Virus record (IMG/VR): IMGVR_UViG_3300036798_000105
Span: 1-60,717 of that record
DNA from: a virus
Lineage: Duplodnaviria; Caudoviricetes
Reading direction: 5' to 3' (one strand)
DNA length: 60,717 nt
Part shown: in pieces, positions 1 to 60,717 of the stretch
Layout of the letters: each line of letters opens with the position of its first letter
Position numbering within the stretch: the first letter of the stretch is position 1
Notes under the pieces: model-generated
The model's database searches: none
Seen by the model: the letters and a program-made list of their open reading frames with translations, nothing else
Told to the model about the DNA's origin: nothing
Translations under genes and position numbers: made by a program

Positions 1-165
1 GGCGGCGTCCGGCACGGGCACCTGCGGCACCTGAAGTCCGGCAAGGTTGTCCGGGATGCTATACATCCTGTTAGCGCGGCCGAAGTCAAGAATGCCAAGC
101 ATGATGTGGCGGTCGAACAGCATCAGGCCATGCGCGAGACACATGCCAAGCGGTCTGGCGTCAAG
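1..165. repeat. Terminal overlap, copy 1 (circular assembly junction)
   Basis: Identical to 60553-60717 except C39 vs G60591, a synonymous Ser change. The ORF reads straight through the junction. Confidence 0.95.
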
Positions 166-744
166 CCCAAGGAGGGCGCCAAGAGGCCAACCGGAGCCAA
201 GCCACCTGCCAAGAAGGAAACGGCCAAGAAAGCCCCTGCCAAGCAGAAGGGCGGCGGTGGCGGAGCACGGAATGCTGCTGGGCTTGCTAGGGGCGCTGGC
301 GTTGGCGCTCGTGGTGCCGGAGGGCTAGCCAGGGGTATTGGCGGGGTTGCCCGGCTTGGGATGGCGGCACACGGCAGGAAAGCGGCAGCGGCCAAGAAGC
401 CAAAGAAGGCCAAGGCGAAAAAGGCTCCGGCCAAGAAGAAGACTGGCCTGACTGCTGCGCAGAAAGCTGCGCTAGCCAAGTCCAAGGCTGCTGCTCGCAA
501 CAAGGCACGGGCAGCGGCTGCTGCGAAGAGGGCAGCTGCGGCAAGGGCACGTCAGCAGGCAGCGGCGGCCCGCCGGGCAGCGGCGGCTGCGGCGGCGGCT
601 TCCCGGCGTGGCGCGGCAATGGCGGCTCGTACGAGGGCACCTATGGGCAAGGCACCGTCTAGGACCGCCACTGGTAGGGGCGCCAAGGTAACCCCGTCGG
701 CGGCCGTGATGGCGAATCTGGCGAGGTACGCAGCAAAACCGTAG
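1..744 (+). CDS. 3' part of a Lys/Ala/Arg-rich basic protein (full gene 60499-60552 + 1-744, 265 aa)
   Basis: In frame with the ATG at 60499. PAKK/KKA-rich composition. Lies between small and large terminase genes. Confidence 0.8.
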   Translation, partial: GGVRHGHLRHLKSGKVVRDAIHPVSAAEVKNAKHDVAVEQHQAMRETHAKRSGVKPKEGAKRPTGAKPPAKKETAKKAPAKQKGGGGGARNAAGLARGAGVGARGAGGLARGIGGVARLGMAAHGRKAAAAKKPKKAKAKKAPAKKKTGLTAAQKAALAKSKAAARNKARAAAAAKRAAAARARQQAAAARRAAAAAAAASRRGAAMAARTRAPMGKAPSRTATGRGAKVTPSAAVMANLARYAAKP

Positions 745-761
745 GGCAAAGGAGGAGACAA

Positions 762-857
762 ATGGACAAGACTCAGGGATGGATCCTGGTTGTTGAAGTG
801 GGCATTATTGCTCTCATTTTCATCATAGCGCTCTTCAGGGGCACTCGCCCGCTGTAA
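762..857 (+). CDS. 31-aa single-TM microprotein MDKTQGWILVVEVGIIALIFIIALFRGTRPL
   Basis: Strong SD AAAGGAGG just upstream of the ATG; hydrophobic core. Below the ORF-track cut-off. Confidence 0.7.
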   Translation: MDKTQGWILVVEVGIIALIFIIALFRGTRPL

Positions 858-890
858 TCCTGCGCTTATTATGACCAGATAGGTGGCGGC

Positions 891-2555
891 ATGGATGGGA
901 TTGCTCCGAGAGACAGGCTGGTAACGCTGCCTGAAGGGGTGCCTGAGCTCACCCTTGGCTGGGAGGCAATCCACTGGGCTACAAAGTACCTTCGACAGCC
1001 GGACGGCCCGGATGCTGGGCTGCGATGGGAGTTCATCGAATCACAGGTGCGGTTCCTGTTGTGGTGGTATTCCATTGACCCCTCGGGCCGGTGGCTTTTC
1101 TATCATGGAGTGCGTAGGTGGCCGAAAGGTGCTGGCAAAAGTCCATTCGCGGCCGTACTGGCCATGACGGAACTGCTAGCGCCTGTACGGCTCGCGCGGT
1201 TCGATGCGCAGTCGCCTGGTGGATGTGTGGGCAAGCCGGTATCGATGCCGCTAGTCCAAATTGGAGCCAGTTCTCACGATCAGGCCAATATCAACACGAT
1301 GCGAATGGTCCGGGCGCTGCTGCCAAAGAACTCTAGGTTGTTCCGCGACTATGATATTGATGCCGGCAAGACCATATTCTACATTCCGGGTGGCGGACAG
1401 CTTATGGTCATCACCTCCTCGCCAACAACCGAGGAGGGTGCGCTAGTTACGTTCGCGATCCTGGACCAGACTGAATCATTCACGCCGTCGAATGGCGGCG
1501 TAGACCTTGCTGAAGTGATGGACCGTAACGTCGCTAAGCAGGGCAACAGGATTATCGAGACATCGAACTCCTGGGAGCCGGGCAAGGAGACGGTTGCTGA
1601 GAATACGTTCGATGCCTGGGTTGCGCAGGAGGAGGGACGCCTCAAGGGAAAAGGTAAGATCCTGTATGATGCCAGGATGGCGCCTCCCGATGTTGACTGG
1701 GATGATATCACATCGATACGCAAGGCTGTTGAGTTCGCGTACGGGGATGCCTACTGGGCTGACATCGATGACATAGTCGAGAACCGCATTCTGTCGCCGC
1801 GTACCAAGCTTGACGTGTCGAAGCGGTACTATTTCAACTGGCCTGAGTCGGCCGAGGATGCCTGGACGACACAGCAGAAGTGGGCCATGATGGCAGATCC
1901 CGAGTTCCGCATAGAAGATGACGATGATATCGTCATGTTCTTTGATGGCTCGCGGGTGGAAGATGCTACTGCGCTTGTTGGCTGTCATGTCGAGACGGGA
2001 TTCATCTTCACCTTGGGAATCTGGGAGCCGCGCGGCTCGCGGCGAATCCCCATGGATGAGGTTCATGCTGCGGTACAGGCAGCGAAGGACCGCTGGAATG
2101 TATGTGCATTCTTTGCTGACGTCAAGGAGTGGGAAGAGTCCACTAAGATAACCTGGCGTGCGCTGTTCGAGGAGGAAGTTGATGTCTGGGCAGTCCCGAG
2201 TGGTAGAGACCCTCAACCGGTGGCTTGGGACATGCGCTCGCATGTTGGCGAATTCACGCAAGCTTGCGAAATGGTCCTCTCGGAAATCGACCAAAACGCA
2301 GCCACCGGAAACGGGTTCCGACACGACGGTGATTCCGCCCTAGGCCGGCATGTCATCAATGCCCGGCGTCGGCCGAACCGCTGGGGCATCTCGATAGGCA
2401 AGGAAAGTCCGAAATCGCCGAACAAGATTGACGCATGCGTGTGTATGATCGGAGCGCGGCATGCCCGGCGTCTTGTGCTCGCCAACAAGACTTACAAAGA
2501 ACGTAAGGCAACTGGCGGCAAGAAGGGGAGCGGTCGTGTCTGGTCATTTTCTTAG
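891..2555 (+). CDS. terL: Terminase large subunit
   Basis: Walker A PKGAGKS, C-terminal nuclease motifs FDGS...DATAL and KIDA, directly upstream of portal. Confidence 0.95.
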   Translation: MDGIAPRDRLVTLPEGVPELTLGWEAIHWATKYLRQPDGPDAGLRWEFIESQVRFLLWWYSIDPSGRWLFYHGVRRWPKGAGKSPFAAVLAMTELLAPVRLARFDAQSPGGCVGKPVSMPLVQIGASSHDQANINTMRMVRALLPKNSRLFRDYDIDAGKTIFYIPGGGQLMVITSSPTTEEGALVTFAILDQTESFTPSNGGVDLAEVMDRNVAKQGNRIIETSNSWEPGKETVAENTFDAWVAQEEGRLKGKGKILYDARMAPPDVDWDDITSIRKAVEFAYGDAYWADIDDIVENRILSPRTKLDVSKRYYFNWPESAEDAWTTQQKWAMMADPEFRIEDDDDIVMFFDGSRVEDATALVGCHVETGFIFTLGIWEPRGSRRIPMDEVHAAVQAAKDRWNVCAFFADVKEWEESTKITWRALFEEEVDVWAVPSGRDPQPVAWDMRSHVGEFTQACEMVLSEIDQNAATGNGFRHDGDSALGRHVINARRRPNRWGISIGKESPKSPNKIDACVCMIGARHARRLVLANKTYKERKATGGKKGSGRVWSFS

Positions 2556-2564
2556 GGGTGTGTC

Positions 2565-4148
2565 GTGATTATCGGGATGGACAAAGTTACCGAACTATCG
2601 ACCAAGGCGCTCCAGGCGCGGATGTCGGAGCAAACACGGCTGCGTAGGATTTCAAACTACGTTCGTGGCCGGCAAGATCCCCCGTACGTCCCGCGCGGTG
2701 TGAATGCCGAGTACCGGTGGATTGCCAAGAAGGCAAAGCGTAATTTCTTGCCGCTTGTAATCTCTGTCGTTTCAGAGAACCTTCATGTTGATGGTTATCG
2801 GCCATCAGGCACAACGTCGAATGAGCTAGCATCTCCGCAGAAGCCACAGCCTGAGTGGGATGCGTTCCGGGCTAACCGGATGGTGTCTAGGCAACATGGC
2901 GTACATCGGTCGGTCATCCAGTACGGCTCGGCGTACGTTGTCGTGCTTCCCGGCCGAATGGCTTCTGATGAGGAGCAGGGGCAGAATGTTCCGGTAATCC
3001 GGCCGGTATCGCCCCGGCGTATGACGGCGTTCTATGCCGATGAGGTGGATGACGAATGGCCTCAGTTCGCAATCGAGGTCAATATGATCAATATGCCGCA
3101 GGGCACCGCGAAGCTTGTCGTGTATGTCTATGACGAGCTGAACAGGTATATCCTCACTGGGAATGCGGTCGCAGACCCGACTCAGGCTGCGCTACACCTT
3201 GCTGACCCAGATGACATTCTCCTGAACGGGCAGCCGGTTATAGCATCGCATGGACTAGGAATGTGTCCGGTTGTGCGGTTCTTGTACGAGACAGACCTGG
3301 ACGGGGAAGTTGATTGTACCGGCGAGATCGAGCCGCTCATGCCGATTCAGGACCAAATCAACTTCGATACGTTCAACCTGATGATCTCCGAGCAGTTCGC
3401 CGCGTTCCGGCAGCGCTGGGTTACTGGAATGTCGCCTGTTGATGAGGAGGGACATGAAACAGCACCTTTCCGGCCAGGAGTGGACAGAGTGTGGGCGTCT
3501 GATGATGCGGCGACTCACTTTGGCGAGTTCGGGGAGACAGCTCTCCAGCCGTACTCGTCTGTTCGCGAGGATGGAATTCGACACATGTCCACAATCTCGC
3601 AGGTACCTCCATACCACCTACTGGGACAGGTGGCGAACATGTCAGCCGAAGCGCTAGCCGCTGCGCGAGATGGTCTTGACCGAAAGATTGAGGAGCTACA
3701 AGCCTCGATGACGGACCCGTGGCGCAATGTGTTCCGGCTCTCGTCGCTCGCTAGTGGGAGCAAGGATGGCTGGGCTGACCTGTTCGGCACGATAGTGTGG
3801 CGTGATACGTCAGCACGAGCATTCGGCGCGACGATCGACGGTCTCGGCAAGATCGCGCAGATGCTCGGCGTGCCTGCCGAAGAGTTGTGGGCACGGATTC
3901 CTGGTGCTACGGCGGATGATGTCGCTTCATGGCAGCTAGCGGCGCAACGCCAGCGGGCGCAGCAGATCGTTCAGCAGATGGCGGCGGTACAGTCCGGTAT
4001 CCCGCCAATACCGGCTCCAGGTGCTCCTCCAATACCCATGCCTATACCCGTGATGCCAGGTGTCCCAGCTGCCGCCCCGGCTGCCGCTCCGGCTCCGGCC
4101 GCTCCTGCTGCGTTGCCTCCTGCTCCGCCACCTGAGGGTGCGCCGTGA
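2565..4148 (+). CDS. Portal protein (SPP1 gp6-like) with Pro/Ala-rich C-terminal tail
   Basis: Size, synteny, motifs PVVRF...GEIEPL..QD.IN and AFRQRW typical of actinophage portals. Confidence 0.9.
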   Translation: MIIGMDKVTELSTKALQARMSEQTRLRRISNYVRGRQDPPYVPRGVNAEYRWIAKKAKRNFLPLVISVVSENLHVDGYRPSGTTSNELASPQKPQPEWDAFRANRMVSRQHGVHRSVIQYGSAYVVVLPGRMASDEEQGQNVPVIRPVSPRRMTAFYADEVDDEWPQFAIEVNMINMPQGTAKLVVYVYDELNRYILTGNAVADPTQAALHLADPDDILLNGQPVIASHGLGMCPVVRFLYETDLDGEVDCTGEIEPLMPIQDQINFDTFNLMISEQFAAFRQRWVTGMSPVDEEGHETAPFRPGVDRVWASDDAATHFGEFGETALQPYSSVREDGIRHMSTISQVPPYHLLGQVANMSAEALAAARDGLDRKIEELQASMTDPWRNVFRLSSLASGSKDGWADLFGTIVWRDTSARAFGATIDGLGKIAQMLGVPAEELWARIPGATADDVASWQLAAQRQRAQQIVQQMAAVQSGIPPIPAPGAPPIPMPIPVMPGVPAAAPAAAPAPAAPAALPPAPPPEGAP

Positions 4149-4963
4149 GCACGCCTGGACTCCCTGTACCTGCCGCGCAGTCTTCGGCATTCTTGTTCGG
4201 CAGGTACAGGGACCATCAATACGCTATTGGGCAGCGTGTTGAGGCTACGATATCGGGCTTGTGGGCGCAGATGATTGATCCTAGCCACTTCAATGATTCG
4301 TGGCGTAAGCTTGAGCCATTGATTAGTGGCATCGTGGATACGCATCACCAGATGTCAGCGGCTGATGCAGCGCAGTACCATGAATTGTCTCGCGCGGTAT
4401 CTGGCTTCTATGGACCTGTCGTGCCTGGCATTACACTTTCGGACGACTACCGGTCACACGTGATCAACGTAATGGGCGTTGGGCAGTTTTTCCACTTCCT
4501 GGGCATCGGGGTAGATTCTGCCGCAGCATCAGAGAAGGCACTGGATGCCCTGAAGGGTGCTGCTGTACGCCTGGTGATGAATGGCGGGCGCGATACTATT
4601 AGGGTGGCTACTTCGTTTGATGGCAATTCCATTGGGTGGGAACGAATCCTAGAGTCGGATCACAAGGCGTGTAATTACTGTGCCATGCTGACAGGTAGCG
4701 AAGGCATACAGAAAGGTTATGCTTCCCGATTCCATGCGCATGATAGTTGTTACTGTCTCGCACGGTCAGTCTTCAATGGGCAGCAGTCGGCCAACGCCGG
4801 TATTCAGGCCGAGTGGAAATCGGTGACTACCGGGAAACAAGGCAAAGCCGCAACTGCGGCCTGGAATCAGTACTGGAGTGGTAAGGATGTCGGATCTCAA
4901 GGAGCAAGCGCTACGGAACCTGCTCAAGAACAAGAAGGCAATGCCCCCGTCGCAGCAGAATGA
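4145..4963 (+). CDS. MuF-like minor head protein / putative capsid maturation protein
   Basis: Follows portal; W.R......ACxxC.ML and HxHDxCxC motifs. Confidence 0.75.
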   Translation: MSTPGLPVPAAQSSAFLFGRYRDHQYAIGQRVEATISGLWAQMIDPSHFNDSWRKLEPLISGIVDTHHQMSAADAAQYHELSRAVSGFYGPVVPGITLSDDYRSHVINVMGVGQFFHFLGIGVDSAAASEKALDALKGAAVRLVMNGGRDTIRVATSFDGNSIGWERILESDHKACNYCAMLTGSEGIQKGYASRFHAHDSCYCLARSVFNGQQSANAGIQAEWKSVTTGKQGKAATAAWNQYWSGKDVGSQGASATEPAQEQEGNAPVAAE

Positions 4964-5180
4964 AAGCGACTCGCCGCGATTCCCGATCACGTCGCGTACC
5001 GGGCCGTCGAATTCCCTGTCGGCGGCAATCAAGGCGGTAGGACGCGCGAAGCCGAACACGCCGGAGGAGCGGGCCAAGGTACGCAGGTACATCATGGGTG
5101 TCGCCAAGACCAAGGGGTGGTCCGACGACATCCCCAGTTCCTGGAAGCCGGACGGGACGCTGGCAACTGGGGGTTCATGA
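4887..5180 (+). CDS. Small head-region hypothetical protein
   Basis: ORF with FPI...AIKAVGRA...VRRYI...IPSSW pattern. Confidence 0.6.
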   Translation: MSDLKEQALRNLLKNKKAMPPSQQNESDSPRFPITSRTGPSNSLSAAIKAVGRAKPNTPEERAKVRRYIMGVAKTKGWSDDIPSSWKPDGTLATGGS

Positions 5181-5554
5181 TGTCGCTTGATGTCGGTGGT
5201 GCCAGTGTTGTCATCGAGACTGTCCCGAATGCCATGTTGGCGTTCTACTTCCCGCAGGGCAACGATATTGCCGTGACCGTGTACTATCCCGAGGTTGCCG
5301 ATGGCACCGGAGCATCCTCCAAGTTCTACTACAAGAAAAGTCGTGAGACGAGCGATACGGACCCGACCACAATAACATATACGGCTCCTATTGTGAACAA
5401 CCCGGACAGTACCGGGACATGTATGTCGGTGATTGACATCCCGGCTGCGGACAATGCTGTTTCCGGGTCATTCTGGTGGAGGATTGATGCTATCGATTCC
5501 ACGGGTGATGTAAGCACAGTCGGGTACGGAGCGCTTCTTGTTAAGGGTGTGTGA
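5177..5554 (+). CDS. Hypothetical beta-rich protein
   Basis: Start/stop overlaps with both neighbours. Confidence 0.55.
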   Translation: MMSLDVGGASVVIETVPNAMLAFYFPQGNDIAVTVYYPEVADGTGASSKFYYKKSRETSDTDPTTITYTAPIVNNPDSTGTCMSVIDIPAADNAVSGSFWWRIDAIDSTGDVSTVGYGALLVKGV

Positions 5555-5814
5555 TGGCACAGAAGGAAGAGCACACAAACATGCCGGCACAGTTGCTTAA
5601 GTACTGGACAACTGGCGCTGGCGCGGCTAAGCTACACTGGGGAGTTCCCGGTGACTTCGATGCGTGCGTGACAGAGTTGTCGAAGCATGTTTCGCCAGGC
5701 ATGGTCAAGGGGTTGTGCGCCAACATACACAGGCACGCAACAGGAGGCTGGCCCGGCCATGCGCCTGGCGTGGAAGAGGCCCTAACGAAAGCTCGCGAAA
5801 GCCGTTCGCGCTAG
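5554..5814 (+). CDS. Head-region hypothetical protein (YWT.G.GAAK..WG.PGDF..C motif)
   Basis: Coupled ORF. Motif recalled from actinophage head clusters. Confidence 0.65.
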   Translation: MAQKEEHTNMPAQLLKYWTTGAGAAKLHWGVPGDFDACVTELSKHVSPGMVKGLCANIHRHATGGWPGHAPGVEEALTKARESRSR

Positions 5815-5818
5815 GGGC

Positions 5819-5847
5819 TAGACTTCCCGGCCGGAAGGGTATATACT
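5819..5847 (+). promoter_or_regulatory. Predicted promoter TAGACT-N17-TATACT in a CA/TG-free island (5773-5867)
   Basis: Sigma70/SigA-like hexamers with 17-nt spacer, upstream of scaffold and capsid genes. Confidence 0.75.
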
Positions 5848-5880
5848 CCCGCGTAGAGACGTAAACCTGGAGGGCGTGAT

Positions 5881-6531
5881 ATGAGCGGAGCTGCTGGGGA
5901 CGCCGGAGCTGGGCCCGCAACGGGCACCGCCGGATCGGCACCCGACACGGGTGCGAACGGCACGGCTACGGAAGACCAGGATGCTGCTGGATTGCTAGGT
6001 GGCATGCTCGAAAACGGTCAAGGTCAAGACGATGACCTTACCGCGCAAGTTGAGCACTGGAAGCAGATGTCCCGCAAGAATGAGCAGCGGGCCAAGGCTA
6101 ACGCTAGTGCTGCGTCGAGGCTTCAGCAGATCGAAGACGCAAACAAGACCGAACTCCAGAAAGCGCTAGATGGTCAGGCTGCGGCCGAGCGTGAGCGTGA
6201 TGAAGCAAGATCCTCGCATGCTCGCGTTATGGCGGCCGCTTCAAACAACCTTCCTCCAGAACTCATTGATCACCTCGGAGCCGGAACGGAAGAGGAAATC
6301 AATGAGCGAGCAGAGCTATTCTCCCGGATCATAGATGAGACGGCCCAGGCGATAGCGGAACAGCTCGTGGCGGATGCTGGCATTGACCTGAACGGGGCAA
6401 CGCCGCAACCGCAGCAGCAGCAGCCACAACCGGGCGCACGTCCTGTTGAATCCATGAGGCCTGGATCGGCCCCATCTGGCGGAACGCCAACGAGCAACGA
6501 GCAATGGTTCCGTAACCTGCTCGGTCAGTAA
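5881..6531 (+). CDS. Capsid scaffolding protein
   Basis: WK..SRKNE.RAK.N and ANKTELQKA coiled-coil motifs, directly before the capsid gene. Confidence 0.85.
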   Translation: MSGAAGDAGAGPATGTAGSAPDTGANGTATEDQDAAGLLGGMLENGQGQDDDLTAQVEHWKQMSRKNEQRAKANASAASRLQQIEDANKTELQKALDGQAAAERERDEARSSHARVMAAASNNLPPELIDHLGAGTEEEINERAELFSRIIDETAQAIAEQLVADAGIDLNGATPQPQQQQPQPGARPVESMRPGSAPSGGTPTSNEQWFRNLLGQ

Positions 6532-6569
6532 TAGGCACTACGCTCCGCCGTGGTGCGGGAAGGCTTCAA

Positions 6570-7709
6570 ATGGCAGGCACCTACAATGAGGGGATCTTCC
6601 GGTCGTCCGGGACTCCCGACCCCCTCGTGCCGCAGCCCTTGGCTACGGCGATTATCCAGGAGGCTCCAAAAGCCTCAGCCGCTCTCACTCTCATGAACAA
6701 GACGGTCCTCTCGTCCAAGACTCAGCGGATGCCCGTGCTCGACGTGCTCCCGATGGCATACTGGGTCGGCGGGGACACCGGTCTCAAGCAGACTTCCCAG
6801 ATGGCGTGGCAAAACGTCATCATGGTCGTGGAGGAACTCGCTTGTATCGTTCCGATCCCGCTTGCGTACCTTGACGATGCGGATGTGCCGCTTTGGTCGC
6901 AGGTTCAGCCTCGCATCACGGAGGCTGTCGGCGCGCTGATCGACTCTGCGGTGTTGTGGGGGATCAACAAGCCCGCGACATGGGGCGAGGCAGTGTTCAC
7001 CGGGGCGGGCAAGTCGGGGCACTTCGCGATCGAGGGTGCCGGCCTTGACCTTGGCCAGGATGTCACCACTCTGGGCCAGATGATGGCGCAGACAGGCTAC
7101 ACGGTCAGCGGTTTCGCCGCGATGCCGGGCATCAGCTGGAAGCTAGCCGGAATCCGGTCGTCGCAGGGCATCCCCATCTTCCAGTCGGACATGTCTGACA
7201 CACCAGGGGGCAAGCTCTATGGGTACCAGATGTCCGAGATCAACAACGGCTCCTGGCAGAACCCAACTGCCGGCGCGCTCATGCTCGCCGGGGACTTCTC
7301 CAAGGCCATCATCGGCATTCGGCAGGACATCAACTTCAAGATGTTCACCGAGGGCGTCATCTCCGACGACACCGGCAAGGTCATCCTCAACCTCATGCAG
7401 CAGGACGCCGTTGCGATGCGTATGGTAATGCGCCTCGCCTACGCGACCGTCAACCCGGTCACTGTCATGCAGAAGAACCAGACGATCACCCAACGGTGGC
7501 CGTTCGGCGCGGTTCTGGGCGTTGGTACTGTTGCGCCCGCTAGCGGCCCGATCAACGTCATCCAGGCGTACCCAGGTGGCACGCGTACCACTACCGCTGT
7601 CGGTACGGCTGCGGAGGGCGATGAGGAGGAAGGCAGCACTCCCGCTGAGGAAGGCAGCACTCACACCAAGACCACTGGCCGCTCCACCAAGACGACGGCT
7701 AAGGACTAG
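6570..7709 (+). CDS. Major capsid protein (HK97 fold)
   Basis: AYWVG, EELACIVPIP, AGDFS and NLMQQDAVAMR motifs; strongly biased codon use. Confidence 0.92.
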   Translation: MAGTYNEGIFRSSGTPDPLVPQPLATAIIQEAPKASAALTLMNKTVLSSKTQRMPVLDVLPMAYWVGGDTGLKQTSQMAWQNVIMVVEELACIVPIPLAYLDDADVPLWSQVQPRITEAVGALIDSAVLWGINKPATWGEAVFTGAGKSGHFAIEGAGLDLGQDVTTLGQMMAQTGYTVSGFAAMPGISWKLAGIRSSQGIPIFQSDMSDTPGGKLYGYQMSEINNGSWQNPTAGALMLAGDFSKAIIGIRQDINFKMFTEGVISDDTGKVILNLMQQDAVAMRMVMRLAYATVNPVTVMQKNQTITQRWPFGAVLGVGTVAPASGPINVIQAYPGGTRTTTAVGTAAEGDEEEGSTPAEEGSTHTKTTGRSTKTTAKD

Positions 7710-7719
7710 CCGTTTTGTG

Positions 7720-7751
7720 CGCGGCTGTCGTCCCCTCCGTCGGCAGCCGCG
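7720..7751 (+). terminator. GC-rich hairpin after the capsid gene
   Basis: CGCGGCTGTCG-N10-CGGCAGCCGCG with no long U-tract. Confidence 0.5.
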
Positions 7752-7786
7752 TACTTGTAGATAACAACAGAAGACAAGGGAGAGTA

Positions 7787-8593
7787 ATGCGTAAACGTTA
7801 TGTCCTAGTTGAAGCGTGGGTGCCTGATTCACAGGGCGGCGGCGGAACTCCAACGCCACCCATCTACTACCCGCCTGTGTACCCGGTTCACCCGATCGCG
7901 CCCGGCGGGCCGCCTCCGTCAGTGTCACACCCGATCCCGCCGACCGTGTGGCCGAACCCGCCCGTTGGCGGCGGTGGCGAGCCTCCGGGATTCTGGGGTG
8001 GTGTCGCGCCGCCGTGGGTCGATGTCACTCCGCCGCAGCCGCAGCCAACCCCTCCGGGTATCTGGGGCGGTAGGCCGCCGGACTATGTCGACATCGGAGG
8101 GCCGGGGCCACAGCCGCCGCCCGGCAACGTCATGCCGCCGATCTACTACCCACCGGGCACCTGGGGCGGCAGGCCGCCGGAGTACATCGACATTGGCCCG
8201 CCGGGGCCGCAGCCGACACCTCCGGGAATTTGGGGTGGGCCGCCGAACTGGGTGGATGTCACGCCGCCGCAGCCGCAACCAGGACTGCCTACCCTGGACC
8301 CTGACAACCTTCCCGATCACCCGGAAGTCCCGGACCTGAACGTCGGCAATTGGGCGTTCGTTGAGGACCCTGATTCCGATACCGGCGCGATCACGCGTGG
8401 GTTCATTCCGTGGCCGCTCGCGGTTACGCATCCCGACTACGACCCGAACTATCCCGACAAGGGACTGCCCGGCAAGTGGGTGCTCGTTGCGGCACCCCCG
8501 ACCGCAGGGCCAGTCGGCTTGCTGACGTGGTGCTGGATTCCGTCGGTGGAAACCAGTGCGCCAACGCCACCGCCCGAGGTAACTCACCACTAG
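7787..8593 (+). CDS. Proline-rich repeat protein (PPG[IFT]WGG repeats)
   Basis: ATG after AAGGGAGAG; internal repeats visible in protein and DNA. Confidence 0.75.
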   Translation: MRKRYVLVEAWVPDSQGGGGTPTPPIYYPPVYPVHPIAPGGPPPSVSHPIPPTVWPNPPVGGGGEPPGFWGGVAPPWVDVTPPQPQPTPPGIWGGRPPDYVDIGGPGPQPPPGNVMPPIYYPPGTWGGRPPEYIDIGPPGPQPTPPGIWGGPPNWVDVTPPQPQPGLPTLDPDNLPDHPEVPDLNVGNWAFVEDPDSDTGAITRGFIPWPLAVTHPDYDPNYPDKGLPGKWVLVAAPPTAGPVGLLTWCWIPSVETSAPTPPPEVTHH

Positions 8594-8608
8594 CAGGAAG
8601 GATGTAAG

Positions 8609-9256
8609 ATGTCATCGCTGCCCAGCCTCGCAACGCCTGACGATATTGCGGCGAGGCTGGGCCGCAACCTGAACCAAAATGAGGCCGCGCGGGTAGATGG
8701 CCTGCTTGCGGACGGAAGCGCTATCCTGCGTAGGTTCTGCCGTAGAGACTTCCAGTTCTATGCCACGGACACCACGACACTAGTTGCTGACGGCGGTATC
8801 ATCGTCCTGACGGCGTGGAAGCCGATTGTCAGTATTGACTCGGTCATCGCGCTTGGCGGTACGCCCGGCATTATGGACATCCCGGTCACCTGGTATCACT
8901 TCGATGCTGTAGACAAGATCACGGTGTTCAATCCGGCCTACTCTGGGATTATCAACCTGCCGGAGATCTGGTACCAGGAGACGTTCTGGTGGGGCGGCAG
9001 CTTTAAGATAACTGGCTCGCACGGGTTCGCGGAAGTGCCTGATGATGTGTCGGCCGTCCTGTGCTCGGCGGTCACTTCCGAGCTAGCGACACCGACGATG
9101 TCGGCTACCCTGATGAGTGAGTCCGTCGGGGCCTACTCGTACTCGATGCGGCGTACGTCCGGCGCGGGATTGAATGCTGCGCTGCTGGACGCCGGTATGA
9201 AGACCGTTCTTGCCGATTACCGCAAGAGCCTTGGCACCATGAAGATTGCTTTGTGA
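8609..9256 (+). CDS. Head-to-tail adaptor
   Basis: LATPDDIAARLGR.L N-terminus, SESVGAYSYS C-terminus, synteny. Confidence 0.8.
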   Translation: MSSLPSLATPDDIAARLGRNLNQNEAARVDGLLADGSAILRRFCRRDFQFYATDTTTLVADGGIIVLTAWKPIVSIDSVIALGGTPGIMDIPVTWYHFDAVDKITVFNPAYSGIINLPEIWYQETFWWGGSFKITGSHGFAEVPDDVSAVLCSAVTSELATPTMSATLMSESVGAYSYSMRRTSGAGLNAALLDAGMKTVLADYRKSLGTMKIAL

Positions 9257-9268
9257 GGAGGTGTAGTC

Positions 9269-9622
9269 GTGTCGATGCCGTGGTTGCCGTACGCGGTCAC
9301 GATGACGCTGTTGAAGCGCTCCGTTTCGGGGACGGACGAGTATGGCAATGACACCTACACCGAGACTCCGCTTCAGATCCCACAGTGCGTGTTTCAGCCT
9401 GCGGGAAGCACCGAGAACCTCATCTTTGCTGATCAGGTATCGACTTCCGACACAATTTTCATGCCGGGCGGTACGGATGTCTCGGCTCTTGATGCTATTC
9501 AGTACAATGGCGACACGTACGAGGTCACCGGCGAGATCAGCGCCTGGACATCACCGTTCTCTGGTCGTGTATCCCCCATCCGCGTGAATGTATCGCTGAT
9601 AACGGGAGGGTCGCCATCATGA
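9269..9622 (+). CDS. Head-to-tail stopper
   Basis: DEYGND and YEVTGE..W.SPF motifs; synteny. Confidence 0.8.
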   Translation: MSMPWLPYAVTMTLLKRSVSGTDEYGNDTYTETPLQIPQCVFQPAGSTENLIFADQVSTSDTIFMPGGTDVSALDAIQYNGDTYEVTGEISAWTSPFSGRVSPIRVNVSLITGGSPS

Positions 9623-9951
9623 CTGATGTCAGGATTGATTCGAATAGTCGTGGAATCGGGCAGATGCTCAATTCAGAGGATATGCGTGTCGCTATGGAGG
9701 TATTCGCGAACGAAATCAAGTTGCGAGCGGAAATCATAGCGCCGGTTGATATGAAGAGTAAGCATCCTGGCCGGTATAAGGCTAGCTTCCATGTGAGGTC
9801 TCATCTTCACGGAGGCGCGACGAATGACCGCGCCGAGGCGGTTGTGTACAATGATGCGCCGGAGGCGTTCTACGTAGAGTTCGCTCACTGGGGCCGGGAG
9901 CCTGAGCATATACTTGTCCGCGCGGCATTTATCCCGCTGAAGGGGGCGTAG
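9619..9951 (+). CDS. Neck protein (HK97 gp10-like)
   Basis: APV...GRYKASF and A.YVEF motifs; synteny. Confidence 0.7.
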   Translation: MTDVRIDSNSRGIGQMLNSEDMRVAMEVFANEIKLRAEIIAPVDMKSKHPGRYKASFHVRSHLHGGATNDRAEAVVYNDAPEAFYVEFAHWGREPEHILVRAAFIPLKGA

Positions 9952-9956
9952 GGCTG

Positions 9957-10346
9957 ATGACATACCCAGTCTTCCCCGATCCCGAGACAATGCTGATGTA
10001 CGCACTCGTTCCGCAGAATCCGAACATCCGTTTCGTCACCGTCATGCCGTACGGAGATCCGGCAAAGATCACGGCTCGTATCCGGCGTACCGGCGGCATA
10101 GTTGTTCATGTTGGTCTTGACCGCCCAGTTATTGATATTGATGTGTTCGGCCCTAAGTCCCAGATTGGCAATGTCTCTGCCGCTGCGAGAGAAATCCAGT
10201 CACAGATGATGTCGCTAATGAGCGCCATCGTACCGAATGGAGTGTTTCAGCGCGTTACTACCGTAAGCAGTCCCCGTCAACTCCCGGAGGTTAACCCAAA
10301 TCTAGTGCGGTATTCCGCAACGTATGAACTCAGCGTACACCCGTAG
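9957..10346 (+). CDS. Tail terminator
   Basis: RRTGG, IDIDVF and RYSATY motifs; directly before the major tail gene. Confidence 0.75.
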   Translation: MTYPVFPDPETMLMYALVPQNPNIRFVTVMPYGDPAKITARIRRTGGIVVHVGLDRPVIDIDVFGPKSQIGNVSAAAREIQSQMMSLMSAIVPNGVFQRVTTVSSPRQLPEVNPNLVRYSATYELSVHP

Positions 10347-10357
10347 GAGGAAGTAGA

Positions 10358-11272
10358 ATGTCACCCAGCAAGACAGCAGCAGCGGCAGGAATCGAAGAGT
10401 ATGGCGTAGATGCCCCTGTTCCCCTGGCAGGATTGCCGGCGCCAGGCTCCGGCCCGTACAAGAGCAACACGCTGCTTTACGCAGCGGGCGATGTCGTCGT
10501 GTGGGTCGGCCCGGCGAACCTCGCGCCGCCTGTCGGGTTTGAGGACCCGACTACGATCACCGGCGGTAGCTATAAGTGCTGTGGCTGGACCGACGTGTCC
10601 GGCTACATCTTCAAGCTGGACGAGACAATCAAGGACATCCCGGCCGCCGGAGTCCTTACCCCGATCAGGTCCATCCTCACCGGCGGCGTCAAGACCTGCC
10701 AGGTCATCTTCCTGGAGGCGCTCAACCCGAACGTCCAGGGCCTGTACGACGATGTGTCGTTGTTCCCGGCGTCATCATCTCCGCTCAAGCCCGCGCCCGG
10801 TCGTGTCGATGCGGCTTGCGGCACCACCATCAACAACACGCTCGTAACGGACTCCGCTTGTGTCGCTGGCGATGTTGGCAAGAGCGTGTCTGGCACTGGC
10901 GTCTCTGTCGGGTCAACCATAGTGTCTGTCACCGCGGGCACCAGCTTCGTCATGAGCTCGCCGGCAACGGCAACCGGGGCGGCTGTATCGCTGACGATCG
11001 GCAGCAACACCGCGGTCTACATCATCCCGGACCCGCCTGCCGACAACCGGTACTCGCTGATCTTCGACAGCGTAGACGGTGTCAAGAGGCGGCGTCTGTA
11101 CGCTCCGTTCGCCAAGGTGACGGCGCGCGGTAATGATCAGACGCAGCAGGGCGACATCACGATGACGGACCTCACGTTCACGTTCTACCCCGGCCAGATC
11201 GGGACGGTCAACAACGCCGTAGCGCAGCGTTACATCGGCTACGGCCAGGACGTATCGGCGTACTTCACGTGA
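10358..11272 (+). CDS. Major tail (tube) protein with inserted beta-domain
   Basis: Synteny; insertion at about 10796-11002. Confidence 0.85.
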   Translation: MSPSKTAAAAGIEEYGVDAPVPLAGLPAPGSGPYKSNTLLYAAGDVVVWVGPANLAPPVGFEDPTTITGGSYKCCGWTDVSGYIFKLDETIKDIPAAGVLTPIRSILTGGVKTCQVIFLEALNPNVQGLYDDVSLFPASSSPLKPAPGRVDAACGTTINNTLVTDSACVAGDVGKSVSGTGVSVGSTIVSVTAGTSFVMSSPATATGAAVSLTIGSNTAVYIIPDPPADNRYSLIFDSVDGVKRRRLYAPFAKVTARGNDQTQQGDITMTDLTFTFYPGQIGTVNNAVAQRYIGYGQDVSAYFT

Positions 11273-11643
11273 GCGAGAACGATTGGGTGGATGTTCCCCA
11301 AGACGAGCAGTCTGTCGATGTCGACCTTGACGCGATCGACGATGTGCTGCGCAAGGAAGTCGTCGGCGAGGGCGTGACGGTGCGCATCGACGGCAAGGTC
11401 ATACACGTGTCGCACGCCAAGGACTGGACGTCAACAGCGATGCGCGCGGCGTCGGCCGGTGACTGGGACACGTGGGCGCGGGAAGTCATCGATGATGACG
11501 CCGAGTTTGCCGTGTGGGTCGAAGCTGACCTCAAGAACTACCAAGTCGAGGCCGTATTCGAGGAGTGCGGCAGGCAATCTCGGATGAACATGGGAAAATC
11601 CAGAAAGCGCTCTGGGTCACAGAATCGTTCCCAGAGGAGGTAG
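11269..11643 (+). CDS. Tail assembly chaperone (gpG-like)
   Basis: Between tail tube and tape measure genes; contains the slippery site. Confidence 0.85.
   Translation: MSENDWVDVPQDEQSVDVDLDAIDDVLRKEVVGEGVTVRIDGKVIHVSHAKDWTSTAMRAASAGDWDTWAREVIDDDAEFAVWVEADLKNYQVEAVFEECGRQSRMNMGKSRKRSGSQNRSQRR
11592..11598 (+). promoter_or_regulatory. Programmed -1 frameshift site G GGA AAA
   Basis: X XXY YYZ heptamer in phase (M-G-K). The -1 frame is open to 12068. Confidence 0.85.
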
Positions 11644-12068
11644 AGGCAGACCTACAGCGCTATTACGGAGTAGCCTTGTCTAGCTTGGGAAGGGATCTTT
11701 CCTGGCGCAGGCTACTGGTACTGGTAGACCATCTTCCCGCGGAGGGTGCTTTGAACACGGCGATTCGGAATGCGACACCGGCCGATATGCTCGCTGTCTC
11801 GGCTGGCGATTCCGCGCAGGCACCGTGGAGTGCTCTTGAGATGTTGACTGCCGCGCTTGTCGATGAGCTGCGGCAGCTTAACTGGATGTTCGCGAGCGTG
11901 AATTCCGGCGGCCAGAATATTAAGAGGCCTGAGCTTGTTCGCAGGCCGGGCACCGAGACTCAGCGTGGCAAGCTGATGAGTATCGAATCCGCGCGGATGC
12001 TTGATCCTCGCCTACGTGGCCTGGATGATGATGAAGTGCGTGAGCGGATGGCAGGGCGAGCATCATGA
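11598..12068 (+). CDS. Tail assembly chaperone frameshift extension (gpT-like)
   Basis: EADLQRYYG...LSWRRL.VLVDHLP pattern; lies in the -1 frame of the upstream gene. Confidence 0.85.
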   Translation: MQKALWVTESFPEEVEADLQRYYGVALSSLGRDLSWRRLLVLVDHLPAEGALNTAIRNATPADMLAVSAGDSAQAPWSALEMLTAALVDELRQLNWMFASVNSGGQNIKRPELVRRPGTETQRGKLMSIESARMLDPRLRGLDDDEVRERMAGRAS

Positions 12069-15000
12069 CCGACATCTTTGTAGGCAGTGTGGCCGTTGGC
12101 GTCGTTCCTGATGCTCGTGGCTGGGAAGACAAGATGCGTCAGCAGCTGCTTCCGCCTTCACGAAAGGTCGGGGATGAAGTAGGCAAGGAGATTGGCGGTG
12201 GCGTAGAGAGCGGGATGGCCGACGCCGGGGATAAGTCGGCCAAAGACTTCGGGAAAACATTCAAGATACGACTCAAGGAGATTATTGATACGATCCCCAA
12301 TGTACAGCTCGATGGCAATTCAACGCCAATCGATAAGAAGATGTCTGACATACGCACCAAGCTTATGATCCTCAGCAGGATGAATATCGTCGACACCAAG
12401 AAGGCAGTTGAGAACTTGGCAATTGTCGAGGCTGATGTTAAGCACTTGGCGGATATGTCCAAGGACATCAAGCTCGACTTCGATACCAAAGATGCTCTCG
12501 GCAAACTAGCGGAGCTACGCCTCGCGGAGTCAAAGGTCTTGAAGCTTGCTGTAGGCGGTGGTGGCGGTGGCAAGGCAGGCAAAGGCCCTACCGTCGCTAG
12601 TGTTGAAGCGGCTATATCAACGACGTCAGGTGCGGCGTCGGCCGGGACCGGTGTCCTCGGAAACATCATGAGCTTCTTTGGAGGCATAAAGGGGTTCTTT
12701 GGTGGAGGTGGAGGAGGAGGCGGCGGTGGTGGAGGTATTGCGGCTGCGGCTGCTGCTCCTGCTGGTGGTGGTGGAGGAGGCGGTCTCGCGGCACTTGGAG
12801 GGATAGGTGGAGGGGCAGCTATTGGGATAGCGCTTGCGGCAGCCGCTCCGTTTATAGCGCAGGCAATTGGCGGTATTATTGTAGCAGGATTCGGTACGGC
12901 CCTTACCGGAATCGGCATTGCCGGCGCGGCCATGACCGGGAAGCTTACCGCGCCATTCAAGTCACTAACGACGCAGCTATCCCGAGAGATGAAGGCGATT
13001 GGGACGCCATTCGTCGCGCCACTCAGGGAAGTGCTACGGAACATAGGCGTAGTTGCGCATGAGATGCAGCCTATCCTCGTCAAGGCTAGCAAGATCATTG
13101 GTGTCCCATTCCAGAAGTTCCTTGATGCGATTATCAAGGCGTTCGGCCAGAAGTCGGTACAGAATTCTATTCTTGCGATGGCCAATGCTTTCCAGTCTAT
13201 CATCACTGCTGTCACCCCGTCCATTGGGCGTGATGTAGGCATACTGGCAAACTCCTTGACTCAACTGGCCAACACTATTGCGGCGAATCCGCAGGCAATG
13301 GCCAATGTGTTCAACTACATCGTCAACATCATCAACTTCCTGATTGCGAGTACGGCTGATCTGGCGAAGATTGCCGTATTCATCGAGAAGTGGCATGGCG
13401 GGGCAGTTGGGCACGCTATTGGCGCTACCGCGCGGCATCTAGGCGAGTATGGCCGAGGAGTAGGTGATATTGCTGCTACGCTTCTCCCGAGTACGCGAAC
13501 GCCAGCGCAAAGAGCTCAGAGTGCTGCGGCCGCTGCCAGAGCGATAAATCAATCCGTGACCTTCAAGGACAACACTACGCCTGGATGGCTTCAGGCACTA
13601 TCAAATCAATCGCTGAGTCATGTTGTTGACAATGTACGTATTTTCTTCATAGACATAGGGCACGCTTTTGAGCAGGGATGGAACAATGCCTATAATGATA
13701 CTGTTAGATGGATTACGCAAACTTGGCAACATGGCCACAATTTGATGGTTGGGTGGGGCCATGATATTGCCCACTGGTTCGATAATGTCAAGCATTTCTT
13801 CATCGTCGGCTGGAATACGGCCTACAACACTACCGTACAGTGGATTATACGAACGTGGCAACATGGTCATAACCTCATGGTTAGCTGGGGTCATGATATC
13901 GCTCATTGGTTTGACAATACGAAGAGTGTTTTTGAAACTGGCTGGAACTGGGTATATTCGCATACCATAGGCGCTATCGTCCGGCTAATCGCTCATGCCG
14001 GCACTTTGTTCGATGGCTGGTACCACAACGTACTCAACTGGTTCGGCAATACCGAAACTGCGTTCACCAATGCCTGGAACACTATCTACAACAATACCGT
14101 AGGTGCTGTCATACGCCTCATCGCTCGTGTGGAGACTTTGTTTACCGGCTGGAAGACGAACATCATCAATTGGGGCAGGGATGCTCTTACTTGGCTGTTG
14201 AAGATGGGCGGCGACCTCATTCAGGGATTCAAGAATGGCATCATCGCGGGGATGAAGAATGTTGCCAAGTGGGGCTATGACGACATCGTGAAGCCGGTTA
14301 TCAACTTCCTGTTGAGTCCGACAGGATTCCATATGGGATCTCCATCAAAGAAAATGATCCCAATCGGCAAGCAGATCATCACCGGTATCATCCACGGTAT
14401 GATCGGTGAGGGCAAGAACATAGGCCACTTTGTCGCGAAGGTATTCGGGTCATGGCCCAAGGCGATCATGAGCTTCCTTTCAAAGGGACTTATCAACATG
14501 GGCCAAATCTTCAAGCTGCCGTCAAAGGCTCTTTCCGCTCTTGGTGGTGTCTTGGGGTTCAGCAGTACTTCTCGTGTAGTTGGTTCCGCTATTAGGAGTT
14601 TGTGGCATGCCATAACCGGTGGTGGCGGAGGCAATGTCACTAGGTGGGCCGGCACCGTATCCAAGGCGCTTACGATGCTTGGACTTCCACAGTCATTGTC
14701 CGGCGCGGTTCTGTACCAGATGCAGACGGAATCCGGCGGAAACGTGAATGCCATAAACCTCACGGACATCAATGCGAAGCGTGGGGATCCGTCGCGCGGT
14801 CTCATGCAGGTGATTGGCTCGACGTTCTCGGCGTTCCACGTTCCTGGTACATCGTGGAATATATACGACCCGCTTGCCAACATAGCTTCCGCCATAAACT
14901 ATGCTAGGCATACGTATGGCGCGAGCCTAGCGAACAGCCGTGGTGGCATAGGTTCCGGTCGTGGGTACGATACCGGAGGCTGGCTACCTACCGGCGTAAC

Positions 15001-15199
15001 GCTCGCGTACAACATGACCGGACAGCCGGAGCGTATCCTATCACCTACCGAGCTGAAGGCGATGTCAGCTAGCGGTACTCAGTACCATGCGCATTTCGAC
15101 GGCCTTACCGGACAGGCTATCGAGTCGCATGTACGCACCGCGTTCTCGATGATGAACCTTAAGCAGGGCAATATGTACAGGCAAGGGAGGCGGTCTTGA
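12065..15199 (+). CDS. Tape measure protein with C-terminal lytic transglycosylase (SLT) domain
   Basis: 1044 aa; Trp/Phe 11-residue periodicity; ESGGN.NAIN...GLMQ...DPLANI motifs. Confidence 0.93.
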   Translation: MTDIFVGSVAVGVVPDARGWEDKMRQQLLPPSRKVGDEVGKEIGGGVESGMADAGDKSAKDFGKTFKIRLKEIIDTIPNVQLDGNSTPIDKKMSDIRTKLMILSRMNIVDTKKAVENLAIVEADVKHLADMSKDIKLDFDTKDALGKLAELRLAESKVLKLAVGGGGGGKAGKGPTVASVEAAISTTSGAASAGTGVLGNIMSFFGGIKGFFGGGGGGGGGGGGIAAAAAAPAGGGGGGGLAALGGIGGGAAIGIALAAAAPFIAQAIGGIIVAGFGTALTGIGIAGAAMTGKLTAPFKSLTTQLSREMKAIGTPFVAPLREVLRNIGVVAHEMQPILVKASKIIGVPFQKFLDAIIKAFGQKSVQNSILAMANAFQSIITAVTPSIGRDVGILANSLTQLANTIAANPQAMANVFNYIVNIINFLIASTADLAKIAVFIEKWHGGAVGHAIGATARHLGEYGRGVGDIAATLLPSTRTPAQRAQSAAAAARAINQSVTFKDNTTPGWLQALSNQSLSHVVDNVRIFFIDIGHAFEQGWNNAYNDTVRWITQTWQHGHNLMVGWGHDIAHWFDNVKHFFIVGWNTAYNTTVQWIIRTWQHGHNLMVSWGHDIAHWFDNTKSVFETGWNWVYSHTIGAIVRLIAHAGTLFDGWYHNVLNWFGNTETAFTNAWNTIYNNTVGAVIRLIARVETLFTGWKTNIINWGRDALTWLLKMGGDLIQGFKNGIIAGMKNVAKWGYDDIVKPVINFLLSPTGFHMGSPSKKMIPIGKQIITGIIHGMIGEGKNIGHFVAKVFGSWPKAIMSFLSKGLINMGQIFKLPSKALSALGGVLGFSSTSRVVGSAIRSLWHAITGGGGGNVTRWAGTVSKALTMLGLPQSLSGAVLYQMQTESGGNVNAINLTDINAKRGDPSRGLMQVIGSTFSAFHVPGTSWNIYDPLANIASAINYARHTYGASLANSRGGIGSGRGYDTGGWLPTGVTLAYNMTGQPERILSPTELKAMSASGTQYHAHFDGLTGQAIESHVRTAFSMMNLKQGNMYRQGRRS

Positions 15200-16845
15200 T
15201 GTCTGCTGGGGTTGGGGTATCACCGCTGCTGGCGGGATCGTCTGCGCAATACCAGGCTGCTGTTATGTCGTCGGGGCCTATCCGCTACTGGCCGCTGAAT
15301 GATGCGATAGGTTCCACTACGGCGGCAGAGTATGCCGCGCAATCGCGAGGGAACGTTTATGGCGGCGTAACATTCGGGATTAGTGATCCGTGGGGAAATC
15401 CTGGCGCGGCTTCATTCGATGGTGCTTCCGGCGAGATAATTGAATCCAATTCTTGGAATCTGCCGTCGCCTAATTACCCATACACAGTGGAATGTTTCTA
15501 TCAAACTGGTGCGAATGTTCGCTGTGGAATGGTGGAGTTTAATCTTTCTAATTCTCCCGGAGCGGGTATTGGCACAACTTATTCTCCATGCCTATACGTG
15601 ACAAGTAGCACACTAGGGAATGCGCAATACAATACAGTCCAAGGTTGGCAATTTGCTAATGACACGGCGGCAACTGGGGATGGTAATTGGCATCACGCCG
15701 TCGCGACATATGATGGAGTCTCTACGGTATCCCTCTACCGGGATGGTATACTAAGAAGTACGATAGGCGTCTCGTCAATATATACTTCTAGCGCATACTG
15801 GCGTCTAGGACATTCGCAAATTGTTCCAACTTGGTTTCCCGGAAGTCTTGCGCATGTAGCGATATTCGCTCGCTGCCTAAGTTCCTCGGAGGTAACTAGC
15901 CACTACAATTCGATTGCGCCGCAGCCACCTACGCCGCAAGCGCCATCGACCGCGCCGACACCACTTTCCATAACGTATGTCGATCCTGACGGCAAAACAT
16001 GGGACTTCTCCGATCTGTCGATGAAGAACGGGTACGTCTGTTCGGCTATCGCGGGTATCGAGGGATTCCCTGTGATGATGCAGGTCATCCCGTTCCTAGA
16101 CGGTACCTCGCTTGCGAATGTATATATTCCGCAAACGGGCACGATCGGCCTCGCTATCCTTGTGTCACGTCCCGCGAGCAACAACCAGAATGACTACTAC
16201 AATGTTCTCGATGGTCTAGTGAGAGCATTTCTGACACGGCGTAATGAAGCGCCGAAGCCTGGCACCCTTATCATCGGCCGTCCCGACGGGTCCGCGCGGC
16301 AAATCCAAACGTACACGACATCCGGTCTCGATACCCCGGATGTCGGCAAAAACGACATGGCCCTGTACTCGTTCTCGCTCTCGACACCGGACCCTTACTG
16401 GAGTGACCGGACAGCCAATCAGCTTATTTACGCGATGGCAAGTGGAGCGGCTGGAATTCTCCCGATGCTTCCGGTAGCGTTCAACAGTGCTGCCGTAATC
16501 GGCGCTACCGTAATCAACAATAAGGGCACCGGCCTTACCTTCCCAACATGGACTATTACGGGTCCTGGCACCCCAACTATTTCAAACAATACTACCGGGC
16601 GTTCATGGGGGCTGAGTGCTGCGGTGCCTGCTGGACAGCAGGTACAGGTAGTCACGCAACGTGGACAGCAGAAAGCAATCAATCTAACCACCAAGGCTAA
16701 TGTATGGAGCCAGCTAGTCACCAGTTCTCCTCGGGATCTGTGGCCTTTGGTGAATGGCAATAACAATGTGACCATAGCGCTTTCCGGGGCCACTGCTGCT
16801 TCAAGCGTGCTGTGTAGCTGGACTAATAGATGGGGGAGGGCATGA
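15199..16845 (+). CDS. Distal tail-like protein with N-terminal LamG/concanavalin-like domain
   Basis: YWPLND...WHHAVATYDG...LYRDG; C-terminal PDPYW and P.WTITGP Dit-like region. Confidence 0.75.
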   Translation: MSAGVGVSPLLAGSSAQYQAAVMSSGPIRYWPLNDAIGSTTAAEYAAQSRGNVYGGVTFGISDPWGNPGAASFDGASGEIIESNSWNLPSPNYPYTVECFYQTGANVRCGMVEFNLSNSPGAGIGTTYSPCLYVTSSTLGNAQYNTVQGWQFANDTAATGDGNWHHAVATYDGVSTVSLYRDGILRSTIGVSSIYTSSAYWRLGHSQIVPTWFPGSLAHVAIFARCLSSSEVTSHYNSIAPQPPTPQAPSTAPTPLSITYVDPDGKTWDFSDLSMKNGYVCSAIAGIEGFPVMMQVIPFLDGTSLANVYIPQTGTIGLAILVSRPASNNQNDYYNVLDGLVRAFLTRRNEAPKPGTLIIGRPDGSARQIQTYTTSGLDTPDVGKNDMALYSFSLSTPDPYWSDRTANQLIYAMASGAAGILPMLPVAFNSAAVIGATVINNKGTGLTFPTWTITGPGTPTISNNTTGRSWGLSAAVPAGQQVQVVTQRGQQKAINLTTKANVWSQLVTSSPRDLWPLVNGNNNVTIALSGATAASSVLCSWTNRWGRA

Positions 16846-19800
16846 GCGAGGTAGATGAGCGAGCAGTAACCCTGCCGGTACCCGTTCGCGCGGGATCGTT
16901 CAATGCTGCTGCGGGCGGTAGTCCTTATGCTGTTCCGATTCCGTCGGGGTATGCGCAAGGTTCGCTGGTCCAGGTATGCGTGACAACAATTGCTAATGTC
17001 CAGTCGACTAGTGTTGCTGACAGTAACGGCAATTCTTTTGTCAAGGTTGCGGAAATACAATGGAATGCTGCTGGGAACTGGTCATATACCGCTATATGGG
17101 AACTTAATAATGCCCCGGCTCTCGCGGCTAATGGAACTGTCAACGTCGTCATCCCGGCCGGTTCGGCTATATCGGTCGCGGTCGTTACCGTTCCGGGGCC
17201 GGTAGTTTCGTCAAGTGCTCCTACTGGCCTAGGGGCTGCTACGGCACCGTCGCTTGCTACCGGTCCCGTTCCGAATGCCCCAGCATTGCTGATTGCGTAT
17301 GAGTCAAACTGGACTTCGGCTCTTCCATGGGTGGCTCCGGTTACCGGGTTTGGCGCTCCGGTGACCGGCAATAGTACCGGGTTCACGAGTACGGGTTATG
17401 CGAATGTTACAGATCCAGTGGCCGGTGTTACGGCATCTATGACCGGTACGGTGTCAAACTGGGGAATGGTTCTGCGGATTGTTACGCCGGCCAATCCGAC
17501 GATAACATCCACGTTGCCCAACGGCCTATCGGGTATTCAGTATAGCGCGACACTTACCGCGTCAGGAGGTCAGCCGCCGTATACATGGCAGGCTGTGGGG
17601 CTGCCTGCCGGGCTGTCGCTAAACGGCAGCGTAATTTCAGGTACGCCTATCGCAATGCTTTATAGTAATGTTACCCTAACTTGTACGGATAGTGTCGGGG
17701 CAAGTAGCAGCACTATACAGCAATTGATGGTGCGTTCATTTACGTCGCCGCCATCTAGCAAGTATATTGCGGATGTCCTGGCTTCTAGTCCGGTACGTTA
17801 CTGGCCATTGGATGATGCTCTTGGATCACTGTCCGCGCGGGAACTCGTAAACAATTCTACGGGTAACATCTTCGGCGGGGTAACGCTAGGTTCTCCCGAT
17901 CCCTGGGGCAGTTCTGGCGCGGCATCTTTCGACGGTAGCTCTGGCGAGGTTATCGACTCGAATGCCTGGAATATGGCCACATACAATTCCCCATATTCTA
18001 TTGAGTTCCTTTACAGCACTATGAACCCGCTTGGCGGAATGGTTGAGCACAACCTTAGTCCAAATACCGGGAGTGTGCCGAATCCCGCGACAGCATCATA
18101 CCAGATTAATTATAGCCAATCTGTTGCGTATGGTGCCGCTGTCCTTGTGATACCATTTACTGATCAAGATAATGTTCACATAAAGGACCTAGGGTCATAC
18201 TCGCAGTTTTCTGCTGTTACGTCATTCCGGGTAAGTGTCGGCGCGGGAATCGCCAACGAGTTTGCGATGTTTACGTTCACTACAACTGGTGGGGCCGGTA
18301 CCGTTACTGTAACTGATACGAAAGGGAATACATACACTCAGCTTATTTGGTACGCAACCGCGACTGGGCAGCGTACATGGCTATTCCAGTCAAACAGCAA
18401 AACGACCCTAACTAGTACGGACTACATAACTGTAACAACTACAGTTGCCGTTACTGGCTGGAGTGAAGCATTTAGTGCGATGGGCCTTCAGGCCGCATAC
18501 TCGTACTATAATACAATTACCGGCACCGGTACCGGTCCTGTATTCAATAATGTTCCAATTGGCCCCGGAATGAAATCCGTAATATGGATTTCGTCTAATG
18601 AAACTGTACGGGAACTTGTGCCGTCCGGGTTTACTTTTGCCAATGTCGCAAATACCGGGGGAGGTTCGAGCCTATATTCGTCACTGGGGTATTACCAGTA
18701 CTTCGATCATGGCGTATCAATGTCGTATAGCCCGACCGCTTTCATGTCTGGCGGCTCGAAGCTGTCATTGCGAAACTATTCGTTCCAGAAAGGACCCGTT
18801 ACCCTATCCGATTCGGGCGCGACGAATGACGGCAACTGGCATCACGGTGTCCTAGCGTTCGATGGCGTATCGACAATGTCCGTCTACCGCGACGGGATAC
18901 TCCAGGGAACAGTATCCACTACAAATAGCTACATGGGCGCGCGGTTCTGGCGCATCGGCCATACAATGTTGAACAGCGCCAATACGTCAGTGTGGGTTGA
19001 TGATCAGGATGCCGCTATTACGTATACAGGAACATGGAGTGGTAGCGGAGGTTATGATCCAGGTTATGGATTCTATAAAAATACTATCCATTTTTCTAAC
19101 CAGACTGGTGCTACTGCCACATTCAAGTTTATAGGCACATCCATTACATTGTGGGGAGATCTTGTATCCAATAGCGGTATAGCTTCAATATCAATAGATG
19201 GCGGAACAGCGGTGATGGTTGATTGTTATGCTCAGACGCAACAAAAGCCTTCTGCCGTATTCATGGCGTCTGGGCTGGCGAATGTATCGCATACAATAGT
19301 TGTTACAGTGACGGGGAATAAGAACCCGGCCTCTGCCGACACGTTCATTTCGATCGATGCCTTCATTTATGATACCGCTTCTGTTACGGATGCTTTCTTT
19401 TCTGGAAGCCTTTCGCATGTAGCGATCTATGGCCGCGCGATTACTGCTGGGGAAGTTGCCCTTCATTATGGCTCATATACGGCCGCGACATTCATCAACC
19501 CAATGGTACCTCCCGAGATGGTATGGGTTGAGATCCTAGACAACAATCTAGTAAGCCATGGCGTCATACAGTATGCGACCGTTAACGCCCAGCTGTACTT
19601 CAATGCGGTAGGTTCCTGGGACATTCTCGTTCAGTATACTGATGACTTGTGGAACCTGATGATGCTACCTCCGGCGAACGGCGGGCTAGGTGGCGAGTTC
19701 ATCATAGAGGTCAACTGGCGCGGCATATTCAAGTTCGGCGGCAAATGCGAACAGCCATCATACATTGACTCGATTCCAGGCTCAACCGGGACATCTGCCG

Positions 19801-20750
19801 GAGGTAGTCTATCAGGGCCGTTCATCTCGTTGTCTGGCGCTGATTACCTAGGTCTTGTGGCGAACAGAATCGTGTACCCGGACCCAACAAAGCCGTGGTC
19901 AGGGCAGCTAGTCAACAACGCATACGCTATGATCAATGTGAAACTAGAGACTGCAATAAAGAACCTCGTTAATTTGAATCTTGGTCCGGGAGCGATTGCC
20001 AGCCGGAAGCATTCTCTTCTCGATATCGCTACCGACTCGTCGCGCGGTCCTGCTATCAATTACATCGCGCGGTTTAGTTCCGGTGTCGACCTTAACCTGC
20101 TGGATGTACTACGATCGCTTATAGCGCAGAATAACACCAGTCCGGCCAATCCTCTTGTCACAAATACCAACATGGGCCTTAGTCTTCGCCGGAATGGCAA
20201 GCGGCTCCTGTTCGATGTCTATATACCGCGCGACCTGTCGAGTATCGCCTGGTTCTCGGAGGATACCGGTAACCTAACATCCATTGAGTTCTCTCTTACC
20301 GACCCGACGTGTACAGATGCCCTGGTCAAGGGTTCCACCGCGTTCGCGTTTGCTGCTGCGTCCAATGTGACACAGTGGAATAAGATTGAGGTATTTGTTG
20401 ATGACTCGTCCGAGACGGATGCTAAGAATCTACAGGCTGCTGCGCAGGACGCGCTCATTACCGGAGCGCAAGGTCCACAGATGGCCACTACCGTTACTGA
20501 TACGCCATTCCTTGTTTATGGCCGTGATTACGGTCTCGGGGACATAGTGACCATTCAGGTGCGTAATGGGGATGTATATACAGATATCGTCTCCGGCGTA
20601 ACGCTAACGGCGGATGCTTCTCAGTCGCCGATCATTAATGTTGTTCCCACTATAGGCAACTCTACGGCTTCAACTTCGACAGATAAGTCAGTCATAGGGC
20701 AATTGATTCATCGCATAAAGCTCGTAGAGAAAAAACTATCAACGAAGTAG
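16842..20750 (+). CDS. Large minor tail / receptor-binding protein (Ig-like, LamG and carbohydrate-binding-like modules, C-terminal siphovirus baseplate domain)
   Basis: YSATLTASGG.PPYTW...LPAGLSL Ig-like motif; split LamG; C-terminal FNAVGSW...YGRDYGLGDIV. Confidence 0.75.
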   Translation: MSEVDERAVTLPVPVRAGSFNAAAGGSPYAVPIPSGYAQGSLVQVCVTTIANVQSTSVADSNGNSFVKVAEIQWNAAGNWSYTAIWELNNAPALAANGTVNVVIPAGSAISVAVVTVPGPVVSSSAPTGLGAATAPSLATGPVPNAPALLIAYESNWTSALPWVAPVTGFGAPVTGNSTGFTSTGYANVTDPVAGVTASMTGTVSNWGMVLRIVTPANPTITSTLPNGLSGIQYSATLTASGGQPPYTWQAVGLPAGLSLNGSVISGTPIAMLYSNVTLTCTDSVGASSSTIQQLMVRSFTSPPSSKYIADVLASSPVRYWPLDDALGSLSARELVNNSTGNIFGGVTLGSPDPWGSSGAASFDGSSGEVIDSNAWNMATYNSPYSIEFLYSTMNPLGGMVEHNLSPNTGSVPNPATASYQINYSQSVAYGAAVLVIPFTDQDNVHIKDLGSYSQFSAVTSFRVSVGAGIANEFAMFTFTTTGGAGTVTVTDTKGNTYTQLIWYATATGQRTWLFQSNSKTTLTSTDYITVTTTVAVTGWSEAFSAMGLQAAYSYYNTITGTGTGPVFNNVPIGPGMKSVIWISSNETVRELVPSGFTFANVANTGGGSSLYSSLGYYQYFDHGVSMSYSPTAFMSGGSKLSLRNYSFQKGPVTLSDSGATNDGNWHHGVLAFDGVSTMSVYRDGILQGTVSTTNSYMGARFWRIGHTMLNSANTSVWVDDQDAAITYTGTWSGSGGYDPGYGFYKNTIHFSNQTGATATFKFIGTSITLWGDLVSNSGIASISIDGGTAVMVDCYAQTQQKPSAVFMASGLANVSHTIVVTVTGNKNPASADTFISIDAFIYDTASVTDAFFSGSLSHVAIYGRAITAGEVALHYGSYTAATFINPMVPPEMVWVEILDNNLVSHGVIQYATVNAQLYFNAVGSWDILVQYTDDLWNLMMLPPANGGLGGEFIIEVNWRGIFKFGGKCEQPSYIDSIPGSTGTSAGGSLSGPFISLSGADYLGLVANRIVYPDPTKPWSGQLVNNAYAMINVKLETAIKNLVNLNLGPGAIASRKHSLLDIATDSSRGPAINYIARFSSGVDLNLLDVLRSLIAQNNTSPANPLVTNTNMGLSLRRNGKRLLFDVYIPRDLSSIAWFSEDTGNLTSIEFSLTDPTCTDALVKGSTAFAFAAASNVTQWNKIEVFVDDSSETDAKNLQAAAQDALITGAQGPQMATTVTDTPFLVYGRDYGLGDIVTIQVRNGDVYTDIVSGVTLTADASQSPIINVVPTIGNSTASTSTDKSVIGQLIHRIKLVEKKLSTK

Positions 20751-20760
20751 GAGTGTCCTG

Positions 20761-21705
20761 ATGGTTACTTACGATGCTAGGCCGAGTGGCTTCACCCAGC
20801 TGACGACCACTACCGAGTGGGAGTTGTTCATGTCTGCGGCAGGAGTCTGGGATGGTATCGATGCTACGAACAGTTTCGTCCCCACGCTTGATACGGCCGG
20901 GCGTAATGCCGTCATTTCGGCAGGTTCTGGCCTAATCAAGGGTCAATTGTGGCGGTGTGATGCTTCGGTCTCGACTCCCATTCCCGCGGCATCCGGGCAG
21001 GACCGGCTCGACCGGCTAGTGCTGCGCCTGAACCGCACCGCCACAACGTCGCCTACCGTGGTACAGCCGACAGTTATTCCCGGCGCACCTAGCGGCAGTC
21101 CGGCACTTCCGCCGCTACAGCAGACTGCGGCCGGACTGTATGACATCCCGATCTCGTACTGGACATCGCATTCGACAGGCACGGTTGACACGCTTGTCGA
21201 TCAGAGGCAGTACTGCGGCCGTAACACGGTTTCGATGATGTCTACCTATCACCCGTCGCCGGCAAATGCGCGCCTCGGCATCGAACTCGACACCGGGGAT
21301 GTCTTTGTATGGGCCAATTCCGCCTGGACAGCAGTCGGCGGGAACCTGATCGGGTATGCGGCAGGCCCGCTGGGGGATATTATCGACTGGACCAATCAGG
21401 CTTCAATCACATTCAGCCTCTCCAAGTCGACAACGATAGTAGCGCATTCGCACATTATCGGCACGCAGATCACAGCAGGACCATGTACCGTGCACGTCAA
21501 TCGCGTACAGGTTGACGGGACAGCTTACGAGGTAGGGCGAGACAGGCAAGTTCCGCTGAATGACCCAAGTGCCATCTCGGGATCATGGATCGGGGTACTG
21601 GGAGCAGGACAGCATACAATAATGAATACCGCCTACTCTTCGGTAGGTACCGGTCAGGGCGCATGGCGCCTCTCGAAAGCGGCCCTGATGGTGTATGGAT
21701 TCTAG
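20761..21705 (+). CDS. Minor tail protein
   Basis: RLDRLVLRL...P.LQQ...YDIP motif; synteny. Confidence 0.7.
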   Translation: MVTYDARPSGFTQLTTTTEWELFMSAAGVWDGIDATNSFVPTLDTAGRNAVISAGSGLIKGQLWRCDASVSTPIPAASGQDRLDRLVLRLNRTATTSPTVVQPTVIPGAPSGSPALPPLQQTAAGLYDIPISYWTSHSTGTVDTLVDQRQYCGRNTVSMMSTYHPSPANARLGIELDTGDVFVWANSAWTAVGGNLIGYAAGPLGDIIDWTNQASITFSLSKSTTIVAHSHIIGTQITAGPCTVHVNRVQVDGTAYEVGRDRQVPLNDPSAISGSWIGVLGAGQHTIMNTAYSSVGTGQGAWRLSKAALMVYGF

Positions 21706-21708
21706 GGG

Positions 21709-21737
21709 TAGACGTACCCGTTCCGGGGGCGTATACT
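21709..21737 (+). promoter_or_regulatory. Predicted promoter TAGACG-N17-TATACT (possibly leaderless transcript)
   Basis: Hexamers are 6 nt before ATG 21744; CA/TG-free. Confidence 0.7.
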
Positions 21738-21743
21738 AGCCGT

Positions 21744-21884
21744 ATGGAAGTGATCATGTGGGCAGGCATAGGTGCCATGATCGCTATCGTCGTCACCGCC
21801 GTGTATGATTTCGCGAAGCATGAACGCGAGATGTACAGGCAAAGGCACTACAAGTGCTACCAGGGAAGGGAATCTAATGGCTAA
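21744..21884 (+). CDS. 46-aa single-TM protein (holin/lysis accessory candidate)
   Basis: MEVIMWAGIGAMIAIVVTAVYDF followed by a basic tail; upstream of the endolysin. Confidence 0.5.
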   Translation: MEVIMWAGIGAMIAIVVTAVYDFAKHEREMYRQRHYKCYQGRESNG

Positions 21885-22092
21885 GAACGGCAAGGACAAG
21901 AGCGGCAAGAAGGGCAAGAAGGACAAGTCGCCGCAGCCAGAAGATGAGGCACCGCGCGACCCCGCACAGCCAGAACTCCGTCAGGTACGCCCCTCGCAGG
22001 AGCCGATCCCCGAGGAGCAAAACGAGAACTGGGCATTCGGCGATATCGTCAGGGAGCCGAACCACGACGACGGGCAGGGGCAAGCACGATGA
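21877..22092 (+). CDS. Small charged hypothetical protein
   Basis: SD GGAAGGG; ATGA-coupled to the endolysin. Confidence 0.55.
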   Translation: MAKNGKDKSGKKGKKDKSPQPEDEAPRDPAQPELRQVRPSQEPIPEEQNENWAFGDIVREPNHDDGQGQAR

Positions 22093-22886
22093 CACTACAG
22101 CGAGTGTGGATTCCGTCACCCAACTACTCGTCGCGCGGTGGCTCGGGAGTACGCCTCATCGTGCTTCACACGGCCGAGGGTTCGACAACGTACGAGTCGC
22201 TGGGGAACTTCTTCGCAAGCAGCAGCTCCGGCGTCTCCTCGCACACGGGCATCGACGACAAGCGAGGCAAGATCGGCGAGTACGTCTCGCGCGGCAATAA
22301 GGCCTGGACGCAGGGGAACGCTAATCCTGTGTGCGTGGCCGCCGAGCTGTGCGGCTTCGCGTCATGGTCGGATGCTACCTGGCGGAACAGCCACAACAAC
22401 ATGCTACTGAACGCGGCCGACTGGGTGAAGGAGGAGGCGGCCAAGTTTGGCATTCCGATCACCAAGCTGACGGCGTCACAGGCGCAGGGTTCCGGGCGCG
22501 GTGTATGTCAGCATCGGGATCTCGGAACATGGGGAGGGAACCACTCTGACTGTGGGAACGGATTCCCCATGGACTATGTTCTCGACCTGGCGCGCGGTGG
22601 CACGCCTGAACCGCCGTCGTCAGGAGGCGGTGGCGGGGGCGGTTCTGCTCCCCCGATGTCCGTGGATGACTTCGGCCCGGCATACGGCAGCAACTACATG
22701 TGCCCGGATGTCAGGACGTGGCAGGAGCAGATGGACAATCGTGGCTGGGGGATAGCCATAGACGGTATCTATGGCGGGGATTCCGAGCAGGTCTGCTGTC
22801 AGTTCCAGTCCGAGAAGGGCCTTGGTGTAGATGGCATCGTCGGCCCCGACACGTGGAATGCGACGTGGAACGCACCGGTGACGTAA
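22089..22886 (+). CDS. Endolysin: N-acetylmuramoyl-L-alanine amidase plus C-terminal peptidoglycan-binding domain
   Basis: LIVLHTAEG, SSH, H.DCG..FP; DGIYG...FQ...GL.VDGIVGP.TW. Confidence 0.9.
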   Translation: MTLQRVWIPSPNYSSRGGSGVRLIVLHTAEGSTTYESLGNFFASSSSGVSSHTGIDDKRGKIGEYVSRGNKAWTQGNANPVCVAAELCGFASWSDATWRNSHNNMLLNAADWVKEEAAKFGIPITKLTASQAQGSGRGVCQHRDLGTWGGNHSDCGNGFPMDYVLDLARGGTPEPPSSGGGGGGGSAPPMSVDDFGPAYGSNYMCPDVRTWQEQMDNRGWGIAIDGIYGGDSEQVCCQFQSEKGLGVDGIVGPDTWNATWNAPVT

Positions 22887-22957
22887 GGCTAGCGATATGG
22901 TTGTGGCAGGCATCGAAACGTGTCTGCCACTACCTGTTCGTAGATGAGGAGGAGAAA

Positions 22958-23134
22958 GTGGCAACGATCGATGTTCCCGTCCGGCTAGTCATCGATGTCA
23001 TAGAGCAGGAAAAGTTCGTGATTGATGCCCTGCGTACTGACGGGGCACTACGGGTGTCGGTATGTACGATATGCTACGCACTCGCGCCCGCCGCCAAGAT
23101 AACGGACCACATGGATCGCCATGTCAGTACTTAG
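22958..23134 (+). CDS. 58-aa CxxC...HxxxH zinc-finger-like protein
   Basis: GTG after GAGGAGGAG; preceded by a hairpin at about 22899-22934. Confidence 0.55.
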   Translation: MATIDVPVRLVIDVIEQEKFVIDALRTDGALRVSVCTICYALAPAAKITDHMDRHVST

Positions 23135-23741
23135 CAGGCAAGAACTGTGGGACATGGAGCTGGAGCAGCTCTACCTCGAACGGGAGACTACCGAGCCAGA
23201 TCCCGAGATGTGGCGCTGGAGTCCGCTGGAGCTAGCGGAATTCGACCGAATGCTTTCCGTGGCAACGCATCTGCTTGCGCCGCTCAGCTCGATTCGCTTC
23301 GGAGAAGCTGGCTGTGGGATAGGCACAAAGCTATACCTCGCGGTCAACTACCATGGCCTTGAGTCAGTCGGGTGGGAGATTTCGGATGACTACCTCGCAA
23401 AGGCTCTCGTGCTAGGAGTCGACGCGCGGTACATGGACCTGCGTAAGGACTCGCCGCCATGGGCCGAGTTCGACATCGTCTATACCGCGCGACCATTCAA
23501 GGATGATGATGTCGAGATCGCCTGGGAGAGATCAGTCTGGGAGGCCATGAAGCCGGGCGCTGTCATAATGATGGCGTACACGGCGGCTAAGCCATACACC
23601 TGGCCGTGCTACTATCGGGCGCCATTCCGCGGTGTCTGGATGAAGCCTGCCGCTCCGGCGATCCCGGTCTATGACGCCATGATCAGGCGGCAGGAGCCGT
23701 ATGACCCCCTCGTGCCCGCTCCGGGGCCGGGCGGCCGGTAG
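23121..23741 (+). CDS. Class I SAM-dependent methyltransferase
   Basis: Motif I EAGCGIG, G.EI, FDIVY, MKPGAV. Confidence 0.8.
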   Translation: MSVLSRQELWDMELEQLYLERETTEPDPEMWRWSPLELAEFDRMLSVATHLLAPLSSIRFGEAGCGIGTKLYLAVNYHGLESVGWEISDDYLAKALVLGVDARYMDLRKDSPPWAEFDIVYTARPFKDDDVEIAWERSVWEAMKPGAVIMMAYTAAKPYTWPCYYRAPFRGVWMKPAAPAIPVYDAMIRRQEPYDPLVPAPGPGGR

Positions 23742-23911
23742 GCGGCCGGATCGGACCCCCGACGCGCCGCGCGGCTACCGGCCTACGGCTAACGGAAGCG
23801 GGTCCGATCCGGCTAGGATACGTCCTAGGGCTAACGCCCGTCCTAGGTACCGTCTCGGGACGGCTAGAGCTATTCGACGTAGAGCTATGAATCGGTAGCT
23901 TAGCGTAGTAA

Positions 23912-24136
23912 TCACTCGCCGTGGTCGTGGTTGATGTGTCCATACAAGCTTAGCCTGTGAAGCGTGTCGTGAAAGGATCGCCAGCATTCCTCAACATAGG
24001 CATTCGGGAATGGCGGCAGACGGCGGAAGCCTCCCAGGGAATTAGTGTGCCTTAGGTCCATGTGCTTGCGGAAGTTGTACGAGTCCATGTCGTCAGCATT
24101 ACGGACGGTCACTTGCTCTTGTTCCGTCATACTCAT
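23912..24136 (-). CDS. Small His-rich protein
   Basis: SD AGGA; resembles 33626-33823. Confidence 0.6.
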   Translation of the reverse strand: MSMTEQEQVTVRNADDMDSYNFRKHMDLRHTNSLGGFRRLPPFPNAYVEECWRSFHDTLHRLSLYGHINHDHGE

Positions 24137-24150
24137 TGTTTCCTACTTTT

Positions 24151-26427
24151 CTAGTCGGGATCTAGGATGAAGATATTGTTGACTGTAATCGGAGTGCCGA
24201 ATCCAGAGATGCGGTTCCCGATGATGACTACTACGTCGCGGTTCGGCCGGATCATGGCAAGCTTACTCAGTAGCTTAGGATACCTCCACCGGTTTACTCG
24301 GGCATACACCTCCTCATCGCTGGTGTCATAACAGTGAAGCGTAGCTCGCTTGATTAGTTCTGGGTGCCTGATCTCCTTCAGGATCTCCTCTACCTCGCGG
24401 CCAGACCTGGATCGTTCGTCTTCCACGATGTCCTTGTACTCTACCTTCCGTACCATCCCCATGTAGATGACGCGCGGTCCTGGAACCCATGTATTCGCCT
24501 TATCGCTTTGCTTCACTATGATGGATGCTAGTTGCTCTCCGTTATGCGTGGCTAGTGGAGCTGCCCCCTTCCCCTTTCCGCGCAGGAATCTGTTGACTGC
24601 CGCCAGGCGCTTCTCCGTACGGTATAGGCCGAATGGGTCCTTGGCTAGGGTCCATTCCTCCATTCGCGCGATCGTCTTGTCGCCTATGCCGGGGATCTGC
24701 TTGAGTTCAATCCAGTCATCGAACCCATACTCGCCCGCTGCTTCCTCTATGCGCTGCGCAGTAGTCGCCCCGATCTTTGGGATCTGCTGCCATCCGGCGA
24801 CTAGGCCGAGATCCTTGACTGGTCTCCAGTTAGCCCGGGAATGTTCAATGGATGGTGGCTTTACGTCGTACGAATGAGCTAGGGCATCACGCATCAGCCG
24901 GAACTGCGTCTCGGCATTACCGGCCGTCTTCTGTAGTGATGCGGCGTAGAACTCGACCGGGTAGTTTGCCTTCAGCCATGCCGTCCAGAAGGCAAGCATC
25001 CCGTACGATATCGAGTGAGCAATGTTGAAACTATAGGTGCCCGAGGTAACGAGCCGCTTCCAGATCTTGTCGGCAGTCTCCTCCGGGATGTCATGGAGGT
25101 TCTTGGCCCCGTCCGCGAACTGCCGGTATGACATCTGGAAGGCAGCTTCGCCCATCTTTTTGGAGATGATCCTGCGAATCTGGCTTACGGAGAACCAGTC
25201 GAATCCCCCGATGTCCTTGAGTATGCGAAGGATCTGTTCCTGATAGATGATCTGTCCATACGTATCGGCGGCTATCTCGTCAACAATCGAGTGGAGTCGT
25301 TCCGGCCGCTTACGTCCGTGCCTTACATCTACATACGCGGCGGTCTGCCCGGAGAACAGTGGGCCGGGACGGGAGAGCGCGTTAATGTCCGCAATATGCA
25401 TGAAGTGTTCCGGGTGAACATCACGGTTCACTAGCCGGGTCGCGCGGCCTTCAAACTGGAATACCCCTACTACGTCTCCCTTCCTAAAGACATCAATCGT
25501 CTTAGGATCGTCGTCCGGGACTGCGTATAGGTCGTTTAGCGTCAGGCCGGCCATACGGAGGCACCGCGCGATCATTCCCATTGTCGAGAGGCCAAGGAAG
25601 TCAAGTTTCAGGGCACCGGCGTACTCGGCGTCATACTTATCAATGCTCATCACCTTCACGCCGTCCTTCTCATATACCGCGCAGATGTCGGTGAGAGGAC
25701 TGTTTGCGATAATGAGGCCGGCAGCGTGAACAGACATACCGCGCACGTCACCTTCGAGGCGACAGGCTTTTTCGATGTCCGGGTACTCTTCCCTGATTTT
25801 CTGCGCTTCGGGGAATAGTTCGAATGTGTCTTCCAATGTGGAGTCAAACCGGGAGTCGCCGCCGCTACGTTCAATGAGGAGATTGGCTACACCCTCGCGC
25901 GCCCAGATCGGGATGTTGTAAACGTTAGTCACGTCGGCGAGGGAATTCTTGCCCCGGTACCGCACGAAGTTCGCGATGTGTCCCACACAGTCCGCGCGGT
26001 ACTTGTTCTCAAGGTACTCCCATACCTGCCAGCGATCCTCGTCCGAACAGTCAACATCGATGTCGGGAGGGTCCGGCCGGGTAATGTCAATGAACCTCTC
26101 GAAGAGCATCCCCTTGTACTTATGCGGAGGGATCTCCGTAATGCGGAGTAGGTAGGCTACGGCCGACGCTGCTGTGCTGCCTCTTCCAGGGCCGAACGCG
26201 ATGCCGTGATCCTTGCCCCACCTGATTATGTCCGAGGTGAACAGGAAGAAATCTGCTAGGCCGCGCGGCAGGATGAGGGACATTTCATACTTGGTGCGGT
26301 CAGCGTACCAGTCCTGGTCCGCGCGCGGTAGTGAGCCTATGTGACGATAGCGCCACCCGAACCGTACCCATTCCCACATGAGTTCTTCGGCTTCGGGTCG
26401 GCTACCCTCCAGTTTCGTTGCTTCCAT
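24151..26427 (-). CDS. dnaE: DNA polymerase III alpha (DnaE-like), polymerase half
   Basis: GPGRGS, PDIDVD, HAAG, KLDFLGL, YQEQI and FN.AH motifs. Start set by the TAATG overlap at 26427. Confidence 0.95.
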   Translation of the reverse strand: MEATKLEGSRPEAEELMWEWVRFGWRYRHIGSLPRADQDWYADRTKYEMSLILPRGLADFFLFTSDIIRWGKDHGIAFGPGRGSTAASAVAYLLRITEIPPHKYKGMLFERFIDITRPDPPDIDVDCSDEDRWQVWEYLENKYRADCVGHIANFVRYRGKNSLADVTNVYNIPIWAREGVANLLIERSGGDSRFDSTLEDTFELFPEAQKIREEYPDIEKACRLEGDVRGMSVHAAGLIIANSPLTDICAVYEKDGVKVMSIDKYDAEYAGALKLDFLGLSTMGMIARCLRMAGLTLNDLYAVPDDDPKTIDVFRKGDVVGVFQFEGRATRLVNRDVHPEHFMHIADINALSRPGPLFSGQTAAYVDVRHGRKRPERLHSIVDEIAADTYGQIIYQEQILRILKDIGGFDWFSVSQIRRIISKKMGEAAFQMSYRQFADGAKNLHDIPEETADKIWKRLVTSGTYSFNIAHSISYGMLAFWTAWLKANYPVEFYAASLQKTAGNAETQFRLMRDALAHSYDVKPPSIEHSRANWRPVKDLGLVAGWQQIPKIGATTAQRIEEAAGEYGFDDWIELKQIPGIGDKTIARMEEWTLAKDPFGLYRTEKRLAAVNRFLRGKGKGAAPLATHNGEQLASIIVKQSDKANTWVPGPRVIYMGMVRKVEYKDIVEDERSRSGREVEEILKEIRHPELIKRATLHCYDTSDEEVYARVNRWRYPKLLSKLAMIRPNRDVVVIIGNRISGFGTPITVNNIFILDPD

Positions 26428-26606
26428 TACTCTACCGTTCCGTGAAACATCTTGAAGAACCAGTCGTTCTCGTTGTCCTTGATGAATGTGATATCCCACA
26501 TCCAGTCGTGATCAAAGAGCTCACTGTCACGACCGTCTTGTACGATTGGGAAGCCGCATGCCGCGCAACGTCCGACGATACGGCTTATGTATATGTCAAC
26601 TACCAT
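26427..26606 (-). CDS. 59-aa hypothetical protein (CAAC)
   Basis: Read manually; stop overlaps the DnaE start. Confidence 0.55.
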   Translation of the reverse strand: MVVDIYISRIVGRCAACGFPIVQDGRDSELFDHDWMWDITFIKDNENDWFFKMFHGTVE

Positions 26607-26713
26607 CTGCGTATCCTAGTCCAGTCGATGGATGGCGTTGTGAGATGTAGAATCTGGATGAGGATTGTGTTGAGGATATTCCACCCGAGGAATAGCCAGA
26701 ACCACCAGGGCAT
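26600..26713 (-). CDS. 37-aa Trp-rich membrane microprotein
   Basis: MPWWFWLFLGWNILNTILIQILH; paralog of the adjacent ORF. Confidence 0.6.
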   Translation of the reverse strand: MPWWFWLFLGWNILNTILIQILHLTTPSIDWTRIRRW

Positions 26714-26717
26714 TACA

Positions 26718-26810
26718 TCATCCGCCTATTCCTATCGTTGGGTGTATTATGTGAATGAGAACTATGCTGACGATTTCCCATCCAAGGAATAGCCATGACC
26801 ACCAAGACAT
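26718..26810 (-). CDS. 30-aa Trp-rich membrane microprotein
   Basis: MSWWSWLFLGWEIVSIVLIHIIH; starts 1 nt after the PHP stop. Confidence 0.6.
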   Translation of the reverse strand: MSWWSWLFLGWEIVSIVLIHIIHPTIGIGG

Positions 26811-26811
26811 C

Positions 26812-27756
26812 TTAACTCCAGGGTTTCCAGTCTGCGTCGGATATCGGGTATTCTAGCCGGGCGGCTTTTGGCAAAGTCACATTACACTGCTCGGCGATGT
26901 ACTCGGCGTTCAGGATCGCCTCCCAGGCGGCGTTACGCGATAGGCCAGTCTTCATGAGGCGCTCGCCTAGGGCCTTATCGGACTCCGGGAACGTCATTGG
27001 TACGTCGTAATTCCAGCTTCGCATCGCATCATCGATCGACTGGTTCTTGCGGTGTACCGCGTGGAGGATGGCCTGCATGTTCGAGTCTTCCGGGCGCGGG
27101 TAATGAACATCGCACGTCGCTACGAGCGGTACACCCGTTTCATTACTGAGTCGTTCATACGCAGGGTTGATTCGACATGTCTTATCAAGTTCGTAGAAGG
27201 GCTGGACTTCGAGAAAGTAATGGTCCCCAAATAGCCGGTGAAAACGGTCGATGACGCGTCGAGCGTCATCCCAGGCATAGCCGTCTCTTGTCGTGGGATT
27301 CGGGATGCCCTTGCCTCCAACAAGAGCGCACGCGAGCATGCTTCCAGTACACCCAGAAAGAGCGAACAGATTTCCTGAATTACTTTGGAGATTCCCTCCA
27401 GAAACTGTTGGATGGTAGTGGTGATCGCGCCAAGACTGGGTGATGAGCTGACAGAGGTTTCGGTATCCATTTGCGTTCTCCGCGAGGATTGTGAGGTGGT
27501 ACTTCCATTGACTGCGGGTTTCGTCGGTTGGCCCGGTATATGCTTCGAGTCCGAAGACCGGCTTAACGCCTGCCTTCAAGGCTGCCTTTTCGAACTGGAA
27601 GTGGCTTGATGAACCGCCGTGCTCAGTCAGCGCCTGCGCGGTATAGCCTAGTTCGGCTGCGCGCTCGACATGTTTTGCCGGTAGCTTGTGGCCATCGCCA
27701 TGACTGAAGGTTGAGTGGTGTAAGTGATGAAGGGATACGTAACGCATCTTCTTCAT
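26812..27756 (-). CDS. dnaE: DnaE N-terminal PHP-domain half
   Basis: H.HSTFS..DG, ALTEHG, GLEAY, LSGC, TCDVHY. Confidence 0.92.
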   Translation of the reverse strand: MKKMRYVSLHHLHHSTFSHGDGHKLPAKHVERAAELGYTAQALTEHGGSSSHFQFEKAALKAGVKPVFGLEAYTGPTDETRSQWKYHLTILAENANGYRNLCQLITQSWRDHHYHPTVSGGNLQSNSGNLFALSGCTGSMLACALVGGKGIPNPTTRDGYAWDDARRVIDRFHRLFGDHYFLEVQPFYELDKTCRINPAYERLSNETGVPLVATCDVHYPRPEDSNMQAILHAVHRKNQSIDDAMRSWNYDVPMTFPESDKALGERLMKTGLSRNAAWEAILNAEYIAEQCNVTLPKAARLEYPISDADWKPWS

Positions 27757-27971
27757 CGGGCATCACCTCCATTCATTTTATTGAAGGTGATGTCGCCATC
27801 AATGAATCCGATTGGCCTGAGAGTTTTGTGCCATTCTTCACTCGTCACTTCATGGTCACATCCTTCGCCGTCGTAGCCGACACAGAACCACAGGTCGCGT
27901 GGCATGTCATACTTCATTTGTCCTTTATGTACGGGACATGTTAGGATTTCGCTGATATATATCTCGCCCAT
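27753..27971 (-). CDS. Small zinc-ribbon-like protein
   Basis: CPVH...C..YDGEGC; coupled to the PHP gene. Confidence 0.55.
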   Translation of the reverse strand: MGEIYISEILTCPVHKGQMKYDMPRDLWFCVGYDGEGCDHEVTSEEWHKTLRPIGFIDGDITFNKMNGGDAR

Positions 27972-28003
27972 AATTCATCCATTCGGCCTACCCTTAGTAT
28001 ACC

Positions 28004-28363
28004 CTACTTTCCGCCTTCACATCCGCGTCGGAACGTCTTGGTTTCTGGATCCCACTGGTACCAGCACACGAACTCGTCGAGTGGCATAGCATCAATGCCT
28101 TCCTCGAATCCGGTTGGCTTATGACAGTGGACGCATTCGCCGCCGTCAATGACCTGATCGAGTAGGCGGAACAGGGCTATGGTTGGGTTGATGCCAGCGC
28201 CGATGTCCCATGTCTCTCCCCATTTAGCGATGGCCATCCACACTACCGGCGGCTCATCGTCGCTGTACCGGAAGCTGAATTCGCTAGCGCCGGTACGCCT
28301 GATCAGGTCAACGCCTGCCGGTACGCGTGGGTCTTTCTCTGGCAAGTCTCTTCTCGTAGGCAT
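28004..28363 (-). CDS. Hypothetical protein (CxHC)
   Basis: TAATG coupling with the upstream gene. Confidence 0.55.
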   Translation of the reverse strand: MPTRRDLPEKDPRVPAGVDLIRRTGASEFSFRYSDDEPPVVWMAIAKWGETWDIGAGINPTIALFRLLDQVIDGGECVHCHKPTGFEEGIDAMPLDEFVCWYQWDPETKTFRRGCEGGK

Positions 28364-28710
28364 TAACCTGGCTCCCCTAGCTCGCCCCATTTGGTACCTG
28401 AGTTAGCTTGCCGGTAGTAGAACCCGGCGAAGTTGATGATGTCGATTGCGGAGTCCCCGTCGAAATCATTGTTCCGCCATGAGTGATACTTGATGCGCCC
28501 GGCCTTGTTGAGGATGTCGTGGACGAGTCCCTTCCATCCTTTTGTTCTCCACGTCTCGCCGGTAGGATCGTACCCGCGCTCGCACATCGTACGTAGCGCT
28601 ATAGCGAACGGGCCGGATAGCTGATCGATGGCGTCAGGGGTAGGTTCCAGGCCCAGCTTCCGCATGAAGTCGTAGGCGGCATCGTGCATACCGTCATCAC
28701 TGAAGCTCAT
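28363..28710 (-). CDS. All-alpha MazG/dUTPase-fold-like protein (nucleotide-modification-associated candidate)
   Basis: GW.G...DI..K..RI and DSAIDIINFA patterns; sits beside ThyX. Confidence 0.5.
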   Translation of the reverse strand: MSFSDDGMHDAAYDFMRKLGLEPTPDAIDQLSGPFAIALRTMCERGYDPTGETWRTKGWKGLVHDILNKAGRIKYHSWRNNDFDGDSAIDIINFAGFYYRQANSGTKWGELGEPG

Positions 28711-28957
28711 CGTTCCTCTTTCTGTGCTGTATCCGCGCGTGGTTCTTGAGTATCTGTTCCAGGGTCCATATTCCCTGTAGTTCTATTGTCTTCGGGAGGT
28801 TACATTCGCGGCACCGAATGAGAACGGTCGTAATTTCGACCTGTCTGAGTTGTGGATGGTACACTACGTTTTTCGGGAGCCATACGTCTAGGATGTCCCA
28901 GATATGAACATGTTCAGGGACTTTCGGCGCGGCTTCTATTTGCGGCTCGGTCATCAC
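28697..28957 (-). CDS. Hypothetical protein (HxH, CxxC)
   Basis: Coupled ORF. Confidence 0.5.
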   Translation of the reverse strand: MMTEPQIEAAPKVPEHVHIWDILDVWLPKNVVYHPQLRQVEITTVLIRCRECNLPKTIELQGIWTLEQILKNHARIQHRKRNDELQ

Positions 28958-29925
28958 ATCATCGGCTTCCGCGCAGCGTTATGATGCAACGGTTCGACAG
29001 GATCGATGTCGGTCCATGTGTCCGGGGCATCGCCCGCCGCCGAGTGAGCGTTAACCCGGTCGCGAATTACGCACCAGCGATCGGCCGGGCCGTTAAAGCC
29101 GCAGTGCCCGGTCTGGTAGCACACAGGCTTGAACAAGCGGGCGATCTCGCGTTGCTGCCAGCTTTCCTCCGGCGGGCCGTAAGTCATGATTGCCCTGATG
29201 AACTGGTCCCACACATGCTTCCACTCAGCCTGAGCTTGCGAGCACAGTCGCATGCCTGCCTGGTTGACCAGGTTCCGCAGGTCGGTGTGGTAGTGGATGC
29301 GCGTCGTGATGTCTGTCGGCAGGAGTCCGCGCGCCTCCTCGGCGGGCATGCCGGAGCCGATGAGGTGGAGGTATGCCTGCGCGGTATGTGAGACGCATTC
29401 GTCCCAGACGTTCCGCTGCCACTCCTGGGTAGAGTCTTCCGCGCCGGGAGTCTGCCCACCTTCTGTGTTCGCCAAGGATGGTGGGATCGGCACCTCGAAT
29501 GCTGCGTTCTCCTTGACGGCGAACCGCATCGACTCCTGAACGAACACGGCCGTACGCTGTCGTACGAGCTGATGCGTGAATGCCCGCGTCACGCCACTGA
29601 TGAAGAAGTGGAGGTTGATGAACTCAAGCGGAGCACTGATCTTACTTGACTTGAATCCATCCAGCCACTTCAGGGCCTGATCGTGCGAGATGTACCTCGG
29701 GTCGTCGTAGATACCTCCCTGGTATAGTTCGCTCGCCGCAGCCATTACCCGGAGCGGGTTAGCCGTCATCGAGACCAAGGTGACCTTGGGACGTACCGGC
29801 TCGCCGCCGTATGTGATCGGCCTAGCCGCGTACATGGCCTCATCCGCCCACTTGACCGGTAGGCTTCGGTTCTCTGGCGGCATGTAGTCCTGCTCCTTCT
29901 CTTCGTGACTTGTCCACTCGCTCAT
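28954..29925 (-). CDS. thyX: ThyX-like FAD-dependent thymidylate synthase (variant motif RQRx7S)
   Basis: PLEF, GVTRAFTHQLVRQR...QESMR, EEARGLLP, RLCSQAQ.EW. Confidence 0.85.
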   Translation of the reverse strand: MSEWTSHEEKEQDYMPPENRSLPVKWADEAMYAARPITYGGEPVRPKVTLVSMTANPLRVMAAASELYQGGIYDDPRYISHDQALKWLDGFKSSKISAPLEFINLHFFISGVTRAFTHQLVRQRTAVFVQESMRFAVKENAAFEVPIPPSLANTEGGQTPGAEDSTQEWQRNVWDECVSHTAQAYLHLIGSGMPAEEARGLLPTDITTRIHYHTDLRNLVNQAGMRLCSQAQAEWKHVWDQFIRAIMTYGPPEESWQQREIARLFKPVCYQTGHCGFNGPADRWCVIRDRVNAHSAAGDAPDTWTDIDPVEPLHHNAARKPMM

Positions 29926-30023
29926 TTTCTTGCCTTCCTGATGAAGTGTGCGATCGCACTAAGTGCGAGCCGAACCAGTATGAGTACGGCTATTACATTT
30001 GCCGCAAAATAAACTAGCTCCAT
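29922..30023 (-). CDS. 33-aa membrane microprotein
   Basis: MELVYFAANVIAVLILVRLALSAIAHFIRKARK; TAATG and ATGA coupling on both sides. Confidence 0.55.
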   Translation of the reverse strand: MELVYFAANVIAVLILVRLALSAIAHFIRKARK

Positions 30024-30709
30024 TACCTGCCGCCGTTGATCTCGATGATAGCGCCGGTCATCTGCTCCGGGCCGGTAAGGACCCATGCGATAGTCTTGGC
30101 CACTTCCTTGCGTGTGGCTCTTCTGCCGGTAGGGATGTTCTGTTCTTCATACGAGCGGGCGTGTTCTGGAGTCCAGCCCCGGAATCCGGGGATGGTCTTG
30201 TCGATGTACTCCGTCATCGGGGTATCCTCGACCATGCCCGGCGCTACCGCGTTGATCCGGTGGAGCGGCGCCAGCTCCCGCGCCATCACCTTTACGGCCA
30301 TGTCGAGCGCGGCTTTTGAAGCGCAGTAGGCGACGGAACCGCGCATCGGGATACGGGCGGCGTCGGAGCTGACCGCGACGGCGGACATTGCGTTGTCCGG
30401 GAATATCCGCAGGTGTTCCGAGATGGTGAGGACGAACCCGGCGCAGTTAATGTTGAAAAGGTAGCCCATGGTCACGTCGATGTTCTGTTCGTGTATCCAG
30501 GCGAGCTCATTATAGCCAGCCGAGTAGACGATGTATGGGAATGGGCCGTGAGTGCTGATGTATGTGGAGACGCTAGCTGCGAGCTCAACGTCTAGCTCGT
30601 TCCTATGCGGAGTGTGTATGTCGCGTCCTAGCTTCTCGGACATGACCTTTGCAGTAGTCTTCCCGATGCCGGAGTTGCCGCCGATGATGAGACACTTGTT
30701 AGTTATCAT
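30023..30709 (-). CDS. Short-chain dehydrogenase/reductase (FabG-like)
   Basis: GGNSGIG, YCASK, INAVAPG. Confidence 0.9.
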   Translation of the reverse strand: MITNKCLIIGGNSGIGKTTAKVMSEKLGRDIHTPHRNELDVELAASVSTYISTHGPFPYIVYSAGYNELAWIHEQNIDVTMGYLFNINCAGFVLTISEHLRIFPDNAMSAVAVSSDAARIPMRGSVAYCASKAALDMAVKVMARELAPLHRINAVAPGMVEDTPMTEYIDKTIPGFRGWTPEHARSYEEQNIPTGRRATRKEVAKTIAWVLTGPEQMTGAIIEINGGR

Positions 30710-30963
30710 TCCATCCGCATATTCACTCGTACTGGTGGCGCTTCGGCCATCTCTGACATTTCTTCCTTGGCATGTGAAATGATGAATGCTTGCGGCATCA
30801 TCTCCTTGATCATGTTAGAACAGTTCAAGCATATCTCTATTGCCTTGTAGTCATCCTCCCCGACGAACTGGCCGTCATTGGTGTGATGTATGACGTCTAT
30901 GCGCAGCAGGACTGTAGTGTTGATGCATTGTTCTTCGCAGCAGTCGCAGAATGTCTTCTTCAT
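30706..30963 (-). CDS. Small Cys-rich protein
   Basis: CDCC...CLNC; SD AAGGAG. Confidence 0.6.
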   Translation of the reverse strand: MKKTFCDCCEEQCINTTVLLRIDVIHHTNDGQFVGEDDYKAIEICLNCSNMIKEMMPQAFIISHAKEEMSEMAEAPPVRVNMRME

Positions 30964-30992
30964 ACCGGCTCCTTACGGTTACGGCTATCTCT

Positions 30993-31021
30993 AGTATACC
31001 GTCGCGCGCGGGTAATTACTA
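30993..31021 (-). promoter_or_regulatory. Predicted promoter TAGTAA-N17-TATACT
   Basis: In a CA/TG-free island, about 30963-31038. Confidence 0.6.
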
Positions 31022-31687
31022 GCCCGTCTTTTCCTTCCAGGCGGCTACATGGAACCGCAGGAATTCCCTGAATGCGTTCAGGCTATGAACACGAATCAGG
31101 CCATCCCTGTTGACGCCCACGGAATTGTACGGCTGTGCCATGAGGTAGGTATTCTGAATGCCTGCTTCGCGTGCTTCGTGAAGTTGCTCTGTCAGGTCAT
31201 CTATGGCGGCTATGATCCGGCCGAGTCCTACTTGCTGTACCAGTTCGTGGTACTTGCCATGACCGTCAGGATCATCCCACAGGATCGCATCGAAACCAAT
31301 GTGGTTCCGGTTGAGCCATTCTTGCGTGTCTTCATCGATGTTGTCGAGACGGTTGTACGGACGAGTGGTACAGATCCAGATCTCTACATCCTGGTTCCTG
31401 AGCCATGTAGTCAAGTCGCTCGCGCCGGGGTATACCGGCATCGTCCGCTTCATGCCGCCTTGTCGGTAAGCTAGCTTGATCTTGCGATAGATGGAGTGAT
31501 CGATGCCCATGAATTCCGACAGCCGCCGTCCGGGATTGATCGAGCTTGGATTCGGCATCTTGCGACCTAGCCATCCCTCGGCAAATTTAAGGAAGTGCAC
31601 GTGATAGTCGCCCAATGTTCCGTCGATGTCGAGAGCCACAACACCGCGCAGAGCGCCGTTCCTGAAGATCTGTGGATTAGTCATCAT
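31019..31687 (-). CDS. HAD-family phosphatase (5'-nucleotidase-like)
   Basis: DIDGT, TTRP, IDD motifs. Confidence 0.85.
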   Translation of the reverse strand: MMTNPQIFRNGALRGVVALDIDGTLGDYHVHFLKFAEGWLGRKMPNPSSINPGRRLSEFMGIDHSIYRKIKLAYRQGGMKRTMPVYPGASDLTTWLRNQDVEIWICTTRPYNRLDNIDEDTQEWLNRNHIGFDAILWDDPDGHGKYHELVQQVGLGRIIAAIDDLTEQLHEAREAGIQNTYLMAQPYNSVGVNRDGLIRVHSLNAFREFLRFHVAAWKEKTG

Positions 31688-32450
31688 TCAGAATCCTCAT
31701 CACGTCCGGGTACGTCTTGTGAACTAGGTAGCTCTTGAGCCATTTGCCGTACCGACCGATCCGGTAGATGTGAGCGTGACAATTACAGTTAGTGGTAAGC
31801 GGCTTGATGACCCTGGCCGTCGTCTCGCCGTTTGGTTGTGGAAGTGACCACTCGGTAGTCCGGTACCCGAATACGCAGGCATTACGGTACCATGCGTGCG
31901 CTTCCGTGCCGTCGCATATAATTGTGTCTTCGGCTTCAAGACCCTGGTTCGTGCTACCTACGGCATAGATTGTGTGGTATACGAACTCGTGCTCCTTGCG
32001 GTAACATAGTGCTCGCGCGGGTATGGTCGAGATGATCTTCTCCGGGCCGAACCGGTATATGTCCGAGACTGCTCCGCTGGTGATTGCCGGAATCTTGACG
32101 AACCGGACTTTCTTGATTTCATGAAGGCGCTTCCACATGGCCGTATATGTCGCGCGGATATCCCATGCGTCATGTTCCCCCACGAAATCCTCTGGCGATA
32201 CCTTCCCGTTCCAATTGCTTCCGTAAACCTTGAGCCGGTACTGTTCCGGTGTGCCGACTAGCCAGTATCCAACTCGCGTGTGATCTACCCATTCGTAGCC
32301 GGGAACTGGAGCATGAAGGTACTGGCAGCCGTATATTTGGCTTGGGGAATTTGAGCTGCTCATTATTACTACATAGTGGCCGAGACTGACGGCAGCTTCC
32401 GCCGCCGCCAGTCCGGTAGGGCCACAGCCAAGGATGGCTATAGTGCCCAC
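31677..32450 (-). CDS. FAD/NAD-dependent oxidoreductase
   Basis: GCGPTGLAAA, G.QYLH, ISTIP, IGRYGKW. Confidence 0.8.
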   Translation of the reverse strand: MGTIAILGCGPTGLAAAEAAVSLGHYVVIMSSSNSPSQIYGCQYLHAPVPGYEWVDHTRVGYWLVGTPEQYRLKVYGSNWNGKVSPEDFVGEHDAWDIRATYTAMWKRLHEIKKVRFVKIPAITSGAVSDIYRFGPEKIISTIPARALCYRKEHEFVYHTIYAVGSTNQGLEAEDTIICDGTEAHAWYRNACVFGYRTTEWSLPQPNGETTARVIKPLTTNCNCHAHIYRIGRYGKWLKSYLVHKTYPDVMRILNDD

Positions 32451-32824
32451 TAAAGAATCCTGCCTCCGTGTTGGTACGGTCGGGTGTGGCCGTACTTAAT
32501 GACTCGTTCAAGTTCATAGATGATATCGATGCCCCAGATATCAGCCATGTCTAGGATTCGGATAAGCACGTCGGCTAGCTCCGGGCCTACCCCGACCGGC
32601 TTGTTGTCTATGGTGTCTGACCATAGCTTGTCCCGGTAGGCGTCTAGGGCTTCCGACAGTTCCGACTGAGCCAGAGCGATGTACGCCGCGAACCATGGGC
32701 CGGTACGTGGAGGTAGTGTGTCGCCGCCGAACTTCTCGCGCCATCCCTTTTCCACATTCAGGTTGCGGATGACCAGGGTGAGGTACGGGATGTTATTGAG
32801 CGGCCCCTGCTCCAGGTCGCCCAT
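32450..32824 (-). CDS. MazG-like nucleotide pyrophosphohydrolase
   Basis: SELSEALDA...ELADVLIRILD. Confidence 0.85.
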   Translation of the reverse strand: MGDLEQGPLNNIPYLTLVIRNLNVEKGWREKFGGDTLPPRTGPWFAAYIALAQSELSEALDAYRDKLWSDTIDNKPVGVGPELADVLIRILDMADIWGIDIIYELERVIKYGHTRPYQHGGRIL

Positions 32825-33633
32825 CAGAACGGCGGGTCATCACTGGAGCCGCGAGCGCGACCGCGCCCACGGGCCGGGGCGGCAGACTTCGTGGTGGCGG
32901 CCGTTCGCGCGCCTCGGGTGCCACGGGCCGGAGCGGGCTTCTCCGGCTCTTTCGAGGCGGAACGGGTAGCCGTACGCGCGCCGCGCGCCGGAGTCTTCTC
33001 CGTAGCCGTACGGGCCGCGCGAGCGGGTTGCCTTCCGCGCGTCCTAGCCGGTTCCGGCTCCGGTTCTGGTTCTTCCTCCTCATCTTCCGGCTCATCCTCC
33101 TCAACGTCATCCACTGGCTCATCCTCGTCATCATCGAATGGGAGCCATTCCTTGATGGCAGGCTTCCACTCGCCGTTGTAGCGCTCTCGGTCGGTGACGA
33201 CTCGGGACCATGCCTCATCGTTCTCCTGGCCGGGGCGGAAGCTGCCGACCTTGACGATAGGCGCGCCGTTCTGATCGTCCTTGTCCTCGACTTCGGTGTT
33301 GTTCTTCACCTGCCTCAGCGTGAAGCCGTAGTTCTCCATGAACGGTGCCCACCTGAACTTGGCGCCGCCGATCAGGGCGTAGTTCAGCCAGAACGGGCAG
33401 CCGTTGAACTCTTCGTAGTCGTCGGTGTTCTCGTCAGCGACCCAAAGGATCTTGAGCATCGGGTCGTTGTTCTGCGTGCGGGTCCACCACATCTTCTTGA
33501 CGTAGCCGGACAGCTCGATGTCCTTGGGAGGGACTTCCCCATCGTAGCTGTCGAACGTTTCGGTGGAGTACTCAAGGGCATCCAGTTCATCGATGTCCAG
33601 GTCGGCGGTGTCTTCCTTGCGGAGCTTAACCAT
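32824..33633 (-). CDS. Single-stranded DNA-binding protein (putative)
   Basis: YDG..PP N-terminus, acidic then basic linker, C-terminal DDPPF. Confidence 0.7.
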   Translation of the reverse strand: MVKLRKEDTADLDIDELDALEYSTETFDSYDGEVPPKDIELSGYVKKMWWTRTQNNDPMLKILWVADENTDDYEEFNGCPFWLNYALIGGAKFRWAPFMENYGFTLRQVKNNTEVEDKDDQNGAPIVKVGSFRPGQENDEAWSRVVTDRERYNGEWKPAIKEWLPFDDDEDEPVDDVEEDEPEDEEEEPEPEPEPARTRGRQPARAARTATEKTPARGARTATRSASKEPEKPAPARGTRGARTAATTKSAAPARGRGRARGSSDDPPF

Positions 33634-33823
33634 TGCGGTTTCCTTCGTGAGTGTGATCTAGGTAGTGTTGGTGTAGGCGGTGGTCGGCGGTGTGTTCCCC
33701 TTTCGTCACGAACCGTAGCAGGGAATGGCGTTTCCCTACGTGCTTATGGAGCCACTCATCCGACTGAGTGTCTTGATCGACCAGTACGTCGGGCGGGACG
33801 TACCGGCGTCGTATTCGGGCCAT
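33626..33823 (-). CDS. Small His-rich protein
   Basis: Overlap-coupled; similar to 23912-24136. Confidence 0.55.
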   Translation of the reverse strand: MARIRRRYVPPDVLVDQDTQSDEWLHKHVGKRHSLLRFVTKGEHTADHRLHQHYLDHTHEGNRNG

Positions 33824-34679
33824 GTCCTGTCGCCTTATCGATCGCTTGTATCATCTCGGACATTGCGAAGTAGTTGCCCTCTTCGACATCCCAGAACTTG
33901 CCTAGTGCCATGTAGCGGTCCTTGGCGTACCACGGAGGGTAGGGCTGGGCCAGAGCACGGCGGACTACCGCGCCGCGCATTTCTCGGCTCTCGCGCGCGA
34001 CCGCGTAGTATAGCGCTACGGAGAACTGTGCCGAGACATAGTCAGAGATCTCGCCTTTCTTGCCCAAGAGGTGAGGGATGACTCGCTGTTCCCCTTCGGC
34101 ATCGTCAACGGACATTGATGTCGTGATGAAGATGACGTTGAACAGGCCGTCGATAAGACGGTCACACCATCTCTTGAAGCCGTTCTGGTACTTCTGGTGA
34201 TTCTGGATGGCCGGGATGTCTAGGTCGCGTTGCGGATTGATTTCGTTCTCACGCTGAAGAATCCAGCGCATGTACAGCTCCTGCATCTTCGTGCCGGAGT
34301 CGATCACGAACCAGTCGTCGACAGTGAGATTCTGCTCTGCCCACCTCACACCGGCTACCGCATGCTCCCATGTCGGCGCACGGATTAGCTCTGCCTGGCT
34401 ACCTACTGCTCGCGCGGATGCGACACCCTCCGTTTCGGTCGACAGGAACCAGACACCGCGCGAGCCGTCGGCGGCACCGCCAGCGAGCAGCGTCTTGCCG
34501 TGGCCGGACGGTCCATGGATGAGGATGTTCTTTGTTGCGCTGACGCCGGATTCAGCTAGGTTCTCGACCTTGATCTCGATATCGGCTTCCATCATCGAGA
34601 GCGGTGCTTCGCGGGATTGCTTGGCTGACTGGCGGGCAATTCCCCTGGCACCGCGCAGGCCTCGGGTAGGTGGCATCAC
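33756..34679 (-). CDS. AAA-family ATPase (Sak4-like recombinase)
   Basis: GPSGHGKT, FVIDS, YAKDR; sits between exonuclease and SSB. Confidence 0.8.
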   Translation of the reverse strand: MMPPTRGLRGARGIARQSAKQSREAPLSMMEADIEIKVENLAESGVSATKNILIHGPSGHGKTLLAGGAADGSRGVWFLSTETEGVASARAVGSQAELIRAPTWEHAVAGVRWAEQNLTVDDWFVIDSGTKMQELYMRWILQRENEINPQRDLDIPAIQNHQKYQNGFKRWCDRLIDGLFNVIFITTSMSVDDAEGEQRVIPHLLGKKGEISDYVSAQFSVALYYAVARESREMRGAVVRRALAQPYPPWYAKDRYMALGKFWDVEEGNYFAMSEMIQAIDKATGHGPNTTPVRPARRTGRSRHSVG

Positions 34680-35080
34680 AATGCTCGCATCGCCGCTATG
34701 AACGTCTCCCAGTCGGGGAAGACGGTGATAGCCGACAAGCAGTGGAAGACGTTCTCCCGCTTGCCGATCAGGAAGATCTCCTTGTTCGTGGTGAGTGCCA
34801 TGCCGAGTTCTGTGTGGTGACCGCCGCGTCCTAGTCCGCTTGTGAACATGATGAAGGTGTCGGCCTTCATGACATCCTCGGTATCAAGGACGGCGTGTGG
34901 CATACCGCGCCATGGGGTAGCGTTGAGGTCGTCTGCGCCAAGGCCCTCTTCCTGATTGTTACCGTCGAGCCAGCGAGATGTCGTCGTGATTCCCATGGCC
35001 TGGAGTTCATCCCGGTACTTGCGCATTTCTTCCTTGCGCTCGTATTGGGCGGCGATGTATACCCAGCCTGTTGCGTACAT
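34676..35080 (-). CDS. Nucleoside 2-deoxyribosyltransferase / nucleotide N-hydrolase-like protein
   Basis: VYIAA, SRW, D..DV..AD, G.HTELG.A, ENVFH. Confidence 0.7.
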   Translation of the reverse strand: MYATGWVYIAAQYERKEEMRKYRDELQAMGITTTSRWLDGNNQEEGLGADDLNATPWRGMPHAVLDTEDVMKADTFIMFTSGLGRGGHHTELGMALTTNKEIFLIGKRENVFHCLSAITVFPDWETFIAAMRAL

Positions 35081-36060
35081 TATGCTGCCTTTCGCATATC
35101 GGCGTACGGATCTGCTCTCCGGTAATTGTTCCGTAGAACTGACTTGTATGAGTCGCTACCGCGTTCGTGAAGCGTACATGGAATCCAGAACGGACAGCGC
35201 GGGCAGTCCCTTGTGGATGTTTTGGTTATCGGAATGATTCCCTCGCGGACGGCATTCATTACTGCCACTTCATCGGCTATGCGCTCCAGCTGTGTCCTCT
35301 GCTCTTTTGCCGAACGTTCAATGACCGTACGGACGAATAGCGGCGGTGGTTGCTTCTTGGAGATGCTACCGTCCTTATTTGTGCGCAGGCCGTCTAGGTT
35401 TTGTGGACGGTCATCCAGCTTAGCCTTGCGAAGGAAATTGTAGATAATGCCTTCGATTGACTCATTTTGCTTCAGGATGCCTTGCGTCTTGAGGAGTTGT
35501 GATGCGACCGCCCAGTAGCTACCAGCCTGATCGTCAAGTTCAAGATAGGCGGTAGCGATCTGAGCGGCAGTCTTGTTCTCCAATAGGTATACCTTGCCGT
35601 CTTCGGCATTGCGGAGTACGCCGTCCCAGCGTGACGCGAAGTAAGCAAGTGGTTGTCCGTCACGCATGATGCGCACGCGGAAAGGCTGCTCGACTGAGAT
35701 TATGTCCCATTGCGTATCGCGGCCGTAGTAGTTGGCGTACTCCTCAAGCATGGCTATGCCTAGCTCGGTAGCATCCATCCACACCGGCTCATCGAATGTC
35801 TCGTCAAGGTATGTCCGGGCGAACGCGATTTCATCGCCAGCCCACTTCTCCCAGGTATCGGCAGGATGCGGGCCACGGCGCTTGCCATTGAGGTACCATT
35901 GCGCTAGTGCTTCGTGAATTCCGATTCCGAACCACAAAGCATCCGCTTGCGGAGACCGCTGCCGGTAACCTTGGCGATACTCCCACCACCAGCGTTGCGG
36001 ACAGCGCTTGAATGCACTACGCTCTGAAGTGCGTAGTGTTGGAAGTGTCGCCGCTGTCAT
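35080..36060 (-). CDS. Cas4-like / PD-(D/E)XK exonuclease
   Basis: FKRCPQRW, D...ENKT, Q...YW, CPRCPF...C. Confidence 0.85.
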   Translation of the reverse strand: MTAATLPTLRTSERSAFKRCPQRWWWEYRQGYRQRSPQADALWFGIGIHEALAQWYLNGKRRGPHPADTWEKWAGDEIAFARTYLDETFDEPVWMDATELGIAMLEEYANYYGRDTQWDIISVEQPFRVRIMRDGQPLAYFASRWDGVLRNAEDGKVYLLENKTAAQIATAYLELDDQAGSYWAVASQLLKTQGILKQNESIEGIIYNFLRKAKLDDRPQNLDGLRTNKDGSISKKQPPPLFVRTVIERSAKEQRTQLERIADEVAVMNAVREGIIPITKTSTRDCPRCPFWIPCTLHERGSDSYKSVLRNNYRRADPYADMRKAA

Positions 36061-36207
36061 ATAGATTGCCCCTTCAAATCTTCAGGGTCCTAGACGGTAA
36101 CGGGCCGGGGCGGGCTGGTCGTTGCCGTCTAGGACGCTCAGGATTCCCTACGGACCAAGCCCGGCTATGCGGCGGGCGGGCACCCTTGACATAACCGGGC
36201 TTGGCGT

Positions 36208-36645
36208 CTAGTAGGGGGCTTCCGCTGCCGCCTTGGAGGCGTTGGACGGACGCCCGCGACCACGCTTGACGGGCGCGGCGGCCGGAGCCGGGGTTGCCGG
36301 AGCGGTAGCGGCGGCCTTGCGGGGACGACCACGGGCAGGCCTGGCCGGCTCGGGCTCAGGCTCTGGTTCCGGCGCGGCGCGCTCGGACTTGCGGGCTTCG
36401 CGCTGAGAGATGTTGAATTCGGACTTCTGGAAGTGCGGGTACAGGGCCGAGCCGAGCGACAGGAGCTTGTCCACGGGGACATCCTCCAGGGCCGCGACGT
36501 TGTCTTCGAACCAGACAACGTAGTCGGACATCGTCGGGGACAGATCCTTGTCGAGGTACCGCTGGAAGTCGACCTGGCCATTCTCTTCGGGGTCAGGCTC
36601 TGGCGGCGCGACTACGGCCGCCCTGCGCCCTCGTGCTGCTGGCAT
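36208..36645 (-). CDS. 145-aa protein of the M..[FY]..W.E...FQ.S..N family (in-frame extension to 36939 possible)
   Basis: SD AGGAGG before ATG 36645; core aligns with 48769-49224 and 52038-52412. Confidence 0.75.
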   Translation of the reverse strand: MPAARGRRAAVVAPPEPDPEENGQVDFQRYLDKDLSPTMSDYVVWFEDNVAALEDVPVDKLLSLGSALYPHFQKSEFNISQREARKSERAAPEPEPEPEPARPARGRPRKAAATAPATPAPAAAPVKRGRGRPSNASKAAAEAPY

Positions 36646-36690
36646 AGGGGAATCCCTCCTGGGGTGAGGCATTTTCGCGTTACCCTTCCG

Positions 36691-36719
36691 AGTATACTCC
36701 GGCCCGGAGCGGATGGCTA
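36691..36719 (-). promoter_or_regulatory. Predicted promoter TAGCCA-N17-TATACT
   Basis: Same architecture as the other phage promoters. Confidence 0.65.
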
Positions 36720-37097
36720 CCCCCTTTCGCGATGAACTTTCGGTATGATCCGAAAGCTCGAAACGGCCGGGCGCGATGTAACGGAGGGTAATGAAGCCAT
36801 CCGAATTCGGAACCTTCCATTCCTTTGATGGTTTCCTGACATCGTCGGCCGTATACTTCATGACGAACCGCGCCATGTCGATAGTAAAGCCGTAGCCGGA
36901 AACGAGCGCTTCCATGATGACGGCAATATTCCGGGCCACGGGATTTCCTTATTTGCCTAGAAAGTTATTCACGATGGGCGGATATATTACCGCCAGAAGC
37001 AGGAACATCAGGCATAGCATGATGATGGTCATTGTCATGCCCATAGCGATGTTCCCGACGATGCGCATCCTCTTGTAGTTGGGCTCCACTGTATCTC

Positions 37098-37415
37098 CTA
37101 GTGCGGGTAGTATGGGCGTTCTTCTCCGAACCAGATCTGCTCGTCCGCTTCGTGACATAGGTACAGATGAATAAGATTGCGTACCTGCTGGCGCGGTTCG
37201 TCATATGTGTTGATGTCTACGGAGACGTTGAGAGGCTTCAGGTTGTCATCCTCATCATTGTCATTATCGGCACACCACACTTCCAGGCATAGCCTACGGC
37301 TCGCGCGGTCTACTGATACCTCACCGCGGTTGTCGCCCCTCTTGACGCCGTAGGACCACTGGAATATTTCCAGCTCGTGTTCGATTTCGGTCATGATCCG
37401 GTCGATGCTACTCAT
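37098..37415 (-). CDS. Hypothetical protein (HEADE motif)
   Basis: Coupled ORF. Confidence 0.55.
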   Translation of the reverse strand: MSSIDRIMTEIEHELEIFQWSYGVKRGDNRGEVSVDRASRRLCLEVWCADNDNDEDDNLKPLNVSVDINTYDEPRQQVRNLIHLYLCHEADEQIWFGEERPYYPH

Positions 37416-37593
37416 GGAGCTTCCAGTTGCTTTCCTTCGGCCTGCGTACTATTGAGTCGGCGTAGCGCTCGCATTCATCATACTCTTCGCCGGTTAGGGG
37501 ATCTGGCCATGCTTTCCCGAACTCACGGACCTTGTCGGCAAATGCCTCGTACCACTTGTTGTCTAGGTCGAATTCCGTCGGTTCGGTCGGCAT
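37408..37593 (-). CDS. Hypothetical protein
   Basis: TAATG coupling to the helicase. Confidence 0.55.
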   Translation of the reverse strand: MPTEPTEFDLDNKWYEAFADKVREFGKAWPDPLTGEEYDECERYADSIVRRPKESNWKLHE

Positions 37594-39539
37594 TATGCGT
37601 CCTTCCCTGCGATAGCCATCTCGCTGAGGCGACGGGGGCTAGCTGTCGATACCGCTGCGCGCTGCTCTTCGTTCAGGAGCGCGATCCATTCGTCGATGCT
37701 GTCTACCGATACGAGCCGGTAGATGGTGACCTGGTGCATGCGGCTCACCCGGTGAATACGGGAGAACAACTGCTCATCCCGGTCGGAGATCCATGGCATG
37801 TCGAGGACAACCATCTCATCGGCCGCGTCCAGGGTGATCGACTCACCGCCCGCATCACGGTTCAGGACGACTACGCGCAAGTTGTCGTTCGTGTCCTGGA
37901 ACCGCGCGACGAGATCCACACGGTCCCTGTCGCTAGTCGCGCCGGTAAGTGTCAGAACCTCCAGGCCCGTCTCCTTGCGAATCTGTTCGGCCGCTAGCCC
38001 GACGATGCTGCTGAAGCTGCTCGCGACCACAATCTTGGCTTCGGTATCCTCGCGTTCCTGGATGAAGTCGATAAGCCAGTCGATCTTGTTCGACGGCATG
38101 CGCGGGATTAGGTGTTGCCTGGTGTCACCTAGGACGTGGGCGGCTGTTGCGAATTGTCGGAGTCTGGTGATTTCAGCAAGGACTCCCGTCGCAGTGATCC
38201 GTGCGCCATCCTGGAGAGTTGCTTCGGCAAGCTTCTCCATATCCCAGTACGCTCGGGACTGGACTTGCTCCATGTCAAGCTGAACGTAACACTGACTGTT
38301 CGGGTCTTCTGGGTCGATGGGAGTTCCTGCGTAGTTGATTGGCGGGAGATCTGGTGCCGCATCTTTCTTCTCTCTCTTGATGTAGTGTGGGCGAAGCATC
38401 CGGTCCCATGTGTCCGGGTCGCGCGGTTCTAGGACCTTGCCGCCGTTCCCGACAATCTTGCCGTACCGGCCATCCTCGACACCGAAGTGCTGTTCAGCCC
38501 AGCTCCAGTAGCTGCTGAACTTCTTATCATCTAGCCAGTTGAGAGTTCCCCATCCTTTCTCAAGCTTGCTACGGAACGGAGTGCCTGACAAGGCTATGGC
38601 TAGCCCGCCGGGCCTGAGTCGCTTGCGTATCTTCATCGCGCCGAACCGGGCCTGTGTAATACGCTTGCTCTGGATGTTAGCGGTGCTGGCTAGCAGGTTG
38701 TGGCTCTCATCGAAGATGATCGCATCCCACGTTCGCTCCGTGAGGAACGGCCATTCAGGAGTCGCGTGGTACTCATGCTTGGGATGTCCGTACGGCGGAC
38801 GACTGTCCTCAAAGGCACATATGCCGCCCGGCCCGGACGGGCAGAATTCGCGGCGCTTCGCGCGGACCATCTCGATGTTTATGATCAACATCTTGCGAGT
38901 GCCGGGGATCTCTACGGAGTGATCTGCGAAGTCGGCCATAGCCTGCTCGCGTTCGGCTCGGCCACCCTGCGCAACGAACGTGGCGATTCCTGGCGCCCAG
39001 CGCATCGTCTCGCGCTCCCACACGGTACGTACCGCCGTACGCCGGCAAGCGACAAGGATCTCCTTGGCGTCATTCTCGATAACAGCGGCGAGTGCCTGAA
39101 GCGTCTTGCCAAGGCCGGGATCATCGCCAAGGATGACATTCTGACCGGCGAGGATGAAGGCGGTTCCCGCGATCTGGTATGAGCGATTACGCATCGCCCT
39201 CATCAGGTCCGGCGCTTCCGCCTCAACACGCGGGAAGCTGACCTTGTTGATCTTCTCCTCGCGGATATCCTCCAGCTGGTTTTCCTTGGCAACAGCCGCG
39301 CGAGCCCAGTCTGCGAGTGCCGGCAGGATCTCTAGATCTGAGCCGAATTCCTTGCGTAGTGCCCGACAGGTATCCATCGACAGCGGGTAGGACCATCCGA
39401 CGAATATGTTTGGCGTTACTGTCTTGTCCCAGTCCGCACGGGCACCTGGAACGTTCTTCGCTGCCCGAGGACCTTTGCCCCCGGCGTAATCAATCTTGGC
39501 AAGGACGCGCTTTCCGTCCGTCGTTACAACGGCCTTCAT
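37593..39539 (-). CDS. SNF2-type superfamily 2 helicase
   Basis: DDPGLGKT, DESH, LSGTP, GESITL, Q...RIHR. Confidence 0.92.
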   Translation of the reverse strand: MKAVVTTDGKRVLAKIDYAGGKGPRAAKNVPGARADWDKTVTPNIFVGWSYPLSMDTCRALRKEFGSDLEILPALADWARAAVAKENQLEDIREEKINKVSFPRVEAEAPDLMRAMRNRSYQIAGTAFILAGQNVILGDDPGLGKTLQALAAVIENDAKEILVACRRTAVRTVWERETMRWAPGIATFVAQGGRAEREQAMADFADHSVEIPGTRKMLIINIEMVRAKRREFCPSGPGGICAFEDSRPPYGHPKHEYHATPEWPFLTERTWDAIIFDESHNLLASTANIQSKRITQARFGAMKIRKRLRPGGLAIALSGTPFRSKLEKGWGTLNWLDDKKFSSYWSWAEQHFGVEDGRYGKIVGNGGKVLEPRDPDTWDRMLRPHYIKREKKDAAPDLPPINYAGTPIDPEDPNSQCYVQLDMEQVQSRAYWDMEKLAEATLQDGARITATGVLAEITRLRQFATAAHVLGDTRQHLIPRMPSNKIDWLIDFIQEREDTEAKIVVASSFSSIVGLAAEQIRKETGLEVLTLTGATSDRDRVDLVARFQDTNDNLRVVVLNRDAGGESITLDAADEMVVLDMPWISDRDEQLFSRIHRVSRMHQVTIYRLVSVDSIDEWIALLNEEQRAAVSTASPRRLSEMAIAGKDA

Positions 39540-39571
39540 TAAGGCCCCTTTCTCGCTCTCCCGGTAGCCTT

Positions 39572-39600
39572 ATCCTACCCTACCGGCCGCCGGAAAGCGA
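39572..39600 (-). promoter_or_regulatory. Predicted promoter TCGCTT-N17-TAGGAT
   Basis: Near-duplicate of 47814-47842; CA/TG-free. Confidence 0.6.
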
Positions 39601-39607
39601 ATTCTGT

Positions 39608-39862
39608 TTAGATGCCTAGTTTATTGCGTGTTTCGTGACCAGCTGGCCCTATGTACTTGAGTTCGCCCATCTTCATCTGGTAAGCTGGGTCCAACCATAG
39701 CCGCTTACCTTGGCCAGGAATGTACACGCGCATCGACCAGTAGTTTCCACGTCCGCGCTCCAGTACAACAAAACGGATTGTATGCGGAGTCCAGTCGGGC
39801 GGAAGCTTCCGGGTGCTCTCCCACACTTCCCCGACTTTCGGAAGTCCCGTGCGGGTAGGCAT
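39608..39862 (-). CDS. Hypothetical protein
   Basis: TAATG-coupled ORF. Confidence 0.55.
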   Translation of the reverse strand: MPTRTGLPKVGEVWESTRKLPPDWTPHTIRFVVLERGRGNYWSMRVYIPGQGKRLWLDPAYQMKMGELKYIGPAGHETRNKLGI

Positions 39863-40089
39863 TAGTAGTCGCCAGCTTCATGGTAACCGTGACTAGGCTC
39901 TTCAGGTGGTGAATTCTTACTCTCCTGCTTGTAATGCGTGTTGACGTTGTAGTTGCCCTGTTCGACTAGTTCTCGCGCGGTATTGAGGATCTCCAGGATG
40001 CCTTCTTTGCCCTTGACGGGGCCTCGAACGTCAATTATCATCTTGCCTATGTCGGACACCGTCACCAGCATCAAGATGCTTCTAGCCAT
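39862..40089 (-). CDS. Hypothetical protein
   Basis: Coupled ORF with SD GGAG. Confidence 0.55.
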   Translation of the reverse strand: MARSILMLVTVSDIGKMIIDVRGPVKGKEGILEILNTARELVEQGNYNVNTHYKQESKNSPPEEPSHGYHEAGDY

Positions 40090-40918
40090 TATTGTCTCCA
40101 GGTATTTCTAGGGATCGGATGTCGCCGCCGTGTATGGCCGAGGCAACTTTCCAGTTGGGGATGTAGTCGTTCAGTAGTTTCCGCCATGATACCCGTAGCG
40201 GCTTGTCTGGAGCATTCGTGTAGCTCGGCCATCTCTTGTGGATGATGTCTAGGCATTCCTTCTCGGCAGCGGTTCGTGCCTCTATGGTGCTGTACTTCGC
40301 GGCGAATCCTCCCGGGCTGTACCGCTTAGCTACCGACACCGCCTTGACGTCGCAGTGAGCGAGCCATGGAATTCCACGCTTGATACCTTGCCTGGCTAGT
40401 TCGGTATCCTCCCCGATCGTGTGAAGCTTAGTGTCGAAGTTCCCACAGTCGAGCGCTGTCTGGACGTTAAGTCCGAACACCTGAAACCCCCAGCCGCCAG
40501 GACACAGGATGGCACCATGGTTTCTGGAGATGGCTCCGCCGGTGAACATGTCATGGATGGATCGTGTAGCGCCGATGCCAAGTACTCCTGGCTTCTCGGC
40601 TTCCTCAAGCAGGAGGCTCGCGTTTGAGTTGGAGTGAATGTGGATGTCGTCATCGCTCATGATGATCGAGATGAGTGCCGTTTTCTTGGCATGCTGAACA
40701 CAGAAGTTCCGGGCGTACCCGATGCCGCGCGCGGACAGAGGCAGCGGGAGGATGTAGACATTCTTGCCCCAATTCTCCTCACGCTTGAGCTTGCCGTGGA
40801 TGCTGAATTCCATGCGGTCAACCACGAGCCGTACCTGAATGCCCTGGTCGATCCAGTTGGGTACGGTCTTGCGGAGCATGTCGATGCGGCTCATGGTTGG
40901 GATGTAAACTACATCCAT
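40082..40918 (-). CDS. GT-A fold glycosyltransferase (resembles phage DNA-modifying TAGT/GREB1-like enzymes)
   Basis: VYIPT..R, GIGYARNF, SDDDI (DxD), GED.EL, PGG motifs. Confidence 0.75.
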   Translation of the reverse strand: MDVVYIPTMSRIDMLRKTVPNWIDQGIQVRLVVDRMEFSIHGKLKREENWGKNVYILPLPLSARGIGYARNFCVQHAKKTALISIIMSDDDIHIHSNSNASLLLEEAEKPGVLGIGATRSIHDMFTGGAISRNHGAILCPGGWGFQVFGLNVQTALDCGNFDTKLHTIGEDTELARQGIKRGIPWLAHCDVKAVSVAKRYSPGGFAAKYSTIEARTAAEKECLDIIHKRWPSYTNAPDKPLRVSWRKLLNDYIPNWKVASAIHGGDIRSLEIPGDNNG

Positions 40919-41511
40919 TATTGTCCTCTATTCCTACGGCACTCAGGACCCGCACTAAGCGAACGGCTGAGCTCGTCAGTCAGGTGACGGTTACAGTGTC
41001 GGCAGTTCCCGATTTCCTGGCCGTACCTGAAGCCGGTCACTTCGACACCTTCGGCCAGGATCGCTTCCAGGACCGTGATCTTCATGAGCCTGCTGACGTT
41101 CAGGTCCGGCTTCCCGCCGACGATGCGCTTGACGAACGTACGCCCGGCGTATGCGCCCTGCTCCGGGCGATCTACCCGCCAGAAGTCGAAGTCATTGTTG
41201 CCGGTGAAGCTCTTGGTGGCGTAGTGCCCGCGTGGTATCGTGGAGTAGTCAGCGTCCTGGAACTTGGGGGCTTCCATCTTTGCTCGTTCCTCAATAGGGC
41301 ACTGTCCGTCGAGGTGGGAGACAACCCACTTGCCGTCACGGTTCTTGTCGACACGACCCGCCATCGACGGGACTAGGACGCCGCATCTCACGCACGCGTT
41401 CTCGTATTTGTTCTGGCGGTGATTTGACAGGTTCGATTCCGTCACGCCATAGCAGGCCCGCACGTCCGCGACGGTTTCGTGCTCATGACCCTTACCACAC
41501 TTGATACTCAT
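40918..41511 (-). CDS. Multi-zinc-ribbon protein (C-terminal CxxC.R.LTD..S...GP.C)
   Basis: Cys motifs; coupled to the glycosyltransferase. Confidence 0.65.
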   Translation of the reverse strand: MSIKCGKGHEHETVADVRACYGVTESNLSNHRQNKYENACVRCGVLVPSMAGRVDKNRDGKWVVSHLDGQCPIEERAKMEAPKFQDADYSTIPRGHYATKSFTGNNDFDFWRVDRPEQGAYAGRTFVKRIVGGKPDLNVSRLMKITVLEAILAEGVEVTGFRYGQEIGNCRHCNRHLTDELSRSLSAGPECRRNRGQ

Positions 41512-41555
41512 CGTATCTCATCTCTTCTCCGGCCGGTTCCTTACCGGCTAACCCG

Positions 41556-41584
41556 AGTATACCCTACGGAAGGCTTTCCGTCGA
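41556..41584 (-). promoter_or_regulatory. Predicted promoter TCGACG-N17-TATACT
   Basis: In a CA/TG-free island. Confidence 0.6.
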
Positions 41585-43412
41585 ATCGGCAGGAATCTCT
41601 TTCAGCTCACGTTCCATGAAGCCGTATACGTAATTGTTCAGGATCTGATTGTCTAGCCTGACCCAGACATCCCAGGTCCATTGTGGTTCATGTAGGTGTA
41701 CGACTGTGCCTGTTTTGCCGCTAAACAGCGAGCCGCTAGGTTCCTGCCTTACCCTGACTCGTGTCCCCGTCTTCACCACTCCTCACTGACCTTTACCCAG
41801 AAGTGTCGTGACCCTCCGGTCTTCAGCTTGACGGAGATGCGCACAGCATTCGGCGTGATCTCCTTTGCCTCGATTGATTCGACTTCCTCGGGCTGTGACT
41901 TCAGAGGCGGCGCTACGCCCGGCGGGAGCAGGTGATGCTGTACCGACGTGCGTATCATGTCACGTACCGGATCGTTCAGTTTGCCGGACATTGTTCTCCT
42001 AGAGGTATGGGTGAATAAGCGTGACGAACTGACGAGTCGTCATGATGACGATAACGAATACGGATTCAGGATTAAGGATGCAAGCAATCTCCATACAGAT
42101 GATAGTCTTCACTGACTGAAGTATTAGTTCCGGCATTGTGCCTCCAATAGGCCGGGCAGCCGGCCCCTGTTCGACTGCCCGGCAAAGGATTAATTCCAGT
42201 TGGACGTTTCTACATCAGGATCGGTTTTGTCAATTAGCCTCTTCTCACTCCACAGGTCTACGACGTTCGTCGCCGGGACTTCCTTGACCGTGTCTGCCTT
42301 ATCCCACAGATCTCCCCATAGGTCATTAGGCTTAGCGTCCGGCATCGAGTGTGGGTTACGCAGGTAGCTGTTCACCGCGTCACGCATGCCGTTGATCTGC
42401 CTCGCATGAGTCCGCGCGGGAATCTGCGTGCCGGTCACGGAGGTGAACGCCCAGTGTTGTAGGCGGCCGTGGACGATGACCTTCCCTACGGGGAGGTTGT
42501 CGTACGAACTGGAGATCGTGTAGATGGTCTTGCGCTTGTTGGGCGTCTTCACCTCGGTCACGATGTATGGCATTTACTTCTCCTCTGCTACCGGGATGGT
42601 GATAGAGAACTCTTCACTGGCCGCGTAATAGCTGGCCAGCTCATCAGCCGTGAGGTAGATGGTGCCGACGATGTCGACACGATACATCCCGTCGTGAATA
42701 CCCATGTCGCAGAACCTAGGCATGCCATTCGATATTCGAATCTTCATAGTGTCCTCGTGACGTTGTCCGGCGCGGTATACTTGGTCTTGTGAATTCCCGA
42801 ATGCTGACTACTAACCTTCAGCCACACGGACATCCCCGGGTGTTTGGTGTCCATATGTCCTTTCAGGATGGTAGGTGCGTGGCGTGGTGAGCTGACGCTT
42901 CGGGTGATGAGTGGATCGTCATGGAGCGGGCATTCAAACTTCCAGATGCCCTCACCATCATGTGTTGCCGTTAGGATCGGCATTGTTGTTCGCACCGTAA
43001 CCCTCCTCTACAATACGTAGCTTGACCGGCGAGTACTTCATGCCCTCATCCGCGCAGCCGCCACACATGGGGTATGGCTGATCGATGCATGCTGAGCATG
43101 CCCACTTAACGCGGACATGCCCCCTTTCACATTCCGCCTCGTACATGGTCTCGGTCGGGTTGCCGCACGGGATCATCAGCGGCCTATGTATTACCTCGCA
43201 CGTGCGCGTCACGGTAGCCTCTTGGATCTAGTCAGCGCCTCACGACGCCCTTCGAACTCTTTGCGTATCTTCTCGGTTGCCGCGAAGAATTCATCCATGT
43301 TGACTTGCCCGCGCAGAGCCTGCTCTAGCGCGTACTCGGCGGTGTCGCGACTCAGTAGTATACGCTCAAGCTTCCTGAACTTCGCAACAGCATCTTCAGT
43401 ACGCCAGTCCAT
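41564..43412 (-). other. Run of small leftward hypothetical genes (41564-41779, 41773-41991, 42190-42573, 42744-42995, 42958-43212, 43209-43412)
   Basis: Contiguous coupled ORFs with SD sites; no recognisable families. Confidence 0.6.
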
Positions 43413-43629
43413 CGATGCCTTCCCGGAGGGTTACCCTCCTTTTTCAGATCAGGCCAAGGAGGGTAACCCTCCCTTTTCTGGCACCCGCTTTTCGGGTACT
43501 CTCCCCCGATTATAGCGCGTCCGGCGCGGGTAGGGAAGACGTACGCGCGATTACCGGCCGTACGTACGGCTACCCCTACCCGCGCGGCGAGCGGACGCTA
43601 GCGCGCGCCGAGCGAAGCCTATGATGTTG

Positions 43630-44592
43630 TTACCCTAGCTCCTTGCGTTGTCCCGATGATGCCTGCGGGTTGAGGCTCGCCGTGTTGGCGTGCGCTACCC
43701 CCTTCTTGTATGCGGTCGCATTGAATGTAGATTTCTTGCCGGCCGTCTGCTTGGCGCTCGGGAAGTCGTCGGCTAGCGCGTCGGCTATGTTCTGGCTCTT
43801 GTCCGCTAGCACCAGTTCCGCGCCTGTCCCCCGCTGCCCGGCGATCTCACGGAGCCGCTGATTGATGCGGGCCAGGTAGCCGAGCGCCGCATTGCGCCGG
43901 TAGGTTTCTGATCCGGCGGGTGAAATTCTCAAAAAATTTTCTGCGCGGGAGGTCAGCTCGGCCTCGTAGGCTCGCTTGATGCGTGCGATCGACCGCGCCC
44001 AGCTCGCCCGCTCGCCCGTCTCGCGGTTCACGTACATATTCTGTGCCTCGCCCGGCTGCGATTCGACCTTGTACCAGCCGTACGCTTTGGCGATGTCGAA
44101 CCAGTTGAGTCCTGCGTTGTGGAGCTCATACGCATTCTCACCCAAGGTCTTATTGGGGTCTGGCTTTGGGAAGATCGCTCCAAGCATGTGGAGGTGGATG
44201 GTGGTGAACAGCATCTCAAAGTACCGGAGATCCGACTCATAGCCGTACACCCAGACGTACTCCTGGATGCCGGCCATCTTGTTGCCTGAGTGCTCCATCC
44301 AGATGGATGAACACTTACAGAACTTCGACACGATGTTGACCAGCGTCGCCAGCTCTGTGAGGAATGGGTTGCCTTCTTCGCCAAGATCAATCTTGACGCG
44401 AGTCGGCGTGAGGCCGACAGGTGCGTCCCTGGCTGTCTGCCATTCCTCGACAGCGTAACGCTGCATCATCACATCAGCTCGCTCGCGGCACGCATTAGCC
44501 TCGAACATGCTGTTCTGGTCCTTGGATGCCTCCAGGGACTCGGCTTTGCTGATCAGGGCGCGGATCTTGTCGAGAATGCGGTCGAGTTCCAT
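43630..44592 (-). CDS. DUF2786-like protein
   Basis: ILDKIRALI.KAES...EA.A....A...M.RY N-terminus; SD GGAG/AGG before ATG 44592. Confidence 0.7.
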   Translation of the reverse strand: MELDRILDKIRALISKAESLEASKDQNSMFEANACRERADVMMQRYAVEEWQTARDAPVGLTPTRVKIDLGEEGNPFLTELATLVNIVSKFCKCSSIWMEHSGNKMAGIQEYVWVYGYESDLRYFEMLFTTIHLHMLGAIFPKPDPNKTLGENAYELHNAGLNWFDIAKAYGWYKVESQPGEAQNMYVNRETGERASWARSIARIKRAYEAELTSRAENFLRISPAGSETYRRNAALGYLARINQRLREIAGQRGTGAELVLADKSQNIADALADDFPSAKQTAGKKSTFNATAYKKGVAHANTASLNPQASSGQRKELG

Positions 44593-44596
44593 TTGC

Positions 44597-46739
44597 CTAC
44601 TCCGCGCTGAAGCCGAACTTGCGTGCGGTAATCTCTGCCGTCTCCCAGTTGATTGCCTGCCTCGCAAGCTCTTCCTGATCCTGTCGGGCTGGCGCGGGTA
44701 GTTGCGGCCGGTACGCCGAGATGTACTGTCCGTGTACTCCGTCCAGGACTTCACCTCCAACTTCGGTATGATAGGACAGGGCGTTGCCGTTCGCGATTGT
44801 CGGCGACACCCATTCGACCTCATTCATTGTAGACAACCATGACCCGTGCCGTATGTCCATGGTAGGCATAATCACTGGCTCCGGGTGGTTAACGAACTTG
44901 ACGAGTACGTAGAACATACTTCTCCTTCAGGTCCTAGAACGGACGCTAAGCCGATTTCCTAGCGGGTACGTATTACCCTACCGGAGTAGCCTAGCGTCCG
45001 TCTAGAGCCGGTTTTACGCCTCTGGCAGAGGCTAGCGGAAACGGGACGCGAGACGGGATTCTACCCCCGATTTGTTAAGGGTGAGGCGGCCCTCTTTGAT
45101 CGCGAGCGGGCCAGCGACTCCTTCTGTCCCCCAGGTAGTGCCCGCGCGGACCTGTCGGAAGTGGCCCAGGATGGAGTACGCATGCCCCTGTAGCTTGTAG
45201 AAGGCGTCGTGGTCGCCAGGCTTGAAGCTGCCCGACACCGTGATGATGCCATCGCGACCGCGCACGGTCAGCCCGTAGCTTTGGGCCTCCTTCCTGATCT
45301 CTTCGGCTCTGACGTCTAGTTCCGACATCGTATTTCCTTTCCTTCCCTACCGGCCGGATTCCCTACCGTCCGCACGGCGCGTAGCCGTAGCCTAGCGGAC
45401 GCGCTAAGCCGCGCGCGTACCCGGGTACCTAGGCGTTAGCGCGCGGCGTAGCGTCGATCCTACGGCCTGACAGGAGTCATTAGCAAACGGGGAACGAGAA
45501 CGTTGAAGGGTCGGTCGCATTGAAGCATTGCGCCGAGGCAGGTGGTGCCGGATTCGCGATCTTGTTGAGGGTGCTGACGGCATTCACGCCGACAATGATT
45601 CCGGCGATGATGCTGACGGCCATCACAAGTGCGATGAACACGACCGCATTACGAGTCTGCCGTGCGTACCTGTCCCCGGCTGATTCTACGGGGATGGTGG
45701 TGATTATGTCTGTCATGATGATCCTTTGTTAGATGTCGGCTAGGCCGCAGACAATCGCGATCCAGGAGTCGAGTTCAGAAACGGTGTTGATGTTGATCGT
45801 CTTCCCGGCACGCTTGCCGTAGCCTTGTGCCTTGCCGGTTATGAACCTGACTTGTGGACCCTGATTGCCTGGCTTCTTCTGTAGCCAGCCGACCGAGTAC
45901 AGGTTCTTGGCGAACAGGTTCTTGCCCTCAATGCTGAGGTAGTAGATCGTGCCGTTGTCGTACTCCTTGATCTCGATGGTTGCCGTGTGGTATCTGGCCT
46001 TCTGGTTGATGGCATTGGCGTATGCCTTCGCGATCTCAAAGGCGTTGCCCCTTACCCTGATGGGCATCAAGCCTCCTTGTTGAGTGGCCGGTTCTGAGCA
46101 CCGCGCGCGACCAGCCAGTCATTGAATGCCTCGTAGGTTGCGGCCTTGGTCCTGATGTCCGTGCCCATCGCCTCATTGGCTAGGACTCTCGCACTGCGGC
46201 CGCGCCGCTTGAGTCCCCTAGTTTCGAGCCATAGCGCACCGCGCACAGCCAGGAGCCTGACGAACTCGATGTTGTCTGCCCCGGTGATCACGATGGCCGG
46301 TGTAGGGTCTTGCGCTTCCATTTCAGCTCCTGGGTTCCCGTAGTTGTCGAGGTGGTCATCAAAGCCCTTCATCGTGTCCTGCCCCTGATAGCAGTTATGA
46401 TTAGCAGGATGATCATCACCGTGACAATCGTCAGGATCATGCCTGCTATATCCATTATTAGCGGGTAGTACGTCATCACTTCCCCTGGTTCAGGTGAGCC
46501 CAGAGCTGGGACTCGTAGCTGGCGATCCGGCGGTCATGGCTGATGATGGCAGCTCGCTTCGCGCGGACTTGGTTCACGCGGTGACGCCGCGCCGCGATTC
46601 GGAACGGCAGGCCTACTAGCCACACCGTCGTCAGGAATGCTCCCTTCAGGATGAGGAAGTGGATGTACAGGATGAACCCGATAAGTTTGAGCAAGAGCGG
46701 AATCGCCCTGGCCACGAAGTAGACTGTTAGGTAGATCAT
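44597..46739 (-). other. Run of small leftward genes (44597-44917, 45032-45328, 45480-45716, 45729-46070, 46067-46372, 46369-46455, 46476-46739), three with TM segments
   Basis: Coupled ORFs; hydrophobic segments read directly. Confidence 0.6.
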
Positions 46740-47767
46740 TACGACTCCTGCTTGATGACTGGCTTCATGACTGGCTTCGGGCGTACGCCGCTACGCTTCG
46801 CGCGGCTATTGGCTGTCGGTAGGATCAGGCTCGGCAGCTTCGGCTTCTCTTTCTTTGGCATTGGGATACTGGATCGCGTTCCTACATCTAGTGCCCGGAC
46901 GGTCGCGGTTTCGACCAGAGCCTGTTCGCCGGTTGGGACGCCATCGTCATCCTCGTAATCCTGGTACCATGAGCACGGCTCGATGTAGTAGCCGAATGGC
47001 TCAAACATCCTGCCGAACTTGTTTTTCTCGCAGACGATCGTAGCGCCGGGGAATCCGCGCCCGGCACCGCTGTCCGGCTGAACCTGGATGACGAAGTCGG
47101 CGGCATTGAACAGCCGTCCCGAGCCAGACATCTTTGAGCCGTTCCCGACTGGGTGAGCTACCGCGAGTACAACGCAGTCGAGTTCCCGCGAGAGCCACTT
47201 CATTCCCTGGATACTACGGTTCGCACTGGCCTCATTGGCGATCGACAAGCTCGGCGTAAAGTCAGAGAAGCTGTCGAGTATGACGAGCTGAAGGTCAGGG
47301 ATCTGGCGCAGCGCGTCGGCCGTAGCGCGTAGGGACTGGGTTGGCTCTCCCTGGTTCGCCAAGGGCAGGATGAACGGCTCGGTCATATAGAACAGATTGT
47401 CGTCCGTATACGGGGGAAGCTCGTCAAGCCACATCTTCGCACCCTCCATCTCACCGCCTCTCGCTTCAGCGATCTGCGCGGCGATGGCTACCCGGTCATT
47501 CTGCTCCCTGGCTAGCCGCGCCTGCTTCCGTACGCCCGCGTCATACAGGCCTTCACCCAGGCAGATCGCTACACTGCCTTGAGCTACCCGACGGCCAAAG
47601 AACTCGGTGCCGTTCGTAATGGCTAGGGCTAGCTCGCCATTCGTGACCAGCGACTTCCCGACGCGCGACGGACCCCAGATAAAGCCGACACCTACCAGTG
47701 GGATCATTCCCTCGACCAGGAAGTCCGGTGGGGACGTATCCAGGTCTTCCGCATTCACCAGCGTCAT
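46739..47767 (-). CDS. RecA-fold AAA helicase-like ATPase
   Basis: FLVEGMIP, GPSRVGKS, LVILDS, VAH, GSG....AD, KNK. Confidence 0.8.
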   Translation of the reverse strand: MTLVNAEDLDTSPPDFLVEGMIPLVGVGFIWGPSRVGKSLVTNGELALAITNGTEFFGRRVAQGSVAICLGEGLYDAGVRKQARLAREQNDRVAIAAQIAEARGGEMEGAKMWLDELPPYTDDNLFYMTEPFILPLANQGEPTQSLRATADALRQIPDLQLVILDSFSDFTPSLSIANEASANRSIQGMKWLSRELDCVVLAVAHPVGNGSKMSGSGRLFNAADFVIQVQPDSGAGRGFPGATIVCEKNKFGRMFEPFGYYIEPCSWYQDYEDDDGVPTGEQALVETATVRALDVGTRSSIPMPKKEKPKLPSLILPTANSRAKRSGVRPKPVMKPVIKQES

Positions 47768-47813
47768 TCTTCCCGCCCTTTCCTACGGCCGCTCGCTAGC
47801 GGCCTACTCCGTA

Positions 47814-47842
47814 AGTCTACCCTACCGGCCGCGCGGAAGCGA
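47814..47842 (-). promoter_or_regulatory. Predicted promoter TCGCTT-N17-TAGACT
   Basis: In CA/TG-free island 47767-47846. Confidence 0.6.
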
Positions 47843-47898
47843 ATCTTGTTTAATGTGTTGAAGCCCAGCCACACCCCGCATGGCTGGGCCTCAATTCG

Positions 47899-48393
47899 TC
47901 AGTCTGGCGGGTCCATGATGTCCCACCAGGATGGCGGCGGATCGTCAGTCCTGGGGCCATTCCAATGGCCGTCAGTCATGTCTTCAAGTTCCGCTTCGGC
48001 GCGGAAGCGCTCCTCGCGGGTCAGCGTCTTGTCGAGCGCTATGCGCTTCAGGTTCTGGACGTACTCGGAATCTGACGTCGGTGGCCCGGTCACATCTTCG
48101 AATGGCTCCTGCTCCAGCGTGATGCCGATCTCGCCGCCATTCTGCTCGTGGTAGTCGTCCAGGATTGAGACGAATGGGATGAAGTCGTCATCGACATCCA
48201 CGAAGACGTCATTGAAGAGCAGTGTCCGGCCAGCTTCGGCACTGGGATCGACCGTCAGCTTGAAGTGGTCGGGACTGTGACTGGTATGTTCAGTCGTATC
48301 CCTGACGCGCGTGATCATGTACTGGTTGTCCGCCACCTGAGTGACGTAGATCTTCTCGGTGAGTGCCCACTCACGGAAGTTATCTGTCGACAC
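47899..48393 (-). CDS. Acidic hypothetical protein
   Basis: SD AGGAGG before GTG. Confidence 0.6.
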   Translation of the reverse strand: MSTDNFREWALTEKIYVTQVADNQYMITRVRDTTEHTSHSPDHFKLTVDPSAEAGRTLLFNDVFVDVDDDFIPFVSILDDYHEQNGGEIGITLEQEPFEDVTGPPTSDSEYVQNLKRIALDKTLTREERFRAEAELEDMTDGHWNGPRTDDPPPSWWDIMDPPD

Positions 48394-48401
48394 TTGTCCT
48401 C

Positions 48402-48686
48402 CTAGGACTCGTCGCGGTTGATTGGGGCCGGAGGGACATCCAGGGACATCTCCTCCATGGTGTTGCCGTCATCGACCGGGGACATCGACTCGGCGCAGTC
48501 CTGCGTCAGGATGGCATCGGCCAGCGAGTGGAGAATGGCGGACACGGTCTCACGGTTAATTCCGTGCCCTAGAGCGATCCGCGCGGCCACGGTTGAGTTG
48601 TACTCGAAGAGGTTGAGCGCAAAGCTATCACGCTCACGCTTCCACTGCTCTTGGAGCTTGTCGCTAGTTTCCTTGTCGATTGGCAT
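48402..48686 (-). CDS. Hypothetical protein
   Basis: SD GAGG before ATG 48686. Confidence 0.55.
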   Translation of the reverse strand: MPIDKETSDKLQEQWKRERDSFALNLFEYNSTVAARIALGHGINRETVSAILHSLADAILTQDCAESMSPVDDGNTMEEMSLDVPPAPINRDES

Positions 48687-48768
48687 TTCCTCGCCTTTCT
48701 CTCCGGCCGCGCGTTCGCGACCTATCGCTAGGGTACCCGAACGCGCGCCGGAAAGCGAATCGGACAAA

Positions 48769-49224
48769 CTAGGGGTTCAGGTCTGAGGACTGGAATGCAC
48801 CGTATGCCTTGGAGGCAATCATCACCAGCCGCGCGTCGACACCCTTGGGGAACAGATCTGCGTACTCGCGCTCGATCCACTGCGTGAAGCGGACCATGGC
48901 CGGCGTGATCTCCTTGGTGGCGTAGCTGCGGTGTCCGGTGACGCGCGGCTCCTTGGCCGGCTTTGGCTCTGGCTTCTTCTGCTTTGCCAGTTCCCGCGCC
49001 AGCGCTTCCGACTGCTCCTTGATGGCCGCCGCCTTCGCGGCCCTGGTCTGGGCAGCCTTCTGAGCAGGCGTCAGGATCTCAGGCGCTGGCGCCTTTGCGA
49101 CCGGCTTGGTTGTCGTCACCAGCTCGGGACCGGAACGGCCGGACGGTCCCTGGTTTGACTCGGCATTCTTGCTCGGACGCCGGTTGCGACGAGTCGGAAT
49201 CTTCTCGGCTTGGGTGGTAGACAT
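48769..49224 (-). CDS. 151-aa Lys/Ala-rich protein, paralog of 52038-52412
   Basis: AMVRFTQWIERE...VDARLVMIASKAYGAFQSSDLN; SD AGAAAGG. Confidence 0.8.
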   Translation of the reverse strand: MSTTQAEKIPTRRNRRPSKNAESNQGPSGRSGPELVTTTKPVAKAPAPEILTPAQKAAQTRAAKAAAIKEQSEALARELAKQKKPEPKPAKEPRVTGHRSYATKEITPAMVRFTQWIEREYADLFPKGVDARLVMIASKAYGAFQSSDLNP

Positions 49225-49266
49225 TAGTCGCCTTTCTGGGTGATTCTCGGTTTCGCTTACGTACGT

Positions 49267-49295
49267 AGCTTACCCGCTACGCGGGGTTGCGTCTA
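49267..49295 (-). promoter_or_regulatory. Predicted promoter TAGACG-N17-TAAGCT
   Basis: Shares GCGGGTA.GCT(T)ACGTACGTAAG with the promoter at 51921-51943. Confidence 0.6.
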
Positions 49296-51112
49296 GTCCT
49301 CATTTTCCGGGCGCAGGCGCACGAAGTTGATGTTGACCTCATACAGGCCGGTGACGCTCTGGATGAAGTACCAGCCATCCTCCAGGAAATTCCTGTCGGG
49401 TGCGTTGGGTGACGGGGCACCAATCGTGTCATACACGGTGCCGTCGATGTCGAAGATGTCCTCGACACTGAACTTGACCTTGGTGCCTATCGGGTATGGA
49501 TGTTGTATGGTCATACTGCTCCTAATGCGGCATATGGGTGATGGTCTTGCCGACTTCCCCGTTGAGCTGGCCCATCTGGATCGCATCCACGAACTCGGTG
49601 TACTCGCCGTACAGATCTGGTTGTGGCACGCTGTTGATCAGCATCGTGCCTGTGCCGTCATCGACACCCAGGACGAACGCGCCTGGCCCATGAATCCGCG
49701 CGACGAGTACGGTGCTGTCGCTGATTACGGTGAGCTTGACTGCCTCGTACAGCGCCCAGTTGATGTCTGCCTCGTTCATCTTCGCCTCTCAGGACATCTT
49801 GACGACTAGGGTACACGGCTGGCTGACGTAGCTGACATCCTCGAACCAGCCATCCATGCCGTTTGTTGACGCCCAGCTTGTCGCCGAGTGAAGGTTCGCG
49901 AACCGAATCCGCGCGGACCCGACATCCTTGGTCAGCAGCTCACCGTGGTACGCCCTGAGGATGACCTGGGAAAGCTTCTGGTCCATCGTCAGCTCGAATT
50001 CGTCAGACATTCGCTTCTCCGTTCCTCCGGCCGCGCGTTCGCGGCCTTACGTCCGTAGCCTACCCGATCGCGCGCGAATCTCCTAATCGTGGTCAGGGTG
50101 GATTGGCCTGCGGACGATGACGTCAAAGTGGTCAGGCCATGAGAATGTCCGGTCACGGGCAACCTGGAAGCTGATCTCCTTTCCTGGCATTGGAGTGCCG
50201 CTCTTGCTGCCTTTGCGTGGCCTGACGACCCAACCATGTTTGCTCTCGATGGTGCGCACGGCACTGTTGACGATCAGGCCGCGCATGTTCATCTGCTTTG
50301 GCACCTTGATGACAAAGTCGCCAACGCGCAGATCCTGGATTGCGATGGTTTCCTCCGGGCCGAAATGGATTGTCGGGATTGGATCGTAGCTGCCTGGTGT
50401 GGGTGCTGATTCCCGCATGTTTCTCCCTAGAATGGTGGTGTGTTCTCGCTGGCGAGGATGGTGATGAAGCGCTCGACATTACACAGGTGATTCACGGCGT
50501 TGACGGCGAACTTGAAGTCTTTGGTCCGGCAGGATCTTGGCTGGCTCACCCAGATGTCGTCAAGGGCGAGGTACACGATATCGCCAATGTAGTTGGCCAT
50601 GTCGTGAGCACCACCACGGTAGATCTCATAGCGAGTGGCATCTGTATGGCGGCCAGGCTTGATCTTCACGGCGATGTAGTTCACGGGCAATGATGCCTTG
50701 AGGACACTGAAGTTGCTGACGCCGAAACCTCTGATAGACATGTTGTCCTTTCGTGGAAGTGGGAAGTGGTAGTGGTAGGATCTCCTCAATGGACCCTCCT
50801 TGCAGCGGAGGGTTACCCTCCTTACACCACTGACTGTGAAGTGGTCAGCTCAAGGCCATAGCCATTCTTGTCAGTCCAGTCGAACACGTAGTTCAGTCGT
50901 GCGGTACGATCGTGGAGTCGTACCCACTTGCCGTAGAACTTCTGCTTGTACTCATCGCGGTCGGCCGCGTCGTTGAAGATGACGAAGATGGTGGGCATGC
51001 CGTGAGCGTCAATCCACTTCCGGCAGAGGTTGTAGTTGACGTTGACGATGCTGCCTACGACGGCCGCGAAGTCGATGACTTCTGGGGTTTTCGTTGGTCC
51101 TGTGACGTACAT
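49293..51112 (-). other. Run of small leftward early genes (49293-49514, 49522-49779, 49789-50010, 50083-50418, 50427-50741, 50822-51112)
   Basis: ORFs with SD sites, separated by CA/TG-free promoter islands. Confidence 0.6.
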
Positions 51113-51384
51113 TTCGTGTCTCTCTTTCCTCTACGCTCCGGCGTTCCGGCGCTACGTACGGAGTCTATACGACGGAATCGGCGATAGCGAATCGCTTGTT
51201 TTCGCTGGTCAACACATTTTGGTGGTGTCGGTGGCTGGCTGGCTGGCCGGGACAACATACACACACATTTCGCGGGAATTTTTCAAAATCATGTGCGCGG
51301 GATGAACGCCCATCGGCTGGGGTCGACCCCACTGGGGTCAATTGAGGTCGAATGTAGTCGACTACATTTTTTAGGCCCTGGTTG

Positions 51385-51500
51385 AACTCAAAAATTATTT
51401 CTGACATTTTAGTCAAACTCGAAAATTTTTCCTGACATTTTAGGCAAACTCCAAACTTATTTTCGACACTATAATCAAACTCAAAAATTATTTTGACGCC
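51385..51500. repeat. AT-rich 31-bp tandem repeat (about 3.7 copies)
   Basis: AACTC starts at 51385, 51416, 51447 and 51478; unit is about AACTCAAAAATTATTTCTGACATTTTAGTCA. Confidence 0.85.
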
Positions 51501-51902
51501 GCTAGGCGACGGGACACAATTTTTCAATCTACTGTAGTCGACTACCTCAGACGCCCATCGGTCGTACCCCAATGTTTTCGCCTCCTCCCGTTTGTAGTCG
51601 ACTACCTTTTCCCTACGCCGGTAGAACGCGATCCGGCGCGCCGGAAATTCCCGGAAAATCCGGCGGATTTTCGGAATATTCCGCTCGCCGCGCGAAGCGG
51701 AGGAGCGCTCCGAATTTCGTTCGGAAGCGGAGGAGCGCTCCGAAATTCCCGATTTTCCGCGCGGATTTTCGGGAATTTTCTCCGGGGATTTTCCGTTCGC
51801 GCGCGCGCCGCGCGGTAAGTAGGAGTCGCGCGTAAGCGGAGGCCGCCTCCGAAATTCCCGGAAAAAAGAGATCTACGTCTCGTCGGAAAACCGCCTAGAA
51901 AT

Positions 51903-51931
51903 TTTCTTTTTCGCGATCCGGCGGGTACGCT
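51903..51931 (+). promoter_or_regulatory. Predicted promoter TTTCTT-N17-TACGCT for the CA/TG-free gene
   Basis: GGG-TAnnnT architecture shared with the other islands. Confidence 0.5.
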
Positions 51932-52037
51932 TACGTACGTAAGGCCGGAACGAAAGAACCGGCCGAACCTCCGGCCGAACGCGCCGGAGTAGCGCGGAGC
52001 TAGCTCCGCTTTCTAACTAAAGAAAAAGGCGATTAAA

Positions 52038-52412
52038 ATCGACGCTAACGTTATTCCCGCCGCCGTAATTCCCGCCGCCGCCGCCGTAAAGGTCGCGTCG
52101 CCGGAAAAGACCGCGCCGGTTAAGACGGTAACTCGGAAGCCTAGCGCGAAGCGGCCTACGGCCGCCGAAATCGAGCTAGCGGCTCTTAAGGAGAAGCTAG
52201 CGGCGACGGAAGCGGAGCTAGCCGCTAGCGCGGCGCGTAAGCCTAGCGGGTATAAGCTCGCTAGCGTAGCTCCGCGCGCGATGACGGAATTCGCGACCTG
52301 GATTGAGCGCGAGTTCCCGGAGTTCGGAAAGGTCGACGCGCGTCTCGTTACGGTCGCGAGTAAGGCCTACCGCTATTTCCAATCGTCGGACCTTAATTCG
52401 TATTCGGGTTAA
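52038..52412 (+). CDS. Unannotated 124-aa protein with probable ATC start
   Basis: Open frame after TAA 52014; SD AAAGG 8 nt before ATC; C-terminus AMTEFATWIERE...VDARLVTVASKAYRYFQSSDLN matches 48769-49224. Confidence 0.85.
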   Translation: MDANVIPAAVIPAAAAVKVASPEKTAPVKTVTRKPSAKRPTAAEIELAALKEKLAATEAELAASAARKPSGYKLASVAPRAMTEFATWIEREFPEFGKVDARLVTVASKAYRYFQSSDLNSYSG

Positions 52413-52432
52413 TTCCTCTAGAATTCGAATTT

Positions 52433-52460
52433 CCGCCCGGAGTAATTCCGGGCGGTTATT
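52433..52460 (+). terminator. Hairpin terminator-like element
   Basis: CCGCCCGGA-GTAAT-TCCGGGCGG followed by TTATT. Confidence 0.6.
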
Positions 52461-52508
52461 CGGACTCTAGGAACCAAATAAATTCCCATTCAATCATAAG
52501 GATTTCCA

Positions 52509-52709
52509 ATGAATGATTCAGTCATGTTCCAGTCACTTTCAGGAATATTTCACCGCGTTGCTGTCGAGGACATCCAGGGCGCGATCTGCCATGACGATGA
52601 CTCGATGGTAGTCGTCTACACTGCCGGCGACTGTGACGTGTTCCGCGCGGTCAGCTGTGTGCCTGCCTACCGCGCAGAGCTTGAGCTGATTGCCCTGCGC
52701 TCAGCGTAG
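52509..52709 (+). CDS. Hypothetical protein
   Basis: SD TAAGGA before ATG. Confidence 0.55.
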   Translation: MNDSVMFQSLSGIFHRVAVEDIQGAICHDDDSMVVVYTAGDCDVFRAVSCVPAYRAELELIALRSA

Positions 52710-53282
52710 CCTGCCTGCCCCAGCCTGCCCAGTCCTAGTGGCTGGGCAGGCACACACACATATTGCCTGTGCGCCCATCGGTGACCAAAAACTTCAGTGG
52801 TTGGGGGTGGTATTGCCTACCCTCCCGATTGACCCTCCGCCAGCCAAGGAGGGACACTGCCCAGGAACCGCGCGAGCCATAGCATTGGACTGTTGTGGGT
52901 GTCGCCTCGTGCCCTGCCTGGCTGGCTGTGGCTGGGTGCGGCTGCCTGCCTGCCTGGGTGCGCCCATCGGTGGGCACTGCCGCCTACCTGCGCCCATCGG
53001 TGACAGTGCGGAGTCCCTACTGCGGTCGACTAGCTCCCAAATGGCTGTATACTAGGCGGTGTGCGCAGGGTACCCACACAGCACCACCCCCGTGAGACGC
53101 CCATCGGTGGGCTGTGAGGTGGCCATGCTAGCACCCAGCACGCCCATCGGTGGGCAATGGGGTGGGGGAGGACCCCCGACAAGGCTCAGGGGTGAGACCG
53201 TGGCGCACTAGCCGTCGTAAAGCGCGGCCAATTGTGGAACCTTGCCTGTTTGCCATTCCAGCCAATGCCCATGTGTGTGTGG

Positions 53283-53313
53283 AAAAGCCCGGCAGGCAAG
53301 TCGCCTACCGGGC
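53283..53313 (-). terminator. Intrinsic terminator
   Basis: Minus strand GCCCGGTAGGC-GACTT-GCCTGCCGGGC-TTTT just after the stop at 53330. Confidence 0.7.
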
Positions 53314-53329
53314 CATGGTTGTTGGGCTG

Positions 53330-53755
53330 TTACTGCTTCAGGTCTACCTTGACCAGCATACCCCCTACCTTCACGGGGCCGACGTTGACGGGGACCGGGC
53401 CGACACAACCGAGTCCGTTGGGGGCGATCCCGGCGGGGTCACTTCCGGCGTGGGTCGGCTCGACAGTAGCGCACAGCGTCACCGTGCCGTCGCCGTTGTT
53501 GGTCCAGGTCTTGCTAGTGAACTTGAGCTGTTCGAGGACGCCTGGGGCGATGAAGAACGTACATGCGCCTCCCTGACTCGTTGCGGTGCCGTCAGACAGT
53601 AGGCCGCCTCCGGTCCAGCATCCCTGGCCGTTTGCCGCGACGACGAACGAGCCTACTACAGATGCTCCTGAATCGGCAAGAGCGGTGCCGGAGAACCCGG
53701 CTACCGCCAATGCCGCCGCCGATATGGCGACTGCTGCGGATTTCCTTATAGACAT
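53330..53755 (-). CDS. Secreted protein with Sec signal peptide
   Basis: MSIRK-hydrophobic-TALA/D; four Cys; SD GAAAGGG. Confidence 0.7.
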   Translation of the reverse strand: MSIRKSAAVAISAAALAVAGFSGTALADSGASVVGSFVVAANGQGCWTGGGLLSDGTATSQGGACTFFIAPGVLEQLKFTSKTWTNNGDGTVTLCATVEPTHAGSDPAGIAPNGLGCVGPVPVNVGPVKVGGMLVKVDLKQ

Positions 53756-53932
53756 TTGTCCCTTTCGCTTTCCGACAGGGCTTTCCTGCCGGGTATAGCC
53801 CCGCCCGTGCGCCAGCGGTTTCTGGGGAGGTTGTGTCGCACGGGCGGGAGTCATTAGGGCCTACGGGGAGGTAGGTTTATGGGGAGGTCACAGGCCCGGA
53901 TGATCTTGGGGCCGTCCTGGCCGGTCACGGCG

Positions 53933-54343
53933 CTACCCTGAGAATCGGGCTTGGGCGTCGATGACGCTTGTCCCTCTGGAGGTACGTACCTCGACAGTAG
54001 CCGAACGGGAATCTTCTTTGGCACGACGAGCGATCTCCTTGCGAATAGCACCGCGGTGTTCGCGGGACATGAAGAACCCGGACTCGATGAGTCCCTTGGG
54101 GCTGTAGTTCCGGGGGTACTTGTAGCTGTTCTTCGCCGCGTCCGGCGTCCAGGAAGACGTCAGGTACCGCGCCCGGACTACGCCGCAGCCACGGTCGCAC
54201 GAGCCGACGAGGAGATGGGCTCCGTGTGGGCGCTTCTCGATGTTGTCGTACAGGTCCGCGTTCCAGATATGCCCAAGGTCCCAGCACACCAGAATTACTG
54301 TATCAACCTCGCCGACCCATTTCTTGAACTGCGGTTCTAGCAT
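53933..54343 (-). CDS. Hypothetical protein (C...H, CxxxC)
   Basis: SD GAAAGG before ATG. Confidence 0.6.
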   Translation of the reverse strand: MLEPQFKKWVGEVDTVILVCWDLGHIWNADLYDNIEKRPHGAHLLVGSCDRGCGVVRARYLTSSWTPDAAKNSYKYPRNYSPKGLIESGFFMSREHRGAIRKEIARRAKEDSRSATVEVRTSRGTSVIDAQARFSG

Positions 54344-54354
54344 TACGTCGCCTT

Positions 54355-54621
54355 TCAGAACTTATTCGCGTAGTTGGCCTTACACTGGAGCATGATGGAC
54401 GTTACCGTACTGCGCTCGTTAGGGGTGAACGCCCACCCTTCATCTTCGGAGCGCTTCAGCAGCCAGTCGAGAAGGTCTATGGTGAAGAGAGGGAGCTGGT
54501 CGCCGGACATCTCAAGCGCGTTCGCCCGGTAGGCTACGTCGAGCATAACGTGCATAAGCCCGATGGCATGGCCCCTGTACATAGGCCAATGCTCTTCAAG
54601 GTACTGCGATATGAGTAGCAC
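54355..54621 (-). CDS. Hypothetical protein
   Basis: ORF downstream of a promoter island. Confidence 0.5.
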   Translation of the reverse strand: MLLISQYLEEHWPMYRGHAIGLMHVMLDVAYRANALEMSGDQLPLFTIDLLDWLLKRSEDEGWAFTPNERSTVTSIMLQCKANYANKF

Positions 54622-54704
54622 CCTTCCCCCATCCTCTATACCGTCGCTAGGACTAGCCTACCCGATACCGGCCGGAAAGGGAAGGCTTTTCCGAAAACAA
54701 TTTC

Positions 54705-55226
54705 CTAGTATGTCCAGAGTTCCGCCGCAAACTCCGGGTTTGAGCGCGCCCGCCGGAGTCCTGTGATGGCGTGACGCAGAGCCGCGCGGACATGGTCACT
54801 TCCCTTTGGCCATAGGTTCCATGCCTTCAGGCGCTCATCTGTCGCGGTACTGAATGCCATGCTGCGGCTCTGGAAGTGAAGGGTTGAGTCCCCGAGCTGC
54901 TTCTGGTGCTTGAGGAGGGTCATCATCGCGCCTAGGCGAACGGGGGATAGGGCCTCAGGATCGGTCGAGTGAAAGGTAGGGTCCTGGTCCCATGCCTCCA
55001 TGATGAGGGCGACACCCGTCTTGTAGTCTAGTGACTGAACTTCCCGCGCGAGCCGGGCAATTTCGATTGCCTGCGCGGGTTCCGGCCCTTCAAACTCTCC
55101 CCAGTCATGTTCCCAGATGGCGGACGGGGCATCCCCGAATATACAGGCGCGCGGTACTGTCATGAGATACCAGCCGGTTGTACCTCCGGGGTCGATCCCC
55201 ATGATGTGAAGATGATCTGTCGGCAT
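54705..55226 (-). CDS. RuvC-like Holliday junction resolvase
   Basis: GIDPGGTTG, LIME, H...A.RH; SD GGAGG. Confidence 0.75.
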   Translation of the reverse strand: MPTDHLHIMGIDPGGTTGWYLMTVPRACIFGDAPSAIWEHDWGEFEGPEPAQAIEIARLAREVQSLDYKTGVALIMEAWDQDPTFHSTDPEALSPVRLGAMMTLLKHQKQLGDSTLHFQSRSMAFSTATDERLKAWNLWPKGSDHVRAALRHAITGLRRARSNPEFAAELWTY

Positions 55227-55436
55227 TCCTCCCCCTCAGTCAATTGCCGAGCCGGCCACAGAGTGCGCTCTTAACCTCCATGACCGGCTCGGACGCACCA
55301 CGGAGAAAGGCGACTAAAACCGGGGCGCGCTTTCCGAGCCTATCCTACCGGCGAGGGAAAGGGAAGAGGGCAAACGAAACAACTTTCGAGCGGCCGGGCG
55401 GAAGAGTATTCTTGTCCGCGAATAAATATCCGGGAC

Positions 55437-55466
55437 TAGACTTGCAGCATGTCTCGGGAGTATACT
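55437..55466 (+). promoter_or_regulatory. Predicted promoter TAGACT-N18-TATACT
   Basis: Upstream of the primase. Its spacer is an exception that contains CA/TG. Confidence 0.6.
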
Positions 55467-55561
55467 CGGGTACTTCCGCGTAAACGCGGGGGAAACGGAA
55501 AGTAAATAGATGGCGGGCCAGGGTAGCAGCCCCGACCCGCCCGAATGAGGGGAGTAGTCTC

Positions 55562-56584
55562 ATCTCTAACGACTATAGCCGACCGGACGATGGAAGTAAA
55601 GACCTTCGCGGAAAGAAGTCTTTCCCATTCCGGGAAGGGGCCGGGTACTACCGGATGCTTGGCTGGACAGGCACTATCCCGGTCGCGCGGCAAGGCACAA
55701 AAGCCCCCTTGGTCAAAGGTGTAACTGGACATAATGGCAATGATGTCGATGACGGCGAGCTGCGCCGGCTCATCAGGCAGTACCCACAGGCGAATCTCGG
55801 GCTGCGGCTGCCGTGGAACATTATCGGCATTGACGTGGATGCTTATGAAGGCCGGCAGGGCAGCGCAACAATCATCAACCTGGCTGAGCGCCTCGAATGT
55901 CACCTGCCGCTTACGTGGCGCTCAACTTCCCGTGCGCCAGAGGATGGTGTGTCAGGGATCTACCTGTTCCATGCGCCTCGCACCGCGCGAAGAGTGTGGG
56001 TGACGGACCTTGGCCCTGGCAGCGGTGTCGAGATTGCGCAATATCATCACCGGTTCGCGACTGTAGCGCCGAGTGTCCACAATTCAACCGGGCGCGTGTA
56101 CAAGTGGTGGCGTGATGATGCGCGGGTAAATCCTCCCCAGCCAGAAGACCTTCCCGACCTGCCGGTTCCGTGGGCGCGGTATCTCATGTCTGAGCGTGAC
56201 TATGCCATCATGAAGCAGGCGCAAGAGCCGGAAGTCCTGGAGTGGTATGCTCGCGTAGGTCCGGGGGCGATGTGTACATGGATGTCACAGTCGGCCGAGC
56301 GGGAAGCTGCTAAGGTGCGTGTTGCTGGGGCGCTAGGCGGACTTCATGACACGCTATGCCAGGCGGTTACGCACCTATGCATGAATGCGGCCGAGGGGCA
56401 TCTTGGCCTAGAGCAGGCACTCGGCATCATAGAGCATGACTTTTCACACGCAGGACGCCGCCGGAACCTACGCTCGGAGTGGGCCGGGGCAGTCAATACG
56501 GCAATGGCTAACGCCGCCGCTATTCCACAGGAAGAAATAGACGTGTGCTCGATGGCGAGCACCGACTGGAGGAAGATGTCGTGA
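55562..56584 (+). CDS. Bifunctional DNA primase/polymerase (start uncertain: ATC 55562 or ATG 55655)
   Basis: GW...P, K.P, NLGLRLP..IIGIDVD, APSVH..TG..Y.W. Confidence 0.85.
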   Translation: MSNDYSRPDDGSKDLRGKKSFPFREGAGYYRMLGWTGTIPVARQGTKAPLVKGVTGHNGNDVDDGELRRLIRQYPQANLGLRLPWNIIGIDVDAYEGRQGSATIINLAERLECHLPLTWRSTSRAPEDGVSGIYLFHAPRTARRVWVTDLGPGSGVEIAQYHHRFATVAPSVHNSTGRVYKWWRDDARVNPPQPEDLPDLPVPWARYLMSERDYAIMKQAQEPEVLEWYARVGPGAMCTWMSQSAEREAAKVRVAGALGGLHDTLCQAVTHLCMNAAEGHLGLEQALGIIEHDFSHAGRRRNLRSEWAGAVNTAMANAAAIPQEEIDVCSMASTDWRKMS

Positions 56585-56741
56585 GTGACAACCGCCGTGA
56601 TGACAATGACGAAATCAAGTTCAGGCTAATAAGCCTTTTTGACGTCCCCGATATAGAGTCAGAAGAGGAGGTGGATGTCTTCGTCCAAGTCAACTGGGAT
56701 CAGGTTACGCCGAAGTACCCGGATGACTTGAATGAACTGCC

Positions 56742-60717: not shown

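Follow-up and report, generated by a model that had tools for sequence, protein, structure and literature searches.

A conserved nucleotide-metabolism island in an uncultured soil phage, and a glycosyltransferase that may decorate its DNA

The replication module of an uncultured soil phage, a DnaE-encoding siphovirus from a large actinophage-like group, contains a conserved nucleotide-metabolism island. Since conserved nucleotide enzymes sit there among replication genes together with a glycosyltransferase from a DNA-decorating family, the phage may use a sugar-modified base in its DNA and make it by an unfamiliar route. The reading favored here, with a probability of roughly 0.4, is that an altered pyrimidine is synthesized before replication and glycosylated once in DNA; from the gene content we infer the modification itself, which base is involved, and every step of the chemistry. 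The window (the whole stretch of 60,717 nucleotides that was analyzed) represents a 94%-complete genome, which is the scope of the absence calls below. The only public run with DNA of this phage is its probable source soil metagenome, where it occurs as contigs.

An island beside the phage polymerase

The original prediction described a co-oriented set of genes next to the phage's own DnaE. Every ORF it named exists where it was placed, on the minus strand, as do all features described here. Seven of the eight functions proposed were upheld: a divergent ThyX, an SDR, a HAD phosphatase, a small FAD protein, a MazG-like pyrophosphatase, a MilB/NDT-like N-glycosidase and a TAGT-family GT-A glycosyltransferase; the MazG call for a 115-aa ORF was not. 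The polymerase does adjoin the set but is split in two. Both pieces align to gp66 of Gumball, a cultured Mycobacterium cluster D phage: the first, a 314-aa PHP domain ORF (26812..27756; Pfam PHP 1.7e-30), to residues 32-330, and the second, a 782-aa polymerase core (24151..26499; Pfam DNA_pol3_alpha 1.1e-57 plus a finger domain), to residues 345-1095. The 12.5-kb interval also houses recombination and replication genes: a Sak4-like/AAA_24 recombination ATPase (33756..34679; AAA_24 9.7e-13, phrog_124 2.9e-28), a PD-(D/E)XK (Cas4-like) exonuclease (35080..36060; PDDEXK_1 6e-15, phrog_1218 3e-85) and a SNF2-family helicase (37593..39539; SNF2-rel_dom and Helicase_C, phrog_62).

Comparison of related loci shows that these genes are inherited together, as a conserved nucleotide island adjoining the phage polymerase. 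The core of flavoprotein, phosphatase, ThyX and DnaE was found again in 80 IMG/VR loci and in 126 records of cultured actinophages (Mycobacterium cluster D, Gordonia, Microbacterium and Streptomyces); the gene set is no private pathway of the present phage. The flavoprotein and HAD phosphatase occur together in all 28 loci with full flanks, and ThyX is missing within 10 kb in five of them, which ties the pair closer to DnaE than to ThyX. In the same 28 loci the SDR is found 22 times, MazG 12, the NDT-like protein three, a methyltransferase six and the glycosyltransferase 10. The accessory enzymes (MazG, NDT-like, SDR and methyltransferase) shuffle within one block between lineages.

Four further proteins of the island have no assigned function. 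Two are Cys-rich: a 128-aa protein (28004..28390; no Pfam or PHROG match) with homologues in 13 of 80 related loci, and an 85-aa protein (30706..30963; no family match, 17/80), whose gene is directly followed in the closest relatives by a methyltransferase gene that is absent from the window. An 86-aa protein (28697..28957) also lacks a family match and recurs in 20/80. The fourth, an acidic, Asp/Glu-rich 269-aa protein (32824..33633; 48/80), has no family match at E 0.01 or better in Pfam or PHROG; it occupies the position of the Asp-rich Gumball gp60, which itself finds no match in the window by tblastn.

Enzymes of the nucleotide pool

The 323-aa ThyX-like protein (28954..29925; Pfam Thy1 E 1.6e-29) is a divergent homologue of flavin-dependent thymidylate synthases. 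It was predicted to be a variant, and its motif indeed reads RQR..V, against RHR..S in Thermotoga maritima ThyX. Even so, its 89.8 bits clear the cut-off of 87.9 set for TIGR02170, the thymidylate-synthase equivalog model, and R122, R124, S132, R134, R199 and R226 are kept in 32/32 sequences, so that the substrate-binding arginines are retained. A similar R-x-R variant appears in the single Pseudomonas Pbunavirus ThyX aligned, that of phage LBL3; to our knowledge no DNA modification has been described in Pseudomonas Pbunavirus phages.

The neighboring 228-aa protein (30023..30709) is a classical SDR, as predicted (adh_short E 6e-21; phrog_3142 4e-34; 198 PDB SDR matches). The 222-aa HAD phosphatase (31019..31687; phrog_420, phrog_415) is weakly 5'(3')-deoxyribonucleotidase-like: its Pfam Hydrolase and NT5C matches both fall under their cut-offs and the single PDB match of its profile is cdN, at E 0.067. 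Its identity as a HAD enzyme stands despite these scores, with D20, D22, T107, K145 and D164 invariant across 22 sequences.

The HAD ORF shares 11 bases with that of a 257-aa flavoprotein (31677..32450; phrog_8720 3.7e-71), in accord with the predicted FAD oxidoreductase. It has a GxGxxG motif, and its predicted model (pLDDT 93.8) places it in the UGM/amine-oxidase/PHBH fold group: UDP-galactopyranose mutases are the top folds (Z 15.1; 253 of 257 residues aligned, 17% identity), followed by PHBH-type monooxygenases (Z about 13.5). In sequence searches the dinucleotide-binding motif is all that it has in common with any characterized enzyme. The family comprises 966 clusters at 50% identity, with no fusion among the clusters listed. 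Viral members make up 95-98% of the nearest Atlas clusters, so the phage has not borrowed a host housekeeping enzyme here.

Two small proteins resemble pool-cleaning enzymes, again in line with what had been proposed. The 124-aa MazG-like nucleotide pyrophosphatase (32450..32824; phrog_3301 8.6e-19) has invariant E55, E58, E82 and D85, and its family profile matches the pyrophosphatase 4qgp at E 4.6e-6 and MazZ (7ody) at 7e-4. The 134-aa nucleoside deoxyribosyltransferase/MilB-like N-glycosidase homologue (34676..35080), with invariant D69 and E91, matches the CMP/hmCMP hydrolase MilB at E 1.2e-4, BcmB at 2e-4 and nucleoside deoxyribosyltransferases at about 1e-3 when a 15-sequence profile is used. 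The 115-aa protein (28363..28710; in 30/80 loci) is a different matter: an hhalign probability of 0.2 against the MazG family and PDB and Pfam searches without a match leave its predicted MazG identity unsupported. Judged by its sequence family, it is at best DUF1599/Nmad1-like, given a DUF1599 match in only one of 22 members (E 2.6e-5) and an Atlas feature score of 0.90 to DUF1599 clusters.

A glycosyltransferase of a DNA-modifying family

The 278-aa glycosyltransferase (40082..40918; phrog_842) lies among replication and nucleotide genes, immediately downstream on the coding strand of a DUF6011 protein gene (40918..41511; DUF6011 2.8e-8, phrog_636). It matches Pfam TAGT (PF20691, 2e-9) at 38.1 bits against a curated cut-off of 27.5, over the first 90 residues only, and its DDD motif and E170/D171 are conserved. 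The predicted model (pLDDT 93.5) finds TAGT proteins as its top BFVD folds, and over the full length it matches TAGT-domain phage proteins and beta-glucosyl-HMC-alpha-glucosyltransferase with TM 0.64-0.65. These matches place it in the same family as the DNA-glucosylating enzyme of T2/T6, which PF20691 takes in according to excerpts of PMC13216743 and PMC13390438.

The gene shifts position among metagenomic relatives, yet remains within the island. At least one of ThyX, the flavoprotein and HAD lies within the fetched stretch of 38 of 48 glycosyltransferase loci. It is 404 bp or less from ThyX in eight loci (L119, L123, L125-L129 and L131) and 1652 bp away in L116; in L130 it is flanked by the flavoprotein at 33 bp on one side and by HAD at 76 bp on the other. 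The predicted grouping of glycosyltransferase and gene set is supported in that the enzyme directly adjoins ThyX or the flavoprotein in distant relatives. However, the set is not one obligate pathway, because 126 flavoprotein-bearing cultured records have the core island without a detectable glycosyltransferase homologue; a search of 50,697 cultured phage records at E 1e-5 gave zero matches to it. No literature report of modified DNA was found for cultured phages bearing the core island.

HMM searches with Tet_JBP, Thymidylat_synt and DNA_methylase gave zero matches in the 94%-complete genome, which bears out the earlier failure to recognize a TET/JBP dioxygenase or C5 methyltransferase and leaves no other known source of an acceptor base among those searched. 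The same is true of dNMP kinases, as no thymidylate kinase was found either.

The original prediction also linked the modification to CA/TG-free islands and suggested testing across related phages whether the cluster predicts them. The islands are real in the sequence but do not track the glycosyltransferase across relatives: distant loci that carry it have baseline CA/TG values, and cultured isolates that lack it have CA/TG-free islands. The genome strongly avoids TGCA, TCCGGA, CTCGAG and CCGCGG, which counts against blanket protection of the phage DNA. This argument is weak, since a similar kind of site avoidance is seen in 34 kb of sequence from M6, a phage with hypermodified thymidine.

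A possible route and its alternatives

In the favored reading, the divergent ThyX would act before replication at C5 of a pyrimidine dNMP, perhaps assisted or replaced by the co-inherited small flavoprotein. The NT5C-like HAD phosphatase, the MazG-like pyrophosphatase and the MilB/NDT-like N-glycosidase could then clear competing or unwanted nucleotides, the phage's own DnaE would build the product into DNA, and, in this phage and some relatives, the TAGT-family GT-A enzyme may put a sugar on the altered base. The family and fold of the glycosyltransferase, its placement, the missing alternative source of an acceptor, the shuffling of accessories and the precedent of phage SP-15 argue for this route. 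Against it stand the ThyX equivalog pass and kept arginines, the glycosyltransferase-free core in cultured phages, the lack of a detected thymidylate kinase to phosphorylate a new dNMP, the loci without ThyX, the 90-residue Pfam match and, weakly, site avoidance.

Several of these objections suit an explanation that is nearly as likely, in which the island provides ordinary dTMP supply and pool hygiene and the DNA is canonical. ThyX would make dTMP for a phage with its own replicase, as its equivalog score and substrate-binding residues suggest and as a dCMP deaminase in relatives such as ShakeNBake would fit; MazG, HAD and the NDT-like protein would sanitize or rebalance pools, and the flavoprotein and SDR would be redox helpers or unrelated accessories. 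The glycosyltransferase would be an independent add-on, with another target or acting on a base made by an unrecognized gene. The 126 cultured records with the island but no glycosyltransferase, the strong restriction-site avoidance and the patchy counts of SDR, MazG, NDT-like protein, methyltransferase and glycosyltransferase, which resemble loose accessories, all agree with this. It leaves unexplained why independent gene orders repeatedly bring a DNA-type glycosyltransferase next to ThyX or the flavoprotein, and why a virus-restricted flavoprotein, too viral in its nearest clusters to be a borrowed host enzyme, always comes with a dNMP-phosphatase-like HAD.

Could the flavoprotein, rather than ThyX, make the acceptor base? 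ThyX would then merely supply dTMP, and the flavoprotein would oxidize or hydroxylate a pyrimidine nucleotide, or DNA itself, in place of TET/JBP or ThyA-type 5-hydroxy/5-hydroxymethyl synthases, with the glycosyltransferase (the methyltransferase in other lineages) tailoring the new hydroxyl. Its modeled fold, apparently of the flavin oxidase/monooxygenase/mutase group, is compatible with such a role, as are the gene order in L130 and the overlap of the flavoprotein gene with the start of ThyX in Microbacterium phage Potty. Excerpted sources offer precedents in PaMx11 gp47, an FAD-dependent oxidoreductase on modified thymidine in DNA (PMC8989533), and in 5-hydroxy-dC, to which RB69-type phages are known to attach a sugar (PMC13390438). 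However, beyond the dinucleotide-binding motif no sequence links the flavoprotein to characterized enzymes; its tblastn search finds no Pseudomonas phage and thus no close kinship to gp47, and it is present in all relatives, with or without a glycosyltransferase or methyltransferase. The idea is improbable.

It is less probable still, to the point of being very unlikely, that a UDP-galactopyranose mutase-like flavoprotein, the SDR and the HAD prepare an unusual sugar donor, with no tie to ThyX chemistry, for the glycosyltransferase or some other glycosylation: mutases are the top matches of the predicted fold, and sugar-nucleotide pathways commonly include SDRs and HAD phosphatases. However, the flavoprotein, at 257 aa, lacks the extra domain of the mutases, whose matched chains run to 363-510 aa; PHBH-type monooxygenases come within about 1.5 Z units of them; most flavoprotein-bearing phages have no glycosyltransferase; and the scanned ORFs showed no sign of a nucleotidyltransferase or a sugar kinase.

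Comparison with known systems

One close likeness is the cultured actinophage module (Mycobacterium cluster D phages such as Gumball and PLot, Gordonia DV/DG, Microbacterium EF and Streptomyces ShakeNBake), which has the same genes and order as the window: oxidoreductase, nucleotidase/phosphatase, FabG-like reductase, DnaE, MazG-like and ThyX-like, at identities of 33-52%. An excerpt of PMC11385102 also tabulates this gene content. Many of these phages carry a Methyltransf_11 methyltransferase that the window lacks, whereas the present phage has a glycosyltransferase with no homologue detected in them; the roles of the module's genes are assigned by name alone.

PF20691 is named for TET/JBP-associated phage glycosyltransferase systems. 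The present phage has this family membership in common with them, but no Tet_JBP domain or C5 DNA methyltransferase was detected in its 94%-complete genome.

Cytosine modification in T2/T6 employs the same glycosyltransferase family (PMC13216743 and PMC13390438, in excerpt). Its set comprises dCMP hydroxymethylase, dCTPase, dNMP kinase, alpha-GT and the PF20691 beta-glucosyl-HMC-alpha-glucosyltransferase, the last putting a second sugar on an already glucosylated base. The logic of pool-cleaning enzymes, own replicase and post-replicative sugar transfer is common to both, but no ThyA-type hydroxymethylase, thymidylate/dNMP kinase or GT-B alpha/beta-GT was found here, and the sole one-carbon enzyme is of the ThyX type.

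Thymidine hypermodification in M6, ViI, PaMx11, SP10 and PhiW-14 runs from 5-hmdU through 5-HMUDK to aGPT-Pplase/AADT and tailoring enzymes. These pathways are phage-encoded beside replication genes, as the one proposed here would be, and PaMx11 uses a flavin oxidoreductase for tailoring (PMC8989533, in excerpt), which the flavoprotein of the present set recalls. Homologues of M6 gp51, gp52, gp53, gp54 and the ThyA-type gp58, however, are missing from the window (tblastn, all E > 0.4).

The arabinosylation of 5-hydroxycytosine in RB69/DLP3-type phages resembles the present proposal in its order of events, with a C5-oxygenated pyrimidine made before replication and then glycosylated in DNA, and a flavin co-purifies with its synthase (bioRxiv 10.1101/2025.06.16.659550 and PMC13390438, in excerpt). 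Unlike here, that synthase is a member of the ThyA superfamily; its partner transferases and sugar genes are also different ones.

By description, Bacillus phage SP-15 offers another parallel. It differs from the present phage in being a myovirus of 222 kb whose sugar gene cluster is teichoic-acid-like, but its DNA contains glycosylated dihydroxypentyluracil and it encodes Thy1/ThyX-family proteins. In the excerpted account (PMC5977210), its authors hypothesize that one of the two Thy1 homologues is a hydroxymethyl-dUMP synthase.

Setting of the island

The co-oriented minus-strand nucleotide genes at 28363-40918 are best read as a route to modified DNA, a reading to which we would give a probability of about 0.4. 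A pyrimidine nucleotide would be altered before replication, the nucleotide pool would be cleaned, the phage's own DnaE would incorporate the altered base, and glycosylation would follow after replication. Every ORF named in the original prediction exists and lies in the same orientation on the minus strand. That gene observation is sound; the interpretation placed on it is plausible but unproven.

The window, a whole IMG/VR record (60,717 bases, about 57% G+C, no end repeats), is rated 94% complete, and its DNA is present in only one public sequencing run, the contigs of the soil metagenome from which it probably came. Structural genes occupy the plus strand up to about 23.7 kb, and a minus-strand run from 24.1 to about 51.6 kb carries replication, recombination and nucleotide functions. 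The interval 28363-40918 also includes a Sak4-like ATPase, a Cas4-like exonuclease and an SNF2 helicase, so that it is the replication module rather than a dedicated operon. Family scans of the remaining ORFs of the genome added only a primase-polymerase, a helicase-like ATPase and structural genes. Neither Rfam nor a tRNA scan found RNA features in the window, and megablast against phage records returned no DNA-level relatives of the region.

The neighboring DnaE gene is split (24151-27756): one ORF encodes the PHP domain and another the core. Some 450 bases between the stretches that align (26391-26845) have no match, and Rfam found nothing there. Two of the related IMG/VR loci, L009 and L031, carry a methyltransferase gene exactly at the site of this split, and the DnaE of Microbacterium phage Potty is likewise in pieces. 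Another feature of the module is a 243-aa protein (36208-36939) with no family match, a Pro/Ala/Arg-rich C-terminal tail and weak AT-hook-like matches (E 0.16); it is kept in 31 of 80 related loci and may serve the replication module by binding DNA. Far from the interval, 54687-55205 matches gp70 of the cultured Mycobacterium phage Gumball (34% identity, E 2e-14) and corresponds to a minus-strand ORF at about 54705-55226. In Gumball this gene lies two genes after ThyX, and the window counterpart is 25 kb away.

Conservation and gene order

Gumball gp60-gp68 encode an Asp-rich protein, oxidoreductase, nucleotidase, methyltransferase, FabG-like reductase, DnaE and ThyX-like protein in nearly the window order, and the island is also found in Gordonia phage MoiGyank, Streptomyces phage ShakeNBake and Potty. 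Among 80 IMG/VR loci collected around flavoprotein homologues (tblastn, E 1e-5 or better), many of them truncated by contig ends, Sak4 is present in 78, HAD and the exonuclease in 74 each, and ThyX in 54; SDR follows with 34 loci, the glycosyltransferase with 25, MazG with 22 and the NDT-like gene with 15. Of the 28 loci whose 10-kb flanks are complete, all have HAD, both DnaE parts, Sak4 and the exonuclease; next come ThyX (23), SDR (22), a MazG (12), the glycosyltransferase (10), a methyltransferase (6) and the NDT-like gene (3). The fixed core thus consists of the flavoprotein, HAD and the replicase, with ThyX as a nearly constant companion; the others are accessories.

Could the island simply supply the phage with dTMP? 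Ordinary dTMP synthesis with pool hygiene, the glycosyltransferase being unrelated or unexplained, is nearly as probable as the modification pathway. The patchiness of the accessory genes favors it, as do the intact active-site residues of ThyX and the many cultured phages that have the island without the glycosyltransferase, for which no report of modified DNA was found.

The place of the glycosyltransferase can be judged from 48 loci around its own homologues. At least one of ThyX, flavoprotein and HAD lies in the fetched stretch of 38; eight of the remaining ten hold other island genes, their stretches stopping before the site where relatives have ThyX, flavoprotein and HAD. The last two, L112 and L113, have the glycosyltransferase without other island genes, and the L112 contig carries a flavoprotein near its opposite end (locus L011). 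The gene sits between DUF6011 and the SNF2 helicase in the window's clade, whereas L121 and L124 have it between SNF2 and the exonuclease. In L119, L123 and L125 its place is between DnaE and ThyX (87-302 bp from ThyX), an order shared by L116 (1652 bp). In L126-L129 it directly follows ThyX (362-404 bp), in L131 it directly precedes ThyX and a methyltransferase (54 bp), and in L130 it is inserted between flavoprotein (33 bp) and HAD (76 bp). That the glycosyltransferase works with the island is best supported by its repeated return to island genes in one gene order after another, although chance alone would place some of these genes side by side, all the loci being drawn from a single compact stretch of genome. 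The idea that glycosyltransferase and methyltransferase are mutual alternatives was rejected, since six loci (L006, L007, L009, L016, L031 and L034) have both.

The glycosyltransferase

The minus-strand gene at 40082-40918 was confirmed as a glycosyltransferase of the TET-associated family (TAGT, PF20691), scoring 38.1 bits against a curated cut-off of 27.5 (E 2e-9). The match is limited to residues 4-93, aligned to profile positions 3-90 of 205. An acidic DxD-type motif, as expected of a GT-A fold, is present: across 33 sequences, D90 of the DDD run is invariant and D91 is conserved in at least 90%, and E170 and D171 are also conserved. The predicted structure is confident (pLDDT 93.5), and its best viral neighbors in BFVD are TAGT-domain phage proteins aligned over the full length (TM 0.64-0.65, about 290 columns), one neighbor being a beta-glucosyl-HMC-alpha-glucosyltransferase; the solved PDB structures that match are generic GT-A enzymes only. 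At E 1e-5 no homologue was found in 50,697 phage records, and 91 metagenomic proteins match. PF20691 includes the T2/T6 enzyme that adds a second glucose to glucosyl-hydroxymethylcytosine in DNA (PMC13216743, PMC13390438).

A TAGT gene would be expected in company with a TET/JBP dioxygenase or a hydroxymethylpyrimidine synthase, and the genome has no match to Tet_JBP or Thymidylat_synt. The original prediction had recognized neither TET/JBP nor a C5 DNA methyltransferase, and both absences hold across the genome, as does that of a ThyA-type synthase (PF00303), a thymidylate kinase and a dCMP deaminase. A glycosyltransferase acting on DNA would have to obtain its acceptor from ThyX, the flavoprotein or an unrecognized gene.

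The ThyX-like protein

The product of 28954-29925 (minus strand) matches Pfam Thy1 (PF02511) at E 1.6e-29 (103.5 bits, cut-off 24.8) and marginally passes the NCBIfam thyX equivalog TIGR02170 (89.8 bits, cut-off 87.9). Its description as a ThyX variant stands: it reads RQRTAV....SMR in place of the canonical RHRxxS...SxR, the T. maritima reference being RHR..S....SGR against RQR..V....SMR here. The motif His has become Gln (conserved in at least 90% of 32 clade members), the first Ser has become Val, and Phe stands where the T. maritima PFEH motif has His. All 32 clade sequences keep the nucleotide-binding residues R122, R124, S132, R134, R199 and R226 unchanged; the enzyme is a variant and not a broken form.

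The protein has matches in 491 phage records, mostly of Pbunavirus type. The 296 Pseudomonas matches were suspected to be of M6/YuA type and proved to be PB1-like Pbunaviruses; the one Pbunavirus ThyX aligned, from phage LBL3, reads R-T-R. A kinship with M6 was rejected as well, the M6 thymidylate synthase gp58 being unrelated to the window ThyX. Within the 32 clade sequences the C-terminal part carries three invariant cysteines (C269, C275 and C285) and a fourth, C228, conserved in at least 90%. The set is absent from the ThyX of Thermus phage TMA and partly absent from that of Potty, and it may form a metal site.

The flavoprotein

The 257-aa product of 31677-32450 (minus strand; phrog_8720) has an N-terminal GxGxxG dinucleotide-binding motif, the only segment that sequence profiles match. 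Its ORF overlaps that of HAD by 11 bases in the window, and in Potty the flavoprotein gene overlaps ThyX. A complex prediction with two ThyX copies and the flavoprotein scored 0.00 (mark 0.32), no evidence either way. Homologues occur in 126 phage records, every host being actinobacterial, and the family comprises 966 clusters among 50%-identity representatives. Its language-model neighbors are clusters that are 95-98% viral, with cellular amine-oxidase-type families lower (score 0.92). Fused forms were not found among the best 150 of the 966 representatives, all of 175-333 aa, nor were longer, fused ones among 1232 candidates, the latter being weak evidence.

What might such a protein do? It could itself be the acceptor-forming enzyme, an unlikely reading that two precedents fit: the FAD oxidoreductase of phage PaMx11 acts on modified thymidine in DNA (PMC8989533), and 5-hydroxycytosine serves as a sugar acceptor (PMC13390438, bioRxiv 10.1101/2025.06.16.659550). 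The confident model (pLDDT 93.8) finds its whole-chain fold match in UDP-galactopyranose mutases (Z 15.1), with PHBH-type monooxygenases and D-amino-acid oxidases slightly lower (Z about 13.5). A mutase-like role in sugar-donor supply is the least likely reading and a very improbable one, as the protein does not belong to the mutase family: it lacks the mutase-specific part of the three-domain architecture, is shorter (257 aa) than the chains that it matches (363-510 aa) and has no match to the GLF family.

Other nucleotide enzymes

The SDR (30023-30709, minus strand) is a classical short-chain dehydrogenase. In the two closest relatives of the window, a Methyltransf_11-type methyltransferase (L006, 11860-12300; L007, 11802-12311) lies between an 85-aa gene and the SDR; the window lacks it at the corresponding point (about 30709), and there the 85-aa ORF overlaps the SDR ORF. 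The HAD phosphatase (31019-31687, minus strand) matches Pfam Hydrolase and NT5C below threshold (18.1 bits for NT5C, cut-off 24.8), and also a polynucleotide-kinase family in PHROGs. All four of its motifs (I-IV) are invariant in 22 family members (D20, D22, T24, T107, K145 and D164), and the sole PDB match of the family profile is the 5'(3')-deoxyribonucleotidase cdN (E 0.067).

Two ORFs had been called MazG-type, and the label suits one of them. The 124-aa protein (32450-32824, minus strand) reaches only E 0.14 against Pfam MazG-like, and its profile matches solved enzymes (PDB 4qgp, E 4.6e-6; 7ody, E 7e-4) with the acidic metal ligands E55, E58, E82 and D85 invariant. For the 115-aa ORF (28363-28710) no MazG identity was detectable: hhalign gives a probability of 0.2 against the MazG family, with no PDB match under E 0.1 and no Pfam match. 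One of 22 members of its family matches DUF1599, "nucleotide modification associated domain 1" (E 2.6e-5), and the ORF has a feature score of 0.90 to DUF1599 clusters in Atlas; the DUF1599 model itself, run against the genome, gave nothing up to E 10. The Atlas likeness hints at a lead and no more. The TAGT and Nmad families were reportedly both defined in a 2013 comparative paper.

The predicted N-hydrolase (34676-35080, minus strand) also held up as an NDT/MilB-like N-glycosidase. As a single sequence it reaches only E of about 0.5; the profile of 15 sequences matches, over about 50 residues, the CMP/hydroxymethyl-CMP hydrolase MilB (E 1.2e-4), BcmB and nucleoside deoxyribosyltransferases (about 1e-3), and the expected catalytic Asp and Glu (D69 and E91) are invariant in all 15.

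CA/TG-free islands and site avoidance

Decoration in TG or CA context had been proposed to explain stretches devoid of these dinucleotides. The stretches are real: 21 of at least 50 bp, where 50 first-order Markov simulations averaged 3.7 and never exceeded 9. The longest covers 689 bp (about 51595-52281; simulated maximum 84), compared with only 93 bp for the control pair AC/GT, and inside it CG, TA, AA and TT are over-represented, AC and GT under-represented. The 20 shorter ones include 23715-23887, 43484-43621, 39539-39604, 41521-41589 and 30963-31037. By ORF coordinates most fall between ORFs, and the lack of CA and TG on either strand means that they contain no ATG, GTG or TTG start codon on either strand. 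One stretch (32924-33028) lies inside the Asp-rich ORF 32824-33633, in the part encoding a low-complexity acidic and Arg/Pro/Ala-rich tail.

The link to the gene set did not survive comparison across phages, a partial test on 9-21-kb pieces rather than whole genomes. Close relatives of the window have 25-75 island bases per kb, the distant glycosyltransferase-bearing loci L116-L129 stay at the baseline of 0-8, and CA/TG-free stretches of 159, 127 and 130 bp occur in the pieces from Gumball, Potty and ShakeNBake, phages without the glycosyltransferase.

The window also strongly avoids certain restriction sites. TGCA occurs 30 times where 186.5 are expected, a roughly six-fold deficit (z -11.5); TCCGGA and CTCGAG do not occur at all (29.2 and 12.8 expected), and CCGCGG is found 7 times (43.4 expected). 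Avoidance of TGCA, CTCGAG and CCGCGG is common to close relatives. Such avoidance does not discriminate between the readings, because a control piece of the thymidine-hypermodified phage M6 shows it equally.

Implications and relation to known systems

A flavin-dependent version of the pathway of pyrimidine change and later glycosylation can be put forward tentatively, though it is rather doubtful: with neither a ThyA-type synthase nor TET/JBP, a hydroxymethyl- or hydroxy-pyrimidine nucleotide would be the product of ThyX or of the flavoprotein, and TAGT would then glycosylate it in DNA. A sugar-free form might exist, unnoticed, in more than 100 cultured actinophages of Mycobacterium, Gordonia, Microbacterium and Streptomyces. 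Should the island modify DNA, pyrimidine hypermodification would gain a flavin-based entry point, and the very large flavoprotein family, restricted to viruses and comprising 966 clusters at 50% identity, would gain a function, with relevance to restriction and CRISPR evasion by actinophages, to mycobacterial phage therapy candidates and to new DNA-modifying enzymes. Should it serve ordinary dTMP supply, a role would be settled for genes annotated only as "oxidoreductase", "phosphatase" or "FabG-like" in hundreds of genomes. Many freely available cultured phages have the core island and can be grown on laboratory hosts, for example M. smegmatis mc2 155.

To our knowledge, every well-studied phage pyrimidine hypermodification begins with a ThyA-type hydroxymethylase or hydroxylase or with TET/JBP oxidation. 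The island does not belong to the M6/ViI type of thymidine hypermodification, as it lacks the ThyA-type dUMP hydroxymethylase, 5-HMUDK and aGPT-Pplase/AADT, and M6 gp51-gp54 and gp58 find nothing in the window under E 0.4. The literature searched, mostly outside subscription journals, gave no report linking ThyX-like enzymes to hydroxymethylation in phages and none of modified nucleosides in cluster D mycobacteriophages. What comparison newly contributes is a link of the DNA-type glycosyltransferase with a ThyX-type enzyme and with a flavoprotein confined to viruses. The nearest published idea concerns phage SP-15, which has two Thy1 homologues and a glycosylated uracil derivative, one of the homologues being hypothesized to be a hydroxymethyl-dUMP synthase (PMC5977210).

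Follow-up and report, generated by a model that had tools for sequence, protein, structure and literature searches.

An uncultured soil phage genome (IMG/VR record IMGVR_UViG_3300036798_000105, positions 1 to 60,717, all of which is here called the window) carries three small genes, c1, c2 and c3, which the initial annotation took to be paralogs, each behind its own promoter, and to encode staged copies of a factor binding DNA or RNA polymerase. The locus raises the question of whether the three genes form one family, what such a family may do, and why a single copy would be kept free of CA and TG dinucleotides.

Results

The three genes are all real, and each encodes a copy of one small, undescribed module. 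c1 (52038..52412, + strand) encodes 124 aa, an Ala/Pro/Lys arm with a helix followed by a C-terminal core (52236-52409), and ends in TAA. c2 (48769..49224, - strand) encodes 151 aa: the N-terminus is basic and disordered, residues 53-81 form a long helix, and the core lies at 48772-48942, as modeled with AF2. c3 (36208..36939, - strand) encodes 243 aa from a GTG start, on evidence that includes BLASTP, hhalign and an AF2 model. BLASTP aligned c2 with c1 (E 5e-15, 26/42 identical) and with c3 (E 5e-11), tblastn aligned c1 to c2 residues 39-150, and a core profile run on the six frames of the window returned exactly three copies (E 7e-27, 7e-24 and 1e-20). The proposed homology of the third copy also held in a profile comparison, in which hhalign placed the c1/c2 family against the c3 family at 97.7% and E 2.2e-12 over 56 columns; the comparison is non-circular, the c1/c2 alignment comprising 20 sequences without c3 and the c3 family 32 sequences. 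The part common to c1, c2 and c3 is a helical core of 56 aa, which is 62% identical between c1 and c2.

This core is an unannotated, undescribed protein domain. A search of 1.84 billion proteins returned 251 representative relatives at E<=1e-3, of which 101 reach E<=1e-10, and the best 150 of the 251 range from 40 to 392 aa; where the source could be traced, the relatives belong to actinophage-like viruses, with one to three copies of the domain per genome. Pfam, PHROGs, NCBIfam and PADLOC returned nothing above cut-offs for the paralogs, a PDB sequence-profile search with the core gave 0 matches, ESM Atlas searches gave no usable match, and tblastn of c2 and c3 against 50,697 GenBank phages gave no match, while Pfam on 28 longer relatives and 7 variant architectures yielded sub-threshold low-complexity rows only. 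The small early ORFs around c1 and c2 are likewise of no known family. The trio is best explained if c3 is the conserved member and the two early-region genes, c1 and c2, arose by a more recent duplication.

As first described, c1 and c2 are inverted relative to each other. The c1 frame is open from 52014 and contains no ATG, GTG or TTG start; the likely start, judged from the sequence, is ATC at 52038, preceded by a Shine-Dalgarno-like AAAGGCGA (52025..52032, + strand). Both are identical in the relative L004, and the c1 ortholog in the relative L005 has a GTG start at the same position. The c1 arm evolves with a pN/pS of 0.51 and in-frame indels, against 0.13 for the core. The paralog arms are basic and Ala/Pro-rich, in agreement with the initial annotation: pI is 10.6 for the c2 arm and 11.2 for the c3 tail, and Ala plus Pro account for 27/66, 29/94 and 31/61 arm residues. 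The c1 arm, with 9 Lys or Arg and 7 Asp or Glu, is only mildly basic.

AF2 modeled the core as all helical, with pLDDT of 91-97 in c2 and 93-96 in c3, while the arms fell mostly below 50, the exception being helix 53-81 of c2. The predicted layout opens with a short helix, after which a loop joins helix A (..M..F/Y..W..) to helix B, the latter with the pattern R/K-L-[LV]..[AG]-S..Y..FQ.S[DE][LF]N; the core is conserved on its hydrophobic face. Modeling predicts that two cores assemble as a symmetric homodimer. From the 57-aa core and our own alignment, the dimer model reached a median ipSAE of 0.63 over 3 runs, the best of 3 controls reaching 0.02; it was symmetric, partner pLDDT was at least 80, and at least 89% of contacts were common to the runs. 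The mark used for dimers was reached by 20/30 known one-chain pairs and 1/23 solved single chains, counts that are rough because our own alignment was used. The modeled interface includes the invariant W22, F50 and S53 and an A43-A43 crossing. Two cores may pair via helix B, with the conserved small A/G-S residues at the crossing, to give a four-helix dimer. With the full c3 and c2 models as queries, Foldseek of c3 against PDB gave a best E of 0.33, c3 against BFVD gave nothing at E<=0.001, and c2 against BFVD gave a single match, to an uncharacterised Arthrobacter phage protein (E 1.4e-4). No DNA-binding fold or family, and no helix-turn-helix, was recognised in c1, c2 or c3. The pI of the c3 core is 4.3, an acidic value that makes direct contact between the core and DNA unlikely.

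c3 had initially been bounded at 36208-36645, which is too short and misses a confidently folded N-terminal domain. The full protein comprises, in order, an N-terminal alpha/beta domain (residues 1-65; two helices and three strands in AF2), an RGRR linker, the core (36394-36579), a PEPEPEP spacer, two RGRP motifs and an AEAPY tip. The AT-hook-like motifs ascribed to it are present as ARGRPRK and KRGRGRPS (about 36313-36333 and 36241-36264), and their RGR is invariant or nearly so among 32 c3 relatives; RGRP is absent from c1 and c2. The tail has pLDDT below 50 and ends in an aromatic residue, and the tips of c3 relatives read EAPY, DAPF, AAPF, AAAY and GDDF. c3 lies directly behind a small ORF with its own SD, within an operon whose first gene encodes an SNF2 helicase (37593..39539, - strand) and which has a -10-like GGGTAGGAT ahead of it (39572-39580). 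A PD-(D/E)XK (Cas4-like) exonuclease with Pfam and PHROG matches (35080..36060, - strand) is its fixed downstream neighbour, and a Sak4-like (AAA_24) annealing protein (33756..34679, - strand) belongs to the same module. At 41/43 viral loci, c3 is followed within about 1.2 kb by the exonuclease gene and then by Sak4; at 37/43, SNF2 lies upstream. Further along is orf269 (32824..33633, - strand), a putative SSB-like partner hub of 269 aa for which family searches gave no match; its tail carries acidic PE repeats, an RGR-rich stretch and the end SSDDPPF, so that the pattern of PE repeats, RGR and aromatic tip is common to orf269 and c3. These genes may be read as one replication/recombination operon of SNF2 helicase, c3, Cas4-like exonuclease, Sak4-like annealase and SSB-like protein, of which the core domain is a fixed, so far nameless part.

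The claim that each copy sits behind its own promoter fits c1 and c2, which have the promoter-like motif, and fails for c3, which has none and lies inside the SNF2 operon. c1 and c2 have in common the motif GGGTA[A/C]GCT(T)ACGTACGTAAG, as GGGTACGCT before c1 (51923..51943, + strand; -10-like, TANNNT, overlapping the 14-bp palindrome CTTACGTACGTAAG) and as GGGTAAGCTACGTACGTAAG before c2 (49256..49275, - strand), and the common SD was also borne out, with AAAGGCGA(C/T)TA ahead of both starts. A third copy, GGGTAGGCTACGGACGTAAG (50046..50065, - strand), precedes an unrelated 73-aa ORF (49789-50010), so the motif also occurs outside the paralog family. Copies of the palindrome in early promoters number 3 against 0.21 expected, and 0/100 shuffles reach 3. 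The word GGGTANGNT was considered as a general promoter word and set aside (12 matches against 5.7 expected, 2/100 shuffles reaching 12), being weak alone, and Rfam over 48-53.5 kb gave two sub-threshold rows only. The proposal of staged copies fares poorly: the same -10-like element and palindrome at c1 and c2 argue for the same timing, and hence for co-regulation, while c3 would be read with the helicase operon. Sharing a host-type -10 element that overlaps a palindrome, c1 and c2 would probably be made together.

The CA/TG-free island (51594..52474, 881 bp) takes in a hairpin/repeat region, the c1 promoter, a structured leader, c1 and a terminator hairpin (52418..52470, + strand; 24-nt arms, 83% complementary, -37.8 kcal/mol, z -6.3). 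It contains 4 CA/TG against 112.6 expected, with a longest run of 689 bp having none. The observation that only one copy is purged was confirmed, CA/TG occurring 4 times in 375 nt of c1, 57 times in 456 nt of c2 (a normal level) and 63 times in 732 nt of c3. Codon choice follows, with Leu encoded by CTA/CTT/CTC in 7/7 cases in c1 and by CTG in 7/7 in c2. c1 and c2, with the same promoter type and SD, similar cores and opposite CA/TG content and codons, do serve as the natural control that had been suggested, and the purge thus gains a clean internal comparison in which c1 alone is recoded. The purge is a near-absence of CA/TG over the whole transcription unit that is kept in diverged relatives: purged runs of 684 bp in L004 and 554+219 bp in the relatives L005/L054 persist at a synonymous divergence (pS) between orthologs of about 0.45-0.5. 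The island and c1 are present together in the window, L004 and L005/L054, and absent together from the relative G044 (98% complete), which has two copies only; c1 is therefore dispensable for this phage type. The window also encodes TET-associated-glycosyltransferase-like (TAGT-like), ThyX, SDR, HAD and MazG-like proteins. The glycosyltransferase-like gene was tried as one that tracks the island and rejected, G044 having the gene but no island. c1 may belong to an accessory cassette, promoter to terminator, from which selection would keep CA/TG out, at the price of an ATG start, Gln, His, Cys and extra Met.

Discussion

The available data permit a model in which c1, c2 and c3 are modular proteins that dimerise and associate with DNA, as architectural factors or as adaptors, all of them built around the undescribed core of about 56 aa; we have roughly even confidence in this reading. 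A DNA-associated role is plausible from the basic arms, the two RGRP motifs of c3, the place of c3 in its module and the predicted dimer. The flexible basic arms would project from the dimer and hold DNA, by RGRP AT-hooks in c3 and, in c1 and c2, by Lys/Ala/Pro stretches that include an amphipathic helix. c3, the tail of which has an aromatic tip like that of its SSB-like neighbour, probably tethers the replication/recombination machinery to duplex DNA. Homology, gene anatomy, synteny and the conserved purge are direct observations, fold and dimer are predictions of the models, and we infer that the proteins bind DNA and recruit partners, as well as why the island is purged. Against this explanation stand the failure of the searches to recognise a DNA-binding fold or family, the Pfam AT_hook score below its cut-off, the mildly basic c1 arm, the acidic c3 core, the restriction of RGRP to c3 and the dispensability of c1 indicated by G044. 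As for RNA polymerase, the other target first proposed, none of the observations points to it.

It is also possible, if doubtful, that the core acts solely as an adaptor between proteins and that the family stays off DNA, the tails being linkers that present the aromatic tip or RGR to replisome or host proteins, with c1 and c2 as early host-takeover factors binding a host protein. The acidity of the c3 core, its conserved hydrophobic face and the early position of c1 and c2, surrounded by small ORFs that match no known family, are consistent with this, as is the likeness of the c3 tip to that of orf269 and to the C-terminal tip by which SSB proteins bind partners. However, RGRP with basic flanks is among the classic motifs for minor-groove binding, the DNA-binding proteins of actinobacteria typically have tails rich in Lys, Ala and Pro, and the fixed place of the family is among DNA enzymes. 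A different use of the dimer would make c1 and c2 transcription regulators whose target is the palindrome CTTACGTACGTAAG, both at the c1 and c2 promoters and at the promoter of ORF 49789-50010, through which they would autoregulate and time early genes. A symmetric dimer, as predicted, fits a palindromic site, both genes lie directly behind one, and it overlaps the -10/start region of three early promoters, well above expectation. However, in L004 the c1 core is 89% identical, yet the palindrome is replaced by GTAGAGTTCTAC before c1 and is missing before c2, so that protein and site do not travel together; in addition, neither a helix-turn-helix nor another DNA-reading fold is recognised, and c3 belongs to a recombination module rather than to promoters. 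We consider this regulatory role unlikely.

Two further scenarios concern the purge. c1 may be an accessory counter-defence or entry-phase factor, with c2 as the housekeeping copy, and its cassette may escape a CA/TG-directed activity, either the phage's own DNA mark or a host nuclease. The joint presence and absence of island and c1 and the retention of the purge despite synonymous divergence argue for such an escape, the glycosyltransferase-like, ThyX, SDR, HAD and MazG-like genes are candidates for a mark, and hypermodified thymine at a TG motif is described in one report for Pbunavirus F8 and 14-1 (PMC12191111). However, the glycosyltransferase-like gene occurs also in the island-less G044, PADLOC gave no match, and the c1 core is little different from that of c2, which leaves this scenario improbable in our estimation. 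Alternatively, c1 might be a pioneer copy, made first from the incoming genome as the sole protein on a stretch escaping a CA/TG-directed mark or nuclease, and might then, either paired with itself or in a heterodimer with c2 or c3, coat or organise the phage DNA and thereby let transcription, replication or recombination begin on the remainder of the genome. We regard this as very unlikely; if true, one copy of the paralog pair would owe its specialisation to its DNA text rather than to its protein sequence.

Comparison with known systems

The architectural model recalls Lsr2/H-NS-type proteins in being small and modular and in combining a self-associating domain (here predicted) with a linker that is basic and flexible and with an AT-hook-like RGR. 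The two helices of the Lsr2 DNA-binding domain are joined by a loop that holds the RGR; here, 0 of 25 cores have RGR in the loop between helix A and helix B, RGRP being placed instead in separate tails, in c3 only, and there is no sequence relation. A homology with Lsr2 was considered, as the W-to-AY and R-to-AY spacings match by eye, and rejected: hhalign, run with the core against 23 Lsr2 proteins, aligned 1 column at a probability of 0.3%, and Pfam Lsr2 (PF11774) gave no match at E<=1 for c1, c2 or c3. The setting is similar, Lsr2 being a protein of actinobacteria and of the phages that infect them, and actinobacteria being the likely host range here as well; Lsr2-like proteins have been described in actinobacteriophages (PMC8612146). 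AT-hook proteins of the HMGA type (PF02178) are resembled by c3, with two K/R-flanked R-G-R-P cores in a disordered Pro/Ala-rich tail (Pfam AT_hook E 0.16, 12.4 bits, below the 17.4 cut-off). However, the motif is missing from c1 and c2, and the paralogs also carry a folded core that is predicted to dimerise. c3 further resembles phage SSBs in its place in a Sak4/exonuclease module and in its disordered tail with an aromatic last residue, as in orf269, and the cognate SSB has been reported to stimulate Sak4 of phage HK620 (PMC5928155). However, c3 is helical with a small alpha/beta N-terminal domain, AF2 predicts no barrel and hence no OB fold, and Pfam and other family searches gave no match of c3 to SSB families.

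A further comparison is with Streptomyces phage Yara (MH019215), which has the same core in three copies, gp64 (hhalign 91.5%, E 8.6e-7), gp78 (E 4e-9) and gp89 (2e-4), all annotated as hypothetical. As in c3, gp64 lies between a helicase and a Cas4 exonuclease. However, the core in Yara is N-terminal and followed by long Lys/Ala/Glu helices, the tips differ, the gp64 tail is acidic, and the CA/TG-free island occurs nowhere in the genome, the longest gap being 90 nt. As Yara is a cultured phage, its three members make the domain accessible to deletion and assay.

Core Family and Predicted Dimer

The proposal that the window encodes a three-member paralog family (c1, c2, and c3) is borne out by BLASTP, in which c2 matches c1 at E 5e-15 (26/42 residues identical) and c3 at E 5e-11, and by a profile of the shared core module, which finds exactly three copies over the six frames of the window. 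Profile similarity of the third copy, named beforehand as a test, was also found: an alignment of 20 c1/c2-family sequences, with c3 left out, and one of 32 c3-family sequences matched over 56 columns with a probability of 97.7% (E 2.2e-12). The c2 gene (48769-49224, minus strand) encodes 151 aa from an ATG, and c3, delimited too narrowly in the initial annotation (36208-36645), occupies 36208-36939 (minus strand; 243 aa, GTG start).

The core, of ~56 aa, reads Y..K....(T/A)M..(F/Y)..W....., a variable loop, and (R/K)L(L/V)..(A/G)S..Y..FQ.S(D/E)(L/F)N, with M, W, F, Q, and S invariant among 25 cores. The paralogs had no match above cut-off in Pfam, PHROGs, NCBIfam, or PADLOC, nor did the family profile match in a PDB sequence search, nor c2 and c3 in a tblastn of 50,697 GenBank phages. 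Among 1.84 billion representative proteins, a profile matched 251 (E<=1e-3), 101 of them at <=1e-10; the best 150 of the 251 range from 40 to 392 aa in length, and the 28 longer relatives checked for known domains contained none. Among the matches listed, a few representatives of 40-44 aa start at the core Met, like the window's own 43-aa call, which hints that further copies without canonical starts may exist. A 121-aa member from a Microbacterium sp. MAG (L059:5962-6327, plus strand) directly precedes a serine recombinase and a tyrosine integrase on a bacterial contig, placing the core domain also in integrative elements. In Streptomyces phage Yara (MH019215; L091/L092), the "hypothetical" proteins gp64, gp78, and gp89 carry the core at the N-terminus, followed by long Lys/Ala/Glu helices; this cultured phage is a tractable model for the family.

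AlphaFold2 models the core (pLDDT 91-97 in c2, 93-96 in c3) as a short helix and two longer ones, after which c3 adds a fourth. In the c2 model, residues 53-81 form an additional helix (pLDDT ~80) and the first 50 are disordered. In that of c3, residues 1-65 fold confidently into an N-terminal domain of two helices and three strands, with the linkers and the tail disordered. Searches of solved and predicted structures with both models gave no convincing match, the VIA-align rows barely touching the core and falling instead on c2's long helix or c3's N-domain; the one BFVD match at E<=0.001 (c2 model) was an uncharacterised Arthrobacter phage protein, weaker rows being Gordonia phage proteins. 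Two copies of the 57-aa core, modelled with a 25-row alignment in three runs beside three controls, gave an ipSAE of 0.63 (median of three runs) versus 0.02 for the best control, with partner pLDDT of at least 80 and at least 89% of contacts common to the runs. The ipSAE mark, reached by 20 of 30 solved one-chain pairs and 1 of 23 solved single chains, is calibrated only roughly here, where our own alignment was used. The modelled interface is symmetric (W22, I23, R38-L39-V40, I42-A43-S44, Y47, F50, and S53, with A43 against A43), and the model supports pairing of the core with a second copy, which would explain the conservation of the (A/G)S and aromatic residues.

Genome, Promoters, and Start Codons

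The window spans an entire IMG/VR virus record (linear, 60,717 bp, estimated completeness 94%) and is siphovirus-like in layout, with terminase, portal, capsid, tape measure, and ReqiPepy6-Gp37-like genes on the plus strand up to ~23.7 kb and, between 23.9 and 51.1 kb on the minus strand, genes for replication and nucleotide metabolism. A split DnaE-like polymerase III alpha occupies 24151-26499 and 26812-27756 (minus strand): its PHP domain forms a separate 314-aa ORF, and the 782-aa polymerase core lies ~310 bp downstream of this. The sole sequencing run containing window DNA is a soil metagenome. An actinobacterial host is likely, because the Cas4-like exonuclease matches 273 GenBank phage records that are, by name, almost all actinobacteriophages (best match Yara, 48% identity).

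The initial annotation had placed each paralog behind its own promoter and read them as staged copies. The motif GGGTA[A/G/C]GCT(T)ACG[T/G]ACGTAAG occurs three times versus 0.21 expected (0/100 shuffles reach three), preceding c2, c1, and an unrelated ORF at 49789-50010, and is thus not specific to the paralogs. The actinobacterial -10 form is TANNNT, which TA[A/G/C]GCT fits; the remainder is palindromic, perfectly so before c1. In the relative L004 the -10-like GGGTA.G.T is retained before both the c1 and c2 orthologs and the palindrome is not, so that the motif resembles a host-type promoter whose operator can change. The promoter claim fails for c3, which has no such motif: the closest -10-like word (39572-39580) lies before the helicase gene, and c3, its GTG preceded by AAGGAA, comes after a small membrane-like ORF. 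This ORF (36949-37066, minus strand) encodes one hydrophobic helix (..IAMGMTMTIIMLCLMFLLLAVIYPP..). As to staging, the motif shared by c1 and c2 argues against it, as the two would be made together.

The c1 frame, open from 52014, lacks an ATG, GTG, or TTG start, and canonical-start gene finding calls only a 43-aa ORF from an internal Met at 52281, 5' of which the frame encodes an Ala/Pro/Lys arm. Several lines support a start at ATC 52038. Thirty bases around AAAGGCGATTAAAATC at this site are identical in L004, whose ortholog is 72% identical counting from the first residue; between the two, pN/pS is 0.51 in the arm, with in-frame indels, and 0.13 in the core. By tblastn, c1 is alignable to c2 residues 39-150, and the more distant, purged ortholog in L005 has a GTG start at the equivalent place, the single TG breaking its purge. 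An ATT two codons 5' may be an alternative start.

The CA/TG-Purged Island

The reported contrast between copies proved real: c1 is purged of the steps CA and TG, whereas c2 is normal. The island containing c1 (51594-52474) has 4 CA/TG versus 112.6 expected, three of them in codons unable to avoid them (Met, Trp, Gln), and holds the longest CA/TG-free run, 689 bp, the next longest in the window being 175 bp. Coding follows suit, with M1, W1, Q1, H0, and C0 in c1 versus M3, W1, Q8, and H1 in c2, and Leu codons CTA/CTT/CTC (7/7) versus CTG (7/7). Besides c1 itself and its promoter, the island contains hairpin repeats, a structured leader (z -2.9; hairpins retained in L004 despite changed sequence), and a strong terminator (z -6.3). 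In L004 and L005/L054 the c1 orthologs and their surroundings are likewise purged, with a normal c2 ~3 kb off; persistence across a window-L004 synonymous divergence of ~0.45-0.5 indicates that the purge is maintained by selection. The relative G044 (98% complete) has c2- and c3-type genes and neither c1 nor the island, and the three paralogs of Yara come without an island, distributions which indicate an accessory cassette travelling with c1. Two ~1.1-kb metagenome contigs (L055, L056) of intermediate CA/TG density (~7 per 100 versus ~12 elsewhere) carry a c1-type gene, and may represent a partly purged version.

The "ORF" at 51165-51572, within 51113-51593, is made of DNA repeats, including a 31-bp unit (x3.7, 51385-51497) and the palindrome GTAGTCGACTAC (51353, 51533, 51593). 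All 7 copies of GCCCATCGG (1.08 expected; 0/100 shuffles reach 7) lie on the plus strand and flank the island. The flanks (51113-51593 and 52700-53200), whose repeat words recur in L004 and L005, look like an origin or control region, not a gene.

A CA/TG-directed DNA mark is a lead as to the cause of the purge. In Pbunavirus F8, about one quarter of thymidines are reported to be a hypermodified form, and the DNA to resist enzymes whose sites include TG (PMC12191111). A candidate modification set in the window (28954-32824 and 40082-41511, minus strand) includes ThyX-like (323 aa), FabG-like SDR, HAD/polynucleotide-kinase-like, phrog_8720, MazG-like pyrophosphatase, and DUF6011 members and a TET-associated-glycosyltransferase-like gene (Pfam E 2e-9, first 93 residues). 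However, the last is present also in island-free G044, and the mark thus stays a lead only.

A Model for c3

We give about an even chance to a model in which c1 and c2 are an early duplicate pair, c3 is the conserved member serving a recombination/replication module, and all share a new dimerising core with DNA-holding arms. Among the 43 viral loci retrieved with the c3 family, a SNF2 helicase lies upstream of c3 in 37, and in 41 a PD-(D/E)XK exonuclease gene follows within ~1.2 kb downstream, then a Sak4-like AAA_24 gene. Sak4 has been reported to be stimulated by its cognate SSB (PMC5928155). Proteins of the c3 family run from an optional N-domain through MP.ARGRR, an acidic stretch, the core, NI.RRE.R, and PEPEPEP to RGR-rich basic tails, and end in Y or F (EAPY, DAPF, AAPF, AAAY, GDDF). 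The conserved neighbour orf269 (269 aa; 32824-33633, minus strand), a putative SSB-like protein with no family match, shares this tail design: acidic PE repeats, an RGR-rich stretch, and an SSB-tail-like SSDDPPF. Yara gp59, in the equivalent position, ends in DDEPPF. SSB proteins hold their partners by this kind of C-terminal tip, and it is to these that the tail ends of c3 and orf269 are similar.

What the first reader, a model, noticed from the sequence alone, without database searches (positions are those of the whole stretch)
51595..52474. About 690 bp with no CA or TG dinucleotide: candidate modification-free 'boot sector'
Seen: reading base by base, I find no CA and no TG from 51595 to 52281, and only four more up to 52474. 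A naive equal-frequency expectation is about 1 per 8 bp. All four bases remain common and the flanks use CA/TG freely. CA and TG are the same double-stranded step. Inference: that step is chemically or physically occupied in this phage's DNA, most simply by a bulky phage-made modification, and this block must stay unmodified so host RNA polymerase can use it first. Alternative: it is the first-entering DNA and avoids a host defence that recognises CA/TG.
Basis: partly seen in the sequence, partly recalled or inferred. Interest (0 to 1): 0.95.

Follow-up and report, generated by a model that had tools for sequence, protein, structure and literature searches.

The report
Phage gene cassette purged of CA/TG
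An uncultured soil phage keeps one 880-base stretch, holding a small gene and its control DNA, almost completely free of the DNA step CA/TG, even giving up a normal start codon, most likely so that this stretch escapes a chemical mark or other factor that acts at CA/TG elsewhere on its chromosome.

Summary
There is no CA or TG from 51595 to 52281 (a 689-bp gap; the next longest in the window is 175 bp), and only 4 occur in 51595-52474 against about 107 expected.

The block is a leader plus a 124-aa gene (52038-52412) and its terminator hairpin. The gene is rewritten to avoid CA/TG: 4 observed against about 36 expected, and 3 of those 4 are unavoidable Met, Trp or Gln codons. It has no NTG start. 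An ATC aligns with the GTG start of an ortholog. A normally written paralog lies at 48769-49224.

Two diverged related phages keep a purged block at the same locus, and a third keeps one beside the same GTAGTCGACTAC palindromes. Their leader sequences have diverged heavily, so selection maintains the purge. In this lineage about 15 promoter-plus-leader islands are also purged.

The cause is not shown. The best reading (0.45) is a zone kept free of a TG-context thymidine hypermodification. The phage has a TET-associated-type glycosyltransferase and nucleotide-pool genes, and TG-context marks are published for other phages.

Against this: no dioxygenase or kinase was found, and the TG-modified phage F8 shows no such islands.

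This scan has flagged similar CA/TG-purged cassettes before, in at least 13 other genomes.

The parts
51595..52474 (+). CA/TG-purged block: 4 CA/TG steps in 880 bp against about 107 expected
51595..51922 (.). Upstream non-coding part of the block. It has zero CA/TG and internal direct and inverted repeats (35-nt unit x3, GCGGATTTTCGG x4). Its sequence has diverged between relatives but is always CA/TG-free.
51923..51931 (+). GGGTACGCT, a putative -10 region (TAnnnT preceded by GGG). It resembles the -10 of the other islands and the sequence upstream of the paralog gene (GCGGGTAAGCTACGTACGTAAG). Assigned by eye; there are no TSS data.
51932..52037 (+). Putative 5' leader with hairpins and a purine-rich ribosome-binding stretch AAAGAAAAAGG. 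Window 51930-52045 folds at -43.1 kcal/mol, z = -2.9.
52038..52412 (+). Gene for a 124-aa protein: Ala/Lys/Pro-rich N-terminal region, a predicted helix, and a conserved C-terminal two-helix domain (...AMTEFATWIEREFPEFGKVDARLVTVASKAYRYFQSSDLN...). Probable ATC start. The only CA/TG steps are ATG (Met), TGG (Trp), CAA (Gln) and one ATT|GAG codon junction.
52418..52470 (+). 24-nt inverted repeat (83% complementary, 5-nt loop) directly after the stop codon, a likely terminator. The block ends here.
51594..51605 (.). Third copy of the perfect palindrome GTAGTCGACTAC. The block starts here. The other copies are at 51354-51365 and 51534-51545. The same palindrome precedes or adjoins the purged block in all relatives.
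51385..51508 (.). Four tandem 31-bp AT-rich repeats between the palindromes. They lie outside the purged block and contain CA/TG.
51552..53151 (+). Six exact copies of CGCCCATCGGT, all on the + strand, flanking the block (51552, 52772, 52961, 52991, 53098, 53141), plus a one-mismatch copy at 51307. There are none elsewhere in the window.
48769..49224 (-). Normally written paralog (151 aa, ATG start, 57 CA/TG steps) of the block gene
36208..36939 (-). Third, distant member of the same protein family (hhalign probability 85%, E 6e-6)
40082..40918 (-). Glycosyltransferase with a TET-associated glycosyltransferase (PF20691) N-terminal match, the candidate enzyme for a DNA sugar mark. Conserved in the relatives that carry the block (74% and 62% identity).
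28954..29925 (-). ThyX-like protein (323 aa), a candidate source of a non-canonical pyrimidine nucleotide. It is 28% identical to the ThyX of phage F8.
50008..50090 (-). Example of the roughly 15 short CA/TG-free promoter-plus-leader islands, running from a -35-like GATT(C/A)G box to the ATG. Others start at 47765, 48684, 51117, 41519, 39537, 54630, 43482, 45373, 44928, 30961, 5771 and 55450.

Best explanation
The block is a self-contained transcription unit (control DNA, leader, one small gene, terminator) that selection keeps free of the double-stranded step CA/TG, because something acts on that step everywhere else on the phage chromosome.

Most likely mechanism (inferred): the phage carries a context-specific, bulky pyrimidine hypermodification, with a sugar added by its TAGT-type glycosyltransferase to a 5-hydroxymethyl-pyrimidine. 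Most simply this is thymine followed by G, which would cover 30% of all T. DNA without TG on either strand cannot be marked. The cassette, and in this lineage about 15 promoter-plus-leader islands, therefore stay as plain DNA that the host RNA polymerase and DNA-binding proteins can read whether or not the rest of the genome is marked.

Shown: the purge, its strand symmetry, the recoding of the gene, its conservation under divergence, and the presence of the glycosyltransferase and nucleotide-pool genes.

Inferred: the existence of the mark, its chemistry, its TG context, and its effect on transcription.
For: 1. Size and specificity. There are 4 CA/TG in 880 bp against about 107 expected. No other step class behaves this way.

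2. Recoding of the gene. The observed count is 4, against a mean of 36.4 in 2000 synonymous recodings at this genome's codon usage (minimum 22). The paralog has 57. M+W+Q+H+C make up 2.4% of the protein, against 10.8% in 10 long genes.

3. Start codon. There is no NTG before Met at 52281, although homology to the paralog and to full-length relatives begins well upstream. The ATC at 52038 aligns with the GTG start of the L004 ortholog.

4. Conservation.
- L003/G1: 3 CA/TG against 104.5 expected.
- L004/G2 (= L018): 4 against 121.5.
- L033: 9 against 99.6.
- The window and L003 leaders differ by 94 mismatches plus 101 gap columns, and 33% of single substitutions would create CA/TG.

5. DNA-level reading. 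CA and TG are both at zero, and about 330 bp upstream of the putative -10 is purged as well.

6. Genome-wide pattern. There are 21 gaps of 60 bp or more against 2.4 expected, and 12 of 80 bp or more against 0.16. G1 has 18 against 2.7. Of the 19 islands printed, 13 end on an ATG or GTG.

7. Controls. Poushou and Terapin show no excess.

8. Candidate enzymes.
- TAGT-family glycosyltransferase: 38.1 bits against a cut-off of 27.5. It is present in G1 and G2.
- Also present: ThyX-like, SDR and HAD/NT5C-like proteins, and MazG-like and N-hydrolase-like sequences (by eye).

9. Literature.
- Thymidine hypermodification is installed 'in sequence-specific contexts' (PMC8989533 and PMC5889632, passages).
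- Pbunavirus F8 and 14-1 carry a sugar-type hypermodified T 'in a TG motif' replacing about a quarter of T (PMC12191111, passages).
- Restriction-resistant sites in M6, ViI and phiW-14 are enriched for TG/TC (PMC6449724, passages).
- The phage thymine dioxygenase 5mYOX176 prefers NTG, and glycosyltransferases are the commonest neighbours (PMC13229309, sections 8 and 12).
- Bulky major-groove groups block promoter use by bacterial RNA polymerase (PMC11550810, introduction passage).
Against: 1. There are no data on the actual bases of this phage's DNA.
2. No TET/JBP domain was found in any frame (PF12851, E up to 10). Pfam scans of 46 ORFs found no 5-hmU kinase, amino-acid:DNA transferase or DNA methyltransferase.
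3. Positive control failed. F8, with a demonstrated TG-motif mark, has no purged islands: 5 gaps of 60 bp or more against 3.6 expected, maximum gap 88 bp.
4. In G2, ordinary intergenic regions have normal CA/TG density, so the supposed mark cannot be a general bar to promoter use.
5. TGCA, which would be marked on both strands, is the most avoided tetranucleotide (30 against 186). That is unexpected if the mark protected such sites.
6. The restriction-palindrome test does not discriminate. The window gives p = 0.009 and F8 gives 0.007, but the control Poushou gives 0.006.
7. According to the literature passage seen, modification outside the promoter had minimal effect on transcription (T7 RNA polymerase, PMC11550810). 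This leaves the purge of the coding part unexplained.
8. The 18-kb L033 fragment shows no glycosyltransferase. It is only a fragment, so this is weak evidence.
Confidence: 0.45

Rival explanations
1. Target-free zone for a CA/TG-reading nuclease or silencing factor, with no modification needed. A host defence, or the phage's own host-shut-off factor, damages or blocks DNA at CA/TG steps during the first minutes of infection. The one cassette that must work at that time has lost all targets. The rest of the genome is needed only later, or is protected in another way.
For: The same sequence facts apply as for the main reading: a strand-symmetric, selected, cassette-wide purge that includes the coding part. 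A per-site cost that applies along the whole transcription unit fits cleavage or a roadblock better than promoter masking does. The purge of the big block is conserved even where ordinary promoters are not purged (G2). F8 shows that a TG mark alone does not produce islands. The block lies in the arm upstream of terS in both the window (7.6 kb) and L033 (about 3 kb). From recall, that arm is the last-packaged, first-ejected end in lambda-like siphophages.
Against: No nuclease or defence with a 2-bp specificity is known to me. No candidate was identified here. Physical ends and entry order are unknown. T5's first-step-transfer DNA, the textbook first-entering segment, shows no CA/TG depletion (O/E 0.94). 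The remaining 98% of the genome has normal CA/TG density (O/E 1.05) and would have to be protected somehow, which brings back a modification.
Confidence: 0.2
2. Protein-binding platform. The block and its palindrome array form an origin, packaging or partition-like site. Its DNA must stay free of the mark, or mechanically stiff because it lacks the flexible CA/TG step, for a nucleoprotein complex to assemble. The gene merely sits inside it.
For: The block always adjoins arrays of GTAGTCGACTAC palindromes: 3 copies in the window, 12 in L018/G2, and about 20 related units in L033. Six same-strand CGCCCATCGGT sites occur only around the block. AT-rich 31-bp tandem repeats lie next to it. PMC5977210 (passage) notes that putrescinyl-thymine is not randomly placed and may matter for packaging.
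Against: The purge follows the gene exactly to its terminator and spares only unavoidable codons, which points to the transcription unit as the constrained object. A soft mechanical preference would give depletion, not zero in 689 bp together with loss of the start codon. TA and CG, the other flexible pyrimidine-purine steps, are enriched. Gene orientation relative to the palindromes differs in L033.
Confidence: 0.1
3. RNA- or translation-level constraint. The transcript must contain no NUG start codons, or no UG/CA cleavage sites for a ribonuclease.
For: A CA/TG-free stretch has no ATG, GTG, TTG or CTG in any of the six frames (direct from the sequence). The short islands end at start codons: 13 of the 19 printed end on ATG or GTG. 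The leader is structured (z = -2.9).
Against: Avoiding start codons explains the loss of TG on the sense strand only, yet CA is also at zero. About 330 bp upstream of the putative promoter, and the promoter spacers of about 15 islands, are purged although they are probably not transcribed. The gene inside the block is itself translated, and it has lost its own NTG start. I know of no ribonuclease that needs both UG and CA.
Confidence: 0.07
4. Avoidance of a host-made DNA-binding small molecule (an intercalator or alkylator) that prefers the CA/TG step and stalls RNA polymerase.
For: The host is probably a soil actinobacterium: the run is a soil metagenome and the terminase is closest to those of Corynebacterium phages. 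DNA-intercalating anti-phage compounds block phage development early (bioRxiv 10.64898/2026.01.13.699316, passages). That some intercalators prefer CpA/TpG steps is my recollection only.
Against: The preprint passages seen give no sequence preference and report no correlation with GC content. CG and TA steps are enriched in the block, a poor design against general pyrimidine-purine intercalators. There is no evidence on the host or its metabolites.
Confidence: 0.05
5. Local mutational bias (for example targeted deamination or error-prone repair) without selection against CA/TG.
For: The products expected from transitions at CA/TG, namely CG and TA, are enriched (O/E 1.86 and 1.42).
Against: Sharp boundaries are conserved at the palindrome and the terminator. 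The protein is conserved, with only the unavoidable codons retained. Three diverged lineages have different leader sequences. The genome-wide CA/TG frequency is normal.
Confidence: 0.03

Closest known systems
TG-context thymidine hypermodification in phages: Pbunavirus F8 and 14-1 (PMC12191111, passages); TG/TC motifs in M6, ViI and phiW-14 (PMC6449724, passages)
   Same: It is a phage-made, partial, dinucleotide-context mark on T, of sugar type in F8 and 14-1. About a quarter of T is affected, and here 30% of T precedes G. F8 also carries ThyX, MazG-like and PNK-like genes. The window's ThyX-like protein matches F8 ThyX at 28% identity, E 6e-25.
   Different: No modified base has been shown for this phage. 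F8 has no CA/TG-free islands. No purged cassette is described in the passages I read.
Phage thymine dioxygenases with dinucleotide preference plus glycosyltransferases: 5mYOX176/ParB, NTG-preferring (PMC13229309, sections 8, 12 and 13)
   Same: These act after replication with an NTG preference, about 35% T oxidation in vivo, and glycosyltransferases as the commonest neighbours. The authors propose 'epigenetic-like' selective marking.
   Different: No TET/JBP or ParB domain was found in this window. The hydroxymethyl base, if there is one, may instead come from the ThyX-like enzyme before replication. Here the TG preference is inferred only from the purge.
Restriction-site-poor first-entering DNA: T5 first-step-transfer region, T7 early region (recalled from textbooks)
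   Same: An early cassette lacks the sequence that a DNA-level factor reads, while the rest of the genome keeps it.
   Different: The avoided word here is a 2-bp step, not a 4-8-bp site. The purge is total and costs the start codon. The block is not at a record end. T5's own FST DNA is not CA/TG-depleted (O/E 0.94).
Vertebrate CpG islands (recalled analogy)
   Same: Promoter-linked islands are defined by one dinucleotide that is the target of a DNA mark.
   Different: CpG islands keep the target and stay unmethylated. These islands delete the target altogether.
CA/TG-purged cassettes noted earlier by this scan in other phage genomes (e1-6046619, e1-5932430, e1-5966389, e1-6117536, e1-6088722; AI notes)
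   Same: These are uncultured phages with a promoter-to-terminator cassette or regulatory islands free of CA/TG. In two cases an ATG start is also given up.
   Different: They are different genomes, with no sequence look-alikes in the scan's index. Those notes are unchecked by me, apart from the two papers they cite and my own tests on F8 and T5.

Membership tests
Phage thymidine hypermodification system (5-hmdU-based, context-specific) | Enzyme that supplies 5-hydroxymethyl-uracil (dUMP hydroxymethylase before replication, or a TET/JBP-type thymine dioxygenase after it) | tested here: inconclusive
   A ThyX-like protein is present (PF02511, 1.6e-29), but its product is unknown. PF12851 has no match in six frames.
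Phage thymidine hypermodification system (5-hmdU-based, context-specific) | Transferase acting on the hydroxymethyl base in DNA | tested here: met
   PF20691 TAGT, 38.1 bits against a cut-off of 27.5, covering residues 4-93 of 278 only. PHROG 842, beta-glucosyl-HMC-alpha-glucosyltransferase, 5.9e-13. This is a family match only; the substrate was not tested.
Phage thymidine hypermodification system (5-hmdU-based, context-specific) | 5-hmU DNA kinase and amino-acid:DNA transferase (the M6/ViI route) | tested here: not met
   No such Pfam or PHROG hit among the ORFs scanned. Small ORFs were not all scanned.
Phage thymidine hypermodification system (5-hmdU-based, context-specific) | Non-canonical nucleoside in virion DNA, in a TG context | not testable with these tools
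   The phage is uncultured. The only run found is stored as contigs.
Phage thymidine hypermodification system (5-hmdU-based, context-specific) | Restriction-type palindromes that contain the marked step escape avoidance | tested here: inconclusive
   In the window all 6 strongly avoided 6-mers lack CA/TG and MWU p = 0.009, but the control phage Poushou also gives p = 0.006. TGCA itself is strongly avoided.
First-step-transfer / leading-end early cassette | Lies at the physical end that enters the cell first | not testable with these tools
   The ends are unknown. The record break lies between terS (60060-60503) and terL (891-2555). The block is 7.6 kb upstream of terS.
First-step-transfer / leading-end early cassette | The model system shows the same dinucleotide purge | tested here: not met
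   T5 1-10219: CA/TG O/E 0.94, longest gap in the first 30 kb is 53 bp.
Small basic protein family of the block gene (no Pfam or PHROG name) | Conserved C-terminal domain ...AM..F..WI.REFPE...D.RLVTIASKAY..FQSSDLN | tested here: met
   BLASTP to the paralog, 4e-15. There are 65 library representatives at E up to 0.001. Invariant columns are listed.
Small basic protein family of the block gene (no Pfam or PHROG name) | The L033 cassette gene belongs to the same family | tested here: inconclusive
   hhalign E 0.002 but probability only 14%. BLASTP to the third paralog gives 0.55.
Gene with a non-NTG (ATC) start codon | Protein homology extends upstream of the first NTG, with an in-frame near-cognate codon behind a ribosome-binding stretch | tested here: met
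   The stop-to-stop frame 52017-52412 has no NTG before codon 89. Homology starts upstream of that. ATC aligns with the GTG of L004. Translation itself was not tested.

The most novel reading that the evidence does not exclude
These phages use a dinucleotide-specific DNA mark as a genome-wide gate on who can read their DNA. They have evolved 'mark-proof' cassettes, written in a restricted alphabet without CA/TG, as the only DNA that is always legible to the host machinery. This would be an epigenetic boot sector, whose product (a small basic protein with normally written paralogs) then opens the marked genome. Equally novel is the alternative that the purge is the footprint of an undescribed cellular or phage factor that reads a 2-bp step.
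Probability: 0.3. Interest if true: 0.9.

Novelty: new variant of a known kind. Interest (0 to 1): 0.78.

Why it matters
Partial, context-specific DNA hypermodifications are now being found in many phages, but why they are partial and what they do beyond blocking restriction enzymes is an open question. The authors of PMC13229309 raise it themselves.

A cassette that evolution has rewritten to be unmarkable, at the cost of a canonical start codon and of five amino acids, is a natural experiment. It shows which DNA must stay unmarked, and it offers a sequence-only way to predict the modification context of uncultured phages.

If the cause is instead a factor that reads CA/TG, that factor would be a new kind of phage-host interaction.

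In practice, such cassettes also show that standard gene callers miss or truncate genes. Here a 43-aa call from the internal ATG stands in place of a 124-aa protein.

Tried and rejected
- **Named relatives.** blastn of 50500-53500 against named phages found nothing. tblastn of the glycosyltransferase and of the paralog against named phages found nothing.
- **RNA families.** Rfam on 50800-53600 gave only sub-threshold chance hits.
- **Promoter scan.** The sigma-70 scan found 4 weak sites, none inside the block. The promoter inside the block is therefore assigned by likeness to the other islands only.
- **Fold of the block protein.** The model had mean pLDDT 64. Foldseek against PDB gave no match at E up to 0.001. 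The ESM Atlas and PHROGs gave nothing usable.
- **Sequence searches against PDB.** Searches with four proteins gave nothing significant.
- **Sequencing runs.** Only one soil DNA run was listed, kept as contigs, and no RNA holder was listed. I did not lay it, because contigs cannot show ends, strands or modification.
- **Further relatives.** Viral-contig scans with the helicase-like protein and with P0017 found no relatives. The genome-contig scan with the family alignment found none, so there is no prophage or host clue.
- **Spacing hypothesis.** I tested whether opposite-strand TG pairs are avoided at a distance. Only TGCA (spacing 0) is avoided. I therefore treat TGCA avoidance as ordinary 4-bp site avoidance and not as part of the purge. 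L033 has the purge without TGCA avoidance.
- **Palindrome test for a protective mark.** It is not discriminating, because a negative control passes.
- **Positive and comparator controls.** F8 and T5 do not show the pattern.
- **Repeats inside the block.** GGAAA/TTTCC-type repeats arise naturally in any CA/TG-free sequence, so I do not read them as binding sites.
- **Supplements.** Supplementary files were not consulted. Dataset S5 and SI Tables S1/S2 of PMC13229309, and Extended Data Tables 2 and 3 of PMC12191111, hold the primary specificity data that I cite only from the main text.
- **Literature searches for purged cassettes.** Searches found no paper describing dinucleotide-purged phage cassettes. 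That is the full extent of my claim that it is not in print.
Full report
**What the window is**

The window is a whole IMG/VR virus record of 60,717 bp, estimated 94% complete. The gene layout is:
- Structural genes lie on the + strand from about 0.9 to 23.7 kb.
- Replication and nucleotide-metabolism genes lie on the - strand from 24.1 to 51.1 kb.
- A mixed arm runs from 51.6 to 60.5 kb and ends with terS (PF25673, 60060-60503).

The large terminase is about 50% identical to those of Corynebacterium phages Poushou and Juicebox. The only sequencing run that holds the stretch is a soil metagenome. The phage is therefore an uncultured actinobacteriophage-like virus with no close named relative.

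**The observation**

The last CA/TG before the block is at 51593 and the next at 52282, a 689-bp gap. The next longest gap in the window is 175 bp. Up to 52474 there are four more CA/TG steps.

From the block's own base composition, 82 CA/TG are expected in 51595-52281 (P about 2e-36) and 106.5 in 51595-52474. CG, TA and AA/TT are enriched. No other dinucleotide-step class shows a comparable gap. The flanks have normal density on the left and high density on the right.

**Anatomy**

- The block begins at the third copy of a perfect 12-bp palindrome, GTAGTCGACTAC. The copies are at 51354, 51534 and 51594. Four 31-bp AT-rich tandem repeats lie between the first two copies.
- About 330 bp of repeat-rich non-coding DNA follow.
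- Next is GGGTACGCT at 51923-51931. This resembles the -10 regions of the other islands and the sequence upstream of the paralog.
- Then comes a hairpin-rich leader (z = -2.9) with a purine-rich ribosome-binding stretch.
- An open frame runs from 52017 to 52412, followed by a 24-nt inverted repeat at 52418-52470.
- Six exact copies of CGCCCATCGGT, all on the + strand, occur only around the block.

**The gene**

Standard ORF calling gives only a 43-aa product, starting at the ATG at 52281, because a CA/TG-free stretch cannot contain ATG, GTG, TTG or CTG. Several lines show the real gene is longer:
- The stop-to-stop frame is 131 codons long.
- Its similarity to a normally written paralog at 48769-49224 (151 aa) starts 10 residues upstream of that Met.
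- Full-length relatives share the architecture of a basic low-complexity N-terminus plus a conserved C-terminal domain.
- In the alignment of the three leaders, the in-frame ATC at 52038 lines up with the GTG start codon of the L004 ortholog.

The four CA/TG steps in the gene are the Met, Trp and Gln codons, which cannot be written otherwise, and one ATT|GAG codon junction. L003 writes that junction as ATA|GAG.

Against 2000 synonymous recodings at this genome's codon usage:

| Gene | Observed | Mean | Minimum |
|---|---|---|---|
| Window block gene | 4 | 36.4 | 22 |
| L003 ortholog | 3 | 36.9 | 22 |
| L004 ortholog | 4 | 32.5 | 20 |
| Window paralog | 57 | 46.2 | 30 |

The protein also uses few of the five amino acids whose codons all contain CA or TG: 2.4% against 10.8% in 10 long genes.

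The protein family has 65 representatives in the 1.84-billion-protein library. Several are only 40-45 aa and begin at the conserved Met. They could be truncated calls of the same kind, but I could not fetch their DNA. The family has no Pfam, PHROG, PDB or Atlas assignment.

**Conservation**

- *L003/G1.* Block protein 73% identical, glycosyltransferase 74%. It has a 684-bp gap at the same place and 3 CA/TG in 863 bp, against 104.5 expected.
- *L004/G2.* Block protein 36-42% identical, glycosyltransferase 62%. It has 4 CA/TG in 992 bp against 121.5 expected: the GTG start plus the Met, Trp and Gln codons. L018, from another assembly, is the same phage at 99.97% identity.
- *L033.* I found this by searching the viral collection for pairs of the palindrome. 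It shares terL (72%), portal (68%) and terS (56%) with the window. It has 9 CA/TG in 843 bp against 99.6 expected, next to about 20 TCGACTAC-type repeats. A 133-aa gene inside has 7 CA/TG against 39.5 expected. Whether that gene is a family member is inconclusive.

The window and L003 leaders differ by 94 mismatches and 101 gap columns. One third of all single substitutions in the window's leader would create a CA/TG. Neutral retention therefore has a probability of the order of (2/3)^94.

Of 13 metagenome loci carrying family members, 12 have normal CA/TG density and only L018 is purged. The purge belongs to the locus, not to the protein family.

**Genome-wide islands**

Following a lead from another first-stage note, I tested the gap distribution:
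- The window has 21 gaps of 60 bp or more against 2.4 expected, and 12 of 80 bp or more against 0.16. The other step classes show no excess.
- G1 has 18 against 2.7.
- Apart from the three gaps that belong to the block, most of the gaps are intergenic.
- Read by eye, they run from a -35-like GATT(C/A)G box, 19 bp upstream of a TAnnnT -10 that is often preceded by GGG, through a hairpin and a ribosome-binding stretch.
- Of the 19 islands printed, 13 end on an ATG or GTG.
- Many other intergenic regions have normal density.
- In G2 only the big block is purged. The block is therefore the conserved core, and the promoter islands are an extension in the window/G1 lineage.
- Controls: Poushou (maximum gap 63 bp) and Terapin (maximum 91 bp) show no excess.

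**What acts at CA/TG**

The equal loss of CA and TG, the purge of probably untranscribed DNA, and the purge of promoter spacers all point to a factor that reads double-stranded DNA.

Candidate genes in the phage:
- A glycosyltransferase with a TET-associated glycosyltransferase match above Pfam's cut-off. It is conserved in G1 and G2.
- A long ThyX-like protein, an SDR, and a HAD/5'-nucleotidase-like protein.
- By eye, MazG-like and deoxyribosyltransferase-like proteins.

That is the kind of gene set seen in phages that replace or decorate a pyrimidine.

The literature I read:
- Thymidine hypermodification is placed in sequence-specific contexts (PMC8989533 and PMC5889632).
- F8 and 14-1 carry sugar-type hypermodified T in a TG motif, on about a quarter of T (PMC12191111).
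- TG/TC motifs dominate restriction-resistant sites in M6, ViI and phiW-14 (PMC6449724).
- A phage thymine dioxygenase prefers NTG, and glycosyltransferases are the commonest neighbours of such enzymes (PMC13229309).
- Bulky major-groove groups block promoter use by bacterial RNA polymerase (PMC11550810).

In this genome 30% of T precedes G. A TG-context sugar mark, with the block and islands as unmarkable DNA, is therefore the most economical reading.

**Results against that reading**

- I found no TET/JBP domain, no 5-hmU kinase or amino-acid transferase, and no DNA methyltransferase in the scans made.
- F8, the experimentally TG-modified phage, has no purged islands: 5 gaps of 60 bp or more against 3.6 expected, maximum 88 bp.
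- T5's first-step-transfer DNA is not depleted (O/E 0.94).
- G2's ordinary promoter regions contain CA/TG.
- TGCA is the most avoided tetranucleotide in the window, G1 and G2 (O/E 0.16, 0.23-0.24 and 0.36-0.38), and also in other contigs with the protein family, but not in L033, Poushou, Terapin or F8. Only the adjacent arrangement is avoided. I read this as ordinary site avoidance, but it sits awkwardly with a protective TG mark.
- The test 'palindromes with CA/TG escape avoidance' is positive in the window and in F8, but also in Poushou. It decides nothing.
- The purge of the coding part is not explained by promoter masking alone.

**Verdict**

It defines a complete small transcription unit written without one DNA step, with a probable ATC start.

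The cause remains inferred:
- An unmarkable zone in a CA/TG-marked genome: 0.45.
- A target-free zone for an unidentified CA/TG-reading nuclease or silencer: 0.20.
- A protein-binding platform: 0.10.
- RNA/translation-level, small-molecule and mutational explanations: less likely.

It is right that a DNA-level, probably chemical, factor is the likeliest cause. It is untested on timing, on RNA polymerase and on entry order.

This scan has reported similar purged cassettes in at least 13 other genomes. My literature searches found no published description.

Noticed in passing
whole window; also G1, G2, L019, L020, L022, L025: TGCA is by far the most under-represented tetranucleotide: 30 observed against 186 expected in the window, with O/E 0.10-0.38 in related contigs. 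It is not avoided in L033, Poushou, Terapin or F8. Only the adjacent TG+CA arrangement is avoided, with no spacing effect.
   Followed up: partly
whole window: Several 6-bp palindromes are almost absent: TCCGGA 0 against 28 expected, CTCGAG 0 against 13, CCGCGG 7 against 43, GGATCC 3 against 16, CCCGGG 5 against 24, GGGCCC 1 against 9. This is typical restriction-site avoidance, and much the same set is avoided in G1 and G2.
   Followed up: partly
window 23713-23888 (G1 31492-31716): The second-longest CA/TG-free stretch (175 bp; 224 bp in G1) lies in the convergent junction after the last + strand gene. It has no convincing ORF and may be a terminator region or a non-coding RNA.
   Followed up: partly
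window 32922-33029, inside ORF 32824-33633: A 107-bp CA/TG-free stretch lies inside a called ORF whose product ends in an SSB-like acidic tail (…DDPPF). It is conserved in G1 (136 bp) and G2 (66 bp). The ORF may be two genes, or it may hold an internal promoter.
   Followed up: no
window 52710-53160: Directly after the block lies a CA/TG-rich stretch without a convincing gene (86 observed against 51 expected). It has short tandem repeats and five of the CGCCCATCGGT sites. L003 has a TTG-rich repeat region at the same place.
   Followed up: partly
L033 6700-7100; L018 3933-4310: Arrays of the GTAGTCGACTAC-type palindrome (about 20 and 12 units) adjoin the purged block in the relatives, against 3 copies in the window. 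They look like a multi-site protein-binding array of unknown function.
   Followed up: partly
window 24151-26499 and 26812-27756: The phage's DnaE-type polymerase is split into a PHP-domain protein and a separate Pol III alpha core protein. The core is 36% identical to the polymerase of phage F8.
   Followed up: no
window 1-744 / 106-744: The ORF before terL encodes an extremely Ala/Lys/Arg/Gly-rich low-complexity protein with no family match. The record break lies between terS and this ORF.
   Followed up: no
proteins P0028, P0029, P0043 (library hits): Family members of only 40-45 aa begin exactly at the conserved Met.
   Followed up: no

What the first reader, a model, noticed from the sequence alone, without database searches (positions are those of the whole stretch)
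52038..52412. Hidden gene written almost without CA/TG and apparently initiating at ATC
Seen: a 124-codon frame missing from the ORF track (IDANVIPAAVIPAAAAVKVASPEKT...AMTEFATWIEREFPEFGKVDARLVTVASKAYRYFQSSDLNSYSG). After the upstream stop (TAA 52014) there is no in-frame ATG/GTG/TTG until the internal Met at 52281. An SD (AAAGG 52025-52029) lies 8 nt before ATC 52038. Its only CA/TG steps are the Met, Trp and Gln codons, all conserved in the paralog, plus one Ile-Glu junction; it has no His or Cys. All three canonical start codons contain TG. Inference: selection against TG reached the start codon itself. The product may be the first protein made and may let transcription pass modified DNA or block a host defence.
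Basis: partly seen in the sequence, partly recalled or inferred. Interest (0 to 1): 0.93.

Follow-up and report, generated by a model that had tools for sequence, protein, structure and literature searches.

The report
Phage gene purged of CA/TG, ATC start
An uncultured soil phage keeps one small gene, with its promoter and terminator, almost free of the DNA steps CA and TG, and the gene seems to start at ATC where relatives have ATG or GTG, which points to a CA/TG-directed DNA mark that this gene must escape.

Summary
Window 51594-52475 (882 nt) holds 4 CA/TG steps where about 113 are expected. The frame 52017-52412 has no in-frame ATG/GTG/TTG before Met 52281.

The frame is a real gene:
- It has a paralog at 48769-49224(-).
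- Its orthologs in two other viral contigs lie in equally purged islands.
- dN/dS upstream of Met82 is 0.19 in frame against 1.5 and 2.6 out of frame.
- It has its own -10-like promoter element and a terminator hairpin.

ATC 52038 is the likely start. It lies 8 nt after AAAGG, inside a 35-nt block identical in L003. It sits at the position of the GTG start of L004 and the ATG start of the more distant positional ortholog L014.

Selection against CA/TG is ongoing. None of 65 differences between the window and L003 created a CA/TG, although 32% of possible substitutions would.

The proposed "first protein" and anti-defence roles are untested.

The product is a basic protein of a Pfam-less, metagenome-only family. 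A CA/TG-directed DNA modification is my inference and is not shown. This scan noted the feature only on this genome.

The parts
51594..52475 (.). CA/TG-poor island (882 nt, 4 CA/TG steps) that contains the whole transcription unit
   Evidence: Equivalent islands exist in L003 (2502-3437) and L004 (890-1883).
51594..51605 (.). Palindrome GTAGTCGACTAC at the left edge of the island. It is the third of three copies, the others being at 51354 and 51534.
   Evidence: I11, D3. The same palindrome lies upstream of the gene in L003, L004, L014 and L015.
51923..51931 (+). -10-like element GGGTACGCT, the only such motif in the island, followed by ACGTACGTAAGG as in the paralog's promoter
   Evidence: GGGTAnn[AC]T occurs 22 times in the window, 10 of them inside CA/TG-free runs that cover 4.5% of the window.
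52013..52047 (+). 35-nt block identical in L003. It spans the upstream stop, the A-rich SD-like stretch, the spacer, ATC and the next 7 nt.
   Evidence: Read from the sequences printed. The flanks are diverged, with dS about 1 in the gene.
52025..52029 (+). SD-like AAAGG, 8 nt before ATC
   Evidence: The paralog has AGAAAGGCGACTA-ATG.
52038..52412 (+). Coding sequence of 124 codons plus stop, with proposed start ATC 52038
52281..52283 (+). Internal ATG (Met82), invariant in the family and the start of the 43-aa piece that gene callers report
52418..52470 (+). Terminator-like hairpin directly after the stop codon
   Evidence: I1. One search gives -35.9 kcal/mol, z -6.7. Hairpins lie at the same place in L003 (z -6.4) and L004 (z -5.2).
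48769..49224 (-). Paralog (P0001, 151 aa) with an ATG start and ordinary CA/TG content
36208..36672 (-). Distant third paralog (part of P0005) that carries RGRP motifs
   Evidence: hhalign against the family profile gives probability 92.5%, E 5e-7.

Best explanation
Window 52038-52412 is a functional gene of an uncultured actinophage-like virus. It forms its own small transcription unit: a -10-like element at 51923-51931, a leader of about 100 nt, an A-rich SD-like site, the coding sequence, and a terminator hairpin at 52418-52470. The whole unit has been purged of the CA:TG step and is kept that way by ongoing selection. Only the Met, Trp and Gln codons and one codon junction retain the step, and His and Cys have been lost from the protein.

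Translation most likely begins at ATC 52038, presumably read by initiator tRNA as Met. This codon is the mutated descendant of the ATG or GTG start that relatives have at the same position. On E. coli and Streptomyces precedent, an AUC start should give weak, IF3-sensitive initiation.

Shown here: the purge and its conservation, the coding constraint upstream of Met82, and the positional homology of the start codon.

Inferred: CA/TG is the target step of a DNA modification made by this phage. The sequences that must be read by unaided host machinery are kept free of that mark. These are the promoters with their leaders and this one complete gene.

Inferred from composition and paralogs only: the product is a small basic DNA-associated protein with a disordered Ala/Pro/Lys arm, one long helix and a conserved two-helix C-terminal domain.
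For: 1. Purge. The island has 4 CA/TG in 882 nt against 13% elsewhere, and only this dinucleotide class is missing. The longest simulated run is 85 nt against 689 nt observed.

2. Conservation of the purge. L003 and L004 carry the orthologous gene in islands of about 0.9-1.0 kb, with CA/TG only at the start (L004), Met, Trp and Gln codons, plus TGs at 2502 and 2573 in the upstream part of the L003 island. There are 65 differences in 308 ungapped sites between the window and L003 and none created a CA/TG, although 32% of all and 49% of synonymous single substitutions would. P is about 1.6e-11.

3. Coding. The paralog shares 26/42 identities, E 5e-15. L003 is 71% identical over residues 1-123. 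dN/dS is 0.19 for codons 34-75 and 0.11 for 77-122, against 1.5-3.1 in the other two frames. Indels between the two proteins are whole codons.

4. Start. There is no TG at all in 51594-52281, so no canonical start exists in any frame. ATC lies 8 nt after AAAGG inside a 35-nt block identical in L003. By my codon-by-codon reading, the GTG of L004 lines up with it (ATC GAC GCT AAC GTT ATT against GTG GAG CGA AGC GTT ATT). MAFFT places the ATG of L014 in the same column (TAAAATG against TAAAATC). The region around the start is no more structured than shuffled sequence.

5. Unit. A single -10-like motif is present, and terminator hairpins follow the stop in all three phages.

6. Precedent. Streptomyces infC is stated to start with ATC, and sigR with an IF3-repressed GTC (PMC5472188, passages). 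In E. coli, AUC initiates at 1-2% of AUG in one assay and near-cognates at 0.02-3% in another, with an N-terminal Met found by mass spectrometry (bioRxiv 10.1101/063800, passages).

7. Context for a DNA mark. There are 21 CA/TG-free runs of at least 60 nt against about 2 expected. They carry the GGGTAnaCT-type -10 motif. Five of the 21 end exactly at the ATG of an ORF of at least 73 codons on the coding strand. The window has a TAGT-family glycosyltransferase (38.1 bits, cut-off 27.5) and a ThyX homolog. The glycosyltransferase is kept in both relatives, at 74% and 62% identity. A phage thymine dioxygenase that prefers NTG has been described (PMC13229309, passages).
Against: - There is no expression or proteomic data. 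The one sequencing run that holds the stretch is DNA.
- MAFFT did not place L004 or L015 in register with the ATC. That match is my own reading.
- ATT 52032 is also conserved in L003.
- Met82 is invariant, and gene callers report the 43-aa piece in three lineages, so a short product cannot be excluded.
- L004 keeps GTG in an equally purged island. TG avoidance therefore need not explain the ATC.
- No modification enzyme with CA/TG specificity was identified. There is no Tet_JBP and no ParB_N match in the window, and most candidate proteins have no family.
- No chemical evidence of modified DNA exists.
- The function of the product is not supported by any family or fold match.
Confidence: 0.6

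Rival explanations
1. Only the 43-aa peptide from ATG 52281 (Met82) is made. The in-frame sequence upstream is untranslated leader.
For: ATG is the only canonical start. Met82 is invariant in 14 of 14 family members. The peptide covers exactly the confidently modelled two-helix domain. Gene callers report this piece in the window, in G001 and in a third contig, and report a 47-aa equivalent in a fourth.
Against: dN/dS is 0.19 in frame for codons 34-75 upstream of Met82, against 1.5 and 2.6 out of frame. The long helix is kept in all three island orthologs. In L004, L014 and L015 the same region is translated from GTG or ATG. The 12 nt before ATG 52281 are GCTCCGCGCGCG, with no SD-like purine run.
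Confidence: 0.12
2. Translation starts at another near-cognate codon, ATT 52032 (also ATT in L003), or at several weak sites, rather than at ATC 52038.
For: ATT 52032 lies inside the conserved 35-nt block and is in frame. AUU is the confirmed non-canonical start of E. coli infC and pcnB (10.1101/063800, passage).
Against: ATT follows the GG of AAAGG by only 2 nt. The canonical starts of L014 and L004 line up with ATC, not with ATT.
Confidence: 0.1
3. The ATC start was selected to set a low or IF3-dependent dose of the protein, as in infC-type or sigR-type control. It was not selected because the TG of a start codon had to go.
For: L004 keeps GTG in an equally purged island. The window tolerates an avoidable TG at 52304. 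A drop to a few percent of AUG efficiency is a large price for removing one of five TG/CA steps (10.1101/063800, passages). In Streptomyces, IF3 represses the non-canonical GTC start of sigR, and infC is stated to start with ATC (PMC5472188, passages). The 35-nt block around the start is fully conserved.
Against: ATG to ATC is exactly the one-step change that removes the TG while keeping a near-cognate codon. It is seen only in the lineage with the purge, whereas the unpurged positional orthologs L014 and L015 have ATG. The two explanations are not exclusive.
Confidence: 0.35
4. The purge has nothing to do with a modification made by the phage. It avoids a host or phage nuclease or defence sensor that acts at CA/TG-containing sites, or it reflects an RNA-level constraint on leaders and on this mRNA.
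For: No CA/TG-specific modification enzyme was identified. Motif depletion in early-injected regions is known as a way to escape restriction (PMC12455610, search listing and start of the abstract only). The absence of both CA and TG cannot by itself tell the strands, or DNA from RNA, apart.
Against: The CA/TG-free runs include the untranscribed part of the promoters, from about -40, which argues for a DNA-level cause. Coding DNA elsewhere has CA/TG at expectation (odds 1.05 and 1.04), so the genome as a whole does not avoid a nuclease site. The runs are spread over the genome, not confined to one end.
Confidence: 0.25
5. The frame is a decaying duplicate of the paralog that lost its start codon.
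For: It has no canonical start, and an intact paralog lies 3 kb away.
Against: The frame is intact in three lineages with dS about 0.6-1.0 and dN/dS 0.11-0.19. The start region is conserved and the gene has its own promoter-like motif and terminator.
Confidence: 0.04

Closest known systems
Non-canonical AUH or GUC start codons under IF3 discrimination (infC with AUU in E. coli and ATC in Streptomyces; sigR with GTC in Streptomyces)
   Same: A near-cognate codon without a canonical partner, placed behind an SD-like site, in a virus whose terminase is nearest to those of actinobacterial phages. The expected result is weak, IF3-sensitive initiation with Met (PMC5472188 and 10.1101/063800, passages).
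   Different: Here the change coincides with a purge of the TG step from the whole locus. No experiment exists. The gene has no link to IF3 or to a sigma/anti-sigma balance.
Restriction-site or motif avoidance in phage genomes, including the early-injected region of T7-like phages
   Same: A short DNA word is removed by selection from a defined part of a phage genome (PMC12455610, search listing and start of the abstract only; the general phenomenon is from my own knowledge).
   Different: The word here is a dinucleotide step, not a 4-8 bp site. The purge reshapes amino-acid content and the start codon. It applies to one complete transcription unit and to promoters with their leaders throughout the genome. 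The rest of the genome has CA/TG at expectation.
Post-replicative, context-specific phage DNA hypermodification (5mYOX/TET dioxygenases with glycosyltransferases; thymidine hypermodification)
   Same: A TAGT-family glycosyltransferase and a ThyX homolog are present. A phage thymine dioxygenase with NTG preference is described (PMC13229309, passages), which shows that a TG-directed mark is biochemically plausible.
   Different: There is no Tet_JBP and no ParB_N match in the window and no chemical data. I found no report of modification-free islands or of a modification-free gene for those systems in searches.
Small basic nucleoid-associated proteins of actinobacteria and their phages (Lsr2-like)
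   Same: Small size, pI 9.6, a low-complexity Ala/Pro/Lys arm, a helix that could oligomerise, a C-terminal pair of helices, and a distant paralog with RGRP motifs. The comparison with the Lsr2 topology is recalled, not computed.
   Different: There is no Pfam match at all, including Lsr2, at E up to 10 for 14 members. There is no RGR loop in the island protein and no significant fold match.

Membership tests
Genes with a non-canonical (AUH) initiation codon | No canonical start in frame upstream of sequence that is demonstrably coding | tested here: met
   There is no ATG/GTG/TTG between the stop at 52014 and 52281. Codons 34-75 have dN/dS 0.19 in frame against 1.5 and 2.6 out of frame.
Genes with a non-canonical (AUH) initiation codon | A near-cognate codon at working distance from an SD-like site, at the position of the canonical start of orthologs | tested here: met
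   AAAGG, then 8 nt, then ATC. The ATG of L014 falls in the same MAFFT column. The GTG of L004 matches on my own codon-by-codon reading, although MAFFT did not align L004 and L015 in register.
Genes with a non-canonical (AUH) initiation codon | Experimentally determined N-terminus or initiation footprint, and IF3 sensitivity | not testable with these tools
   No RNA run holds the stretch. The virus is uncultured.
Lsr2-type nucleoid-associated proteins | Match to the Lsr2 family model | tested here: not met
   Pfam scan of P0001 and P0002 at E up to 1 and of all 14 members of A2 at E up to 10 gave no Lsr2 hit.
Lsr2-type nucleoid-associated proteins | RGR-type minor-groove loop between the two C-terminal helices (recalled feature) | tested here: not met
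   The loop of the island protein reads PEFGKVDARL. RGRP motifs occur only in the distant paralog P0005, outside the shared domain.
5mYOX/TET-glycosyltransferase DNA hypermodification systems | A 5-methylpyrimidine dioxygenase (Tet_JBP), with or without a ParB-like activator | tested here: not met
   Six-frame search of the whole record with PF12851 and PF02195 at E up to 1 gave no match. The record is estimated to be 94% complete.
5mYOX/TET-glycosyltransferase DNA hypermodification systems | A TET-associated glycosyltransferase | tested here: met
   PF20691 TAGT, E 2e-9, 38.1 bits against a cut-off of 27.5, on residues 4-93 of window 40082-40918(-). Homologs are present in G001 and G002.
5mYOX/TET-glycosyltransferase DNA hypermodification systems | A modified base detected in virion DNA in a defined sequence context | not testable with these tools
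   Only an assembled contig and one short-read DNA run are available.
Motif avoidance in the early-injected region | Depletion confined to the genome end that enters first | tested here: inconclusive
   The physical ends are unknown. The contig starts inside an ORF and is classed as linear with no end repeats found. CA/TG-free runs of at least 60 nt are spread from 5.7 kb to 57.9 kb, which does not fit a single leading region.

The most novel reading that the evidence does not exclude
This phage lineage marks every CA:TG step of its DNA with a bulky modification that the host transcription machinery cannot handle unaided. All host-read promoters and leaders have therefore been rewritten without the step. 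One complete 'boot' gene has been recoded to be free of the mark, down to its amino-acid content and its start codon. Its product, a small basic DNA-associated protein with two ordinary paralogs, would be what first allows the host machinery to use the marked genome, or what shields that genome.
Probability: 0.2. Interest if true: 0.92.

Novelty: new variant of a known kind. Interest (0 to 1): 0.8.

Why it matters
If the reading holds, this is a case where avoidance of a single dinucleotide step has rewritten a gene at every level: codon choice, codon junctions, loss of His and Cys, and the initiation codon. The rest of the genome uses the step freely.

That gives a sequence-only signature for an unknown context-specific DNA modification, or a CA/TG-directed activity, in uncultured actinophage-like viruses. 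It also names the gene that the virus most needs to keep outside that system.

It gives a natural, comparatively dated example of ATG or GTG changing to ATC at a start codon (L014, L015 and L004 against the window and L003). This can be tested with simple reporters.

It also shows how standard gene callers miss or truncate such genes. Three lineages are on record only as 43-aa fragments.

Tried and rejected
Searches for cultured relatives found nothing.
- blastn of 51400-52700 against the phage collection gave no match.
- tblastn of the island protein, of P0001 and of the L018 homolog against the phage collection gave no match at E up to 1 or 10.
- A scan of one genome per prokaryote species with the family alignment found no relative.

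Function searches led nowhere.
- Pfam and PHROGs gave nothing for P0001 and P0002 beyond chance-level hits.
- The PDB sequence search had a best E of 1.4.
- Foldseek against PDB had a best E of 5.5.
- Foldseek against BFVD had a best E of 0.065, to an uncharacterised Arthrobacter phage protein, and none at E of 0.001 or below.
- The ESM Atlas gave no usable hit.

The homodimer prediction for the island protein returned no verdict. I draw nothing from it.

No RNA holder was listed for the stretch.

No tRNA and no Rfam family were found in the window.

The standard sigma-70 consensus scan found no promoter inside the island. The promoter call rests on the phage's own recurring motif.

I looked for a -35 element. 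ATTCGC-like words occur at 17-19 nt from the -10 in several runs but at 11 nt in the island and one other promoter (my reading), so I claim no -35.

Searches for the enzyme behind a CA/TG mark found no candidate with known specificity. These were Pfam or PHROGs scans of 40 window proteins and the Tet_JBP and ParB_N searches.

Four literature searches found no report of a dinucleotide-free gene or of modification-free promoter islands in a phage. This is limited to the open-access library.

The supplements of PMC13229309 (its oligonucleotide data on NTG preference) were not requested and may bear on how firm that preference is.

I considered and rejected three ideas. The island is not an assembly artefact, because an independent assembly of the run holds all sampled words (the same sample). 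It is not a horizontally acquired block of odd composition, because it is conserved and actively maintained in three lineages. The open frame is not evidence in itself.
Full report
WHAT THE WINDOW IS. The window is a complete IMG/VR virus record of 60,717 bp, classed as linear and estimated 94% complete. Its large terminase is at most about 50% identical to those of Corynebacterium phages. The 2,039 matching records are almost all phages of actinobacteria. PHROGs finds terminase, portal, major head protein, DNA polymerase, helicase, exonuclease and primase. Long ORFs run rightward in 1-23.7 kb and 52.5-60.7 kb, and leftward in 24.1-51.1 kb. The finding lies in the divergent control region between the leftward and rightward blocks. 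It sits next to four 31-bp tandem repeats and three copies of the palindrome GTAGTCGACTAC.

THE OBSERVATION. The stretch 51594-52475 has four CA/TG steps, at the Met, Trp and Gln codons and at one ATT|GAG junction. The rest of the window has 13.0%. No other dinucleotide class is missing; CG, AA/TT and TA are raised.

In 100 first-order Markov simulations the longest CA/TG-free run was 85 nt, against 689 nt here. Because there is no TG, there is no ATG, GTG, TTG or CTG in any frame on the + strand for 689 nt. Because there is no CA, the same holds for the - strand. A CA/TG-free stretch also cannot contain TGA, so long open frames are expected by chance. Several exist in the island, and the open frame alone proves nothing.

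IT IS A GENE.
- The last 42 residues match an ordinary ATG-started gene 3 kb away (48769-49224, minus strand) with 26/42 identities, E 5e-15.
- Two other viral contigs carry an ortholog. L003 is 71% identical over residues 1-123. L004 is 44% identical over residues 45-120 and is the same virus as metagenome locus L010.
- Between the window and L003, dN/dS is 0.19 for codons 34-75, which lie upstream of the internal Met, and 0.11 for codons 77-122. Reading the same aligned nucleotides in the other two frames gives 1.5-3.1. The protein-level indels are whole codons.
- A profile of 14 members finds 55 proteins in 5.8 billion. All are unnamed or labelled hypothetical, and none has a Pfam domain.
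- The gene has the phage's recurring -10-like motif, GGGTACGCT at 51923-51931, the only copy in the island. The motif is followed by ACGTACGTAAGG, as in the paralog's promoter.
- A strong hairpin follows the stop codon directly, and this is so in all three phages (z -6.7, -6.4 and -5.2).

THE START CODON. Since codons 34-75 are under coding constraint, translation must begin between 52017 and about 52137. The in-frame near-cognate codons there are ATT 52032, ATC 52038, ATT 52053 and ATT 52068. ATC is favoured for four reasons.
1. It lies 8 nt after AAAGG, whereas ATT 52032 lies 2 nt after it.
2. It sits in a 35-nt block (52013-52047) that is identical in L003, although the gene has dS of about 0.6-1.0 and the upstream island sequence is not alignable by eye.
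3. In L004 a GTG lies at the corresponding place, four codons before a shared GTT ATT. It is the only TG in 773 nt (891-1663) of that island.
4. Two more distant metagenome loci, L014 and L015, are positional orthologs. Both have the GTAGTCGACTAC palindrome and CCGATGGGC words upstream, a GGGTATACT promoter-like motif and a terminator-like inverted repeat after the stop. Both start with ATG. MAFFT places the ATG of L014 in the column of the ATC. MAFFT did not put L004 and L015 in register, so that part is my reading.

The paralog's start region, AGAAAGGCGACTA-ATG, is also visibly related. The RNA around the start is no more structured than shuffled sequence.

Natural precedent exists in actinobacteria. 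A paper on Streptomyces sigR states that infC starts with ATC in Streptomyces and shows IF3 repression of a GTC start (PMC5472188, passages read). In E. coli, AUC initiated at 1-2% of AUG in one assay and near-cognates at 0.02-3% in another, and an N-terminal Met was found (bioRxiv 10.1101/063800, passages read). I put the ATC start at about 0.7, a start at ATT or at several weak codons at about 0.1, and a Met82-only product at about 0.1.

THE PURGE IS SELECTED AND DERIVED.
- Ongoing selection: of all single-nucleotide changes possible in the gene, 32% would create a CA/TG, and 49% of the synonymous ones would. The window and L003 differ at 65 of 308 ungapped sites and none of those differences created one (P about 1.6e-11).
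- Composition: all three island proteins have no His, no Cys, one Gln, one Met and one Trp, whereas the paralog has 8 Gln, 3 Met and 1 His. The family motif TGHRxYATK has lost its His in the three island copies.
- Derived state: of 11 metagenome loci, 1 (L010, the same virus as L004) is island-type. The other 10 have canonical starts with CA/TG at 0.058-0.133 per nt.

The purged, ATC-starting form is therefore a derived state within a family that normally starts with ATG. This order of events is inferred from the distribution, not from a rooted tree.

WHY CA/TG. This part is inference. The window has 21 CA/TG-free runs of at least 60 nt against about 2 expected, and 12 of at least 80 nt against 0.14 expected. 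They carry GGGTAnaCT-like -10 motifs. GGGTAnn[AC]T occurs 22 times in the window, and 10 of those lie inside runs that cover 4.5% of it. The runs begin about 40 nt upstream of the motif. Five of the 21 end exactly at the ATG of an ORF of at least 73 codons on the coding strand.

The two related records show the same kind of runs. Coding DNA elsewhere has CA and TG at expectation (odds 1.05 and 1.04). The constraint therefore acts on DNA that the transcription machinery must recognise, and on this one complete unit.

The simplest cause is a mark placed on the CA:TG step of phage DNA that hinders the host polymerase or sigma factor. The window has a TAGT-family glycosyltransferase and a ThyX homolog, and the glycosyltransferase is conserved in both relatives. 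A phage thymine dioxygenase that prefers NTG has been described (PMC13229309, passages read). However, the window has no Tet_JBP or ParB_N match, no enzyme of known CA/TG specificity was found, and there are no chemical data.

L004 keeps GTG, and the window keeps an avoidable TG. The claim that the purge forced the start codon to change is therefore plausible but not required. Dosage or IF3-linked control is an equally good reason for the ATC.

THE PRODUCT. The AlphaFold model, built on a 14-row alignment, has a mean pLDDT of 65. It shows a disordered Ala/Pro/Lys arm, a helix at 42-65, and two confident helices at 80-92 and 101-116, with block-mean pLDDT of 92, 91 and 86 over residues 81-110. 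The pI is 9.6. A third, distant paralog carries RGRP motifs. No family or fold match supports any function. I read it as a small DNA-associated protein, at low confidence.

VERDICT. The explanation by a CA/TG-directed DNA mark and the 'boot gene' role remain hypotheses. An ATC start alone would be a new member of a known kind. The dinucleotide purge of a whole transcription unit, shared by three lineages and mirrored at promoters genome-wide, is what makes this worth following up.

Noticed in passing
window 51307-53150; L003 2248-4058; L004 80-1908: The 10-mer CGCCCATCGG occurs 7 times exactly, all on the + strand and all within 1.9 kb flanking the island, with 2 copies to the left and 5 to the right. 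L003 has the same 2+5 arrangement. L004 has one copy on each side on the other strand. The right flank is the most CA/TG-rich 500-nt bin of the window (91 steps).
   Followed up: partly
window, 21 runs from 5772 to 57938: CA/TG-free runs of 60-175 nt occur about ten times more often than expected. They carry a GGGTAnaCT-type -10 motif, start about 40 nt upstream of it, and often end exactly at the start codon of the next gene. The related records G001 and G002 show the same kind of runs.
   Followed up: partly
window 51385-51508 and 51354, 51534, 51594: Four 31-bp tandem repeats are bracketed by the palindrome GTAGTCGACTAC. The palindrome recurs upstream of the orthologous gene in L003 (2 copies), L004 (7), L014 (3) and L015 (1). 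This may be an origin or operator array.
   Followed up: partly
window 51620-51870: The untranscribed left part of the island is packed with GGAAATTCC-like and GCGGAGGAGCGCTCCGAA inverted repeats, and similar words occur in L003. These could be binding sites, also kept free of CA/TG.
   Followed up: no
The Pfam Prim-Pol match already begins at residue 3 of the ATG-started protein (profile position 8 of 158), so an extension is not required. I did not test it further.
   Followed up: no
window 23714-23888 and 43483-43622: These are the two longest CA/TG-free runs outside the island (175 and 140 nt). The first lies between the convergent structural and replication blocks. No tRNA or Rfam family was found there.
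   Followed up: no
window 28954-29925, 30023-30709, 31019-31687, 40082-40918: A ThyX homolog, a short-chain dehydrogenase, a HAD or 5'-nucleotidase-like protein and a TAGT-family glycosyltransferase lie on the replication strand. This is a possible base-modification gene set, and the glycosyltransferase is conserved in both relatives.
   Followed up: partly
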